From: Takakia lepidozioides
Lineage: Eukaryota > Plantae > Bryophyta
Direction of reading: 5' to 3'
Length of the DNA: 64,000 nt
Assembly (NCBI GenBank): GCA_030704615.1
Contig: CM060733.1
Coordinates: 69,564,001 to 69,628,000, forward strand
Position 1 is the first letter of the stretch. Each line of letters opens with the position of its first letter. Under the pieces are notes generated by a model. That model saw nothing but the letters and a program-made list of their open reading frames with translations. It searched no databases and was not told the origin of the DNA. Positions 1 to 64,000 of the stretch are shown here, one piece after another. The translations under genes were made by a program, and so were the position numbers.

Positions 1-3000
1 CCCTGCCTGGCACCCTCACACCTTTACCCTCTTTGCATTGTGGTCTCGTGACTCAAATCTGTATTTTCGTGTGTGGATTCCTCTGACCTAGGTGCTATCC
101 GTCTTCACTCAGACCCATTCATTCGAGTAACGGAAAGGCGGTAGTAGTTAGCTGGAATAGACCCACAGGGGGGATCGAGAGAGAAAGCTGGAATTGTATT
201 GAGGAAGGAGGCTGAGGCAGAAATGGCTTTCTTTCTTATTTCTTTGTACTTTGTACTTGCTGGTTTGCTGGGAATACTTTCCATCAAATTTTGCTACAAC
301 AAGCGGCCGTCTACAAACTTGTAAGTCTCCGATTTCAAGCCATCGAAATGCCGTTGTACTATATTTATGCTTATCCGTTTATCCGTTTATATTTTACCTC
401 TGGATTTGGTTGTTTTCACCACAAGATGAGTATATCTTTTCCAGATGGGTTCATCTGGGGTGGATTCTCTCTCTCACGCACACAACACACGGACAGTGTG
501 GGAATCTCCCAATTCCACAGTGCTCTGCCCAGCTCCGGAAGGTCTTGTATTCAGCGGGGATTGTACCCTTAGGTTACGACCAAGAAGTGCAGCTATCCTT
601 CTATATCCACACACTGTTGAAGGGATTTTCTGGATGAGGACTTGAACAAAGGTTATACCGATTATATAAAACACTAACCACTAGTGATGATTAGTCACTC
701 TGAAGGTGATCTCGTGGTCTGCATGATGAGTAACATCCTCAGCTCCCTCCATGGTAGATTTTCATTCGAAGGATTCAGGCATGGTCTCTTCAGCAGTGCA
801 ATTCTAAGTAGCAGCTCATTCTGATAGTGAGGGATGATGAACTTCACAAAACGAAATTCAACATTTAGTAGCTGCAACCAGGTCCCAGTTCCCAGTTCCC
901 GTCACTAAGATGTGGGCGAACCCATGGTAGTCCTTGACTTATTGGGCGATCTCAAGTGACATTGTGCAGAATTTGCTCATTAAGAGAATAGAATGAAGTA
1001 GCCCCCAGCGCCCTCCCCCCCACCCACACCCCCCTTGCGGAGCAGGGCCATATGAGACTGACTGGTTGTTTACAGTTGTCTGCAAAGCTACCCAGAGTTC
1101 TCTATAATGGACTGACCTGCGTTCTTAATCCATAAGTTTGAGATTTAATATTGGGCCTTATGATTAGAGTCATTGATGGTACTGATATTGAAGTTCATTA
1201 TCAAATCTCCTCACCCTACAAAACATGCTTTTACAGTGGAACTAATATGAAGGCACTTGTGGTGATGCAATATGTGGCAGGCTCCATATGGTGCTGGTGA
1301 TCACAGCGGTAATTTGCTGCTGGCTAATGTATGTTCCTCTCTGGCCTACCCATTATCTTCCCCTAGTTTCTCTCTGTAGTCTATAGGGAATGCCTCTTGT
1401 ATCTTCACACACGTCACATACAATAGGGCTAAGATATCCAGCTACCTCGCGGATTAATCTTGAGATAAAACTTAAGCAAATTAATTGCGTTCAGGGAACA
1501 CAATAGGGCTTGTTTTTGGATATGCTTTAGCATAACCAACAACATTGCCACAGGTAAGTCCTCTGCTCTGGAAAAGAGGCAGGTTGTGGGCCATTGAGGA
1601 TTTTGGGTTGCTCAACAATTATATCCGTTACTGCCCAGACAGATTTTTACTACCTGGCTAGATCAGGTGGCCAAATCAATATGAGATCACCTCACAAAAT
1701 GCATAATGTAGTCACTGTTTAAAAAAGTGACTCTGAAAGGTTCCCTAAGATTGCTAGTTGGCATCATACCCTTTCTTAGTGGTAGTTCTATAGATTGCGT
1801 TTTGTTGTAGAACAAAGGGTGCTTATAGTAGATTGTGATGGCAAAACAGGTGGGCGATCGTATGGTTGGCGCAATGGAAACCACTCATTGTTCCGATCTT
1901 GAAGGCAGAAGGTGAATAAGTGGTACATTTATAGATCTAGGGCTGTCTTAAAACAGCTTGATGCCATTGGGTACTCCCCCCTTGTCTTCCCCTTTCCTTC
2001 AGAGTGTTCATAGAGAGAAAATTTGAGGACCAAGAGATCAATTTCATATCCAATCCTTCTGCCAGTCAAACGCAAAGGAAGTTTGAATGTATCAAACACG
2101 GAAGAACCTGCATTTGTTTTATCTTAACTGTGGTGAAGAGTAGGATCATTATTTTTAGTGCCTGGCAATAAGGTGTAACATTTTGCAATCAAGGCTTTAT
2201 CCTGACCTCCTTTTCTGTGCGAGGGATATATGGTGGGGCTCTTGTTGCGTTGTTGTAAGATTACTAAGGTACAATGCGTCTGGACGGGGTTGTGTACAAC
2301 CACAATACCACTTTCTTTTTTCCGTTTCAGAAACCAGGTAGACTTAGCACATTTGAAGTTGTTTCCTCAGTCAGTGCTCAGCTCTTATCCAAGTGCTGAC
2401 AACAAGGGCTCATGGATTTGGTCACCACAGCTTTTTGGCAGTTTAGCAGCATGGAAGGTATATGACATAGACTCTACAACTGTGTTCTGAAGTAATGGGG
2501 ATGAAGTGGTGGACAATAACAGGACGTGAGGAACTGATGGGGCAAAATTATCCTTTTGCTCCTTCATTGGATAAGATGCCACATTTTGACACGCATTAGA
2601 TGTTTATAGGGGAAGGACTCCAGCACACAGACCCACCTATGGTAAGGGCAGTGTGTCCATAGTAGGTTGTGCGATGCTTCCTGGAAGAATCCTTGTGTGG
2701 GTTGCATCATAACCAGTGGTACAGCTGCCCTGAAGGAATGTCTAGTTTAACTGTAGAGCCAAAAACCAGGAACAAAATCTATTGGTCTACATGAGCTCTC
2801 TAGGTGGAAGCCTGGGAAATCATGTCCAATGAAGCACATGCTGTGAGTTTGCAGGAATAAGATTTTGGCAGGTGATCCTTTCTAGTCTCTAAGGGAGAAC
2901 TCGAAAGTGAACTGGGTATAAAGGTAAAACTCTACATTTTGATGTATGTGTTGATGTACCTTCGTTTGTCACAACTTGCCAACTTGGAACATGCCAATGG

Positions 3001-4595
3001 CAGAAAATTCATTACCTAAACCTGCCCCCATTGGTTTTGTACACATGTGGTACCCAAAAACATGGGCTATGGTGCACTTGTCTGCAGTCTCCATATCCGG
3101 TTGAGTGGTGCTCGAGAAGCTCAAATTGGCATTTAGCGCTTGCAAAACAGGGCATCTCCATTCCTGAACACAGGTTCTTGGTAGACTCAAGTTTCAGCCC
3201 GTGCCAATGAGTAGCAGCAGTACCAACGTTCTTCTTGCCCAATTTTTTTTTAATGGTGATTTAGATGGTGGCATCACCATCTCTCCCTGACCTCTTTTGA
3301 CAACGTCTCTACTGTGTTTGAATTAATGTTTGGAATTGAACCATGCATACAACTTTCGCTGGAATTTTGAACTAAGAAGAGGACAGTACATAATATTCTC
3401 ATAGTTTCTCTAGCTTGGAGATTATTTTTCAACTTCAATTAGTGCTTTGAACTCTTCTGCAAATGCATCACTAAGCAAGACTAGATTAGTAAACTAGGTC
3501 GTAAAGACTGCTTAAGGAATTTGAAGAATTCCTGGAGCTAGAATACTAAAAAGCACATTAGCTAGAACTGTCGAAATAGTATTGGGGCCATGTCCCATGG
3601 ATGTGGCAGATACATCTAATGCCCTCCAACAGTATGCTAAACTGGGTATAATATCCTAGACCGTACCCACGAATGTCCACTATATGCCCAAAAAAAGTGA
3701 GCTTCATCTCTCATGTGTTCCAGTACTTTCCATTATAAACCTAATGTACATACGCGATCGCATTACTTTCTAGGAATGCCCAGCAAAATTACAACATCTA
3801 CTACACAAAAGTCTGCCACATGCTTTACTTCCCTTTCTGTTGTTACAACTGATGTTTTTGATATCCAACTTTTCTTCTTACTTTCTGGCCGTTAAAGAAA
3901 CTTTATCTTTATCAACTCTGGGCAGGTGGGTAACCTAAGCTTACCCCTCAAATTTCAGGGAAGCTGTTTTCCTGCATCTGCAAGTTGTCGGCAAAAATGC
4001 GAAGGAATCCATCCTTCAGTGTCAATTATGCAAGAAGGTGGGACCTCAATTCACCCTCATTTAATGAGACCTGGATGGGTAGTCCTTGGCTGTCAACCTA
4101 TGGCCAAGTTGTCACCAATGGTACATACACAGAGCCTCTGGGGTTGGTGACACTTTTCTTAGAGGTAGCCATGCACCCATCTGTTTTAACCTGGAGAGGC
4201 TGCACACAACCTAGAACTTCTCGTCATTGATATTGGACTTCCTCTCTCTCACTCTCTAAACACTGGTGGGTGGAACCCCACGAAAAGGCTCTGGGAGGGT
4301 TAGTTTCCTGTGGGGTCGATGGCAAGGCAACGTTTGCAGGGAATGGCATGAGTACATTCTCTCTGTCTGTCTGTCTGTCTGACTCGTATGGCTACAAGGC
4401 CACAAGGCTGCGGCAAATGTCTTATGAGTGCATCTCTCTCGGGTACGCACTGCAGACAGAGATCTTGGAGCAGAATTAGCATGAGATGCTCCTTCTATAC
4501 ATAGGTTTAGAGCTCTGGATATTGCATAACTGTCTTATTGAGGAAAATGCAGGTGGAGCTGAAATAGCAACCGGAAACGATGCAGAGGATGTCTG

Positions 4596-6528
4596 TCAGT
4601 GGCTTGCATTGTTTTTGAGCCGCATTGCTTCATTCTCCAGCAAATTGAGGTTCCTTTTCAACTTTGTTATATGTGTGCGCACCTGCAACCAAGCAAAAGC
4701 CCCCTACTTTAAGACAAACAAGAGAAAACAAGGTGTTATCAAACCAAGTCAAACTCATTGTGAAGATTTAGGATGTTCTTGGCTATTTAGCTTACCTGTT
4801 GATGGGCGGCAGCCAAAAGGTTTAGCTCATCAGCTTCTGAATGCCTCAAAAACCACTGCGCCAGAGGATGCTCCTTTGTTTCTCTTTTCTTTCTGTCTAC
4901 AGAATCATTGACCCCACCAGCTGCCCACAAGAAAATTAGCAAAACTCTCTAGTGTATGCTTGCTTCACACTATGCAAACTCAACACATTGAAAGACTTGA
5001 TCCTCAAAAATCCTTGAACGAGAGTGAAGTAATCAGCATCCATGAAACAGGCGCACAAACAAACCTTGAAGTTCAGGGGCAGAAGCCTGGGATCCAGTGA
5101 CCATGACCACAGGATGATTCCGAATTCGGGCAAATAAGGCCTCTGATGGCTCCATGAACACGATTTCATCGTACGCCTCCACAACTACAGGCTTCTTTGT
5201 GTTCTGCGGCCCTGATTCATCCTCTGGATATAGCTTGAGGTGATGGAACCTGCACCCTCAAATTCTTCCCCTTGAACTCCAACAAGCCAGCAGCACACTC
5301 TCCTTCCCTGAAAATGAAAATGCTGACCCACTTTGCCTTGCCTTTGCAAACATTAAAAAGATTTCGCAGCTTATGTTACATAACTAGCTCTACATCAAGC
5401 ATATAGATTCTGTGGGAAGTAGTAGAAATCAGGCTACATACAGCTCCAAGGGTTTCACAGCGACATGTGCATGGAAGAAAATGGTTATGCTGATTTCAAA
5501 TTCGCCCCAACCAGTCTCAGACAGCTCAAAAGGAGCCATCTCGACTATCCTGGTTGGATTGCTGAAGCTGTGATGGAGCTGAAACACCACCCTCTTGATC
5601 ACCACACTGAGGTCCTCATTGGTGGCACTCCGTACATAGGCAGTCCACTTATGCGAATGGTATCTGCATGCATCTCCATGTGACTCATCAAATCATCTAC
5701 TCCTGAGCTGCATAAACCCTTCTTCACACCCTTTCATGCACAGACAAGGTTCAACAGTAGTTGCATGTGACTGCCATCATCCAACGATTTCTTATCATCT
5801 GAATCCCACCGAGTTTTGTGTTGTGTTATGAAACCCTTTCATATTTTTTGGAATTTGAATAATTATTGCAATATACTCCACAAAGCTTCAGCTCCATCCA
5901 TGACTCCCCTAGTCTATATTAAGACAACAGTAGCCCACCAATCTAAGAGGTCATATTTTCATATTGTTATAGATCATATGTGAAAAAGGAATGTGAAAAA
6001 GGAAGAAATAGTTGAAAATCATACTCATCCGCCTTTTTCCCGAGCCAAAAGGAAATTGTTCCATATGCAATGGGAACAGTCAGCTCCACGTCCTTCACCC
6101 TTCTGACTGGGTTTTGCAGCAACTTAGCAACGCCTGTCAGCTGAGTGCTACCATCAAGCGACAGAGAGGCTCCTTACACACTTCAACATCTTCAAGCGAG
6201 ACGGATTTAATATACGACTCCTGCACTGCCACTTGACATCAACCCAGACCATGCCATCCGCATTGATGCAAGCAGCATGACAGCAGACAAATAGAGCCCA
6301 CAATTACAAGATGGGCTTTACAACATTAACGTATGAGGCTAGTACATCCTTGCTCTGTCATTTAAGCTGACAACTGATATGTGCAATGCAGCAAGGGGCA
6401 TAGAAGGAAAGGACCTTTTTTTCATGGTCATCTAGCAGACGAGCAGTCTTAGCACGCTGCAGTCGCTGAATAGCACTCACTTCCGTTTGCTCAATGCCAA
6501 ACTTCATTCCCACGAGCGCTTGAGGCAT
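4596..6528 (-). CDS. YAF9: YEATS-domain protein (YAF9/GAS41/TAF14b-like), 6 coding exons
   Basis: Manual splicing of exons ~6415-6528, 6027-6113, 5442-5662, 5065-5250, 4794-4920, 4596-4683 gives MPQ...[95 protein letters not shown].../[31 protein letters not shown].../...[37 protein letters not shown]...ASH*. This is the plant YAF9 pattern (YEATS GWGEF motif plus C-terminal coiled coil). One acceptor appears to be AA rather than AG. Confidence 0.9.
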
Positions 6529-8803
6529 CTTTCCTCTCAAAGCTACTATCTCATTTATCTGCACCACATACCCACCACCTGTTTCATCTTAACCCTGCCC
6601 TGAACTACATGACTGAGGTAATGGCAACCAGATGTACATGCATCAGAGAGGGCACCATCCCTTTGTTTTCACCAAATGCCATTCCTGCTAATAGAGGCTC
6701 ATCTGTAAAGGAACTACAAACGTAAAAAATGAGCAGGGCAATTTGACTGTATGTTGCTCACTAGTCATCGATCTTTTGAAAGTTCAAAACGATGCCTTCC
6801 TTCTATGTGCATTTGTATATTCATGAAAACAACATGCACAAGACAAGTCTATCAGTTGATGACAATCAAGGAGTATTTTACTGACATGGATTTTTTTTAA
6901 TATTTTTCAAAACCCAGGAAGGGTTTATGAAGAAGAAAGTGAGAAATTGTTGGAAAGATTTAACAGCAGCTTCAACAGGTCATGTATTCACGGAGAATAA
7001 GACTCCAAATTCTCTTTGCCCCGAACTTAAGAGTCAATTAAGAGGTCAGCGAATGGATATTCTGACTCGCCTCGCAACTGTATGTAGCAAAGGGAGAGGG
7101 AAAATGCATGAAGGGAGGGGCTGCAAACCACTGAACCCTAAACTCATAAAGAAAATAAATAAGCAAAACCCCCCGAAACCGCTCAACATCCCGCATCAAA
7201 TACATAAATATAATCTGTGGGGTGGGCGGGGAAACCCCGTCAATCTCTGCGCATCACTGCGACACAACGAAACCCTCACATACGAATGTGGCAGGCTAAA
7301 AATGCAATACCGCAGGGGAAAATAATGGGGAATACAAACCTCTTCAGAAGTGAGGTCGTTGAGGCGGCGCTTGCGTTTCGATGATGCAGTGGCACCTCCA
7401 CTGGAACCAGCACTGGTGGTCGACCCCGAGGGCACTGCAGCAGACGAAAGCGGCGATGCAAGACGAGCTGGAGGTGGTGGAGCAGCCATCTAACCCACCT
7501 CGGTTCCCCCTTATATGCCCTCCCACCGCCACATCCTCCAGCTAGTCTCTGGGTTTCGATGTTGCAAGCTGCTGCTGCACCATCGCCAGATTCTCGCAGA
7601 GCGTTGAACTTGAGCCGAGGAAGACGGCCCCGTACCCGCGCTGCATGTTCCTATTACCGGGCCTATTATTGCGGCATAGAGTTACCGCAGTTAATCCCCC
7701 AGTTAAGTATGCTTCTTGCAAACCGTGTGCAGTGTCGAGTGCATTCAGAGTTCAGTGCAAGCTTGCTTGGCAGCTTGAGAAGCAACAAAGATTGGAATGG
7801 GAACATTGAAGGATTCTCCCACAACATTGCAGGAAAGCCCACTACAAAATTATGTAAACAAGTTCAGATGGAACAGAGCGACGGATTGTGAATGCTAGTT
7901 TGAATAGTTGCTTCGACGAGACCAGGTCCACTGCCCTGATTGCAAGTCTCAAACAGAAACGCCTACCCCTTGAAACTTCAAAAGAAAGAGAACATGAGGT
8001 TTGATGTGAACCGTGCAGCAAATTCCAATGCAGAATGTAGAAAGCAATGAGAAACCACCCTACAGGTTTCGCGTTTCCATGAAATCAAGCGGTCCCAGCT
8101 CGCACTCCACATGCAAACGCCTGCAGAAAAACGTGCCAAAGCAAATATCTGGCTACAAAGAACAGTGGATCTTAATTCTGTGCCACTTTCTTCAGGACCA
8201 CTGTGACTAGATGTACGTGAGAGAACACAACACTTGTACTCCGGTGAAGATCGCTGCCCCATGGGGTCTGAAACCTTCTGAATAAGCGTCTATGTGACCT
8301 GAAGTTTACTTGAAAGTGCGTGAGAAAATTTCTTCGGTCTTCGGTTCTGCCTCTCTTTTCTTTCGTGTTTGATCTCCTCAAATCCAGGCAGTCCAAAGCC
8401 CCTGGCTTCTTGCAGTCTTGGCCTGTAGGGTCCCCATATGGGTTCTAATGGTTCACATGATATAGAACCATTGTATTCCATATGAATGGTGTGTGTTTTA
8501 TGAGTGGAATTAAATGTCTGGCTCAAAACAAGTAGATTTCCCTGGGATTTGGATTTTCCTTTGGGGATCAATCAATACCTTGTCTGAACTTTAGTTCTGC
8601 AAAATCCTCAAACCCCCAAAACTTGAAGGATTCTTATTAGTGCCTATCTTTCCTTTGAATCTGTTGACATGTTCATAGCAATAAGGTTTTCCGTGACTTC
8701 ACTGCTGCTGTTCGATCCAATTGTAGTCATTACTGGGGGCAGGTTTTGTGATACTGGCAGTCACGAAGATAAATGACAAAAGGATGACCTTTCCGCTGTA
8801 GTT

Positions 8804-10650
8804 TCACCAATAATCCCCACAAGAGCAAAACCCGTCTTGGAAGTGGTGAAAGTGGTTGGCATCCCGTACAATGACCTCTCGCCCAACAACCTTTGAAATG
8901 AACTTGGTGGAGGTGTGGCATTCACAGCAAACCCGAAGGTTCTTAATGACATGGACAGACATCCCAGGAGGCGTGCTGATGAGTCCAAAAGCAATGGCCA
9001 GCTTCTCACTGTGGTGGCTAAGGGAAGACCCTCTTTGTTCCTCCTCCACATCATGCAACACAAAGCGCGTGTCAGGCACATACCCTTCCTCCTTCATCTG
9101 CTCAGACAATCTCTGCAGCTCAGCATGGATTTCGTCAACTTGTGGATGCATTTTATCGTCTGCGACAAATGTATGGACCTGGTTACACACTTCAATGCAG
9201 CTGCGTCCTGGCTCCTTCCTGATCCTTCTGTCCTCCATCATTTGTCTCACCTTTGCTTTATCGTCCCACCTGCCAGCTGCAGCATATATGTTTGATAGCA
9301 GCACGTAAGGTCCAGCATGCTGTGGATCACACTTGAATGCCTTTTGCTGCACATTCTGCTAGTTCAGGTTGCCATGAATTCTGCAGAAACCAAGCAAGGC
9401 ACCCCAGACCGATGCATCTGGTTCAAGTGGCATCTTGATAATGAAGCTCTCTGCCTCATCTAATCGCCCTGCACGGCCGAGCAGCTTCACCATGCAGCCA
9501 AAATGCTCCACTGTAGGAGTGAGGCCATAATCTTGATTCATGGACTGGAAATAGTGTTGTCCTTCATCCACCAGGCCCACATGGCTACATGCAGAGAGAA
9601 GAAAAGTAAAAGTGATATTGTTGGGCTTCAAGCCTCTCTGTTGCATCTGTTCAAACAGTTGAAGGGCCTCCCAACCACACCATGCTGGGCACACCCGGCC
9701 ATCATCACACTCCACGAGACAGTGTCTTGTTTAGGCAGCTTGTGGAAGACTTGGCGTGCATCCTTCATGGTACCGCATTTGGCATACATGTCAGCAAGGG
9801 CAGTCTCCAAATTTACGTCAGACACAATTCCCGCTTTGATGATGTCAGCATGGACCTCTTTGCCCTTTTCCAAGGCTCCTAGGCTGGCACATGCATTGAG
9901 AACACAAAGGAATGTAACACTGTTTGGCTTAACCCCTTCCAATTGCATTTTCTCATAGATCTTGAAAGCCTCCCTCCCCACCCATGCTGAGCATACCCTG
10001 CAATCATGGCGTTCCATGAGACCACATCTCGATCACCCATATTGGCGAAGACTTGGTGCACATCCTTCATGCTCCCACATTTGGCGTACATGTCACCGAG
10101 GGCTGTCTCCAGAATGATATCTGGCACAATTCCAGCCTTGATATGTCAGAATGGACCTTCTTGCCCTTTTCCACGACTCCTAGGCTGACACACGCATTAA
10201 GAACGCAAGTGAACGTCACCTTGTCTGGGGTCACCCCTTCCCGTTGCATTTGCTCATACATCGCGAAAGCCTCGATTCCACATCCTTGCTGAGCATATCC
10301 CGCGACTACGGCGTTCCATGGGACCACATTCCGTTCAGCCATGTTGTCGAACACTTGACGTGCATCCTTCAGGCTCCCGCATTTGGCATACATGCCAACC
10401 AGGGCAGTCTCGACAATCATGTCTAGCACAAAGTCCAATTTTGACGATGTCAGCGTGCACAGCTCTGCCTTTTCCCAGGACTCCTAGGCTGGCACACGCG
10501 TTGAGAACGCAAATGAACGTGACCCTGCTAGGCGTCACCCCTTCACATATCATCTGCTCATAGATCTTGAAAAGCCTCCCTGCCGTACCCGTGCTTGGCG
10601 TATCCTGCTATCATTATATTCCACGTATACACGGTTCGTTCAGACATACC
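8804..10650 (-). pseudogene. PLS-class PPR-E-DYW RNA-editing factor pseudogene
   Basis: Repeated MYAKCG..DARQVF / V(S/P)WNAMIAGYAQHG motifs, E domain ([15 protein letters not shown]), PG box (PGRSCIEV), [20 protein letters not shown] and terminal CSCGDYW. Broken into several ORF pieces by about 6 frameshifts and 5'-truncated. Confidence 0.93.
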
Positions 10651-11279
10651 GTACAACCTAGCTCAGAATTTTGTGTGGCCTCGTCGTAATGAGGCAGCAC
10701 GGTGCAGAGGGGACAGGACCTGACAGCGGCCCCGCTACATTAAAAGGATCCCTATTCCCCTGTTTTTCTTATTCTAGGGACGACCAAAGGTCGGAAGTTT
10801 AGCATAGAGCAGGAATAGGGTGCCAAAGTGCCACGTTTTCGTCGCCACGTTTCGTCGTCAAATTCTGTCGAGTCTGCCCGAACTGTCCGCCCGAGTAACG
10901 CGAATAAAACTCGTCACGCCAGTTTTCCGAAACTGCCCAACCTGCCCGTGTCTTGATCTTGTTGAACCGTAGGAGGGGTTTCACAAGCCGATCGCGATTC
11001 GCAGATGGAGGCGTTGGAGACGTTCACAGATTGTGAGTACACTGCAGCAGTTCTTATACATGGTGGGGACAACCTCAATCGCAAAGTGTCGCTTTTCTTA
11101 ATGTGCGATGTGAAGAAGTTTGTCCATTCTGCAAATGTGGGCTCTTAGTACCATGATTTAGTATTTTTCCTGATGTTTACAAGGTTCTTAGGAGATTCAG
11201 CTTGGTCTTAACAGGCCTTTTTTCAATCTCTGCCTCCTCAGCTGCACCTTAGTGGTTCTCACAGACCAACCCGACATTA

Positions 11280-11660
11280 CCTGTCTACAGATAGCAGAGA
11301 TGAGGAGAAACTTTGGAGTGAATACTTTTCCGACCGCAGTCAACTGGAAACAGCAGCGGCAGCGGCACAAATGATAGAACGAGGCACTGCTAATGTAGGC
11401 ACCTTCTTCAACACATTTCACCCTGTTTTCCCCTCTTATCAGAATCGGCCCTAAATTTCCATGTTGAATTCTGCAAGTTAGCTGGTTGAGTGAACCTTTG
11501 ATAGTTTGGAGTGACTTTGACATGATACTGCCAGTGTGACAACAGGAAAGTATCCAGAAACAGGTAACAGAGATGAGGAGAAGTTGTGGAATGAATACTT
11601 TTCTGACCCCCGACAATGGTGGGACAATCGAGGCAAAAAGATGAATGCCTGTTGGAGGTT
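11280..11660 (+). pseudogene. degenerate OSB-type 'PDF-motif' repeats (organellar ssDNA-binding protein-like fragment)
   Basis: Two related peptides, RDEEKLWSEYFSDR (~11295) and RDEEKLWNEYFSDPRQWWDNRGKKMN (~11570), match the first half of the OSB PDF motif (LW..FF..P..WWDNR..K.N); the PDFKHK half is missing. Confidence 0.6.
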
Positions 11661-12609
11661 ACAGAGACGAGGAGAAGCCACATTATCCAGTAGTAGTTCC
11701 ATTAAAGTCTTTGCTGCTTCCAGACCCAATGTGCATGACTGTTTGTTCCTCTCCTAGATTGAAATAGGCTACTCAAGCTTTGGGTTACCAAAAGGTTGGT
11801 TCAAAATGGAGACAATAATCTCGTGAGCTTGGAAAAACATTAGGCGACTGCTCATTGTCAGTTCCCTGAGCACCACAACTTGAGAATTTCGAGATAGAAA
11901 TTTTGAATCTCCTCTTTTTCCAGTGTTAATTATGAGTGCTGATAGTATTGTTTTGCAAATCACCCTCTATGTGTAGGGGACTCTGAACTGCAGCGGGTTC
12001 CTGGTAGCTTTGCATCAGCTGATGAATATGTCCATGTCTGGGAAGAGCTTCTAGAAGGAAGTACTACCGATGTGCATGCAGCTGTTTCTATTACAAAGGT
12101 GGACAGGCATGAGCGGGGTAAGTTTATCATCTAATCTCACTACATGGCACCTGTAGTTTCTTTTGCTTTTGCCATGGATTTGTGAAAGTGAATCTTTATG
12201 TCCTACATGTTGGAAATTCTTAGACATGAGACATTCCATCACAGATTCCTGCATGCTATTTTGCATGCATCTAACCATTTCGAATGCATACTGTATAGCG
12301 ATTTGCTTACCTGTAGCTGTAAGTTATTTGTTCTCCTGTAAGCATAATTGCTACCCAGGATATGACCTACTTGAAAGAAATTGTTTGTTTTGGATGCATA
12401 GCCTCGCTCAGTTTCCCCGATTCTGGAAAGACACGTGCTTAAACAGTCAGTATCGGGGTCTGCACAGGGAAAATCCGTAGCTCCTCACTAGGATGTTTAC
12501 CTGGTTTCCTTGTGGTAACTCCTGTGCAATCCTGTCCAGTTTGGCAATGATGGCTGAGATCTATAATACTGATTTTGGCTTCACATGTCTAAAAATGAAA
12601 CAGTGAAAT

Positions 12610-14030
12610 TTGAAAACTACTTGCCTTGAACTTTTGATGGAAAGAGCGGTGGACTCTTGGGAGAGTTTCGTCTCTTCTGTGGCTGAAAAGATCATTGGGA
12701 GGAAAGTAATTGTCTACGGTAGAGCTGTTAATTGGTGGACCAATGAGATCAAACTCAAGATTGCCGAGAGACGAGCCCTCTATAAAGAATGTTGCAGAAT
12801 GAAAGCCAATAATGACCTTTGGGTTAGGTACTACCAGCTCCGCAAAGATATCAATCAGCTTGTAAGGTCTCAGAAGAAACTATATTGGGATAAGTTTTAC
12901 GGCGAAATAAACTCAAACCACCACGGTGGCAATGACAAGAAATTCTGGTTGGCCCTTCAACGTCTGTACTACCATAACTTGTATGCTCACACCAAAAGCT
13001 GTGTCACTGTTAATGGACAGAAGTCCAACTTCTTTGACATAGACCAAGGTGTAGCTCAAGGATGTACCCTCTCCCCTCTGCTCTTCAATGTTTTCATCAA
13101 TCAACTCCTCAAGGATGTGGAATGTGAGGGATTTGGGTTAAGGGTGGGTGATGCCACCATTCCAGCTCTTATGTTTGTGGATGACTTCGCAGGCATAGGG
13201 GAGACTCCTTCCAACCTCCAGGAATTCATTGATTGCGCGAAGAGATACTTTGATCTTTGGGGGCTAGAGGCTAATGTCAGTAAATGTGCAGTGGTGGCAT
13301 TCAACGACATAGGAGAGGGAGGAAGTGATCTTAAGTGGCAGTGGGGTAGCCAAGAGATCCCAGTCCTCCCTTCCTACACATACCTGGGTGTTGAGTTTTC
13401 CTCCAACTGTAACTGGGATGCACACATCCAGAAAGTTGTTGTGAGTCTCACTAAATTTTTTCACTGCAGAGGGATTAACTCTGAGGTCAAGAAAACCTTG
13501 CTTTGCCGCGTTATTAGACCTGCCTTGGAGTACGGATCTGCTATATGGGTTGATAACTCCAACCAGGCTAAGTCTCTAGAATCCATTCAAGTGGGGGTGC
13601 TTAAAGAGTGCATGTCAGCATGTTCCAAAACAGCCAATGTGGCTGTTCGGGGTGAGTTTGGCATCCCTTCCTTAAGCTCCCGACGAGATGAATTCAAGGT
13701 CAGATGGTGGGGTCAGTTGCAACACATGTCCAACACCAGATACCCTAAGTTAATCGACTCTATATCTTGGAAACAGGACCGCCCTATCAAACAGGCTAAG
13801 TCCTACCAGAAGAGAGTAGAAGAGATTCAAATGAAGTTAGGCAGAAAACTTCCCTGAACCTGTTTCCAGTCTGTGACATGGGGGAGGATATCATGGATGA
13901 CCTCAAGGGTCTACCCACTCTCGGCACCAGACTGAAATTTAAACTCAGGGCAGGAAGCCTACCTTTGAACAGTAAACAGAAGCAGAGAGGAAAGGGAGAG
14001 TGCAATTGCCCGTTGTGTGGGCAACCCGAA
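12610..14030 (+). mobile_element. non-LTR (LINE) reverse transcriptase fragment, internally deleted
   Basis: GVAQGCTLSPLLFNVFI (RT domain 4), LMFVDD (YADD-like), YTYLGV, thumb region and a C-terminal CPLC knuckle remnant near 14000. RT domains 1-3 are missing between KKFWLALQRL and YHNLY. Confidence 0.9.
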
Positions 14031-14032
14031 GG

Positions 14033-14730
14033 ATGATCACCAAGTGTTCAACACATAATGCCTCAACGATCTTTAATCACGTGGAATATAATGTTGGCAG
14101 GATTCCCTTAACATACATGTTGACAAGGTTGTTGAGTAGAAAAACGTTCGGCGTGAATCCACTTTGGACAATGTGAGTGTGCACCTGCTTTCCAACTTCT
14201 AGGCCTTTCATCTTGATGCACTTATGCAAGATACACACATACGTATCTACATCTGCTAAAATGCCTCTGTTTAAAATCTGTAGAGCCTCTGTCAATCTGC
14301 CTGCCTCATAAAGCATCTTCACATGCCCATAAGTGCCAGAAGAGGCATTGTGGACTCCCTCTCTTGCTCCTCTTCCAGAAGCTGTGGTCATGGTTGAGGT
14401 GCCTGATTTTATCAACTGTGCCACTACAGCTACCGCTTCCAGCTGACCATGTACCCATGGAGGTTTCTTGTAGCTATCCTTCCACAGGGATCCATAGGTA
14501 ATCTGGAGCTTGAAATCCGACCCTCTTGGATGAATATGGACCCACACTCTATCCTGCTCCTTCAGCTATCACTGCCTCTGCACAAATCATGCATACATCC
14601 TTGCCTTGTTGCCAATGCGATCATCGTACTCCACGACACCACATCTCGTTGAGCCACAGTCGAACACTACCTTCGCATCTTCAATGCTCCCGCATTCAGC
14701 ATACATGTCCACCACGGTGGTGTTCAGAAC
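14033..14730 (-). pseudogene. PPR gene fragments (mostly minus strand, with a ~70-bp plus-strand piece at 14033-14105)
   Basis: Minus: TYVCILHKCIKMKGLEVGKQVHTHIVQSGFTPNVFLLNNLVNMYVK and DMYAECGSIEDAK..RDVVSW. Plus 14033-14105: DDHQVFNIMPQRSLITWNIMLAGF. Confidence 0.8.
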
Positions 14731-15154
14731 GACAAACCCTACAATACCTATTCTTGTGAAACACACGTCAGCAAATGTGACCCCGAATCACGGGTGCAAT
14801 CAATGTGCAGTGGTTCATGGAGTCGTTGAGTCGACTACATATTCACTTTAATGAATAAATATCTTTATTCCATTAATCAAATTATGAATGAAAATTTCTA
14901 GTCGCATGTGTAGTAATTAGAACCACTTGTAATTTCCGTTTTTTCAAATTTTATGTATTTCCGTAATTAATTAAATAGCCCAGATTTTTGCTACGACTCC
15001 GGAGTCGTTGACCCCACTTCTGCCCACCGTCTGAAATGCCCCCATGGGCCCACATTGTCCGTTTCGACTCTCCAGTAGTCACGCTTACTGCCAAGTGGTT
15101 CCCGGAGTGGTTGGTGGACACCCAGTCGATTCGGAAAAGACACGAATGCTTCTA

Positions 15155-15800
15155 GTGAACGTTCCCCAGTTTGGGCTTTCTCACGAGTCCACTGCACTTG
15201 GTCACCTTTTGTCCTATTGTTCAAGGCCAGAAGCTGAAGCTCTTCCAGACAATTAATTAACCATCTGCCATTAGAGTTCAGCTCGTCCTCACCAAAAGGC
15301 CCAATGATATCATCCTGATGGAGACCTTTATCCACCCGGGCATTGAAGTCACCCAATAAAATCACCTGACCTTTGGCAAGGAGCGAAGCACAGTCTAGCT
15401 TTACATCTTCGAAGGCTTTGTCTGTGTCAGCACTAAGGGTTCCCTCTATGGGCATGTAAACACAACCCACAAAGAGGTCCTTCGTACTCATGCCGCCCTT
15501 CAGTTTCAGCTTTAGCCAGATACTATGCTCGTATCTCAAACTCTTGTTGATAATTTCACAATTGTCGAACAAGAAATCACGGACAAAGAATCCAACCTCT
15601 TTCTTACCGCGTTTGGCAGAGGCTGCCTTGGAGTACACTTCTTACCTACCCATTTATAACCAATGACATCTCCAACCAGTTCATATCATTAGTCCGAAGA
15701 CCTTGTCCCACTTCGAGTTATTTCCTTTGGTTAGTCAGCCCTGAGAAGTTGAAAGTGGCCAGCCGCAAGCCAACCCGTTGCATGTGAATTGTTTGTCGTC
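15155..15800 (-). mobile_element. LINE APE-type endonuclease fragment
   Basis: VGFFV, VGCVYMP, ILLGDFNARV and NSNGRWL..LLALN are EEP/APE motifs typical of the LINE ORF2 N-terminus; truncated. Confidence 0.85.
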
Positions 15801-16025
15801 TAGGTAGCTTAAGATTGCTCCTGGATGGCCAACCGTTTTGCAAAGGGGGGACAGTTACCCCGTCTGTAGACTTTGCTCTTCTTGTGTAAAGTTTGAGAAT
15901 TGCTAAACCATTCAGAGTACCAAATCCTTCAGTTACATGACGTTCAGACTCCGCACACTTAGGGTGAGAGTACCCCGGACAATGAATCAGAAAATGAATA
16001 ATGGGCGTGGTACGTATGCTTTGGA

Positions 16026-16140
16026 GGGGGTTGCTATTTCATGAGCGGCATGAGCATGAGCGGGAAAAAAAAAAGCATGAGCGGACCATTGTGTGTCCAC
16101 GAAAATAGGGTTAGGAGGCACGGAAATAGGGTCATATGAA
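16026..16140 (+). mobile_element. orphan terminal inverted repeat of the MULE family seen at 45104-52001
   Basis: GGGGGTTGCTATTTCATGAGC matches the reverse complement of 51981-52001 with one mismatch. It is followed by CATGAGC repeats and CCACGAAA/CACGG.AATAGG motifs also present at 45104-45235. Confidence 0.75.
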
Positions 16141-16559
16141 GTTGGAATTTGGCACCAGTGGACTCGTCATAGCAATGAAATGCAACATTTTATTGCAAAT
16201 TTTTTGTGTGTAATTGTCATAGCCGGAATGGGCAGCTAATATTAGCGTGGCCACTCTACTCACTAAATCACCGTTGAGTCCTTTGTCTTAATTCTGCAGT
16301 ATCCTCCCCATGTGATGAAGGATCAACGTTTTCATTGGTGCTTTCATCGCCCTGTCATCCTGCTAGCTCGTCATCCATCCACTAATGCCAATCAATGATC
16401 TCATCCCTGCTTGTCATCCAATTTTCCCACTGTCCATCCGCTGATGAAAATTTGTCAATTTCATCCTGTTAACTCCAATGATAAATTGCAATTTCATCCA
16501 GCTAGCCTGCCATCGTTCCTTACTTGCAGAAACCCCAATTTCCTTGTCTTGCCCATGGG

Positions 16560-19500
16560 GTTCTCCCGTGTTTCCCTCGTTACCCTCTTTTGACTCACAG
16601 ATGTAAGTACTCCCTTCCTTAGCTGGCTGGCCCTCCAGCCAACGCTTCACTCAAATATGCAGGTGCTTCACGTCTCGCCTCACTCTGTTCCATCGCTTTC
16701 TTGCTGCGTCTTCCAGAATGCATACTCGTTCGCCTTCCTTCTTGGTACGGTCAATGTGCTTGTCTACATAGCCTTGAAAGGAGTATGGATTTCCTGGCTG
16801 CATAAGCTCTCTGCTGTGCCCTTTGTGCTACATCAACATTCTCTCTCAATGTGCCCTCCAGCTCCTGTATGAATGCCATCTTCTCCTCAATCATCTTGTG
16901 CATTGCTTCCTGATCGTCAGTGAGCTCCACTAGTTCGGAAATTTGCCGATATTTGTTGTCTGCTCCCAACCTCATCACCCGTCTTGTCATCACCATGTAT
17001 GGTGAAAAATTACACATGGAAACAAAGAGTGGGACAGAGCCCTTTACAAGACGGCGTTTGGGTACAAAGTGGGCATACAGGCCTCTCAGTGTGATCATGC
17101 TTTCCTTGAGTGATCGAATTAACCTCTCTACCATCCTGTTGCACTGAGGTCAATAAGGGGCTGATCTCTCATGCTTGACCCCAAATTTCTTGCAGGTGAC
17201 TTCGAAATCTTTTGTCCACTCCGACCCGTGGTCTGTGAGCACTGAATTTGGTACCCCGTAGCGGTACATGACCTGTTCTTCAAAGAAGCGAGCTGCCAAT
17301 TTTGAGGTATGATCTGCTACTGCACTTACCTCTATCCACTTTGAAAAATGATCCACTGCGATTAACGCGTATTTGTTGCCTTCACTCGAAACTGGCAGTG
17401 GCCCTGCTGTGTCCAACGCGAATCTATAGAATATATCCTTGATCGGTATGCTTTGTAGTTCTTTTGTCCCTGATTGTAATGGTGTGGCGTTCTTCGCGAT
17501 TTGGCACTTGATGCATGTGCGTAGCACTTGTCTGATGGTGTGGGTGCGGTTATGCCAAAAGAAACATTTGCAGACCTCCATCTGCACCCTCCTGACCCCA
17601 TAGTGTCCAATTTCTTCATGTATCCCTCGAATTATATCCTCTCTAACATTCTTGTCAGGTACCCACTTGTCGTTGAACATGAGCTTCCCTGCCACCAACT
17701 GATATCTTGTTGTTCTTTTCCTGATTTGCTTGATCTCACCATCATCTAGATAATCGTTTGGCTGTCCAAATGTGATCAAGTGCATTGCTTGTATGTCATC
17801 CAATATGTCCGCACTTCTTTCTTCTTTCCGCTCTCCAATGTCATCACACTCCCACTGTTCTTGTTCTGTGTCTACTGCTTGTAATAAACTTACTTGCATC
17901 TCTCTTATAATAATGCCCCTCCTTTTGCTCACCGCAATGGCCAGCAACTCGTCTTCTTCCTGTGACTGTATCTGATTTGTTCCTGCTCCTGCCTGTAATT
18001 CTCTCAGTCCTTTTCCTGCCCATGTTCACTTTCTTCCTTGTTTTGTTCTCCATCTTGGTCTTGTGCTTCCATCCCCTGACTCCTTATTATTACCATGTTT
18101 ATTCTAGGTGTATCATCCCCCATCCTGATGTCAAGAAACCTCTGCAACACTTGGTTTTCGTCCATTCGGGTCTGGCATTGTACCCCTTGGTGTTTTGGTC
18201 TATAATACCAGCAGGCCCTTCGCTGATCTGGCTTCTTTGGTCTGACAGGGTTTGTCTCTTCTTTTGGAGCTTCATTACTGCTGCATATCCCTTGTTGTGG
18301 CTTCCTCCACACGCCATTTACCTTGGTAAGTTTCCACCCATCCGATTGTCCATCACCTTCTTCTCCTTCCATTTGAACTACCCACTTCAGCCCTGCTCTT
18401 GATGGATCGTGTCTCTCCTCATCAGCCCATTCCCAACATTGTGGTTTCACTGTTTCCCTTCGCATTTGTTGCTCTTGGTGCTTGTTGTCTGATCGAGGCA
18501 ACTCTCCCTTTTGCAGTTCAAGTTTCTCTTCCATCTCCCCACTCTGTTTACAATTCCAGTTCTCCGTTGATACCTTGCTGGTTGTATGTTCACATGGGTT
18601 CTCCCCTGTCTTCTTGTCATCATGACTGTCTGTCCAGGCTTTGTCTGTAACCTCACTTTGCTGCATATCTACTGTGTGTAGATTCAATCCTTTCTCACTG
18701 TCCTTACTGAGCCTGAAAAAAACTGGGCACTCTGACTTTCTTCCTTCAATTCTCTCACCCTCAGTCCCTCTAATTGCTGCCATCCTTTCTCTCTCTTGAT
18801 TTCTCTCCCTTGCTGTCACTCTTGTCAGTTTTGACCCTTCTTAGTTCCTTTTGCAGGCGCCATCTGTTGTCCACTCCTTTCAATGCATAGGCTGAACATC
18901 TCTCTTGGCTTCATGGTGATCACATCAGCTAAGTCATCCAACTCTACATCTCTCCCTTCATGCCCATGCTGACCTGTTGCATATGCAACCTTACCAGTAC
19001 TAACTGTCTCTCCACTGCTTGTTCCCTCTTCCCACAGTTGCCTTTCAGTGTCTGATTGTTGTCTGCCTTGTTGTACTGCAGGAATCATTTGATGTTGATC
19101 CTTTCCTCCATTTAATCGCGCCCTCAATTTGTTGTTCCTAAATTGTTCTTGTCCATGCACTCTGGCTTGCTCATTTTCACTGCCGCCTTTGACCATCAAC
19201 CGTGGTAGGTCATGCGTCCCCGTTCTGTTGTAATCACCGCTCCTTCCCTTCATTGTGGTTGCACCATCTACCTTCTGTTGGTCTTTGCTTGTTTTTATTC
19301 TTTGTTGACATCCCACATCTCTACTTTCACCACTTTTCTCTCTTGTACCACTCTCTCCCTGGTTTTGGTGATGGTGTCTTTGTTTGTGTGATAACAGGTT
19401 GGTACTCCTCTTCTCCAGCCTTTTCCCATCAACAGCTGCCTTTCCTACTTTCTTCTTCCTGCAGATAAGGTGGGTCTAGCTTCGCTGTCTCATTTCCTTC

Positions 19501-20938
19501 ATTGCCTTTGTTGTTTGGTGTCTCTGCCTCATCATCCCTTGCATTGGCTACTTCCCCATTGTTTGCCCTTTCCCTATACATTTGTTCTCCATTTTCTAAT
19601 TGGTGTGTATTTTCCTTAATTGCAGAGCCTGTTTGCTGCTCAATCTCCTCTGCATTCAATCCTCCCTTTGGATTACTGCTCTTGTACTTCAACTGCCCCA
19701 AGGCTGTGGTGCACAAACTCTTGTTGTTCTCATATAGTCTGAAAAAAGATACGTCTCCCACTTCTGCTTCCTTGATAGTGTTGCTGCTCATCTTCATGTT
19801 GTATGCAAGCTCCAGGCAATGCTGGTCCTGCCTTGATCCCACTTTCTCAACACCCATACCAACTGCACTTCCATGATTCACCTCCTTCTCCTTTGATTGT
19901 TCCATGCTTAATGATCGTGTCTGTCTTGTTGCATTTGCAGGGCTGATCTCCTGTTCAGCTCCATTCACTTGCATGTCCTCCTGTCGCAGCCCCTTTTCTT
20001 GCAACCCCAAAAGAGATAAGTCTGTCCTCTCTGTCTTACTCCCTAATTTCCCTTCATCAGTGCCTTCAAGTGTCCTCTTGGAACCTCTCATGCCCTCACT
20101 TTGGATTAGATCTTCTCGCTGTGCTTGGTCTGCACTACTCAGTGGCAGTCTATACTCATAGTTGTATTCACTTTCAGTTGTTTGTCCCACAATGTTTACC
20201 CCAGGTAGTAATTTAAACCTGACCCTCTTCTGCTTTAGTTTCCTTTCAGTTATTTTGCATGCAGTTGGAATGACATCTTCTATTGTTTCCTTGATGACCT
20301 CAAAGTCAAACCCAGTGGTCAAGTCTGTGCCCTTAATATTTCCTAGCTGTCTCCACTCAAGCGGATTTAGACTTGTTCTAACCTTGAAGGCTACCCCAGT
20401 TAGTTCCCCCTTGAACTGCCACAGGGCCCAAACAAAGAGATAGTAATGTACCTCACTCATCTTTGATTTATCCTCACTGACTTTCCTCTCATGTACCCCC
20501 ATGACAGTGCTATCAGTCCCTTCAAATTGGATCAGTGTGGCACGAGCAGTTCCTGCACTCAGTGTGTGATCTCCAATTCCAGATGAGTGTTATTTCCTAC
20601 CCCTCCCTCTTCAACTCTTTTGCTACAGTCAGTAGTGAAAATTTCAGGGTCACTCTTGTCATCTTTGCTGTCTACTGGAAACCTGCTCAGTGCATCTACA
20701 TTACCATGTTTCATACCTGGCCTATGCTGGATTTTGAAGTCAAAATCCTGCAGCATCATGATCCACCTTCCACGTCTTCCATAGGCATCACTGATAGTAG
20801 CCAGCCATTCTAATGGCTTGTGGTCCGTGCGCACAACGAATGATGTACCATACAAATACTGACGGAAGTGAATGATGCCCCAAACCAGGGCATAGCATTC
20901 ACCCTTTATGGGATGATAGTTCTTTTGGACTTCTGACA
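16560..20938 (-). mobile_element. Ty3/Gypsy pol 3' half (RNase H - long spacer - integrase), degenerate
   Basis: RNase H (LSEVQKNYHP..ECYALVWGIIHFRQYLYG, VRTDHKPLEWL, HGNVDALSR) at ~20640-20938; integrase HHCC (HEEIGH...CIKCQ) and core (FALDTAGPLP, VDHFSKW, LTDHGSEW, VERLIRSLK) at ~16950-17650. The RT is absent (cut at the MULE junction). Confidence 0.9.
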
Positions 20939-21651
20939 GGAGAGCAGTTGCGGCGTGAGCGCGCTCACGCTTAGCGCACTAAGTGTGAGCAGATTCCCTT
21001 AAGTGTGAGCAGAAGTTAAGCGTGAGCAGAAAGTGGAAGTGGATCATATAACCGTGGAAGAAGCAGGGCCTATTGTCGTTGACGCAAACTTATGCCTATT
21101 AGAGGTTTACATGCCATGATGGGACCGAAGGCGCCGACCTCCATGCCAGAAAATGTGGGATGAATGTGTACGAGAACTTCTCGATGAAGTAAGCAAGTAT
21201 GAATGGGTTCAGGGAAATGGATGAATTAAGGATGGATGTTGGATGATAAAGGGTGGATGAATGTAGCACAAATGAGTTTAATATAATAGCTTGTAAGAAA
21301 ACATTCATGACATTCATCATTTTCATAACAGTCATGGAGTATCATCTCATTCATTCATCTCATAGAAAGTGAATACATAAGGCAATTCTGCAAACAATCA
21401 TTGATCTCATTCAAGAAAGTGTTCTCATTATCCAGCACTAAGCCAGATACAAGTCGACCTGGTTGGAACACAAATATGCATTGAAAAACAACATTGAGAA
21501 GAAATCCTCATTGCAAAACAACATTGATCTCATTCAAAAATGCATCCTTGAAGCAAACGTACCCATCTCCAAAGTCCGATACACCCAGATTTGAGTAACA
21601 ATGACAAGGAGGGCAAACGGGTAGAGTTGTAATGCAAATCCAGACTACATC

Positions 21652-24600
21652 TCAATTTGTACCTGAAGTATCTCGTTGTAGCAGTGTGTGAACATCGCTG
21701 GGTCCAATCGTACATTGGTGAATGTACGTATCTCGTTTTGGATCGCAAAACATTCTCCGAATATAGATGTAGTACAAATGCTTGCACGGGACAAATTTTA
21801 CTCTCTTGCCAAGAGAACTTGAGAGCGTGTTCTGAAAGTCCGGACAAGTGCAATTAGGGAAATCGCCAAAAGTAATCTCATAGGTCCGGTCATGAACAAC
21901 TGATCCAGAGGTCGCCATGGTGTACACCCGCCCATACCCTGGCAAGGGAACATTCACAATTTGGGTGACGCAACACTGCAGGGTTCTAGCAGACTCCATC
22001 TTGCACTCATTGTCTGCACCAGCCTCAACCAAACGTACCGCTTTTCCATCCCTTTTTGTGGGCCTATCATTGCCATGTCGAGGACGTGCTGTAAAGTTGG
22101 AAGGGAAAGCCATTGGGTCAACTGGTGTTACGACAGGAGGGGCTCTCGGAAGGCGAAACCCGGCCTCCTCCAGCATGTCAATCTCTAGTTTGGAGAGTGC
22201 GGTTCCAAACTTCACTGGCCACACGGCTGGAATTTGAGGCTTCATTATCACAGATTCCCAAACAGTCCTCATGACACGGCGCACAATGTCATCCGGGCAA
22301 AACCAAAACTTGTGAGGCCTAGACTCCCGCGACTGGTAATGCTTGAACAACCCGGTGAACGTCGGGGCAGGAGTTCCGCAAGTCACTTTGGAAATTTGGG
22401 ACTTGCACTTCTGGAAGGAGGGGGCCCTAATAGCGGCACATTTGACTTTTGATCCATGGGGAGTCCGTTCGATATGCCACATTGCGTCTGTACAGTCTGA
22501 CTCATCTACCGGCAGAGTGTTCTCCCCTTCACCGGGGACTGTGGTGGTTGGAGACTCCTGAGGGAACGAAGGCAAAGAAGACTCCCCCACAAAGGGGGTG
22601 GCACCCACGAAAGTGGGGGGCACAGGCACACGTGGTACTGAAAAGTTCTCCCGATCGTGGCGGTGTGAATCTGCATCCGAGCCTGGTGGGGTGTCAAGTT
22701 TTCTTTTGCATGAACCAAACCTCTCCTCTCCTTCCAGATGTGCAAGCCGTGACTGCAATGGTGTTCCCATTGTGCACTCGTTCACAGCCCGTGCCATCTT
22801 AGTAGGGTCTTTCAATCTGTTTGCAGCCCTGAGTAGCAACTCTGCCTTGTCTGGCCCCTTGCCTGTACCCCGTCCCCGAAGGAAATCCCGGTACCGTGTT
22901 TGTTGCGAGAGCACGCGGATCATGTCATCAGCTGTGGCAACGTACAGATCCCGCCCGTTCTTCCCGGATTGCTTCATCCAAACACTGTGCACTTACTCCG
23001 AAAGATTGCAGGAGGGCCAAGCGTCATATCCTGTCAGCCATCAGATTATGCAATGAGTTCTCATGTTTTGAGTGCCGTTTTACTGGACAAGAGCAGGCAT
23101 CAAAGTGAAGAAACAAAACCCTCTAACTCCTGGAACTTACTGTTGTCATGAAACCCCCCCACTGTCTGTATCGGAAATGCCAAAACCCAAACCAGTCGTC
23201 CAGCTCTTTGAGGCCTTCCCGGCTTGATGCATCCGAGGAGTACCACCATGCTCAGATAGTTTGATACAGGGAGTTTGCCTCATGGTCCGTCCTTGTATCT
23301 TTGTACAAGCGGCATAGTCTCATGTGCTCGTCCTGCAATTCCACTTTTATGCAACTCTTTGTATGCCTTCGAAGGGACTGCGTCCAATGAAAGAGGCAAG
23401 TGCGCTCCCTACCTTCCATAGGTGTTTTGGGGTCTCCAGATCCAAACATACTGCATTCCAGTTTGCCTGGGCACTATTAGCCATGAATCCATTGAAGTTT
23501 GGATCAGGCACACCATTCAAATTCATGACGTTCACAAGAGACCTCCACATCAGAATTTGAGATTGTGTGTCCTCGGATTGCATGTCGCAAACGGCTATAG
23601 TCATTACTCTCTGGTAAGTGGGATCATACACATGACGAGCCATGGTTGTCCACTCTTTAACACGTTTGACATGGTCGAACATGAGTCATGATTTCTGCAG
23701 ATCGCCTCCAGGTTGCATTCTTCGGACCAGACTAACTCCACTACCCTCCCCCACCATGGACATTTTGAATAAGTACACTTTCAAGGATCCCTGGCCTGGA
23801 AAGACACTATCTTGAATAAAGTCATATTTGCTTCTACGCTTCAAGTCCAGAATGCTATCAAGATGACCTCTGTTCCTTGGGCCTATTCGCAGTGCGTTGA
23901 TGTGATTCCCGACATTGGGCGAGCTTAAAGTGGAAAAATGGTCTATAACAACATCTAGCTTTGAGGAGTCCAGCTTGGCTAAGATATCGTCTGGTTCTCC
24001 AAGAATATATTTTTGCAAGAACGTCTTGCTTGTCGCAAGTGCAATGGCTGATGGTGTAGCATTCGGAGCGTTGAGAACTTCTTGCTGCAGGAGTCCCAGT
24101 GCCGTATGTATACTTTCCCTGCAATCTCCTTTGCACACGGGATGATCATGATTTCCGAGATGTATACAAGCCCAAGTAAGGGTCTGGCAACGATGAAGAA
24201 CGTAGTACATGCGAGCCTTGCAGGTGGCAATGCATGTGGGGACGAATTTGCAAAACCTGCAGATGAACGTACTGTTACTTGGAGTGGCACAACCCACTGC
24301 AAATGGATTGTCCGCACAGCCCTCCCACCTAGTTTCGTTTGTGGAACCAGTCAGCCCTAGGCCACTGCAATTTGCATTTGTACATCGCAGGTGCCCAACG
24401 CAAACTGATCTCCGAAACTTCAACCCATGAGGATTGTGTATGTTGGAAGTTTTTGTCCGGCACCAAGGGTGTCCATCATGTTTCTTGTCCATACCCTACA
24501 TCAAACCAGCCAAACCTCCACATGAGGTTGGAGGCGGCAACTCGAAGAGGACATCACCATGAAATTCAGCAGGCAGACATCGAGCTCTTTCAATTCGAAT

Positions 24601-25153
24601 TGTCCCCCATGCAATCCCACGCACATCACTCCTGCAATTAGGCAAACCTTTCAGAGACTGCAGCTTGGGAATGACACTTGAAATCTCCAGAACATCTGCG
24701 TCAACATAAGCACTCGTGTTTGGCGGTGCAGGGATCTCCAAAATGTCCTCATCCGAGCTTTCGGAGAGCTCCATGAATGTAGTGGAAATGCTGGTCTCTT
24801 CCTTTTTTATGGGAGCAGGTGTGAAGGCTAGAGCCACCAAAGCAGCTGTTCCAGGCGTCAAGATGGAACTTGCAAACAGACGTCTTTGATCCTCGTGAAC
24901 ACGGTAGTTGCCCGCCGGAACTCTCCATTCTCTATGACTCCCAACCATATCTGGCTCCAGTATTAACATGCTGTCAACCCTACCGGAATCATCGTACACT
25001 TCTTTCTCAACATGGACAGTTCCAACTTCAAGTTCCAAGCTTCTATAGAGCACGTCCTCCTTCACAACAACGACACCATCTCCACCCGCGACCTTGCAAA
25101 TGGGCCTTGAATGGGACGCACAGTAGAACTTTGCTATGTTCGCTGTGGGATCC
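21652..25153 (-). pseudogene. MULE transposase pseudogene with GCM-like N-terminal Zn DNA-binding domain, DDE core and SWIM finger
   Basis: N-terminal GHPW.RT..SN.HN...FRRSVCVGHLRC..C...CRFC...C...IHLGNHDHP; core MFD (D1), FMANS (D2 changed to N), CLFHW (CxxH), PSCNLSE (E, ~23000); SWIM CTCPDF...CKHLYY. Several stops and frameshifts. Confidence 0.85.
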
Positions 25154-26229
25154 ATTGCACAGGTGGGTGTAGGTAAAGTGCAGTGCACAGGACGGAGTAC
25201 CTACACCGAAGAACTTAGGAGTACAAAAGCACCTAGTACAAATCCTCTAAGACGTCATATTTGTTGCAATGATGCCATGAATGTACTGCCAAAGGATGAG
25301 GATGTCCGGCACTAACCGACGCTTCATACTATCAAAAGAATGATCATGACCAGCACACGTCAGTGCCTATACAAGCTGCGATTGGCCAAGACCCAAGGGT
25401 AAAATGGACAACATTGATTTTTGCGCGTTCACACCGTTGAGTTTGACCGTTACATTGAGGGCGTATTGGAAAACGTATCCAATGCATGGCATGCGCCAAA
25501 TGCAGCGACAACCAACCTGTCACTGCTGGACACATGTTATGGCATACGCCGACATCCAGGGTGGATGAAGAAGTGCACATAACACATCAGGAAGAAGCCC
25601 TATGTGGACAATGCAACAAAAGTCGCGGACAGGACCTTTTCCATTCATCCCCAAACCCCAATCGTCATTTGAAATACCCCTCTGCAAAGCACCGTCCTTT
25701 CAGAGAGAGTGACCGTGCAGAGTGCCTAGCAAGCTGGAGGGGTTTAGAACAGATAGGAGTGCGTTCAAGCGTCGCAGAAGGAGGCAGTCTTTGTATTTCA
25801 CTACCGAGAGAGAGCGAAGGAAAGCACATGAGAGAATGAAGGGCAAGAGGTTAGGATAAGTGTTTGAAAAGATGGTTGCGGCATCTAGTAGAGAAAAAGG
25901 TCGGGAAGAATGAGAGTTTGTTTTGCTTGCTGCAGATGAGAATGACGAATAGAGCGAAGACAAGGGAACACAGACGGGAGCAGGGCACGATGCCGAGGCT
26001 CAAACCGACGACGAGCACATGGAAGATGCAGGAACGCAATCTATGTTGGGACCGGGCGATCTGAGTTTTTCTCCACTCCATTCCCTGCAAGAGGCCCAAG
26101 AAGAAGCAATACACATCGAAGTGAGAAAACCCTAAACCATTGTCCACTTACTTGTACATTGTGCATTGTATTTTCTTCATGTCTAACTATTCTGCTCGAT
26201 TGCGGCCTCTACAAGAGCAGGTCGCGGCG

Positions 26230-29200
26230 ATGGAGAAGGGGAACAAAAGGGATGGATCGGCACCATCAGGTCAAGGCGAGCACCCGGCAGAGGTAAATAT
26301 TTGCTCCCTGCTTATGTGTGAGAGCACACTGTCCATGGTTGTGTCAACGAAACCCTGAATAGCCTTTCCATCTGAAACACTTCAAGTTTGCATAGTGTAG
26401 TTCAGTAGAGAAGCATGGTACACGGAACAAGCATCAGCGCAGGCTTGCGTTGACGCAAGCCTGATTTGGTAATGCCGAGATCTTAGAGTTTACATCGATT
26501 TGAGTCTCTCAATGTAAACATTGTTTTAGAGACAACGAGGTAAGCAGCACACAGACCAGGCTTGCGTTGACGCAAGCCTGAAGTTTATTCCATACAAACC
26601 TATGTAGGAGCCAGAATTTGTGTCAGTCTATTTGGGAGCCCTGTTGTGTGACTAAGAAAAGGAAAACATCCTTTGTGAGAGAATCATTCCGATGTCCCGT
26701 CCATGCTTGCGTCAACGAAAGGATGTTGATCTCAGCCTGTTTGGGGTTGTCAAACGGTCATTTGAAGACCTCCATGTCATGCTTGCGTTAACGCAAGGCT
26801 GATCTTATGGATCACAAAATCCCACTTTGATCTGATAATGTATTTCTTGTTTCTTCTGATGAGCAGAAGAAGAGGAAAAAGGGCAAAGGCCCTGTTGCAG
26901 TGACAGCAGTCCAAACAGAAGTGTAAGACACAAATATGGATTACAAAGGCATGGCCATCAAGATAAGGTCAGGCTCAAAAGTGAAATCTGGACAGGTAAT
27001 CCGGTCCATGATGGTTATGGAGGCGAACCTCATGTTACCCCTTTGCAGGATGATATCAATGCCTGCTGTTTGTCATGCCCTGACCGGGGATATCAGGAAG
27101 CTTAAAGGAGATTTTGTGCACGGGTATGTTTTTGGAACCCCTGTCTTTTACATTTATGTTGGAGACTCCAATGGGAACGAGAGACTGGTAGACGAGGGCA
27201 TCAAAGGAAAGTGGGATGAGTGCTGGAGGGAAGTGAATTTGGAATTCGAGTAGTCTCTGTCCAGGAGTCCGGAGTTGCAGGTGTACAGTAACAAGATGTT
27301 CTTTGTTTGGGACGGGAACCACCGCCTGCTTGCTTGGCTGGAGTACATTGAATCTATGCATCGAGAGGAGAAAGATTGGCATTACTCCGTCGCGGCGTGC
27401 GTTTTGGATCCGAAGGGAAACTACACACATCTACTAACAGCCATGCATGATATAAACAAGTTCTCTTCAACCACCAGATTTTGATGCAACCTCAGATGCT
27501 ATTATTTTCCATTAAATCCTTTTCTCATTATCGGCTTGACGGTGCAGGCAGACAGAGTCTTCCCATGTCACCACAAACCTGGTGCATACATTATTCAGGA
27601 TGCAAAAGTTAGGACGGATGCCATTGTCCAACTTCAAGACTATTCTTTCACCCGAGGCCTTCGAGAAGTGCGAGACCTCCAAAAGGGCAGAGACATGGTA
27701 CACACTCACGAGGGATGCGTTCCTGGAGTACATGTACACGGTAAGTCCTGCAAACTGCCATTTTTTATCATTCATATGTACCCATGTTCAGGCTTTCAAC
27801 GCAAGCCTGAATCATTGTGAAGTTTAGATTCAAATACCTATTGCACATTTTGGAGTCTCACCTTTTCAACGTTGCCTTTGGGTTGGATAGCAAGAAATCG
27901 CTGATGCGGGAGAGAGGGGAAAAGCGGAATATTACGGGAAAACTCCAGAAAGTGAACGCACTGCCTACGGTACTGAGGCGGCAATGACCTTCCACATGAA
28001 CGAATTCCGCGGGAAGGTGGTGAATGCGTTCACCAAGCAACTGCGCATAGCTGATCCCGGTCTTGGCCCTCAGTTTTTGGATGAGGTTCGCATTCATTGG
28101 AGCAAGACAATAAAGCCTGAGATGACACAAGAGAAGCTGCACAGGCTTGCCATGGCAATGGTGGAGCCAGCAGTGAAAATACGGTGGCTTCAAATTTGGA
28201 ACTCTGAGCCTGTTCTACGGCAAGCAAATAGTTTTCCCATGGGCGAGAAGAACGACTCCACTAGAGTCGTCACCCCTTTCAGTGACCAAGTATGGGACAT
28301 CTGGCTTCATATAGCCACATTCTGGGCGCAGGTAAGAATTTTATGACACGGGTCTTCAATGTCTGTTTTGAATGTCTTTGAGTGCATTCGCAAAATCTAA
28401 CCAAGTTACTTGCGTGCCAGTTGGAGGAGAGGGCTGAGGAGGTTATGGAGAAATCTCTAACAGACTTCAAGATAGTCGTTGCTACACCCGATGAGTCATT
28501 CGAGACCTGGATAAGGAGGTGGAAAGGGATCGTTTGGGACCATGCGTTCTTCCGCGAATTTGCTGTCGATGGTGGGATTAACCGTTCGAATTTGTTCGAT
28601 GCGCAGTACAATGGGGAGCAGGCGATGAAGCGAGTCATATACAGGTTTCATTTCATGCTTTTTAATGTTGTGAGCTGTTCTTTAAGATAGAAGCTTTCTC
28701 TATTGAGGCTTGCGTTAACAAAAGCCTGCGGACCCTGCTACTCATGGCTTGCATTATCCCGAGTGTTTTTGGGCTAGGGTCAGGCTTGCATTGACGCAAG
28801 CCTATCTAGTGTATGGAATATATATTGGTGGTTTGAACCAAGTGTTAGGAAGGGGTATGTTGTGAGAATTTGAATTACAGGTATGCATTGTTTCCTTCTA
28901 GCAAAAATTGTGCTAGAGGGTCTGCATGAGGCTTGCGTTGACACAAGCCTGTTTGATGGCAGCCCACAACTTCGGTTATAAAAGGATTTCTTAAGTGTCA
29001 AACTCTTGTTTCAGAACCGGAAAGAGGCTTTCGTTGACGCAAGGATGAGTTTACCCTGCACTTGGATTGTTTTTTGTTAAGTGTTACAACACCAGGATGG
29101 AGCCTGCTATAATGTCTTCCTATGAACTCTCCTGATTTTTGTTGCTTTTGTTTTTGCAGATATATCCACGGGGTGCTTTCTCCAGGTGGTTTTGTAAGCT

Positions 29201-30870
29201 TGTACCCATTCTTCATTGACAGCTGGGCAAAGACAAATCCCGACACAACAATGTACACAGCGGGCATTCTGGAGAACTGGAGCAGGTCTCATTTCAAAGA
29301 TTGTGGGTGGTACCTTGATTGCCCGAGACAATCGACACCCTGGGAGGTGAACGTCCTGCGAAATTTGAATGACAATGCAGAGGCTCTTGCGCCTCTGACA
29401 GATAGGCAGCTTCAGTTGAGAGATCTCCGGCTTCTCAAAGCAAAGGAACCAGTTGTAAAACAGAGCCCGAAAAAGAAGGGTGGAAAGAAGAAGGACAAAA
29501 AGAAAGAGGGCAAACAAGGTCAGGCAGCGGCTGCTGTGGCAGGAGGGGCACAGAGGGGTTCACAACTAGATCTGTCGGACAAACCATACGAGGCCCTACC
29601 TATCCCTGGCAGAGGTGTTGCCACGGGCTACCAACACAAGACAGTCAACAAAAGCTTCTTGGACATGATGGAATCAAGGAGGAAAGGCGGCACAGTCAAA
29701 GAGAAGTCCCCAACTTGGGAGACATTGTCTTCATTCCTCACTCTGGTAAATTCCTTATCCACTCCCCTCCTTGTCACTTGGTTCTTGCAGTGTGGTCAAA
29801 TGTCCTTTGAATTGAATTGCTTTGGGGGGTGAAGGCTGAGAAAGGTCCATCGTAACGGAGAGAAAAAACCGTTTGCCTGCGAGCTCGTTGTTGTGGACAT
29901 TCCAGACGGTCTTCCAGTCCCAGATCTTCCACCGAAAGGTGTCACTCCAGCCTAGAATGAATGGGACGAGCGCTACTGGCCCTGGGTCTTCAAGTTCTGT
30001 GGGAACTTCTTGGCTGACAATGGGTGTTTGCTCATCCTACAAGCTGCCAATGCAAAGTGCCGACGACTACTGTCCAGTTTCCTGAAGTCTAGTGGGATGA
30101 AGGTGATTAAAAGCTGGAATGGAGTTAACAGTCTCCCACTTACAAAGGGGGACTTCCCAGGCCAGAAGGTATGTCGTATCCTCCATTTCATTAAATCTTG
30201 TAGAAATGTTCCCCGTGTTTGTATAGCTTTATTTTCCTTCTGCGCTGTCAATCTTCTCTTGCATCCTTGCGTTGACGAAATCGTAGTGCAAGGTTGTCAT
30301 TTGCTACCTACCTTGATGTTGCCTTGGCGCTCACCTGACTGAGTCCGGTGTTTTTATTTCATAGACACGAGCTTTCGATGCACACTGTCTCGTAAGAGAA
30401 CGCCACCCATCCACACCGTCATCCGTTAAGGAGTTCCAGGTCTTGAAAGGGGGAGCGCATGTTGACTCGTCCTGCGATCCCGTGGATGATGATTTTATCT
30501 GCAACTACGTGGACGCCTCACTTACTGTGCTGCGGAATTTCCGGAGAGCCATGGAGAGGTGCACGGGAAAAGAGTCCTGCATTCATGCAAATAGTCATCG
30601 AGTCTTGCAGTGTTGAAGGGTCCCGTGTTGTTGACCTCACTCTCGGAACAGGTTCAGGCCTTCACACTCTAGCAATAATCTGCCTTCATTGTTGTAGTTC
30701 GAAAGTGCAGGTTCGTGCAAATATCTTGGCTCATTTGGTTTATTCGTCTGGCAAGGGCATCGTTCCATGCCTACAAGGCTGCTGGAAGGCATCTGTTCGC
30801 CTTTGAGGGGGATGGAGAGCTGTACAAAGAGGTAATTGCCATTAGAAAAAAAATGAGGCCAAAGAAAGGC
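26230..30870 (+). pseudogene. multi-exon gene: ParB/Srx-like domain fused to a beta-class N4C/N6A DNA methyltransferase-like domain
   Basis: GT-AG exon reconstruction. ParB-like: LKGDFVHG...PVFYIYV and FFVWDGNHRLLAW (27311-27325). MTase-like: ELVVVDIPD (motif IV position, 29896-29907), WDERYWPWVFKFCGNFLADNGCLLI, EKSPAFMQIVIESCSVEGSRVVDLTLGTG/ASFHAYKAAGRHLFAFEGD (motifs X-I-II). At least 4 in-frame stops and 1 frameshift. Confidence 0.75.
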
Positions 30871-31169
30871 TGTCCCATGTTCAACTTGGCCCCTATAGCC
30901 GCAGAGACATTTCAAATATCCGTGGTCGATTTGAACGGCCAGCGTGGCAAAATTGGTTCCACGTATGGCGTTTCCACCGTGACGATGTTTCCACCTTGGC
31001 AAAAAAGATTCCACGTAAGATGTTTTGGCGCGCTTCCGCGCCGGGTTCTGGCGCGTTTTCTCCCGCCGGGTTCGCGGGCTTCTTCCCACGCCCGTTTCTT
31101 CCCCCTAGTTCTCGCAGCGTTTCTTACCATCTTGTATGTGTCGCTTCCAGCAGTGTGCGTCGACACCCT

Positions 31170-31800
31170 AAAGCTCCCCTTTTCCAAGCTTGCACCATGG
31201 ACCATAGGTAATCTGGAGCTTGAAATCCGACCCTCTTGGATGAATCTAGACCCACACTGTATCCTTGCTTCTTCAGCTATCACTGTCTCTGCACAAATCA
31301 TGCATACATCCTTGCCTTGCTGCCAATGCGATCATCGCACTCCACGACACCACATCTCGTTGAGCCACATTGTCGAACACTACCTTTGCATCTTCAATGC
31401 TCCTGCATTTGGTGTACATGTCCCCCAGAGCGGTGTTCAGAATGACATCTGGTACAATTCTAGCGAACACGATGTCACCATAGACCTCTTGGCCGCCAGG
31501 CTTGCACATGCGTTAACGCAAACAAACGTGATGTGGTTGGGCTTTTCACCCCTTCCCGCATCATTTGCTCCTAGGTCTCGAAAGCCTCCATCCCACGCCC
31601 CTGTTGTGCATCTTGTGATCATTGCCTTCCATGACCCCACATCTTGTTCAGCCATATGGTCAAATAATCCCTTTGCATCCTTGATGTTCCCACATTTGAC
31701 ATATATGTTCAACTATACTAGTGCTTAGAGCAACATCTGGTACAATTCCAGCTTTGGTCTTCATCTTTCCCGCATCACTTGCTCACATCTCTCCAAAGCC
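31170..31800 (-). pseudogene. PPR gene fragment
   Basis: NIYVKCGNIKDAKGLFDHMAEQDV and ALGDMYTKCRSIEDAKVVFDNVAQRDVVSWSAMI, frameshifted; ~31200-31420 is near-identical to ~14490-14710. Confidence 0.85.
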
Positions 31801-32944
31801 TTCATCTTGAGTGCTCTCTCTCCCAAGCGCTCCCTCTCCCAACACTTAGACGAATTTTGGCGAATGACATACTTAATCTTCAAACCTTAGATCCTTTTAC
31901 ATCCGACGATTAAAAAACAACTTGCCAACCAACGAGAGACTAAACCCTAATGTCTATGAGCCGCAGAAAGAGCTAAAATATATTAAAATATTCCACGTCA
32001 TGAGCCACGTAGAGCACTTACAGAAACTCCATTTTTTAATAGCTTACAGAAACTCCATTTTTCAATAGGGTGTGCAATGAATGCCTAGTTGTTAAAGGAG
32101 TGGTACAAACGCACATTGAATCATAAAAATGAAGGACGATCATGCTTACAGCCCCCACAATGTGTAATGCACCCGTCCATACTGGCCCTTCATCAACATG
32201 GATGGAGCACAGCCCCCCAAGATTGGATGTTACCCTATCTCTTTGATCTGGTTTACACGTCACATAATCAATTGATGTGGTACCATTTCACGAATTTTTT
32301 GCATCTCACCATCAGCCACCTTAACTTTTCCGGAAAATCCTCCCAACCTTCTTCTGTTAATATATTAGGGTCATCATATACTTCCTAATTCAGGTCTTGC
32401 CTTGACCATTTGATATTCTTAGGGGGCGGTCCACGTTCATCACGGTCATCTCTTCCATGACGCTCATCGTCGTGGCCCTCTGCCATTTTGCAACAATCGG
32501 AGCAACACTCAAAGAGGTTTACTAAGAAGTAACAGACAGTTAAACACTACTCAAGCAAACGTGGAAATGGCTAAGAACTAAACGACAGGTAAGCACATGG
32601 CGATCTGGAAAGAGACAATACTTACCCTAAACCCTTAACCCGAAACGGGTTTGCATAAGTGCCAAAATAGTTCTTAAAAGTTAAGTTAGTATAATGAAAT
32701 GATCTTGGAAGCCAGAGGAGGGCCTATGGGAGCATTCTGCAACGACTTCACAGAAATCGCGGCAAAAAAATACCCCCCACCCAATGGCCTCCTTCTCTAC
32801 GTGACTACGTGTCGTGGAATAATTATATGTCACGCACATAGAAGTTGTGTGGAGAGGAAGTGAGGGGAGAATGAGCCTCCCTTGGCTTAGATGCGCCCCC
32901 CCCGCCTCATTCCTCGGGCCATGCGCAAGGCACACCTTCTAGAA

Positions 32945-33075
32945 GCGACCGCCAAGGTGATGGTCGCTCCATTTAAAAAAAACAAAATTAAAGCGACCGC
33001 CAATAATGGCGGTCACTGCATTTACAAAAAATTAAAAATTAAAGCGACCGCCAGCAATGGCGGTCGCTCCATTAA

Positions 33076-33127
<52 letters not shown>

Positions 33128-33410
33128 GACCGCCGGTCACTGCATTTACAAAAATAAAAATAAAAATAAAAATAAAAAGTGACCGCCAGTAATGGCGGTC
33201 GCTCCATTTTACCAAATAAAATAAAATAAAACTGACCACCAATAATGGCGGTCGCTCCAATTCCAAGGAAAAAAAAAAAAAAAAAAAAAACGACCGCTAG
33301 TAATGGCGGTGGCGGTCGCTGCATTTACCAAAAAAAAAATTAAAGCGACCGCCAGTAATGGCGGTTGCTCCATTTTGGATTTTTAAAAATAAAAATAAAA
33401 ACGACCGCCA
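32945..33410. repeat. array of ~9 GCGACCGCCA-N4-TGGCGGTCGC hairpin repeats with A-rich spacers and a (TA)n tract (33081-33126)
   Basis: Directly visible repeats; they lie 3' of the hAT fragment and are probably its subterminal repeats. Confidence 0.85.
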
Positions 33411-33989
33411 ACATTAAAATAAAAATAATGCAGAGTAGGAAGCATTGCAATTTTGTGTAGAGTTGGAAGCATTGACACAACTGTTTTTCATTACATAAGC
33501 AAATCACCCAACACAAACATGAACAAGTGACGATGCTTTGGCCGATATTTTGGGTGCTATAGACATGGGCAACGTCTTTTATTTCCCAAGATATACACAA
33601 CAGCAATACAAATACTCATAGTAACACGGAACTGACAAGTATTATTGCACTACAGAAATGTAAACATGTCCAGAAAAATGTGTTGTTGCATGCCTAAAGT
33701 TGTTTTGCTTCAGTTCCTTCTGCTGCTTCGACTAAGAGACGAAGAAGATCCTAATCTTGATGCTCCGATGGGCTGAAAATCCGAGTCACCCTCGACTTCA
33801 CCACCATTGCCATGATCAGTATTGGAATCGTCCTCCTTATCCGACCTCCCATGTCCAGGCCTTTGAACCTGCAAGCGACCTTGAACCACATTTAGTTCTC
33901 TCTGAAATCGACTCCCACTCCGGTCTTGAATACCATCCGCGGTAGATCTGGCACCATCTACCATTATCGGAGGCAGATGACTCATTCTG

Positions 33990-34310
33990 AGATGATTCTC
34001 TCTGAGACTCAGTATCGTCAATCATCGAATCTGCCTCGGAAGCAGAGTCTTCGGAATGCAAATTCCTCTCATACCATGCTGCAACATCATCCGCTGCCCT
34101 CTCGCGTAGTAGTCGACAATTGGTATACACAAACACCAATTTGTCAGCCCTCGCGGGATTCAACCTGTTGCGAATCTTGTTGTGAACAAATGAGTAACTG
34201 CTCCAATTGCGTTCGCAAGATGAGGCAGAGCACACTTGGGCAAGAATACGCTTCGCAATGGGAACTAATGTTCTTGCTCCAGCTCCAATCAAATCCCACC
34301 ATTCATGTGG
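33990..34310 (-). mobile_element. hAT transposase C-terminal dimerisation domain fragment
   Basis: WWDLIG...LVPIAKRILAQVCSASSCERNWSSYSFVHNKIRNRLNPARADKLVFVYTN. Confidence 0.9.
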
Positions 34311-34409
34311 CAAGAGAGAAAGAGAAGACTCTGGCCGAGGCCGGCGTAACTAAGAGCCACTTCGTCTTGCGACTACTGCCCCCTTTTGAGGGTGGGCCCT
34401 ATTCCATGT

Positions 34410-34815
34410 GGCAACATGTTGAGCTCTTTCAGATCCGGCATGTCCTCGAAAGCACATTCAAACTCAACAGTTTTCTATTAGATACCCTTGTCAACATGTA
34501 TGCTAAGTGTCGGAGCATGGTGGATGCACGCCGAGCATTTGAGAACATGTCTGAACGAAATTTGTTGACATGGACGATATTGATAACAAGATGTGCCAAG
34601 CATGGTGTGTAGTGGGGTGGCTTTTTAGTTCTATGAGCAAATGCAACTGGAAGGGCCGACGCCCTGAACAAGGGCACATTTGTTTGCACTCTCAATGCAT
34701 GTGCTGGCCTAGGATTCCTGCACAAAGGTAAAGATGTCCATGCTAACATCATCAAAGCTAGCATTGCAGCAGATCTCATCCTGGAAACTGCCCTGTATGC
34801 CAAGTGCAGGAGCAT
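34410..34815 (+). pseudogene. PPR gene fragment
   Basis: FLLDTLVNMYAKCRSMVDARRAFENMSERNLLTWTILI..., TFVCTLNAC...KGKDVH; stops and frameshifts. Confidence 0.85.
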
Positions 34816-34899
34816 AAAGGATTGTATAAGCTGCCGAGTGGGGCGGAATATTGGGTTCAAATCCCACTCATGCAATCACATTAGTAGGTTTAGGTGGGT

Positions 34900-35443
34900 A
34901 TGGATGACAATATCACCATGGGCCTCTTTGCCATTTTCCAGAGTTGCCAGGCTTGCAAACGCACACAAACGTGATGTGGTTGGGCTTCATCCCTTCGCCC
35001 ATCATTTGCTCATATGTCTCCAAAGCCTCTATCCCACTTCCCTGCTGTGCATACCCTGCAAGCATCGCCCTCCACGACACCACATCTCGTTCAGCCATAT
35101 TGTTGAAAACTGCCTTTGCATCCTTTATGCACCCAAATTTGAAATACATGTCCACCAGGGCAGTGTTCAGAATGATATTTGGTACAATTCCAGCTTTGAC
35201 GATGTCACCATGGACCTCTTTCCCCTTTTCCAGGGCTCCCAGGCTTGCACACGCATTGCAAACACAAACGAACGTGCTGTGGTTGGGCTTCACCCCTTCG
35301 CGCATCATTTGCTCATAGGTCTCCAAAGCATTCGTACGACACCCATGCTTGGTGAATCTTGCTAACATTATATTCCACGTGATCAAAGATCGTTGAGGCA
35401 TTTTGTTGAACACTTGGTGAGCATCCATGATGCTCCCGCACTT
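34900..35443 (-). pseudogene. PPR gene fragment interrupted by LTR insertion
   Basis: KCGSIMDAHQVFNKMPQRSLITWNIML...ALVDMYFKFGCIKDAKAVFNNMAERDVVSW; the coding sequence abuts the LTR at 35444. Confidence 0.88.
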
Positions 35444-36341
35444 TGTTAACCGCTGGTTTATGACTTAGACAAAACAGGCTATCAGCACTACTGCCCATTT
35501 CCTAAGACATGCAACAGAGGTTGTCCGATGGTATGCTTTCAGAAACGATTACGAAGTAATCGTTTTAAGGATAGCTAAACCATGCACATCGTATGAATTC
35601 ATCTCCCTAGAGGCTGCTTAATCCTATTGATTCCTATTGATTAAGCTCAACTTACAGTCTCTTTGGCATGGAAGATCTTAGTCAAAAAGACTGAAATCGT
35701 TTCGTTCATACAAACAATTGATAGTCAAGGCAAAACAAGAATTATACTGAGAGGATACACATTCTCACCATCTCACGTTCTCTCATGATGCACATTCTCT
35801 CCATCTCATGTTCACTCTACACAGAGATACCTCGAGTAGCATGGCTTTACTTCAGAGTTCCTCATATCATCACAGAAGTACACATTGAATCACTCTGAGT
35901 CCCTGAATACACACTGATAACTGATACTCATATTGCTCCCCCTTCTAAGTTGCGTGCAGCTTTTTTATACTATGCTCGAAAGAGCCGTTACAGTCTGTGG
36001 TCGTTAATGACCATTTGTCTAACTGCCTACACAACCTAAAAGGTTTGCTATTAAAAAGTGGCTCGTTGCAGTGGTCGTGAGCCATAGTGGTAAACGGTCC
36101 ACTACTCCCTCTATTGGTTGAAGCCGATGCTAACGTGGCCGTGTGATATCGTGTGGTTCACGGCCCACGGTTACTACACTACCCACTACTGCTCCCGTGG
36201 TAATGTACCCTTGTTCCGTCATTTGCTAAGTACCGCGTACTTAGTTGTTTCTGTCTGTGGCCAGGTAGTGTACGTTCATCACTACCCGGTATGTCCCGTT
36301 GTGACCCTCGTTGTCTGGCCCTCGTAGCATAGCCGTTATCA
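35444..36341 (-). repeat. 3' LTR (898 bp)
   Basis: TGTTAAC...GTTATCA termini, adjacent to the polypurine tract; its first ~490 bp recur at 52263-52734. Confidence 0.9.
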
Positions 36342-36642
36342 TTTATCCCCCCCCCCCCCCCCCCTCTTTTGAAATTGTGTTTGCACAATTTCGTCAGTTC
36401 CTGTGCTTGCTGTATTTCTTGGGGATGTAGGGTGGTGGCATGCCCGTCTGCGGGGTAGGAAGTGCGTCCCAGGATTGTTGTGGTGGCAGCTTCTTGTTGT
36501 TGTTGTCGTCACTATCTGGTTGCTCCTCTGGTTCATGAGTAGGCCAACTTTCGTCATCAGGGTGTTTTGCTATTCCGTCCCTTCGTATCATGTCGATTTT
36601 GGTGGTCAAGGTTTCTCGGTAAGTTTGCAGCTCCTCCTTGGT

Positions 36643-39380
36643 CTAGGGTATAATGTGTTTAGTCGCCCTGCTGCCCATTAACCAGTTAACAGCTTGGATC
36701 CCTGTTTCTCTGAAAGGGTGGTCTCTGTCCAAGACCAATGGTGAAAAGTGGTCCTTCGCCTGGCGCCATGCTTCAACATACAGTGGTCTGTTCATATATG
36801 TTGAAGTGCCTACGACTCTCTCTGGTGGCTGGAATTTGGGTAATTCCCAGTGAGTATCTTTTTCAATACTCTCATAGCGCTGCCAGCTTCCCCTCATTGT
36901 CACGAACATCTGGTACAAGTAACTGCCAATATAAAAACTTGGACAGCCCATTACAATGTCTACTGCCGGGGTAGGATTAATCTTCACTTGCCCCACTGCC
37001 CACATGTAAGCTACCAGCTCCTTGTATTCCAGGGGAGCCTGGCGCCAGAATTCAACCAATTCTACCCCTGACCATGTCTCTTCCCTAGCCAGTGGCCTCA
37101 TCCTGTATCTCAGAGGGATAAGAGTTTGATTGAGCAGATGTAATTGACCCAATGATCTGCAGGGGGTTAAGGTTTTGAAGACCTTCTCCAGTATTTCTGG
37201 GATTTGGTGGGCTGGGACTACCATCATTTTAAGGTATTCCTCTGAATACTTTAGCCACTGCCCATCCTGCTTGCATGACATGATTTGGAAATCATCCACT
37301 GCTACCGAAGTTGATGCTACCAGTACACTTGGTAGTGTTACGGGGTTTACCTCTTGAGTAGATGGCCCTGCTGTGGCCTGTACCAGTGTCTGTTGACTTG
37401 GTGGTGGTTGTGTTGCTGGTGGTGTTTGTGCTGGTGTTGTTGTTGTTGTTGTTGATTGTATTGGTGTTTCTCGTTTGTGGTCTTGCTCCTCTTGATCATC
37501 TTCGTCCATGAGCTCCTCTTGTTCTGGAATTGGTGGCAGGAACTCCTCATGAATGTCTGTCACCAACTTCGCCAATTGACATTTCATCTGCCTCACCATT
37601 GCCCTGTTGAGTTTCTTCATCTCCAATTCACTCCCTTCATTCAACCAGGCTCTGGCTAAGGCTGCGTCTGTTGCATCCAACCCTGCTTGCAATGTCAGCT
37701 TCTCCAGTTGCTGCTTCCATTCCTGTTCATTGCCCATGGCAATGTCTCTTTCTGTGGCAGCATTCTCCTTTCCCTCAGCAGTGTAGTGTTGCTGCTGAGC
37801 CACTTGGTTCCCTGATCTCTGGCAGTCCTCAGTTGCCCCTAGAGTGTCTCCACCTACTGCTTAAGCGTCTGCACCTGTCCTTTGAGTGTTTCCACCTCTG
37901 TCTCTGTTTTTCGAGATCGCTCTCGCTCTGCATTGAGGTCGGCTTGGACATGGCGTGTTTCGTCTCTCTGTATTTCCCACTTCTACTCCCACTCATCTCT
38001 GCGTTGTGCCAAAGTGTTGTATTGGCGAAGTAAGGTTGTCTTTTGATCTTCTAACGCTGCAATTGTAACCTCATGGTTACATACTGTTCTTGTAGTTGCC
38101 AATTCCCACTGGTGCTTCTCTTTGATGTGGTCTAAGATCATGCTCAAGTTCTCCAGGCTGATGTAATCCTTGGCCCTGTCCATACAAGCTGTCACTTGAC
38201 CCAATGCTTGTATTGCCTGCAGAATTACATTCTGTGGTGTTACTTCCAACCCTGTGTCCCATGCTGTTGTATCCAGAACTTGTTGTGCTAGTAGTAATTC
38301 CAAATTGGAATTACTGTCTTGCTGTTGGTGATTCTGTGCCTCTTGCACCACCTGCTGTTGCTGCTGACTGGGTGCCTCTTGCACCGTCTGCTGTTGCTGC
38401 GCCACTATGTCTCCCTCCTCTGTTCCTGGTTGTGTGGCCTCTGTGTGTGCTGCTTGCTGGGCTTCGGTGTTGCCATGGCTAATTTCCATGGGCGTTGTTT
38501 CGTTGGTCTGTGGTTGGTTTCCTCCTTCTGGCTGTTGATTCTCCCCTTCTCTCTGCACTGGGGAATCAGCCGTCGATTTGATGATGTCCTCTGTTGCTGC
38601 ACTTGTGGTTGCTTTGTTGATCCGGGCTCTCTTTGCAAGTCCGCCCTCTTCTTCTTCTTGACCTGCTGCCGTCTCACTTCCTTCTTCCTCCATCGTATCT
38701 ACCCGTTGCATAATCCCCAATGTCGCTTGCTCTTTGGGCGTTAGGTGTACAGTGTGTTGAATCATTTGGAGTATCAAGGGAGTAGCCATGGTGACAGTTC
38801 CTTCCTTCTTCTTCTTTGTCAACCGGGTCAATTCTTGGTTTAACTTCTTCAATAAGAAGCTTGCCCAATTCACGATTTGCCCATTGAGGCAAACCAATAC
38901 TTGATCGATTAGCTCCTTGGTACAGTAGTTGTGGTTTTGCCTGAGGCAAAGCAACGTGCTAAGTACTGGGGCTATCCTCCTAAAGCCGGGGCTTTTTCTG
39001 TGACTGCATGTGTAGCCCTGATCTGCTTGGTTGAGATTCTCAAACAAATCTGCAAGTACAAACCTTGGAGGTTTTCCGCTGTGCGTCGGTACGTCCAGAC
39101 TGGGAAGGTGAAACACTTCCGCCAAGTACTTCTCCGTCAGCAGGATGTGTGTGTCGCGGACATTTGTGCTCCGGGTGCTGGTGTTGTAGTTCTCCAAGAA
39201 CTCCCTGCACAGCTCGTTGTGCTTCAGGTTCCAGTCCAGCGTGGTGATGAAGTATCGCATGCCAAGACTGTCCAACGTCTCCTGTGTCTCTCTATCCTGC
39301 TCAATCTTCCGCAACGCCGGGCTGATTTTGAAATTCACTTGCGCATAAGAACTTGGTGCCTTCCGCTTGGTGCCTGCCAT
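36643..39380 (-). pseudogene. additional ORF 3' of pol (Athila env-like / plant-transposon-protein-like), broken into two pieces
   Basis: MAGTKRKAP... then ELCREFLENY...TNVRDTHILLTEKYLAEVFHLP, which resembles the LVREFY...VRG...IN..LGLP motif of Athila/Tat extra ORFs; Q/E-rich coiled coil follows. Located between integrase and PPT. Confidence 0.6.
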
Positions 39381-39799
39381 TTCTCTTAGTCTTGCGGTTG
39401 CTGTAAGGAATTGGAGCACCAATTCCTGTATCACAAGCAGTATGAAGCACACTGGAAGTAGTGTATACAGCAATTTCCAGTTTGCGGAAGAGAAGGTGAG
39501 GAGTTCGCTTCTGGGTTTAAGTAGGGGTTCTCCTCTGTAGGCTTCTTCTCTCGAGGTTCTCGTGGAGGTAATTTTGTCCTGCTGGTTGCCTAGGTTTAAA
39601 GCGCAGTTAGCTTTAATTGCTGGGCCCAGGCTTACCAAGAAGCATTTAACTTCTGGTAACGGTTTTGAGAAAACTTCGTCCTTTTTGTGCCTGATTTTCT
39701 TCCGTTGGTGTTTTATTCGTGATTTGTTTTGGATTAAAGTGATGGTCGTTGATGATTGTCCAGTTTCGGTCAGTTTATGTTCATCCAGCTTGGATGTGT

Positions 39800-42700
39800 T
39801 CATCACTTTGGTACGTGGTCTGTTTTTAGATGGGCGGCGTGGGTGCAGTACTTGCAGCTTGGTTTAATGGCTTTGCCCTTATCATCCGCCGTCTTTTGGC
39901 AATCTGTTGGATTGCGCCGTTGTTCTGCCTCCGTGTTATGATCGAAGGGTAGTGGTGTATGATTACCTCGGTCGGTGGGGTGATCTGGAGCGTACATCTC
40001 GGAGTTCAACACAAGCAGTGACTCGTTGGCTACTTCGTATTCGTTCACGGTTCTGTAGGGCATCTGTGCTGGCCACGGTTCACCATACGGTATACGGGGT
40101 GGTAATGTTGTCCTCCAGATGAATGGTGGTCTAGCTGTCGTGGTGCCCTGAATTCGTGTTGCCACCTGTCTTAGTACATGCCGATTCACCATGTCGTGAT
40201 GAATGTAGTATGCATTGGCGGTTTCACGCTCCTCATCTTTAGTTTGATCTTCTTCGTTGGCGTATAAGTCATGTATAAGGGCTTTGTCATGTATTCCTTG
40301 GTAGCCTTTTAACTTGTTAATATTAATTCGTCCCACGAATTCTTGTTCCAAGGTCTGCAAATCAACAGTTCCATTGTCATGTACCTTTTTTATTTGAAAT
40401 GGTCCCAACCATGGCATTTTTAATTTTCCGCCCAGTTTGATCTACTTGATTTTTGGTAACCACAAAATAATGTCCCCCTCCTGGAAAGATTTCTCTTTCC
40501 CTTCGGATATTATTTTTCTTCGTTGTTCTTGGATCCATGCCATGTTATCTGCGGCGTCTGCTCGAACTTCTTCCAGATGGAATAACTCATATTCCCCGAC
40601 TCGTAGAGATTCCTCTAAACCCCATCGTTCATGAGTTTCGGTTCGTAGTGTGGGTATCATACATTCAATGGGTAATAGTGCCTCTGCTCCATACACAAGT
40701 TGAAATGGTGTATGTTTCGTGGTGACCTTGTATGATGTCCTGACTGCCCATAGTGTTGTGTTCAATTTGGTGTCCCAATCTGTTCGATTGGCATTTACTA
40801 TCTTGGTTTAGTGCATAATATCTTGTTGGTAGATTCGGCCTGGCCGTTTCCTTGGGGATAGTAAGCAGTACTCTTGTGATGTACAATCATGAACTCCTTT
40901 GTCAAGCATTTTATGGCATCATTTATAAAATGTGATCCTTGATCACTGACGAATTCCAGTGGGCAACCAAATCGTGTGATGATGTTTTCATATAAGAATT
41001 TGGTTGTCGATGTGGCAGTGTTGTCTCTTAGTGCCTTGGCCTCTACCCATTTGGTAGTGTAGTCAATGGCGGTGAGGATGTATTGGTTTTGTGTGCACCT
41101 TGCTGGAGGTTTAATGGGTCCCACGAAGTCTAGCCCCCAGCGCTGAAATGGTTCTGTTGGTAGTATTGGGTGCAGAGTACCCTTCCCAGTTCGTTCTACT
41201 GGTCCCATCCTCTGGCAAACATCACACTGTTGACAGTGTTCATAAGTATCTCCAAATACAGTAGGCCACCAGTAACCTGCTAATAATATCTTCTTTGCTG
41301 TTAGGTCCGAACTGAAGTGTCCTCCTGCAATTCCTTCGTGTAGTTCTTGCAATACTGTTTTGGCTTGCTCTTTGTTTACACATCTTCTCATTATGGAGTC
41401 AATTCCTCTTTTGTACAGAATCCCCTTGATCATTGTGTATGGCTTGCTTTTCATTGAAAGCTTTATTTGGTGTAGTCTTCAGGAAATTTCCCTGTGTTCA
41501 GATAGTATTTGATTGGCCATTGCCAATCATCTTGATCTTGATCTTGAATGTCTTTTGATTCTTCTTTGGTAACTGTATAAGCTCCAATACTGATATTGGC
41601 CAATTCTTGATTGTTTGTTTCTTCGTTTTCCTTGTCATCTTCTTCTTCTAAATCTGGCTCTTCCTCAATAATAGGTCCTTCATCAAGAGGTTCATCTTCA
41701 TATGATGAGTCCTCTTCTTCATCAGTGTCATCCATGAGTTTAAGAGCATCTGGATGATCATAGTCTCCTTGAAACATTCCCAGAGCGTCTATAGGATCTG
41801 TCTCTTCATCTGGTGCTTCTGGTTGAACAACAAACATAAATGCGTCGGGAAGTTGATCCTCTACCCCCGTGGCTAGTTCTCCTGTAGTAATCCTTGACAG
41901 ATGATCTGCTGTAACATGTAATCTCCCTGGTTTATGAACAACTTCAAAATCATACTCATGAAGAAGTAATAACCATCGAGCAACCCTGCCACTAGCTAGT
42001 GGTCGATTTGCTAAATGAATTAGAGCCTGATGATCAACAATAAACTTAAAGTGATTGCCAAGTAAATAATGTCGAAACTTTTGAACAACATAAATCATTG
42101 CCATTGCTTCCCTTTCTGTGGTGCTATAGTTCTTCTCGGCTGCTGTCGACAATCTGCTTGCATAATAGATTGGTGAATCTATTGTGCCTGTCACATTCTG
42201 AGCTAAAACTGCTCCCAAAGCAATGCCTGATGCATCATTGTGTGCATGAAATGGTAAATCCTATCTTGGATTTATCAGAATTGGTGCTGCTATGAGTGCC
42301 ATTTTTAGTGAATCGAATGATTCCTGGCAAGCTGGAGATATTCGGCAATCTTGCTTCAGTAGTCTATAGACTGGTGCTGCTCTGTGAACATATTTGTCCA
42401 TGTACCTTCTGTAATAGCTCGTCTGTCCCAGAAATCTCTTAAGTTTCTTGGGATTTTCTGGTGGTGGTATTTTCTGGATAACCTCCACTTTCTTGGATGC
42501 ACCAGAATTCCGTGTTGGCACACAATGTGTCCCAACCATAATCCTGAATTCACACAAAATGTACATTTTTTCCGGATTGAGACTTACTCCATTGTTTCTG
42601 TAGGCTTGTAGGCAAAGTTTTAACTGTGCCAAGTGTTTGGATTTATGTCCGAAGACACTGAAATCATCCAAAAACACCTGCATAAAATCGTTGAGATAAT

Positions 42701-44730
42701 TCTTGAATATCTCATATACTGCTCGCTGACATGTGGCTGGTGCGTTGCAAAGTCCAAATGGCATGACTTTGTAAGCATAGGCTTCCCATTAGTGATGAAT
42801 GCGGTCTTTTCTCGGTCTTCTTATGCCATCTGCACCTGATTGTACCCACTAAACCCATCCATGAATGAGTACATCTCATGTCCGGCCACTGTGTCCAACA
42901 CTATTTCGGTGAAAGGTAGTGGAAATGGGTCTTTCTTGGTTCCTACGTTTAACTTGCGGTAGTCCACACATACTCGTAGTTTTCCATTTTTCTTGGGTAC
43001 TATCACAATGGGCGATAGCCATTGTGGTGTCTCTACTGGGTATATGAATCCTGCATCCAGTAATTTCTTGATTTCTTCCCAAACTTTAGCTGCATAGTTG
43101 GGGTTCATTCTGGAACGGTTCTGACAAATTGGTTTTGTGTCAACTTCCAATTCAATTCGGTGTTGACAGATGTTGGAAGGTATACCCTTCAAATCTTTAT
43201 AGTTCCAGGCAAATACATCATTGTATTCAGTGAATAAGGCAGTGGCTTCTTGTAGAAATGATTCTTCAAGACCTGCACTTACTCGTATTATCTGTGGTTC
43301 TTCCACTGTTCCCAGATTCACTTGAGTCAATTGAGTTTCTTCCGTTACTGTCCATCCTGCAATCTCTTGTCCGATGGTTGCAATCGTGGTAGGTACTTCA
43401 CTGATTTGAATGTCCTCTTCCCTTTCTTGATAGAAACGGGCAGGGTGCTGAGGTGTGTCCATTGCTTCCGGATCTTCTATTCTCGAAGTATTTGGTTCTC
43501 CTTGGGTGTTCACCACGTGACATCCTACTGTTGTGGTATGCTTGACCACTAATTGCCCAATAGGTTCCAACTGTGGATTTCTTTTGCTTGGGTTTTTCTT
43601 CATCATCAAAGTCCTCTTCTTCCAAGGGATCCTTGGAATCTTTGCTTCTGCTCTGATGGAATCCCAATTCCAATTTCTTTGCAGTTCCTACTGCTTCAGC
43701 CAAAGTGTTGTTAGGCATGACTATAACCATGGTTACATATTCAGGACGAAGTTCGTTGATGAACCATGATTTTTGCAAATCATTCCCTGGTGCTTGAGGT
43801 AGCTTCCTGATCAGAGTTTTCATTCTCTCTAGGTAGTCGACTACCGGTTCTTTTTTTTTCTATCTCAGGTTTTGTAATCATATGAAGATTTCACACGTGG
43901 ATTTGTTGGATCTATATCTTTCTTGAAATGCGGCTCTCATATCCGCCTAATTTGCAAAGTGATTTGCTGGAAAGGTTGCCAACCATTCAATGACTTTCGT
44001 GGCCATTGAACAAGGAAATAATCGGATCTTTTCCTGGTCTGTTGCTTCATTGTAAATGGTGCACATGTTCTCAAATTGATTAAGATGGATATCTGGATCA
44101 GATTTCCCATCATATAAAGGAAACGACGGTCTGGTTTTGCTCGCTGCTAAAGCCATTGGTGCAGCTGGTGCAACTAGTTATCCAAACTGGGATGGTCCCG
44201 CTGCTGCTGGCTGTGGTGGTGTTGGTGTTTGTCTTCCAAACAGTGATTCAAAGCTAGGAGGCCCTTGTCCCAATGATAGCCGTCTTCCAGCTGCTGTCCC
44301 TACTAAGCTTAATGAATCTTTAAAAGCTTTGAGTGCAGTCCTGGTTATCCTTTCTGGAGAAGTGGTTTCACTTCTTTCACCTTCTTCACTCAGAATATTT
44401 TCAAATCTTTCTTCCAATATTTCAGCAAAGCCTCGATTTGGACTGGTTACTGTAGAAGGTCCTTCAGATCTTTCTTGTGGTAACCATTCATCAAGTGCAT
44501 TACTGGCAACTCCTTCTCGAGTAGTGTTCTCACTTTCCAACGATCCGATTTCCTGATCTTCTGGTTTATCACTGTCAATTTGTCTTGATGTCTCACCTTG
44601 AATAATATTCAAGTTTTGTAATTCTGGGAACTCTTTTCTCAACCGAGCTTCCCTTTCTGCAACATATTTCTCTATTCTCTCTGCTATGTCTTGTTTAGCT
44701 TTGTCTTTAATTTCCTCATTCATTCCCACA
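39800..44730 (-). pseudogene. Gypsy gag-pol remnants (gag, RT, RNase H, integrase)
   Basis: gag FPLYDGKSDPDIHL; RT LRVCVDYRKLN, MDGFSGYNQV, MPFGLCNAPAT, FLDD; RNase H YYASRL..AEKNYSTTERE, VDHQAL; [45 protein letters not shown]. Protease not seen; many frameshifts. Confidence 0.93.
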
Positions 44731-46099
44731 TCATATACAAAATTCTTTTCCAGTACCCTTTAATCAGTCTTGGTATGTCAGTAAGAAAAATTATAGTGGT
44801 CTTTACCCTTTCTCCAAGATTTACCCTATCTTGCCAGAATCCATATTACGACTTAATTTTCCCTTTACTGATTGATCACCAATCTTTCAATGGGCACAAT
44901 AATACCATTTGTCTTTTTCAGTGTATCTGACTTGTAACAAGTCTTTGGGTATCCAGTACTCTACTGCTTCTACGATCATATGACAATATTCATAATTTGA
45001 ACATCTTTCCCTGAAAATATAACTAGTGTAGCAAACTTTTCTGATCGAGATTAGAGTAATCAATAAAGCTAGACGAGACAACCATTCTTCACTTCTGATT
45101 CTAGAGGTTTACTATTTCATGAGCCCATGAGCTCATGAGCCTATGAGCTCATGAGCCCATGAGCGTGCATCCACGAAATTAGAAATAATCTGCCGTTAGT
45201 GACGGTAATAGGGCATATATCCACGGTAATAGGCACTGTTTCTGAACTCCGGGGACGCGGCTAGGCCTATTGCGGCGCCGTTATTCACATTTAGGGTTTG
45301 GAAAAAGAATTAAAAATGGCAGGAGATGGGTTAATCACGGTGCCGTAATACCAGCTTCGTGCTTCTCGAAAAATTTCTTGGTAGTGATGACTTGAGACCG
45401 GCCTATTGCTGCGACGTTTTTTTGTTTGTGGTCACCCAAAATTATAAAGTAAAGTCTGACATTGGCTTATTGCAACACTATTATATCATTTGTAAAGGTC
45501 TTGTTGTTCCCAACACCTTATACTAGCCTATTGTTGTGTCATTTTTCTGTCAAAGATAAGAGGTCCCATCACATAATATAGTTGAATTGGCTTTTTTTAA
45601 GACTAAATAAATCCCACACTGACTGAAGAGAGGTTAGGAAATTGCCATTCACTCTCCACCTAAGCTTGCAAAGTGTCCTCCTCATCGCCGCCACTTTCAG
45701 ACGTGGACATAGCGATAAACTTGAGTACTTTGGCCTTGACAATTCTTGTATTGGGCCTCCCTCAATTGTATTCTCTCATTTCTTGCAGCCAGTAATTGCT
45801 CTACCCAATTAGGCCTCTCCGCCCTCTTAATGGATCTCTAGCAGCCGTGTTTGCATACAATGGGAGAAGAAATAAGAAGGGGAGGAGGAGACCGAAGTTG
45901 AGGAGGCTCAAGTACGGGAGAAGCCGCTTCCCCCAATGCATGTATTTGAGTGAGTTGCACCATTGTAAGTGTGTTGGGTTCAATTATAGCGACATCCATG
46001 TTTGACCATTATAAACCCTAAACGTTTGTTGACATATGGCAATATTTACATACTGCCATGTTACAGCCTTGCAGACTCGTCCAATGAGGAGATGGTTGA

Positions 46100-47140
46100 T
46101 GAAACAAAGACTAAAATACAAATGCCATTCTTTGCCAGAAGGTCCTTTCTTGCAGTCCTCATCGTCCTCATGCTCCTCCTCTGCTGGCAACTGCTGCAGG
46201 CCCGCTACATGGGAGTCGTAGAAGGTTGTTTTTCCTTCAAATGCGAAGACATGCCGACTAGACTCGCGCCCGGCCCAGTACATTGAAGCACCTATCCATG
46301 AGTCTAGTGATCAAGAACAAATATGTCAATAGCAATCGTGAGTAGCCATAGTAAATCCATGAATATCTATAGAGGACAATGGACTCTAATAACGACACCG
46401 CAACTACAAGAATCTCCTACTTGTGTTGGCTGCAATGTCCAACACCCTGCCTTCTATGCTTGAACATGTTTCCATCAGCATTTGAATGAAAGTGGGACTT
46501 CTTGTCCTCCCATGCCTCCAAGCCCTCCCCCTCATGTCCCATGGAATATTGCGTGGTGAGACATGGTTGAAGAGAATGTCATACTCTATAGGGTCCACTA
46601 TGGAGTCAACCATACAACCGTCTCCCCATAATTCAAAATTGAATTCTTCTTGGTGACTGTGTCAAATAGAAGAGGCTGCACAAAAACAAGGTCGTTATTT
46701 TGACATAAGATTCCCCACAATTAGAATAAGGGCGCCGCAATTTACACTAGACAACTCTAGAGCTTACCTTCTGGCCATCGCAGGTTAGATGGTCCATGCT
46801 GTTGATGCAAGTCATCTCTTCTTCAAGGTGGGTGCAACACTTTTTTCCGTCCACACTTTCAAGGCTTCCGCACTCATCTTGTAACATATGTTAGAGAGCA
46901 ATTTTGATTGGTGACAGAGGATTTTAAAGAGACAGTAAAATAGTAGCAGACATTTGCATACCTTCTCGGCCGGGTCCACACAGGCGGTGGTGATATGATG
47001 TAGTTTTTCCACATCTCTGGTTTGATGGTTTTTGAGTAGTGCTTTGCTATCTCTGACAATATTGTCTCTTAAAGGCTTGGGTCAGGGATCGCTATAGACC
47101 TGACAACTTTGGATCTGTACTTGGTCCGCGACCGTTGCCT
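46100..47140 (-). pseudogene. diverged remnant of the MULE methyltransferase-like cargo gene
   Basis: KYRSKVV..IPDPSL..ILSEIAKHYSKTIKPEM.EKLHHITTACVDPAEK, VDSIVDPIEYD...AWRHGRTRSPTFIQMLMETCSSIEGRVLDIAANT and GASMYWAGRESSRHVFAFEG all align by eye with the 26230-30870 gene; introns fall at the same positions (after GQK and within motif I). Confidence 0.8.
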
Positions 47141-48446
47141 GCAAGGACGATGACATCCCGGACGAGGGCCTGGGTCTTATTGGGGATCTCACATCCAACA
47201 GTGGAACTCATCCAGGCCAGGAATGCTTTCCGTTCCTCGGGATGGGCCCGTTATCCCTATTACAGCGCCGCAACTCATCAGTGTCGGGTTATCCCGCTAT
47301 GGGGATTGGCATGTTCATCCATAATATGGCGTATTAATTCATCTGTGCCGGGCTATTCCGTTCTACAGATGGGCCCATTCAACTATATTACAACGTCGTA
47401 TTTCAACAGTGTCGGGTTACCACGTTCTGCGGATGGGCCGACTCATTTTTATTACGGGTATATTTATCCTAATTTAGATGAACGAGTCTATCTTGAAGAC
47501 GATAAAGAGCGCTTTGGATGATATGCGGTGTCTTTTTGGATGAATTGCGGTGCCGCAATAGGAATAAACGGTCCTAGCCTGACACCGGTCGGCCCCTCCA
47601 CTGATGAATTACGACACTGCAATATGAATGAACTGACCCAGATGATGGATGAACAATGACACTGTTATAGGGATGATAAGTGACATTGCTATTTGATGAC
47701 AAGTTTTATACATGGAAATGACGTTTTTTCTACGAATTTGCATTTTTGTAAAATGCATACTTGGTTGTAAAGACATGAAGTACTCATTTATGTGCTGCTG
47801 CAGTCGCTATTGCGGCGCCGAAATTGCGTACGGCAGTCAGTGAATATTGACCGTTGGGTTTCACGTCGAGGTGTTCGTGCCTTTGTACTTGCAGATTTAG
47901 GCTAAGAAATCTAAGTTCGGTAGCATATAATGGCGCCGTAATTGTAATATATCCTGGTTTCATTTGGAATTGGATGACTTATAGACCTGGCCCAGAGTCC
48001 TCGAAGGTCCTCATAATGAAATATAGGTACGAGAATTGGCCGATGAGATTGTCATCCGAAAATTTTCCAACGAATCCTCAGATGGAGGATTAACGTCGCC
48101 CTTACTATGACTTGTTCATGATAGACCTTCTGTCTGCGTAGCAGCCACTATATCAGACCCATCCAATTGGATTCAATGTCATCATTTCTTCTGCATACGG
48201 GCCGATTGCGTTGTCAGGAATGTGTGTGTTCTGTGACAGGGTGACAGAGAAGCGTAAAAACGCACATGACACATATGTTGTGCTGTATAGAGTGCAAGAA
48301 GTGGGACTTGCACCTCTGAAGGACTTTAAAACAGCCATCAATCTGGAGTTGTTAAGGAAGTCAGAGGTGAAAGCAGGCCGCACCTAGTCCGCCGGCTTAT
48401 CTTGGACACCATGGTCGAATACATCTATTTGGTGAGATTCAGCCCT

Positions 48447-48822
48447 AACTTTTGCTCACGGGTATGTTCATCCGAATTTCGGCGTTGAAAATTATCCGTG
48501 GGTCAAAATATCTTTCTACTCACGGGTATGTTCATCCCTATTTCGGCGCCAAAATTCGTCCATGGGTTTAAATTCATTTTGATTACGGGTACGTTCATCC
48601 CTATTATGGCGCCGAAATTCATCCGTAGGTCGAAATAACTTTTTGCTCACGGGTACGTTCTTCCCTATTTCGGCGCCAAAATTCATCCGTGGGTCGAAAT
48701 AACTTTTTGCTCCCAGGTACGTTCATCCCTATTTCGGCGCCGAAATTCATTCGTGGTCCGAAATAATTTTTTGCTCACGGGTATGTTCATCACTATTTCG
48801 GCGCTGAAATTCATCCATGACC

Positions 48823-48862
<40 letters not shown>

Positions 48863-49560
48863 CCTCCCGGCGGCGGTTCCTCAGGATTGGCCTATTTCGG
48901 CGCCGAAATTCATCCATGAAGGAGGTTGTGTGTGTGTGTATGGGTTTTTTTTCGACGTAATGGGCCCGATCGTCCCTATTACGGCGCCACAATCCAATGG
49001 TTCTGTCCCCTTGTCGTCCGCATTCTTGTCTGTTCAACCCTTTTGCGACATCGTGATTCATCCATCTGCTCACGGGTACGTTCATCCCTATTTCGGCGCC
49101 GTAATTCATCCGTGGGTTTAAATTTTTTCTTGATATAGGGTATGTTCATCCCTATTTCGGCGCCGAAATTCATCCTTAGGTCCAAAATAACTTTTTGCTC
49201 ACAGTTATGTTCATCCATATTTCGGCGCCGAAAATCATCCGTGGGTCGAAATAACCTTTTACTCATGCGTATCTTCATCCCTATTTCGACGTCGAAATTC
49301 ATCCATGGGTTTAAATTCATTTTTGTTCATGGGTTCGTTCATCCCTATTTCGGCGCCGAAATTCATTTATGGGTGGAAATTCTTTTTTGCTCACGGGTAA
49401 GTTCATTCCTATTTCGGCGCCAAAATTCATCCGTGGGCTGAAATTCTTTTTTGCTCACGCGTATGTTCATCCTTATTTCGGCGCCGAAATTTATTCGTGG
49501 GCTGAAATTTCTTTTTGCTCACGGGTATGTTCATCCCTATTTCGGCGTCATAGCGGTGTG
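48447..49560. repeat. ~64-bp tandem repeat (~16 units) with a 16-bp palindromic core ATTTCGGCGCCGAAAT
   Basis: GGCGCC-type cores at 48545, 48608, 48672, 48736, 48800 and onward (period 63-64); interrupted by a T40 run; degenerate copies extend to ~49870. Confidence 0.92.
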
Positions 49561-49869
49561 ATATCCCTTTCTCGTCCGATTTCGTGCATGTTCATCCCTA
49601 TTGCTGCGTCGTAATTCATCCATCTCGAGGGTTTCGAACTGTCATATTAGGACTGTTCATCCCTATTACGACGCCTTAAATTCCTCCAGATCATGCCATT
49701 CTCATTTGATTGCCATCCCGTTCATCCCTATTACGGCGCCGTAATAGGGGTGTGACATCATTTTCTTGTCCGCTTTTGTGCCCGTTCATCCCTTTTGCGA
49801 CGTCGTAATTCATCCATTCCGAGGGTTTCAAACTGTCATGTCGGGACTGTTCATCTCTATTACGGCACA

Positions 49870-50270
49870 ATGAAGAAGCTGGGCGAGGGGGATATGAAGG
49901 AACTTCTAGAAGCTGGGAAATGGACTCCAGTATTGCGAGAAGCTATAAGATCGACACCCTTACACCATCGGGGGGACTGTCTCGAGGGTGATGTCCACAA
50001 TCGGCCGGTGAAGAGAATAATTGACAACCTCCCAGGAGGCGACGGGGATTCATGGAGATCAGATATGGACATCCACACTCAACCTCGGGGCCCAACGATG
50101 TTGCTTAGGACGCCAGGTCCAAGCAGGACTCCCACTCCCCTGAAAACACTTGTACTACAAATATCTGAAGCGCGTGAAGTGCATTCTTATAGTGGACGAC
50201 TTCATCCATGCTCCAACACTGAGCTTCAACGAGCTCCACAAGGTCCTCAGGCAGAATATAGGGAGAAGGT
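49870..50270 (+). pseudogene. C-terminal remnant of MULE transposase (SWIM region)
   Basis: KLGEGDMKELLEAG, HNRPVKR and P*KHLYYKYLKRVKC...DDFIHAPTLSFNELHKVLRQ parallel LSKLEIDMLEEAG, NDRPTKR and PCKHLYYIYIRRMFC...DTYIHQCTIGPSDVHTLLQR of MULE-1. Confidence 0.75.
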
Positions 50271-52242
50271 TCACATTGGACGATCGTAATTCAGAAATTG
50301 CAAAGTGTGTTACATCACATATACCCTTTCAATGTTGTTATTGGGGCGCTTTTATCCCTTCGAAACTTATGGACCTCATATTGTGACCTAATTTTGTGAC
50401 CTTCATCCCACTACATGCAAGTCTTTTGGCAAGAACTATATACATTTTGATGTCGTCGTGTTTCCATGGACTGCCCTATTACGGTGCCGTAATAGGATAA
50501 GTGTCCCCTTCCAGCCTGTATCTTTGAATTATGTTTTTGTCTGCTAATGGATCAGTGTAAAACATTCATTTTTTGGAGATGTAGGGGCCAATTTTGGTGC
50601 CTTTATTCCTCTGAAACTTCTGCACTTCATATTGTGATCTTCATCCCATAGCATGCATGTCTATTAGCAACAACTATAGATTTGGTCCCGTTGTGTTTCC
50701 ATCGCCTACCCTCTTATGGTGTCGTAATATGGGAAGTGTCTCCTTTAGCCCTGTTTCCAATAAGCATGCCTCTAATTCTACATTTGCTTGTTAAAGGATC
50801 AGTGCAAAGCATACATTTTTTGGAGATGCATGGGCCCATTGTGGCCTATTTATCCCTGAACTCACTCTTGCTTCCAATGATATGGCTATGTTTGCCACGT
50901 GCAGTGCCTTTAATGGATTACAGGTGTCTTGTTCCAATGTCCATGGCGCCTAGTATTAATGATTATTGCATTCACATACTGCACCTTGTCCACAAAGACC
51001 ATTCCCATACACAGACCACACGTCCCAAAAATTGTTATGCTCAATTGCAAATTCCGTAGAGAGGAGAGATGAGATGTGCAATGGAGCAACGAGCAAATCG
51101 GAATGAGACTGAGGCTGGCGGAATTGGATATCATTGCTCCACCACCAATGTGGTATGGGGAAAAACTCAAAATTTACTCCCACATGTCGGTACATTTATT
51201 GCACACATACACCACAAAATTCAGCATAGTTTGCAATTGCCAGTCTCAGGCTCCATTTTGGGGTCAACCATCCTACATTTTGGCGCCTTTGATGCTTCAC
51301 TGCGGCCAAATCAACCGACACCTTCTGGACATGGGTGCCCAATTTCCGTGCCGTTATCAGGGATCATCACCCATTTCGAAGTCCTGGAGAATCGTGAAAT
51401 CCTAGAAAAGTACTATCCACGATAACAGGTCCACATTGCGCGTCTGGCAGGACCCCGGATCCTCTATTTCGGCGCCGTTATTGCCTTCACTCCGGAGCCT
51501 TCAGCCGCCTATTGGTTTTCCGGTGCCCAATTTCAGCACCATTATCCCCAGCCAGCCTACAGTTCTGGAAAAGTACAATCCACGGTTACAGGCCCACATT
51601 GCGTGTTGGGAGTCTGGAAAACTCGATTGTAATTCCGCGGGCGCCCCTTCCTGTGGGGTAATTGCGGCGCCGTTATTGGCCAGTATGCAGTTTTTCCATG
51701 ATCTGGGCTGGCGGTACATGAGCTTGGGCTCTCGGTCATGAGCGGATACTGTTATTCATGAGCGGAGTGTTTCGAGCATGAGCGTGGAAATCTTTGAAAA
51801 GAAAATTTTGATCTTCACAAAGTATTAAAAAAAATACCACTTTCGATTATTTTATGGTTTTTTTCCTGAAAAAAACTTGCCGTTATTCGGAGTGTGTTAC
51901 TTGGTGGCTCATGGCTCATGCATGCCCGCTCATGAGCTCATGGCTCATGAGCTCATGGCTCATGAGCTCATGGCTCATGAGCTCATGGAATAGCAACCCC
52001 CCTGATTCTACATTCTCAAGGTGCTCGTGTGATACTGATCACTCCTCCCTTTAAGCTCCATTTGTCATCTTCTTTCGCAATTGAAAGAAATATCTTCTAT
52101 TGTATTGCTATTGGTAAGCCATGAATTTTTTTCAGGAATGCTTTCCATTCTTCTGCTTCTGTTGACTCGTTCTTTCGTGATTTCAAGAAATCACTGAGCA
52201 ACCATCATTCCTTGAGTTCACTTGAACTCAACATACCGTTAG

Positions 52243-52260
52243 TCCCCAGTATGGTCGCCA
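52243..52260 (-). promoter_or_regulatory. primer-binding site (TGGCGACCATACTGGGGA, tRNA-Arg-like)
   Basis: Begins TGG 2 nt downstream of the 5' LTR end on the minus strand; tRNA identity is inferred from resemblance to plant Arg-type PBSs. Confidence 0.75.
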
Positions 52261-52262
52261 AA

Positions 52263-52734
52263 TGTTAACCGCTGGTTTATGACTTAGACAAAACAGGCTC
52301 TCAACACTACTGCCCATTTCCTAAGACATGCAACAGAGGCTGTCCGACGGTATGCTTTCAAAAACGATTACGAAGTAATTGTTTTAAGGATAGCTAAACC
52401 ATGCACATCATCTCCCTGGAGGCTGCTTAATCCTATTGATTAGGCTCAACTTACAGTCTCTTTGGCATGAAAGATCTTAGTCGAAAAAACTGAAGTCGTT
52501 TCGTTCATACAAACAATTGATAGTCAAGGCAAAACAAGAATTATACTGAGATGATACACATTCTCACCATCTCACGTTCTCTCATAATGCACATTCTCTC
52601 CATCTCACGTTCATTCTACACAGAGATACCTCGAATAACATGGCTTTACTTCAGAGTTCGTCATATCATCACATAAGTACACATTGAATCACTCTGAGTC
52701 CCTGAATACACACTGATCACTGATACTCATATTG
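52263..52734 (-). repeat. 5' LTR, truncated
   Basis: High identity to 35444-35935 with small indels; ends abruptly at an RT fragment. Confidence 0.9.
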
Positions 52735-53412
52735 AGAAAAGTGAATGTGGGAACTGAAGAGGAACCGAGGATGGTGAAGGTAGGGGCTGATTTGGAGCCA
52801 GAATTCTTTGAGGAAGCTAAGAGTTTGTTCATCAAATACAGAGATGTATTTGCTTGGAGCTACGAGGATCTAAAAGGGATACCACCTGAGATCTGTCAGC
52901 ATAAGATTGAACTGGAACCAGGGTCAGTACCAATTAAACAGGCAAGGTACAGAATGAATCCCAACTATGCACAGAAGGTTGGAGAAGAGATCAAGAAGTT
53001 GGCTGAGGCTAAGTTTATATACCCAATAGAGTATACAACTTGGTTGTCATCCATTGTGATAGTTCCTAAGAAGAATGGTAAGCTAAGAGTTTGTGTGAAC
53101 TATAAGAAGTTGAATGCTTGCACGAAGAAAGATCCTTTCTCTTTGCCATTCACAGAAGCGGTATTGGACACTGTGGCAGGCCATGAGATGTACTCATTCA
53201 TGGATGGCTTCAGTGGTTATAATCAAGTGCAAGTGGCAGAAGAAGACCAAGGAAAGACAGCTTTCATCACAGACTGGGGTGCTTATGCATACAAAGTCAT
53301 GCCTTTTGGACTTTGTAATGCACCAGCAACCTTTCAGAGAGTGATAAGTGAATCTTTTCATGAGTATCTGGATGATTTCATGCAGGTGTTCTTGGATGAT
53401 TTCAGTGTGTAC
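52735..53412 (+). mobile_element. Gypsy RT fragment (relative of the 35444-52734 family)
   Basis: VFAWSYEDLKGI, LRVCVNYKKLN, MDGFSGYNQV, MPFGLCNAPATFQR, FLDDFSV. Confidence 0.92.
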
Positions 53413-54185
53413 ATCCACCATGTTGAGCTCAATCCGCTCAGCCAGCAGAAACACATCTGCTAATGTGGGTTGGGCTGCTTGTAACAGGGTTGCATCTCGC
53501 ACCCTTCTCTTGAGCTCCTTGTCCAGAATTCCATACCAAAAGTGGATTGCCTATGCTTCAGTAACCCCTTGGGTCACACTTATCAAGCGCCTCATACGAG
53601 TGTACGCCTCTCGCAGGCTCTCACTGGATTTGCGCTGGAAGTCTTGCAAACTTCGCAGCTTCTCTGTCCGTACACCTTGGTAGTTCCTCTGCAACTCCTG
53701 GAAGAACTCCACCACCGGGTTGAATCTAGGCACATATGTTGTAGTCGTGGTAGGAGGAGTAGTAGCACCTTTTGAACTGGTACCACCTGCAAAAGTACCA
53801 GCACTACTTGTTCCACTACTAGTGCTGGCAGTGGGAGATATTGGTACTGATGCAGCTACTGGTCGCGTCGTGACATCTCTGGGAGGATCAGAGCAGGCTC
53901 GGGGCATGACACGGCGTGAGTTGGCAAACGTCGAACACCTGGCCGATATCCCCCTCCACCTATAGTGGCACACCTCAATGTGTCTCGGTATTGGGCAATA
54001 TCAAGGTTCTCAAAAGCCATAGGCATGACCCTCTTGAACAACTCTGCCCGCTGGGCACATGCTTGTGTCCACACATCCGGATCATCAAGGTTGAGGACTA
54101 CTGCAGCCTCCCTGCGAATAGATGCAGGCAAATCCGGCTCTCGGCCAAAGAGAAGGAAATATGGTGAGAAGGAGGCAAGTGATGG
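53413..54185 (-). mobile_element. patchwork of gag (minus), ~50-bp protease (plus) and integrase (minus) fragments; gag and protease pieces match the DNMT-Gypsy element
   Basis: 53413-53872 is an inverted near-copy of ~59865-60323; ~53872-53925 matches 61738-61791; ~53926-54185 encodes SLASFSPYFLLFGREP...AFENLDIAQYRDTLR (integrase C-terminus). Confidence 0.85.
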
Positions 54186-55322
54186 TCGGCTCAGGGGGAT
54201 CAGGCGGGCAGCCTAGATCTGGCTCTGGGGGGACAGGGAGTGTGGGAAGTAGTGCAACTGGAGCTGGGAATACTGTGAATATCGTGGGGCCAGTAGCAGG
54301 GAGTGCTAAGGGGCCACCACTGGGTGGAAGATCCACCACAACTACAACAGGTCCTCAAGGACTAGCACCAACAAGGGTGCCAGCATCTGTCAGTGGGCAG
54401 AGGGTAGGGCCACAGATGGCGTTACAACCAACACGGGCAAAACCACCTTTTCCAATATATTCAGGAAAAAGGGGATCCCAATGTACACATTAGCTAATTT
54501 GAGCACATGTGTATAGTGAACAATGAGAATGGCGATGATGCCAAGATGAGACTGTTTCCTTGTTCCCTTATCAAGAAGGCAAGTAAATGGTATGCAAGAT
54601 TCCCTGATAATCATTTCATAACCTGGAATGGCTTGAATACATCATTCCGAAATAGGTTCAGGACAAGTAAAACTTAGGATGAAGTATATGGAAGTTTACA
54701 ACAGTTAAAGCAAAATAAGCATGAAACTGTTGAGGAGTATATGGAAAAGATGGAATTGATGATGAAAAAGCTGGCTATTGTACCAGCACTAGGTTTACAG
54801 AAGACTTGGTTTGTGATTGGACTAAGACCAGAGTTGCAAAAGAAAGTGGATATGTTACCCCATAATACAGTGGAGGAGGCATTTGAAACAGCTAACAAAA
54901 TTGAGCAATTGAGAATGCTCAGAAGAGAGAAAAGGGATGATGAGGTCTCTGAGGATGAGTCCGATGAGGAAGAAGAGCAAGAGCTGAAAAGGAAGAGTAA
55001 GAGGAAGGAGAAGTTGAAGAGGGATAACTATGAGAAAAGATTAGAAGAAATCTTGAAGAAGTATGCCACAGAGGCTGCAACACATTGGAGGAAGGGTGTT
55101 TGGTGTGCAAAGTGCCAGAATGAAGGCCATACCACCATTGAATGCCACATGAAGGAGAAACACTGTACTATCTGTAAAATGGATAACCATTCTACTGAGA
55201 ATTGTTACTACAACAGAAGGACAGCAGCTAGAGAACCTAGGCAAATAAGGGTACATCAAGTGCAGCCCCAGCCAAGAAGAAACAGTGATCAGGACCACTA
55301 TGGTAGGCCTGGTGGTTATAAC
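54185..55322 (+). mobile_element. Gypsy gag fragment with two CCHC zinc knuckles
   Basis: KPPFPIYSG, ETVEEY, WFVIGLRPEL, CAKCQNEGHTTIEC, CTICKMDNHSTENC; similar to the gag at 43600-44160. Confidence 0.85.
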
Positions 55323-56179
55323 AATGTGTCAAGTTAAATAAGCACAGTGTGAAACTAACTAGAATAAAGCTAGTTATTTGTATTTAACACTTGGATTTAG
55401 GTCAAGTGTTAAAGCAGGTGTCAAGTTTAGTTTGACACCTGAACTGTCTTATCTTCACGAGAACGTCAGTCGCGCAGCTCATCTCTCTCGAGTTGAGCCT
55501 GCGCGACCGAGCTCCTTCATCGTTTAGAACTGAGTGTGCTTATGATGGGAGGATAGGTTGATGTGGGGTGGAGTCCCCATAGCTTGGGGTGCCCCTGGCT
55601 TGACTATTATCTTAAAGAGTGATAGCGATGGATTTCATGTTTCTTGTGTCAAGAGTGTGTTCTTTAGTTTTCTATCACTCGAGAGAGATGAGCCATCTAG
55701 TTTTCTAGTGCTAAGCTAGATATAATGTTTGTTTTAGCACTATTATAATATACCTTGGTGTGACACAGGTCTGTGAATGATTCAACTGAGTGCTTAACCA
55801 TTCCGGAGCGGCAGAAAGCTAATAGCTTGCGGCGGATACTTCACTTGCAGTTACTGCTAGCGGATCTTGCTGGAGTCACGCGTTTAGTAGAGATCTTGCT
55901 CAGGCTACTGGAGATGAATGCTGTCTGATTGATTCATCAAGTAACGACGGGTTAGAGGTTAGTTCTTTTTCGTGCCTAGATTCTTCTGCAGCGATCCTGT
56001 CATCGTCTCAGGGCTGCCGTGTGGAGTGGAGACGAAGGGCTTTCCGTGGGTGACTCCAAGCCAGCCCATTTTTTTGGATTGAAGAGGCATGTGAGCAAGG
56101 GTACCGTTTATGGAGAGCCCAAGAATCAGGGTATTACCCAGCTCAAGTTTCAGCGAAGCCTGCGGTCTGTAGCTGAGGA

Positions 56180-57069
56180 GCGGCCAGGCAGAGAGACGAC
56201 TACAACGAGAAGGAAGAGATGGTAATGCCGGTATCGCAGGGCACTCGTCAGTAACTGCCCGACGCCAGCTGTTATTCAGCCTTTCTGTGGCACTTGGAGC
56301 ACTAAGGTTGGGCAATGTTGATCTTCCTGCAAAAACAACAGTTTCAACGAGAATAAAGCTCAAAGATGTTGAAAATCCCAAGCTGCAGGATGCTCTCAGG
56401 GCGGCGGTTGCTAGAGACCTGGAAATTGCTGAAGAATTGTTCTCAGCTTTGATAGATGAGGATTCCGCAAATGCCAGTGTCTGGTCCAACCGGGGGAGTG
56501 TGAGGGTCTCCCTTCTGAAGTTTGAGGAGGCGACCCAGGATTTCAGTAAGGCTATTGAGTTGGCTCCCGAGGCTCCAGTCCCATTTCTTAATCGCGTCAT
56601 TTCTTACGAGGCACTTGGACGCTATCAGGAGGCTATTGCCGACTGCAAAACTGCCATTGTCAATGACCCTGAGGAGTTTGCAGCTTGGTTTAACTTGGGA
56701 AAGGTGGAAGCACGAGTACGTGACTATGACACTGCTTTGACTGCTTATTCCAGAGCCTCAGTGCTGGCTCTTGGAATTGCAGGATACCGACTCAAGCAAG
56801 CTCTGGTTCTCTTTCAGCTCGACAGATTGGGAGAGGCCAAGAAACTGATACAAGGCCTTGTCCAGAAGCATCCAAATTACACTGAGGCTCATGCAGCTCT
56901 AGCGGCAGTGCTGTGGAAAGAAGGTGACCGCAGCCGGGCAGAGGAACAGTTCTCTGAGGCCACTTCTTGGGAACCGCAGTACAGCAATATCAGGTGGATT
57001 GGTGTAGAGCTGCAGTGGCCACCAGGTGCCGTGGAAGCCATGGCCAAGTTTCTTAATATCACTAACTGA
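56180..57069 (+). pseudogene. intronless TPR-repeat protein, plastid/cyanobacterial type, with RRQLL twin-arginine-like signal; N-terminus broken
   Basis: TPR motifs VWSNRG, FSKAIELAP...FLNR, AWFNLG, HAALAAVLW, and C-terminal WPP...FL. The upstream in-frame region has several stops and no intact ATG start. Confidence 0.75.
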
Positions 57070-57329
57070 GATAAGATTTTGCCAAGCATCGTCTTCAAAT
57101 AAGCGAAGCGGAAGTCTACAATTGTTGGGGCGGCGTTCTCTCTATTCGGCTGGGGCCAGGAAGCACAAGTCTGGCAGACACCAAATCACCACTTGATCAC
57201 CTGACCACCTAATCCGTCAGTTGCTGGTTCAACCACCTGCACCCAATACCAAGAACACCTCTATCAAGACTCCTGGGTGTTCAAAATTGCACTGGCAAGT
57301 TTTCTTGAGCAGCATTTGTGGGGTTCTTT

Positions 57330-57614
57330 CAATCTGTCCTCTTTTTTCTCTTCCTCCTTGGAGGCAGCTTCTACTGCAGCCCCACTTCCGGCAGCCACAG
57401 CGCCGCCACCTCCTGATCCAACATTGATGATGAGGTCATCAACACTTCTCTTCTCCAATAGCTTGGCGAACAGAGCGGGCCAGTAAGACTCCACTTGCAC
57501 ATTGGCGGCCTTCACTAGCGTTGCAATCTTGTCGGCAGTGATGGGAATGCCGTCATCATGTAAAATCAGAGCAGCGTAAGTGCAGGCAAGCTCGTTGTGC
57601 GCCATGGCGGCCAT
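57330..57614 (-). pseudogene. RPLP1: 60S acidic ribosomal protein P1 copy, intronless, lacking the conserved C-terminus
   Basis: [63 protein letters not shown]...EEEKKED; the EESDDDMGFxLFD tail is replaced by unrelated sequence. Confidence 0.9.
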
Positions 57615-59550
57615 CGCTTCTCAACAAGACGCCGCACTCGAGAATCCAGACAAAGAGTATCCAGAGAGCAGGGGCTGCCAAGCGTGTGCCTGCGAAGGAG
57701 GATCCCAGCACTGCAACCTCTGTTGGTAGATTGCAATTCCACCAGTTCGGGCACTTGTAGGGCACGGTATTTTGACCTTGTTGGGAACTTGCTGTGAAAC
57801 GTGGGAACAGTTTTTGATGGCGAGAACGTTTTGGGTGTGAAAAATTAAAAGAAATTCGTTCTTTGATCTAATTTAAATTAGATAGAGCCTGTTTGGCCAT
57901 AACTTTGGCCTACCAAGGCCGTTTGACCCAAAACTTGCACAGGGACCTACAGAAAGGGGAAATCTACCTATCTAGACCTGGTTTTAGTTTTTTGGACTCT
58001 GCTAAAAATCTATGGAATTTTTTGAGTGTGAGTGTGCTATGAAAGATCCACAATTCTGTTTCTAGAACCTGTTGTGGTCTACATGAGAGACAAATCTGTG
58101 GTTGTCCTCCTTGTATGGTTGGGGGAAATGAGGACGTAATTGAAGGGCAGGTCTCTTCTCTTAGCCTTTGCACACAAGGGGACAGGATTTATGTTTCCCA
58201 AGGAACTCAGACTGATTTGAGTGGAGAACAGTTGGACGAGTTGATTGCATACTGGGAGTCAGGCATTAGCAGTGGACAACAGTCTGCTGTAGTTGGCGTT
58301 GAGGGCCTCAATATTGCTTTGGACAGTCAGAACTCTGTTGGAGCCAACAGTTTTGCAGCTGTAAGTGAAATACCCAAGTGGGTGAAAACTAGGCTTGGAA
58401 CACAGCCAAAGACAGCCCCGGGGACCAAGGTGTTCAGCCACAAGGCTGTGGTGTACTGGATCAGAGGAGCAGGAGCTACACAAGTTTGTGCAATCAGACA
58501 GCGTTGCAGCCGGACACGCTCTGCACAAGGCAACCACGAGCGGGGGTTCATTAGCGAGGACAAGTTTGTTCTGTTTGAATGAGATGCAGTCATTCGCAAT
58601 GAGGACACCCGCAACCGTCTCAAAGCTTTCGAGTTGAGAGACTATCAAACCCTACCTTTGTTTTCTTTAGTGTTCAGTGAGGGGGAGATAGCAGAGTGTT
58701 GCTTTGTCTCTACCTGGCAAAAAGAGAAGGAGGGTTGGTTAGAGCGAGCTACTGTAGCTTGGGACAAGGTTAGTGGCAGGTTTCTGGACATAGATATACC
58801 TCCTACACCTTACCATCATGCAGAGCGAGGCAAGTTGATAGCATAGATCAGGATTAGATCTTGCTTGGGCGGGCTTCTATTCTTCCCTTCCATCTCTGTA
58901 CTATTTTCATTACCTTGTACTCGTAGTTGCCAAAGCCTCTCTTGGTGGAGGCCAGTCAGTCCGGGGTTTTGGGCTGGGATATTCTGCAGGATCAGCATTG
59001 CAGCTGGATTTTGGTGTGGGGGTGTTGATGTTTTGATTTCTTGTGTTTGGATCCCCCCCCAACACCTGCATGCTTGACTGTGCGCCATGTTGGTTTTGTG
59101 TGGGCGCTTGCTTTCATAGGGATAAGGCCAGATTTGATCACCGGTCAATCCTAGAGTATGCTGTCGGTGGTGAGGCTGGAGTGATGACCAGCAAGACCAC
59201 CAGTGTTTCTTCTATGGTGAGGCTGGGTTGATGACCAGCCAACCATAGGAGTTCTTGCGGTGGATGCAGGTGCAGGTGCCCTGAGCCATTGGGATATGAC
59301 CCTTAAACTGCAACAGGTGCCCACCCGTGTCACTATTATAATTAGTACTAGAGCCCTATAGTGTCACGTGGGGGAGGTGCACATTGTGAGTGTCATCACG
59401 GAGTTACCCAAGGGTTTTGAGGGGAGTACGGCTACAGGCAGTAACAGTGAGAGTGGGTTCACAAGACGAGGTATTCGGTTCAGACCACCTTCACCGCCAC
59501 CCTCAACTAGTGCAGAGTAAGACACAGACTCGGAGGCTTCATCAACAGGT

Positions 59551-62500
59551 GTGCAGTTTCATTCGCCATTGTTGTGGGACGACATGGAGGAGATGTATGG
59601 AGCTACCAAGGGGCCTCGTAGGTACTCTGGAGCTGTGGGCACAATCGAGTTGGATGACTTTATCCAGGAGTTCGACAGCTGGTGTGATTTGCAGCAGATG
59701 CGCAATCCACAACTATTCACCCCTTTCATGGCGTGGAAGGGACTGTTCCAGCATTTGGAAGGCCCGCCTATGGACGATTACCACGAGTTCAGGCGAGGAC
59801 ATGAAGCAGAGATTGAGGAGTGGAGGATGTATTGGTCACCTGACTACGTCTCCATTACTCGAGGCACGACGCGACCAGTAGCTGCATCAGTACCAATATC
59901 TCCCACTGCCAGCACTAGTAGTGGAACAAGTAGTGCCGGTACTTCTGCAGGTGGTACCAGTTCAAAAGGTGCTACTACTCCTCCTGCCACGACTACAACA
60001 CATGTGCCTAGATTCAACCCGGTGGTGGAGTTCTTCTAGCAGTTGCGGAGGAACTACCAAGGTGTACGGACAGAGAAGCTGCGAAGTTTGCAAGACTTCC
60101 AACGCAAACCCAGTGAGAGCTTGCGAGAGGCCTATACTCGTATGAGGCGCTTGATAAGTGTGACCCAAGGGGTTACTGAAGCTCAGGCAATCCAGTTCTG
60201 GTATGGAATTTTGGACAAGGAGCTCAGGAGAAGGGTGCCGGATGCAACCCTGTTACAAGCAGCCCAACCCACATTAGCAGATGTGTTTCTGCTGGCTCAG
60301 CGGATTGAGCTCAACATGGTGGAGGAGCGAGTTGTTACCATTGGGTTTGGCAAGGACATGCCTGCACGAGGCGCAGCTGCCAGCCCACAGGCACAAGGGA
60401 CTGCCCAACAGCGTGGTCAGGGGGGCAAGGTTTCCCAACCCAAGTTCCATGGAGCTTACAAGGGACCTCAGGTGCAGAGGCCCGTGGCATCTTTTGCAGG
60501 CCAACAACAACCAGGGGTGATATGTTGGACATGTGGAGGACCCCATGTCAAGAGAGATTGCCCAGAAAGTGGCAAAAGGCCGGCACAAACACAGCCTGCA
60601 CAGTTGCAGTGTGGGCATTTGTGGCAAGTATGGGCATGGAGATGCCCAGTGTTATGACTTGCATCCTGAGTTGCGCCCAGGCCAGTTCCAAGGGAACAAT
60701 GGTGGCCGGGGGCGAGGTGGACCAGCCCAGAGAGGACGAGGTGGTTGGGCACGAGGTGCAGGCCAAGGGCAAGCATGGCCACGGACGCGGAGGTCAGGGT
60801 GTTGACCAAGGCATGGCCACGGACGCGGAGGTCAGGGTGTTGACCAAGGCATGGCCAACCGGCTTCAGCAGCTAGAGCAGAGGCTCGCTGCCATGGCTAC
60901 ACCTCAGGCGGTACCGGCTCCCAGGCGGGATGGTCCACCTCTAGCGCCTGAGGGAGGAGATATGGGAGGCATGGGATTCATGTGCGGAGCAGCACTACCA
61001 CTAGAGCAGGTGGAGTCTGCTGCAGCCGTGACTCGAGGAGCAGCACGAGTTCCTGAGCCACGAGGTGCAGAGGTGGAGTTGGATCCACAACGTGGGGAGG
61101 CAAGCCGTCAGGCGAGGCTTCCTCAGTCATTCACATTGGCGGAGACAGTGTCGACGCCATCCATGACACCTAGTTCTCGCCCGACTGTTACCGAGGCGGA
61201 GGTTTCTATGCCATTGGGGAGAGCTACACGTGCAACACTGATACCTGCTGCCAAGGCTAGTATAGCCGGTGTGTTGTTGGGGGCAGCCACCTCTGTGTGT
61301 CAAGCCCCACTGTTCTCGGCAACCATGATTGCGACGCCGGGGGTAAGACCAGCTGCAGTGTTCAGACTAGCAGCAACACTCTGTGAGAGTGGGGAGGTCA
61401 CTTCATCTTCTGCGGAGTTACTGGAAGGTGTAGTGGCAGAGGGATCCTCGGATTTGAGGGTCAAGACTGCCACGGCTGCGCCATGGCAAGCTGCAGCTGC
61501 CAGGTTGACGGAGCTGCCAGCTAGGCCAGCCTTTGAGCGCGCCATGGTGACACCTGGAGTTGTCTTGTTAGACAACCAGGGAGGCATTTTTACTTTGAGT
61601 GGACCGGCAGGCAAGAAGTACCGGCCACTGCGGGTCTTGTTGGACTCGGGAGCTCAGCCATTGATGTTGGGCAGAGCTGCTATTGCAGGTTTGGGCCTCA
61701 TGGAGGCGGATATGGAGCCTTGTCCTTTCCAGATACAGACATCTCTGGGAGGATCAGAGCAGGCTCGGGGCATGACATGGCATCAGTTGGCCATTAGACT
61801 GCAGCCGGATCATCCTATCGATGGCTCAGTAATGCGAGCCAAGGCCATTGTGACAGACGCGGTCTCTTACGATGTCCTTGTTGGTGGGGCAGTGTTATAC
61901 CCCATGGGCTTCACCCTGGACTTTTGGGAGGAGTCAGCATTCTACAGGCCTGGATGGCAGTCAGGGGATGGTCGTCATCCACAGCTCCCTGTGACATTCA
62001 TTGGGGGTATTGCGGCTGCCCAACGGGGCAAGATGCCAACACTAGCCGCCTTTACAGCTGCAGTTAGTTGGCCTGGAAGGTTGCTGGAAGGCAATGCCCA
62101 TGCAGAGGATGTGCCACCTCCAGCAGAGCAGGATGACATGCATGGTATGGTGGAGTTGCCTGCCATGGTTGCTCACACTCCATTGTGGGGTACGAGCAAG
62201 GATTTGCAGCAGGTTGCTGATCGACGGGTGCAACAAGCCTGGGTAGAGGCTTTTGTACCGTCAGGAGAGGAGGAGAGTGCAGGACCACCTCAGTTGTTAC
62301 CATTGGATACCACACCTATTGTGTGGCAGTATCCGGATGAAGGCATTTGCCTTCTGGACTTGTTTGGCGGGATCAGCACCGGATTGGCTGCTGTGCTACA
62401 GGCAGGTGTGCGGGTAAGGCGTTACCTGTATGTGGAGAGGGATGAGACTGCACGACGCGTCTCACTGCGCCATGTGGCTCAGTTGGTACAACAGTACCCT

Positions 62501-64000
62501 GACTTGTTGCCTGTGTCTGCAGTTCGTTGATACCAACAAGCCTTGCCAGCAGACATTTCCTTGTTGGGGGCGCAAGATTTGGAGCAGGTTGGCTCCATTG
62601 ATCTGATAGTGGCAGGTTGGCCCTGCCAAGGGCATTCATCAGCCGGGCATGGCAATGGATTGCGAGACTCGAGGACGGGTCTGTTTTGGGAGATGGTGCG
62701 GGTTTTGCGCCACTTGCAGCTTCATCAAGCTGTATCTCCAGCATACATCTTGGAGAATGTGCCACTGATGGGCGATTCTCGGGCCAGGGTGATGGCCAGT
62801 GTGCATCAAGTCCGGTCGTGGCTTGGGTTAGCAGTGCTGCTGGATGCAGCTGCAGTGGGATCACGGGCTCATCGTCCACGGCTATGGTGGACTAACTTGA
62901 TGCCACCCGCACTGCTCAAGCGTGCATTTGATGGGGTGCAGCAGCCAACACACCTCATAGTGGACAACATTTTGGACACATGGAGGCAGTCTCAATGTGT
63001 GAGACACGATGACCGTTCGTCTTTGGCAGTGGTCAACAGTGTGGGTCAACCACGAGCAGCATTACCTACACTTTTCAGCTTCCCAGGATCCCATGCTTTT
63101 CGGGATGGTGGACCTGGCCTCCTGTGGGATGCTCAGTTGCAACAGTTAGTGGAGCCTAATGTCGACGAGCGAGAGCGGGCTATGGGATTTTCCACTGGGA
63201 CCACGGCGGTGCCTTCTCTTTCTGAGGCATCACGTCGTCAGGTGTTGGGGCAAGCAATGGATCTCAATTGCTTGACCTGGATTATCAGCTTGGCTATGGC
63301 TGAGCAACGTAGAGTGCGGAGTGCACTTCCCTTGACGGTCTCTCTGCCTACCGAGACGGTACAGGCAGCGAGTGGGGGCGAGCCGGTGAGGACCACGGGG
63401 TGTAGACATCCATGGCACACGTGGGGGTGCTCGAGGTTCAGAGGGAGTTGGCAGCCAAGGCAGCTGTGATGGATGAGGTTGGGGATTCTTCTCGGGATGA
63501 GGAGGTTCTCAATGATGAGATGATGGGGCAGGATGAGGCCTTGTCATTGACTGAGCAGGAAGGGAGTACTGCTCAAGAGGTTGCAGCATAGCAACCACGG
63601 GACGCGTCCTCTACCTCTAAGCCCACTGGACTTAAGGTTGCAGTTACGGAGGACAGTTGGGAGCCTGACATTGGACCCATTGTCACCGGAGGAGAGAGAC
63701 GACGTATACGGCGGTTCCTGAGGGCTTACAGGAATTGCTTTGCCTTCAGTTTGAAGGACTTGGGAGCACTGAAGGGTCAAGAGATCCGTATTGAGTTGGC
63801 CACTGACACGCCAATCTTTCGGAGACCCTATAGATACAGTGACATGGAGAGGTCTTTGATTCAGATGAGGACTCAAGATCTCTGGGAGGCAGGTTTGGTG
63901 GAGCTATCTGGTGGAGAGTATGCTTCAGCCACAGTGATGCCAGCCAAGAAGGATGTCTATGGCAATTGGACGGAGAGACGTATGTGCGGTGATTACCGGC
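59551..64000 (+). mobile_element. Ty3/Gypsy polyprotein gag - protease - C5 DNA methyltransferase - RT (runs off window)
   Basis: Gag (FQRKPSESLREAYTRM), knuckles CWTCGGPHVKRDC and CGICGKYGHGDAQC, protease VLLDSGA (61643), DNMT, RT start (CFAFSLKDLG, PIFRRPYRYS, YASATVMPAKKD, RMCGDYR). A few stops and frameshifts. Confidence 0.93.
62342..63300 (+). pseudogene. DNMT3-like C5-cytosine methyltransferase domain within the Gypsy polyprotein
   Basis: Motif I LDLFGGI, II YVERD, IV DLIVAGWPCQ (PC 62621-62626), VI LENV (62753), VIII AHRPRLWWTNL, IX ERERAMGF, X RRQVLGQAM; one in-frame TGA at 62528-62530. Confidence 0.93.

Follow-up and report, generated by a model that had tools for sequence, protein, structure and literature searches.

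In Takakia lepidozioides (GCA_030704615.1, CM060733.1:69564001-69628000), a Mutator-like element (copy 1) lies at 20.9-30.9 kb of the window, that is, the whole 64,000-nt stretch of DNA that was analysed. A transposase gene on the minus strand and a multi-exon gene on the plus strand (the accessory gene) stand head-to-head, as the initial annotation had described, and all the peptide motifs quoted there were found on the plus strand at the places claimed; the start-to-start spacer, which had been put at ~1.1 kb, measures about 1.75 kb. The features of copy 1 are as follows.

20941..21030: probable left (transposase-side) terminus, starting GAGAGC...
20981, 21001 and 21018: three direct subterminal repeats AAGYGTGAGCAG, right after the GAGAGC... 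start
21652..25188, minus: MULE-like transposase pseudogene: Cys/His-rich region at the N-terminus, DDE-type core, SWIM-like finger at the C-terminus
26441..26800: 22-nt palindrome AGGCTTGCGTTGACGCAAGCCT, three times, within the spacer and upstream of the accessory gene
26942..27481, plus: ParB/sulfiredoxin-like exon, containing IPLCRM..., PVFYIYV and FFVWDGNHRLLAW
27140-27160, plus: PVFYIYV
27299-27337, plus: FFVWDGNHRLLAW, with the GxxRxxA motif
27546..28648, plus: three middle exons (about 27546-27779, 27891-28330 and 28418-28648), from tblastn to the public loci L001, L004, L006 and L008
28706..29046: palindrome AGGCTTGCGTTGACGCAAGCCT, four more times, in the intron that follows the middle exons
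29137..29755, plus: exon with a conserved CWY(L/I)(E/D)C block and a Lys-rich NLS-like tract
29458-29514, plus: Lys-rich NLS-like tract KQSPKKKGGKKKDKKKEGK
29839..30240, plus: N-terminal half of the methyltransferase-like domain, with the motif IV equivalent and FLADNGCLLI
29887-29922, plus: motif IV equivalent VVVDIPDGLPVP, with the tetrapeptide DIPD in the window copy
30007-30036, plus: FLADNGCLLI
30365..30656, plus: variable (TRD-like) segment, then motifs X and I (PWRGAREKSPAFMQ...VVDLTLGTGS)
30543-30656, plus: GEPWRGAREKSPAFMQIVIESCSVEGSRVVDLTLGTGS
30742..30870, plus: last recognisable exon, motifs II/III (AAGRHLFAFEGDGELY)
30778-30834, plus: AAGRHLFAFEGDGELYKEV

Both genes of copy 1 are pseudogenes with premature stops and frameshifts, and the copy is dead. 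In the transposase, stops at 24496-24498 and 23686-23688 interrupt the frame, which also shifts near 23400-23449; in the accessory gene, one TAG interrupts the ParB-like exon (27251-27253), another stands in place of a conserved Trp (29953-29955), and a +1 frameshift lies near 30537/30538, where other genomic copies have one base fewer. The left terminus resembles the terminal inverted repeat (TIR) of a second copy in the window (copy 2, described below) and a terminus from Ceratodon, with a G-rich start followed by short repeats, and a left end near 20941 is plausible. A search for a right inverted repeat matching this end found none, which means that copy 1 has lost or rearranged its end on the side of the accessory gene. 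The 22-nt palindrome gives 13 strand-matches at its 7 sites, compared to 0 expected by chance. After the last accessory exon no terminus is seen, and a PPR-gene fragment begins near 31202.

The plus-strand exons belong to a single gene, given that one ORF of L004 spans the ParB part into a middle exon and the Ceratodon proteins KAG0605740.1 and KAG0624017.1 span that middle exon to the methylase-like end. The three middle exons are kept in all family members with no fold assigned, and contigs from putative RNA runs, whose RNA nature is a guess, end or skip at 28646-28648. Pfam thresholds were reached by no piece of the window copy or of L001, L004, L005 or L006.

For the N-terminal domain, a ParB/sulfiredoxin-like (ParB/Srx) identity had been proposed at the outset, and the modelling points the same way, through a retained GxxRxxA motif and structural matches that are each weak yet in agreement. 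This motif (DGxHR type), which follows the central strand, is the nucleotide-binding signature of the ParB/sulfiredoxin superfamily, and D/E-G-N-H-R/K-x-x-A-W is conserved in the window copy (as DGNHRLLAW), L001, L004, L005, L006 and Ceratodon. With a low-confidence model of the ParB part (pLDDT 60), Foldseek placed sulfiredoxin and Noc on top at E 0.4-1.5, individually non-significant, and a Foldseek-independent structure search over 48,161 chains returned 14 with Z of at least 2, eight of which have the ParB/Srx fold, KorB being the best (Z 3.9), single matches again being non-significant. The language-model neighbours of this exon include DUF3723, ParB_N, DUF6551 and DndB. In Pfam no ParB family matched any exon, the single match being a weak one to DUF1015 (E 0.086), which we take to be a ParB-like family; searching PDB sequences with the family profile found no ParB, and there was no significant pairwise sequence match to a phage ParB.

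The C-terminal domain is predicted, with good support, to have a beta-class (circularly permuted) N6/N4 amino-methyltransferase fold. Against PDB sequences, the family profile matched M1.HpyAVI/DpnA (E 9e-6), then CcrM (0.02), rotifer N4CMT and M.RsrI, and the alignments share a single register between motif IV and motif I. Using an AlphaFold (AF2) model of the domain (pLDDT 78.8), Foldseek ranks 1-32 were all occupied by beta-class N6/N4 DNA methyltransferases (CcrM, E 1.6e-11), and hhalign against a Gordonia phage methyltransferase gave E 4e-4; the results bear out a class I methyltransferase fold and the beta-class motif order claimed initially. In full, this permuted order is IV-VIII, variable region, X, I-III. 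Moreover, the weak tblastn matches in phages fell on annotated DNA methylases in 85 of 85 cases. Scores for Pfam N6_N4_Mtase (PF01555) stayed below the gathering threshold of 26.7 bits, the best being 20.8 bits (E 4e-4) for relative P0154 and the second 15.7 bits (E 0.015) for a Ceratodon protein, both relatives having been found with a profile of the domain's other half, and neither the window pieces nor L006 gave a match. From the modelled fold, a prokaryotic origin of the accessory gene is plausible.

The catalytic motifs bear on the proposal that this protein writes 4mC or 6mA. Among about 80 non-redundant family sites, motif IV has D/E at position 1, V/I/L/M/Y at position 2, P at position 3 and E/D/K at position 4, typically reading D-[V/I]-P-[E/D] within a conserved D-[V/I]-P-[E/D]-G-L-P-V-P block, and the canonical (D/N/S)PP(Y/F/W) occurs at none of them. 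This departure from the usual motif makes a canonical 6mA/4mC writer doubtful; the proposal was not borne out, and the hedge offered alongside it, a derived DNA-binding protein, is more likely as judged from sequence. We consider it rather unlikely that the protein is an active 6mA or 4mC methyltransferase with a non-canonical catalytic loop, marking element or host DNA, for instance against silencing. The beta-class fold is well supported, and the SAM-contacting Asp of motif I with the second Gly of its loop (V-V-D-L-x-A-x-T-G) and the motif II Glu of G-R-x-x-x-A-L-E are conserved across subfamilies, and keeping that Asp and Glu may equally indicate a working enzyme; the D-x-P-[E/D]-G-L-P-V-P block is strongly conserved and thus under selection. 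However, the motif IV aromatic, which in amino-methyltransferases stacks on the flipped base, is absent, position 4 being acidic in place of the Pro-Pro-aromatic, and where motif I canonically reads D-x-F-x-G-x-G, its first Gly varies (S/N/A/G). Bacterial-type 4mC writers do have precedents in eukaryotes, Marchantia MpDN4MT1 (bioRxiv 10.1101/2021.02.12.428880) and rotifer N4CMT (PMC8885841), which share the beta-class N6_N4-type fold, N4CMT being among the structural matches; yet MpDN4MT1a/b and N4CMT are host genes with (T)SPPY/SPPY-type motifs (TSPPY in Marchantia DN4MT1), shown activity and no ParB fusion. METTL14 (EPPL) and the methylase-like domains of DIRS1 also combine an amino-methyltransferase fold kept under selection with a degenerate motif IV, and these proteins, which have no aromatic there, are regarded as inactive; the DIRS1 domain, which likewise resides on a transposable element, is considered a binding module and not a methylating one (PMC4738411). 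Both fall in other methyltransferase clades (Group 2/PCIF1-like and MT-A70) than the beta-class N6_N4 domain of the accessory protein, and the DIRS1 domain is part of a retrotransposon polyprotein, whereas the accessory protein is encoded by a separate gene of a DNA transposon.

The transposase is MULE-like in its target duplication, inverted repeats, SWIM finger and language-model neighbours. It has 72 homologues (E down to 9e-146), its pieces finish in a CxC...CxH SWIM-like finger, and the ten best named neighbours of its core in language-model space are all MULE/ZSWIM1-3 RNaseH-like clusters (top score 0.95). Pfam returned SWIM alone (E 0.068), and neither MULE nor Transposase_mut matched any piece of the transposase or any of the homologues, which leaves some room for another DDE superfamily, such as a SWIM-bearing Zisupton/KDZ-like lineage, some of which carry DNA-modification genes; fungal KDZ transposons reportedly travel with TET/JBP genes. 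Such an assignment is improbable in view of the 9-bp target-site duplication (TSD), within the 8-11 bp of MULEs, and the G-rich TIR starts, both typical of MULEs, the uniformly MULE/ZSWIM1-3 neighbours, and the succession of zinc-chelating N-terminus, core and SWIM finger, which is the MULE/FAR1-type architecture.

Copy 1 alone cannot place the accessory gene inside the element, because its right TIR is missing. The window contains a second copy, with the following features.

45095..52010: copy 2, diverged and decayed, same family, inverted orientation
45095-45103 and 52002-52010: 9-bp TSD CTGATTCTA, directly outside the TIRs
About 45104-45170 and 51922-52001: TIRs
About 46.2-47.2 kb, minus: accessory-gene remnants
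About 49.9-50.3 kb, plus: transposase remnants

In copy 2 both genes lie between the TIRs, with the ParB-like exons divergently upstream of the transposase, and the same divergent layout is repeated at six public loci (L001, L004, L005, L006, L008 and L009), whose proteins are 35-60% identical to those of the window copy; L008 and L009 are two chromosomes of the moss Ceratodon purpureus. The pair from Ceratodon share 99% identity across at least 16 kb and stop together at a sharp boundary 1.2 kb past the accessory gene. Many genomic copies are indicated by one DNA run, in which 635 contigs have an identity of at least 80%. Together, the TIR- and TSD-bounded copy 2 and the six public loci uphold the earlier claim that the accessory gene is dedicated to a Mutator-like family; a chance neighbour or one-off capture had been named as what would speak against that claim. 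Although copy 1 has no right TIR, chance adjacency or a one-off capture of a host-gene fragment in Pack-MULE style is hardly credible. Copy 2 has the gene pair enclosed by TIRs and a 9-bp TSD, and seven of the eight loci examined, another species included, keep the gene in the same order and orientation at 35-60% protein identity; L007, the only locus where it is missing, is a truncated copy in which the front of the transposase is gone too. Unlike a Pack-MULE cargo, this is a whole gene with several domains, and it has been conserved alongside the transposase in different subfamilies and species.

Several known systems can be compared with this family. MuDR (mudrA/mudrB) and VANDAL21 (VANA/VANC) likewise have a transposase and an element-specific accessory gene between TIRs, with 9-bp TSDs and gene pairs that are divergent or convergent. 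MURB helps integration and VANC counters silencing (PMC12973397), but the present protein, being ParB/Srx-like with a beta-class amino-methyltransferase fold, is unrelated to either, and whereas MuDR and VANDAL21 are flowering-plant elements, this family was seen in Ceratodon and in plant or metagenome assemblies, not in angiosperms. ParB-like fusions with N6_N4 methylases in phages, plasmids and ICEs, and the methylases of ParB-terminase loci, share with it the folds, the N-to-C order, the beta-class motif order and residence on mobile DNA, the structural and profile matches of the present domain being CcrM, M1.HpyAVI, M.BceJIV, MboIIA and RsrI. Compared with the phage-type fusions, the present gene has D[V/I]P[E/D] for DPPY, an inserted middle region of ~400 residues with the NLS-like tract, and spliceosomal introns; we infer that it descends from a fusion of this type. 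A lead comes from DUF3723, the nearest neighbour of the ParB-like exon by language model (0.94, which comes with no alignment or E-value). It is also a conserved accessory gene of a eukaryotic DNA transposon, the fungal Starships, and was reported as a relative of bacterial chromosome-segregation proteins (bioRxiv 10.1101/2021.12.13.472469). Starships differ in being fungal and in using a tyrosine recombinase, and DUF3723 apparently has no methyltransferase domain. In the literature searched, we found no description of a MULE with a ParB plus methylase-fold accessory gene.

The data show the family, the linkage of its two genes inside TIRs and the methyltransferase fold, and they point, through weak but concordant matches, to a ParB/Srx-like fold. 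The explanation that we favour, and hold to be fairly probable, is that copy 1 is a right-end-truncated Mutator-type copy from a family that always pairs its transposase with a divergent, intron-containing accessory gene, encoding a putative element-specific helper. On the sequence evidence, this protein, which combines a ParB/sulfiredoxin-fold domain, a conserved middle region, a Lys-rich NLS-like tract and a C-terminal permuted amino-methyltransferase fold, is probably a dedicated DNA-binding accessory of a bryophyte-type MULE family, with a role that may be analogous to that of MURB or VANC in other MULEs. The protein would be imported into the nucleus, its target there being the DNA of its own element, such as the subterminal repeats or palindromes. 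Two modules would serve this action, a nucleotide-dependent DNA-binding one of ParB type and a DNA/SAM-binding one derived from a methylase, and canonical adenine-N6 or cytosine-N4 methylation would most likely play no part. A bolder version, which we regard as unlikely, is that a ParB-type clamp, dependent on nucleotide, loads on the repeats or palindromes of the element and delivers a methyltransferase whose catalytic loop has been re-engineered to D-V/I-P-E/D and which writes 6mA, 4mC or another mark on the element. If this were true, the family would encode a transposon-borne DNA-modification machine, the self-mark of which would shield the element from host silencing or redirect it.

Two divergently oriented genes occupy 20.9-30.9 kb of the window, a transposase on the minus strand and a multi-exon accessory gene on the plus strand, as the initial annotation had described, and every peptide motif it quoted for the second gene was located there. 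This element copy (copy 1) comprises the following features.

21652-25188, minus: transposase-like reading frame in five pieces, with a CxC...CxH SWIM-like finger at its end
24496-24498 and 23686-23688, minus: in-frame stops in the transposase
near 23400-23449, minus: frameshift in the transposase
about 26942-30870, plus: multi-exon accessory gene, containing all quoted motifs
27251-27253, plus: TAG in an accessory-gene exon that is unbroken in three related loci (L001, L004, L006)
29953-29955, plus: TAG in the accessory gene, replacing a family-conserved Trp (P-x-W-N)
near 30537/30538, plus: +1 frameshift in the accessory gene, where contigs of other genomic copies have one base fewer

The transposase pieces are continuous in L001, the closest relative, and thus the breaks in copy 1 are lesions, not introns. 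Its probable left terminus lies near 20941 (GAGAGC..., followed by three AAGYGTGAGCAG repeats). Subterminal repeats were found at this left end only, and the terminal inverted repeat (TIR) search returned no inverted partner to the right of the accessory gene, where a PPR-gene fragment starts at about 31202. With its genes broken and its right terminus missing, copy 1 is a dead and truncated element copy. Directly left of the probable terminus lies a retrotransposon RNase H fragment (RT_RNaseH; 20559-20855, minus; E 1.8e-6). PLS-type pentatricopeptide-repeat fragments, which suggest that the DNA is from a land plant, are present in the window at 31202-31756, adjoining copy 1 where its right side is truncated, and at 9698-10579, 14492-14734 and 34907-35443, the stretches 31202-31447 and 14492-14734 being 91% identical. 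Short palindromic repeats AGCGACCGCCA..TAATGGCGGTCGCT, possibly MITE-like, are clustered round an (AT)n tract at 32985-33410.

A second copy of the same family (copy 2) is present in the window in inverted orientation, strongly diverged and decayed. The two copies share no similarity at the DNA level, and are related at the protein level only.

about 46.2-47.2 kb, minus: accessory-gene remnants of copy 2
about 49.9-50.3 kb, plus: transposase remnants of copy 2
left inverted repeat of copy 2: GAGGTTTACTATTTCATGAGC...
right inverted repeat of copy 2, reverse complement: GGGGGTTGCTATTCCATGAGC...
45095-45103 and 52002-52010: perfect 9-bp duplication CTGATTCTA

Reverse-transcriptase ORFs at 42.8-43.6 kb and 52.7-53.5 kb flank copy 2. 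As to superfamily, Pfam gave no MULE match for the transposase pieces or the related loci, and SWIM was matched on the copy-1 transposase at E 0.068. For the transposase core, the ten named language-model neighbours that score best are all MULE/ZSWIM1-3 RNaseH-like clusters (top 0.95). These neighbours, the 9-bp duplication, the inverted repeats and the SWIM finger jointly speak for a divergent Mutator-type element, in line with the Mutator-like assignment made earlier.

The 446-aa last transposase exon has 72 homologues in public assemblies, and seven places were retrieved with their upstream flank. In six of the seven (L001, L004, L005, L006, L008 and L009), ParB-like exons occur upstream of the transposase and in divergent orientation to it, on the other strand; the seventh, L007, is a truncated copy. 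L001, a Logan contig, is 52-62% identical to the window copy in the ParB and middle exons, L004-L006 come from an ENA assembly, and L008 and L009 from two different chromosomes of the moss Ceratodon purpureus. Over at least 16 kb the Ceratodon pair shows 99% identity, and both members end 1.2 kb past the accessory gene (GGGAAAAACAC..., then (GAGCGTA)n), beyond which their flanks differ, the mark of a unit that moved recently and took the accessory gene with it. Furthermore, 635 contigs in a single DNA run from the window's organism are at least 80% identical to the copy-1 stretch, so the family is highly repeated. The view of the accessory gene as a dedicated partner of the transposase is therefore borne out by linkage in six of the seven outside loci and in copy 2, which is bounded by TIRs and a target-site duplication; searches for TIRs in L003/L004, and in L006 between its tail-to-tail pair of elements, came back empty. 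Chance neighbourhood or a one-off capture is ruled out because the linkage is conserved.

In L006, two transposase genes (13788-16934, minus; 7760-11314, plus) lie tail to tail within 2.5 kb and have no detectable shared terminus between them, which suggests nested or adjacent insertions. The transposase/accessory spacer of the Ceratodon copies carries tandem repeats of about 138 bp per unit (L008 6343-7482; L009 7033-7482), and their copy number differs between elements otherwise 99% identical.

That the accessory parts form a single gene follows from overlapping ORFs and gene models that chain them all. In L004, a single ORF links the ParB part, by way of a retained intron, with the first middle exon. 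Database ORFs, P0076 among them, connect the later middle exons with the methylase-like domain's front half, and Ceratodon models span the first middle exon through the C-terminus. These models (KAG0624017.1 and KAG0605740.1, annotated as hypothetical proteins) omit the ParB exons. An open ParB-like exon of the same gene family is present at 8697-9188 in both L008 and L009, and the annotated models begin about 0.8 kb downstream; the Ceratodon annotation thus probably misses the N-terminal domain. Contigs of two runs presumed, by guess, to be RNA sit on the exon blocks with intron-sized skips, suggesting that paralogous accessory-gene copies may be expressed. Three further loci with an intact 596-aa relative (L011-L013) are not counted as expression evidence, since transcript and intron-poor genomic DNA are indistinguishable there. 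Every fold and search was run on ORFs as they stand in the DNA or on proteins taken from databases. With the 151-aa middle exon as query, a word-based search turned up no homologue.

For the C-terminal domain, the window pieces by themselves matched no Pfam family. Pfam searches of 17 window ORFs and 10 related-locus ORFs gave only weak SWIM, PPR and RT_RNaseH matches, no meaningful PDB match came from phmmer with the methylase exon, and the 107-aa window exon, used as a language-model query, returned only weak "methyltransferase fragment" leads (0.85-0.86). A profile built from the domain's front half alone (A1), searched against 1.84 billion representatives, recovered 189 relatives, and in two long ones a sub-threshold Pfam N6_N4_Mtase match lies downstream of the A1-matched part (E 4e-4, 20.8 bits, and E 0.015; gathering score 26.7). 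When a family alignment of 46 sequences (A3) was searched as a profile against PDB sequences, beta-class DNA amino-methyltransferases were the only matches (M1.HpyAVI/DpnA E 9e-6, CcrM 0.02, also rotifer N4CMT and M.RsrI), in a register that places VDLviaDipegL on CcrM's VDLIFADPPYNL and ...EKd..f...Li....gdiVlD...tG on ...QKP..L...I....GD.VLDPF.G.G. The AlphaFold model of residues 296-596 of the database relative P0154 (mean pLDDT 78.8, pTM 0.76) matched CcrM, M1.HpyAVI, M.BceJIV, MboIIA, RsrI, TTHA0409, N4CMT or PvuII at Foldseek ranks 1-32 (best E 1.6e-11), and hhalign against a stand-alone Gordonia phage methyltransferase gave E 4e-4. These concordant tests establish a beta-class methylase fold with permuted motif order, as proposed initially; of the N6_N4_Mtase identity, the fold and PDB profile matches stand, but the Pfam score stays below the gathering score.

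The catalytic tetrapeptide departs from the canonical one. Among about 80 non-redundant family sites, it reads D/E - V/I/L/M/Y - P - E/D/K, most commonly DVPE, DIPE or DIPD, then G/N-L-P-V-P, and Pro-Pro-aromatic occurs at motif IV in none. Family members retain the motif I Asp, its second Gly and the Glu of motif II; the first Gly varies. In amino-methyltransferases, loss of the stacking aromatic is expected to abolish canonical base-amino methylation. Precedents for activity loss without this residue are the METTL14 and DIRS1 domains (PMC4738411). The proposed 4mC/6mA writer is therefore doubtful, motif IV being non-canonical at every site, and as both the Pfam threshold and motif IV, two criteria of active N6_N4 methyltransferases, speak otherwise, the protein is filed as a derived relative and not as a member. 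The replacement loop is strongly conserved, implying that it is still in use for something. A non-catalytic role in binding DNA, perhaps also SAM, is our tentative choice, held at somewhat under even odds; a true methyltransferase with an unusual loop is unlikely, and other roles take up the rest.

The ParB-like exon aligns well across the family, with conserved IPLCRM.., ..VFYV.. and FFVWDGNHRLLAW (G-x-x-R-x-x-A). Sequence-profile searches found no ParB in Pfam, its profile found none among PDB sequences, and tblastn against phages gave no meaningful match. The N-terminal model is poor (pLDDT 60, from seven sequences only); with it, Foldseek placed sulfiredoxin and Noc on top (E 0.4-1.5), and an exhaustive non-Foldseek aligner gave Z of at least 2 for only 14 of 48,161 chains. 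Eight of these 14 are ParB/Srx-fold proteins: KorB (Z 3.9), PadC, SspE, Arabidopsis and human sulfiredoxin, pNOB8 ParB-N, the serine kinase SerK and Atu1540. Language-model neighbours of the exon are DUF3723, ParB_N, DUF6551 and DndB. The ParB signature noted at first is thus retained in its G-x-x-R-x-x-A motif and its structural and language-model neighbours, but not in the Pfam and PDB profiles, and we consider a ParB/Srx domain likely. For the exon in L001 (2948-3409), the nearest language-model neighbours are fungal DUF3723 clusters. Starship giant transposons carry DUF3723 as a conserved accessory gene, a hint that accessory proteins of the ParB-like type may have arisen or been taken up more than once among eukaryotic DNA transposons that are unrelated.

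Copy 1 contains all seven sites of a 22-nt palindrome, AGGCTTGCGTTGACGCAAGCCT (up to 3 mismatches), where none is expected by chance.

26441-26800: palindrome sites in the spacer upstream of the accessory gene
28706-29046: palindrome sites in one intron

Binding sites for a protein and small insertions are both possible readings of these palindromes. A seemingly related palindrome lies upstream of the ParB exon in L001, translated as QPCVNA. The family is a two-gene MULE-like one, whose second gene combines a ParB/Srx-like domain, a middle region, an NLS-like tract and a beta-class methylase fold. Like MuDR and VANDAL21, it is a MULE with a dedicated accessory gene, and the second genes of such elements (MURB, VANC) govern integration or escape from silencing (PMC12973397). 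Phage and plasmid ParB-methylase fusions share the domain content and order of the accessory protein, and its two folds are typical of bacterial and phage DNA-handling systems. The protein is probably an element-specific helper, which would act in the nucleus on the element's own DNA, with the subterminal repeats and the 22-nt palindrome as candidate cis sites, their link to it being speculation. A broad survey of eukaryotic adenine methylases credits land plants with only a small number of these enzymes and makes no mention of this family, and the literature searched holds no description of such an accessory gene in plant transposons, in keeping with the initial suspicion of novelty.

Pfam-based surveys of transposon accessory genes overlook the family entirely, and the Ceratodon models lack the ParB exons. 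If active, the protein would give land plants a source of non-5mC DNA methylation that is encoded by a transposon, making the long-debated presence and purpose of plant 6mA/4mC testable in Ceratodon, a tractable moss. If inactive, it would be a clear example of a methylase fold put to new use, as a DNA-binding factor in transposition or against silencing, in parallel to DIRS1 and METTL14.

Follow-up and report, generated by a model that had tools for sequence, protein, structure and literature searches.

Why would a transposon carry its own silencing enzyme? The question dates from 2018, when the sole Gypsy example was algal and its enzyme showed no activity in yeast. It is raised again by a 64,000-nt stretch of the Takakia lepidozioides genome (GCA_030704615.1, contig CM060733.1, positions 69,564,001 to 69,628,000; hereafter the window), near the end of which a cytosine methyltransferase (DNMT) domain lies between the protease and the reverse transcriptase (RT) of a retrotransposon. 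The element belongs to a high-copy Ty3/Gypsy family, of which this copy is dead. Its parts, together with those of a second fragment, are as follows (window coordinates).

53,414–54,190, minus strand: second fragment belonging to this family, scrambled, adjoining another Ty3 RT
57,930–59,389, plus strand: 5' part of the repeated element; start approximate, taken from a jump in contig depth
58,115–58,846, plus strand: additional ORF ahead of gag, family unknown, with an internal stop at 58,580, inside the repeated region
59,390–60,660, plus strand: gag with two CCHC knuckles, recognized by homology to Marchantia proteins carrying the same Gag sequence
60,775–60,850, plus strand: 38-bp tandem duplication, confined to this copy or to a subset (contigs skip 37–38 bases)
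61,560–61,990, plus strand: aspartic protease (retropepsin), LDSG motif, catalytic Asp at 61,643–61,645
62,336–63,295, plus strand: DNMT3-type C5 cytosine methyltransferase domain, from PF00145 and motifs
63,296–63,588, plus strand: linker at the end of ORF1, carrying a one-base indel (63,425)
63,589–63,597, plus strand: conserved in-frame stop in a type I readthrough context, TAG CAA CCA
63,592–64,000, plus strand: start of ORF2, N-terminal part of a Ty3 RT, truncated by the window end

A first-pass annotation had placed the start of the element at 59,551, but the gag frame reaches back to about 59,390 and repeated DNA to about 57,930, where the summed contig depth of one sequencing run, which is not a copy number, rises from about 500 (57.0–57.7 kb) to at least 250,000. 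Within this repeated 5' part, contigs bridge 58,115–59,270 and 58,833–59,440. At the 5' boundary we detected neither a TGTCA terminus nor an exact self-primer of 10 nt or more, and the extra ORF had zero Pfam matches and zero tblastn matches in 80 related loci. This copy's 3' end and its terminal repeats fall beyond the window or its resolved part, and end structure is read here from relatives. The stops, the one-base indels (60,618 and 63,425) and the 38-bp duplication that had been noted previously are all present. The copy is dead because a stop at 62,528–62,530 interrupts the DNMT and, further upstream, two stops (59,518 and 60,037) and the indel at 60,618 disrupt gag. This indel is absent from many other copies in contigs of the same organism, and in four runs every contig that spans the DNMT stop at 62,528 departs from the window sequence there.

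The assignment of the coding regions relies on both profiles and homology. Pfam recognized the DNMT (PF00145, E 9.8e-14, with the internal stop entered as X). Gag (Retrotrans_gag, E 0.0099) and the protease (gag-asp_proteas, E 0.032) scored below the cut-off; Gag, whose knuckles lie at 60,523–60,561 and about 60,608–60,655, is identified by homology to relatives, and a region homologous to the protease precedes the DNMT in related loci. The window RT is 78% identical to that of the related locus L023 over 105 columns. Together, gag-protease-RT in the window and RT-RNase H-integrase in relatives give the Ty3/Gypsy order.

A methyltransferase inside a retrotransposon could reflect a host gene captured once, contaminating algal DNA or a misassembly. 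We found no support for any of these, and we regard them as refuted by homologues, contig depth and related loci, with a negligible probability remaining. For the family, 65 homologues pass E<=1e-10; the best-matching named ones, from Calypogeia and Marchantia, show up to 72% identity across the whole query, and others occur in Sphagnum, Closterium and chlorophytes. In runs of one organism, contig depth across the DNMT equals that across gag and RT, and four studies have the repeat under a single organism label. The domain order recurs in dozens of loci and in named plant proteins: in related loci the DNMT follows the protease, with RT, RNase H and an integrase ending in a PHD finger downstream. 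Finally, the second fragment, which combines a gag piece (95% identical), a 54-nt protease piece and an integrase C-terminal piece (53.9–54.2 kb), is surrounded by PPR-DYW genes in the same window. The family is thus multi-copy and not confined to one plant. The first-pass annotation had presented the case as an extension of the phenomenon to a PPR-DYW-bearing land plant; the element is indeed native there, but it is not special to that host, since liverworts and peat moss share it and Closterium and chlorophytes have relatives of it.

The same annotation had described the methyltransferase as catalytically intact and similar to DNMT3 or DRM. Motifs I, IV, VI, VIII, IX and X are present in unrearranged order (motif I at 62,354–62,371, catalytic Cys at 62,624–62,626, ENV at 62,753–62,761, motif X at 63,251–63,265), but the domain is not intact in this copy, the stop at 62,528–62,530 falling between motifs I and IV. 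Profile comparison bore out the similarity to DNMT3 (DNMT3A, E 5.6e-22); the best DRM-type entry (E 7.2e-9) and HhaI (E 3.4e-8) scored more weakly, and an affinity with DRM was rejected. The predicted structure of the L023 domain (pLDDT 84) matches DNMT3A/B (E 1e-18, TM 0.70). By sequence and by modelled fold, the domain is of the DNMT3 type.

Across 291 full-length family domains, the catalytic Cys is kept in 290, the ENV Glu in all 291, and the two motif VIII arginines in 287 and 290. The dN/dS ratio is 0.12 for L053/L063 and 0.19 for L023/L024, which indicates purifying selection on the DNMT of the family, and recently decayed copies reach 0.5–0.9. For the window against L023 and L024, pN is 0.19–0.22 with synonymous sites saturated. 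It has to be considered whether the domain is maintained as a DNA- or RNA-binding module, for instance holding a circle junction for integrase, with methyl transfer incidental or absent. Of the 291 domains, 109 have Glu in place of the motif IV Pro, the Klebsormidium domain showed no activity in yeast (PMC5890265), and CpG depletion does not exceed that of other elements: CpG o/e is 0.49 for the DNMT element, hence not lower than the 0.14–0.38 of other Ty3 pieces in the window. A binding role alone is nevertheless very unlikely in our view, given that the catalytic Cys, Glu and Arg are near invariant across more than 150 clusters at 50% identity.

The first-pass annotation had also read gag, CCHC, protease, DNMT and RT as one frame after repair. 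The domains and their order were correct, but the single frame was not, because the TAG at 63,589–63,591 is conserved in the family. No variant reaches 5% at 63,587–63,598 in four runs, with 24 variant rows listed across the 211 bases compared. At the DNMT/RT junction, 43 of 50 distinct loci carry a stop followed by CAR-YY, a pattern shown by 100 of 1,481 control windows (6.8%); because these 43 loci belong to a handful of subfamilies, they are not independent. Strict CARYYA follows the stop in 12 of the 50 loci. The second codon after the stop varies (CCA, CCC, TCA or TTA, encoding Pro, Ser or Leu) with YY kept, and at one locus, L047, a sense codon stands in place of the stop. RT is in frame with the upstream ORF across the stop. 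In databases, 52 proteins terminate after protease-DNMT, and five Marchantia models of 1,278–1,281 aa each end 81 residues past the DNMT domain. We rejected decay as the origin of this TAG, which is invariant within the organism and whose signal recurs in those 43 loci. The stop is a family feature that matches the readthrough signal of tobamoviruses. Type I readthrough is defined by the motif UAG-CAR-YYA (PMC3542737, PMC2754532), and signals of the tobacco mosaic virus type give about 6–30% readthrough in plant reporters. From this similarity, it is likely that the stop is read through at a low rate.

Thirty-one of the 43 loci form one large Sphagnum-like subfamily with CAA CCC or CAA CCT, whose sixth base departs from CARYYA. 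Most of them have an in-frame ATG three codons past the stop, so that reinitiation would be possible. The two-ORF layout could then be real in itself, with ORF2 expressed by reinitiation, splicing or a separate transcript and not by readthrough. However, in both the window and L023 the stretch from the stop to the conserved RT start is free of in-frame ATGs, and CAR-YY is held at the nucleotide level across divergent subfamilies though the second amino acid changes. Moreover, a separately made ORF2 would need another route into the particle, because it lacks Gag. We consider this layout without readthrough very improbable.

Stop-bearing elements cluster in both family trees (DNMT tree, 22 rows, SH-aLRT 99; RT tree, 9 rows, SH-aLRT 94). 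The two trees are broadly congruent; the DNMT tree has distant viral DNMTs as outgroup and comprises neither host DNMT3 nor Klebsormidium sequences, none of which was among the matches listed from three protein searches. A sister group, with Closterium gene models among its members, contains uninterrupted DNMT-RT forms.

Because the conserved stop matches a readthrough signal, we infer that the DNMT is produced together with Gag, whereas RT-integrase arises only through readthrough. Fusion to Gag directs a partner protein to the particle, as is established in retroelement biology, and the conserved stop predicts the DNMT as a particle component at structural levels. Our preferred reading, which we consider reasonably probable, is that ORF1 encodes Gag, CCHC knuckles, protease and DNMT3 up to the UAG-CAR-YYA stop, with occasional readthrough yielding RT, RNase H, integrase and PHD finger. 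The DNMT would be packaged at Gag-like abundance, many per particle, freed there by the protease, and would methylate the element's own cDNA before insertion. New copies would already be methylated on arrival, as host heterochromatin is, and, together with the integrase PHD finger, this would let them settle in tolerated chromatin, which is the likely purpose of the enzyme.

The DNMT, though made in bulk, might instead act in the nucleus on chromosomal DNA, be it integrated copies of the element or loci of the host, and so dampen transposition or alter host silencing. The Gag fusion would send the enzyme to the particle and we identified no targeting domain on the DNMT, both of which make this unlikely. 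Yet Gag-level amounts surpass the need of one cDNA, self-limitation has been raised as an idea (PMC5890265), and in moss the host DNMT3 methylates CG and CHH sites de novo (PMC6453930).

The form in which the cDNA is integrated may be read from the relatives. These show A-internal-B or A-internal-B-A-B arrangements with TG...CA termini and 4-bp target duplications, and DIRS-like A-coding-B-A-B repeats were seen in L059, L080, L028, L032 and L093. Two full terminal direct LTRs are not found in relatives, whose ends are permuted; membership in Ty3/Gypsy is therefore atypical and defined by the enzymes. The permuted ends and 4-bp duplications suggest integration from circles: 1-LTR or 2-LTR circles would be cut at an internal palindrome and then integrated. 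Cutting circles at an internal palindrome is an unusual route for a DDE retro-integrase. In the relatives, a candidate primer site is complementary to a repeat of the element itself, which suggests self-priming.

A broader scenario can be offered only tentatively. These elements may form an ancient Ty3 lineage of green plants (chlorophytes, zygnematophytes and bryophytes including Marchantia) with an active DNMT3, whose bryophyte branch combines a tobamovirus-type leaky stop, DNMT at Gag stoichiometry, cDNA methylation in the particle and integration from 1-LTR or 2-LTR circles cut at an internal palindrome. Dozens of DNMT3 copies, unrecognized among "hypothetical" genes of Marchantia, could then contribute to its methylome when silencing lapses. 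The family is also a caution that inventories of bryophyte DNMT3 overlook many copies borne on transposons. Liverwort and moss elements, with uninterrupted Gag-protease-DNMT models in Marchantia, make the question of the enzyme's role testable using existing methylomes and mutants.

The Gypsy-DNMT3 kind of element was already known from Klebsormidium in 2018. In openly accessible articles and preprints, we found no report of DNMT elements in land plants or of the leaky stop, and the accessible text of PMC12344493, PMC6453930, PMC6317226, PMC6673714, PMC9940879, PMC10952607 and bioRxiv 10.1101/363937 describes neither. Two later papers speak of "streptophytes", citing or pointing back to the 2018 work, and an earlier notice is possible.

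The closest known system is KnitGypsy-Dnmt3 of Klebsormidium nitens, described as an independent acquisition in one alga (de Mendoza et al. 2018, PMC5890265). As described there, it shares Ty3/Gypsy domains, an intronless, unrearranged DNMT3-related domain under purifying selection, and DIRS-like A-coding-B-A-B repeats, here seen in relatives as the window lacks the 3' end; the permuted ends offer an explanation for these repeats in the algal element. By description, its DNMT lies in the Pol ORF with RT and RNase H, whereas here it forms the end of the Gag-protease ORF, ahead of a conserved stop of the leaky type, and its host is an alga, whereas here it is a land plant with relatives in bryophytes, Closterium and chlorophytes. 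Its domain produced no methylation in yeast, a result that its authors call inconclusive. SymbioDIRS-Dnmt3 of Symbiodinium is likewise a retrotransposon-borne DNMT3 with split repeats and proposed cDNA methylation, but it is a DIRS element with a tyrosine recombinase and an unrelated RT, and its domains showed de novo CG methylation in yeast (PMC5890265). Tobacco mosaic virus has the same in-frame UAG followed by CAR YYA ahead of its polymerase part (PMC3542737, PMC2754532); there, readthrough of an RNA virus replicase is measured, whereas here it is inferred and one subfamily deviates at the sixth base. Tcn1 and Chlamyvir are also Ty3 elements of non-seed plants and algae, with self-priming predicted for Tcn1 (Neumann et al. 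2019, PMC6317226), but they carry chromodomains, and the accessible text mentions no PHD or methyltransferase, whereas relatives here end their integrase with a PHD finger. Finally, EpiLTRs are LTR elements with a cytosine DNMT, but one related to DNMT4, accompanied by DAM and a chromodomain and found in Cymbomonas and Euglena; the preprint describing them sets "streptophyte Gypsy-DNMT3" apart (bioRxiv 10.64898/2026.05.21.726589).

The coding parts of the element lie on the forward strand, between about 59,390 and the end of the window, where the element is cut, and follow the order gag-CCHC-protease-DNMT-RT given by the first-pass annotation:

From about 59,390, forward strand: gag with two CCHC knuckles
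After gag, forward strand: retropepsin with an LDSG motif
62,336-63,295, forward strand: C5 cytosine methyltransferase domain (Pfam PF00145)
Up to the window end, forward strand: Ty3 RT ORF, of which 136 codons are included
53.4-54.2 kb: scrambled second fragment of the element family

Gag and protease were identified by homology to relatives because their Pfam scores fell under the cut-offs. PF00145 matched the larger methyltransferase piece with E 1.4e-13, and with E 9.8e-14 when the internal stop was read as X. The window copy is dead. Stops interrupt it at 59,518, 60,037 and 62,528, single-base indels fall at positions 60,618 and 63,425, and 38 bp are duplicated; lesions of these kinds had been recognized at first reading. 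In a comparison with contigs of four public runs (40 of the 667 substitution rows listed), every contig covering 62,528 departs from the window there, and so do many at both indels and at the duplication. The counterpart of the stop at 60,037 is a sense codon in the second fragment. An ORF of 243 codons, interrupted by a single stop (58,115-58,846, forward strand), lies inside the repeated 5' region; it has no Pfam match and no counterpart in the related loci, and may be an accessory gene of the window subfamily.

The window element is clearly a repeat and belongs to a native family. In the public run X1, contig depths add up to about 500 over 57.0-57.7 kb and to 250,000-1,200,000 from about 57,930 onward, with DNMT covered as deeply as gag and RT; such a sum is not a copy number. 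The stretch is present at shares of 0.3-0.8 in runs under one organism label from four studies, and in one plant metagenome. Its neighbours are PPR and DYW genes and pieces of hAT and LINE elements; a repeat shared by four studies under one label, with a second fragment among PPR/DYW genes, speaks against the algal contamination or misassembly that had initially been considered. The PPR genes or fragments are of the PLS type (8,800-10,700, 14,050-14,750, 31,300-31,800 and 34,400-35,460), one with E, E+ and DYW domains. Further Ty3/Gypsy elements without DNMT lie at 17,150-20,900 (reverse), 36,600-44,800 (reverse) and 52,700-55,340 (forward); the element at 36-44 kb contains two additional long ORFs (626 and 405 aa), neither with a Pfam match. 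A tandem array of about 64-bp units with a long T run within occupies 48,450-49,870. Directly upstream of the element, an intronless TPR-repeat ORF (56,173-57,069, forward) faces an intronless copy of 60S acidic ribosomal protein P1 (57,267-57,620, reverse; Pfam E 6.5e-18). The P1 copy lacks the usual acidic C-terminal end, and contigs of the public run X7 diverge from the window at 57,337 and 57,674, which suggests a truncated duplicate or a retrocopy.

The retrotransposon encodes a conserved enzyme of DNMT3 type. When nine intact domains were combined into a profile, it matched DNMT3A with E 5.6e-22, against 7.2e-9 for the best DRM-type entry and 3.4e-8 for HhaI, so that of the DNMT3/DRM likeness proposed earlier the DNMT3 half stands and the DRM half is rejected. 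The motif order is unrearranged, and the predicted structure of the domain from L023, a close relative (pLDDT 84, pTM 0.87), resembles DNMT3A/B at TM 0.70. Of 291 full-length domains drawn from 368 proteins, 290 retain the catalytic Cys and all 291 the ENV Glu; the arginines of motif VIII are retained in 287 and 290. Values of dN/dS between intact or distant pairs were 0.12 and 0.19, and 0.5-0.9 for recent decayed copies among themselves; between the window and its relatives dN/dS was saturated, with pN near 0.2. A non-catalytic role for the domain appears very improbable.

The first-pass annotation had also joined gag to RT in a single repaired frame, a reconstruction contradicted by a conserved stop-CAR-YY between DNMT and RT. 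Using a threshold of 5% or more in four runs, we found 24 variant rows across 63,490-63,700 and none at 63,587-63,598, the site of TAG CAA CCA. We then considered 80 metagenome loci, excluding 9 of chlorophyte layout and 8 ending too early; the remaining 63 and the window collapsed to 50 distinct sequences. A stop-CAR-YY was present 200-450 nt past DNMT in 43 of these 50, versus 100 of 1,481 control windows. The other seven comprise four with an in-frame stop in damaged context, one whose site is displaced by an insertion, one that has lost the region, and the locus L047, with a sense codon. The variant-free site and the conservation in 43/50 rule out decay as the origin of the stop which, judged by sequence, is programmed. 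Strict CARYYA was found in 12 sequences across divergent subfamilies (CAA CCA, CAG TTA, CAA TCA, CAA TTA), and 31 sequences of one Sphagnum-like subfamily present CAA CCC or CCT, mostly followed by ATG. Likewise, 52 protein records, fragments among them, terminate after PR-DNMT, and five models from Marchantia, 1,278-1,281 aa long, end 81 residues past the DNMT domain. The element family has a two-ORF layout. UAG-CAR-YYA is described as the type I readthrough motif in PMC3542737, and PMC2754532 puts its readthrough at 6-10% in stable lines of Arabidopsis and at about 30% when assayed transiently. The simplest reading would make Gag-PR-DNMT the major product and its RT-RH-IN-PHD extension the minor one. 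Production of ORF2 by a route other than readthrough seems quite improbable; neither the window nor L023 has an in-frame ATG ahead of the conserved RT start.

Relatives carrying DNMT were found at many loci and in several plant and algal genera, not as a one-off insertion. The land plants named as carriers are Marchantia polymorpha (many loci), Calypogeia fissa and Sphagnum, which bears out the proposed extension of such Gypsy elements to land plants; outside them, Closterium and the chlorophytes Hariotina, Tetradesmus, Haematococcus, Chromochloris and Monoraphidium are named. With clustering at 50% identity, E stayed below 1e-76 throughout the best 150 clusters. Among the matches listed in these protein searches, the closest named relatives of the window element come from peat moss and liverworts, with no vascular plant named, in keeping with a bryophyte host. 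Three layouts occur: Gag-PR-DNMT-stop-RT-RH-IN-PHD (window, bryophytes and further relatives), the same order without the stop (Closterium gene models and further relatives), and RT-RH-DNMT-IN-PHD (chlorophytes). The chlorophyte-type loci L081-L083, L086-L090 and L094 and proteins such as P0123, P0134 and P0192 have DNMT3 between RNase H and integrase and a PHD finger; in this type the motif IV Pro is often replaced by Glu. In a DNMT tree of 85 rows thinned from 245 (viral outgroup; SH-aLRT support only), the window, Calypogeia and Marchantia form an 8-row clade (100) nested in a 22-row stop-bearing clade (99), outside of which fall four short fragments labelled stop-type. An RT tree of 58 rows unites the PR-DNMT-RT layouts in a single clade (100), within which the stop-bearing elements are grouped (94). 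The breadth of carriers and these trees, built without Klebsormidium or host DNMT3 sequences, point to a single old lineage, as opposed to an acquisition by Klebsormidium alone.

Elements of the Sphagnum-like family start with TGTCATG and finish with a CA(C/A)GACA-like sequence, flanked by 4-bp target duplications (3/5 exact, 2/5 with one mismatch), and are laid out as A-internal-B or A-internal-B-A-B. The inner B is preceded by a polypurine tract, and 3' of the 5' A lies a putative primer site with complementarity to A (over 8-16 nt in 10/13 loci). The inner B|A joint consists of both termini with two-base spacing, and one A|B joint retains primer-site sequence. A complete relative of about 9.1 kb (L059:1,679-10,805) has A-internal-B-A-B ends and a 4-bp target duplication. 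Such structures would be expected from 1-LTR and 2-LTR circles cut open within the LTR. Alternatively, the short form could come from post-insertion recombination between two B copies.

On balance, we favor an account in which DNMT would enter the particle fused to Gag, be freed by the protease and methylate the cDNA, perhaps in circular form, such that new copies would arrive already marked. Two observations count against this account: the element shows no stronger CpG depletion than the window's other Ty3 pieces, and the domain of KnitGypsy-Dnmt3, the Klebsormidium Gypsy element, had no activity in yeast, a result that its authors do not treat as decisive (PMC5890265). Action of the enzyme on chromosomal DNA instead is unlikely, although the least so of the alternatives to methylation of the cDNA by a Gag-borne enzyme.

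In a search of openly accessible main texts, we found no report of land-plant elements of the KnitGypsy-Dnmt3 kind, of the stop or of a circle route; PMC12344493 and bioRxiv 10.64898/2026.05.21.726589 cite streptophyte elements solely by reference to earlier work. The kind of element is itself already known from KnitGypsy-Dnmt3, which resembles the window element in its workings and whose repeat layout, as noted in PMC5890265, matches the A/B ends of the Sphagnum-like relatives. In contrast to the window family, however, KnitGypsy-Dnmt3 carries DNMT in one ORF with RT, and the window element is therefore set apart as a variant of KnitGypsy-Dnmt3 rather than a member.
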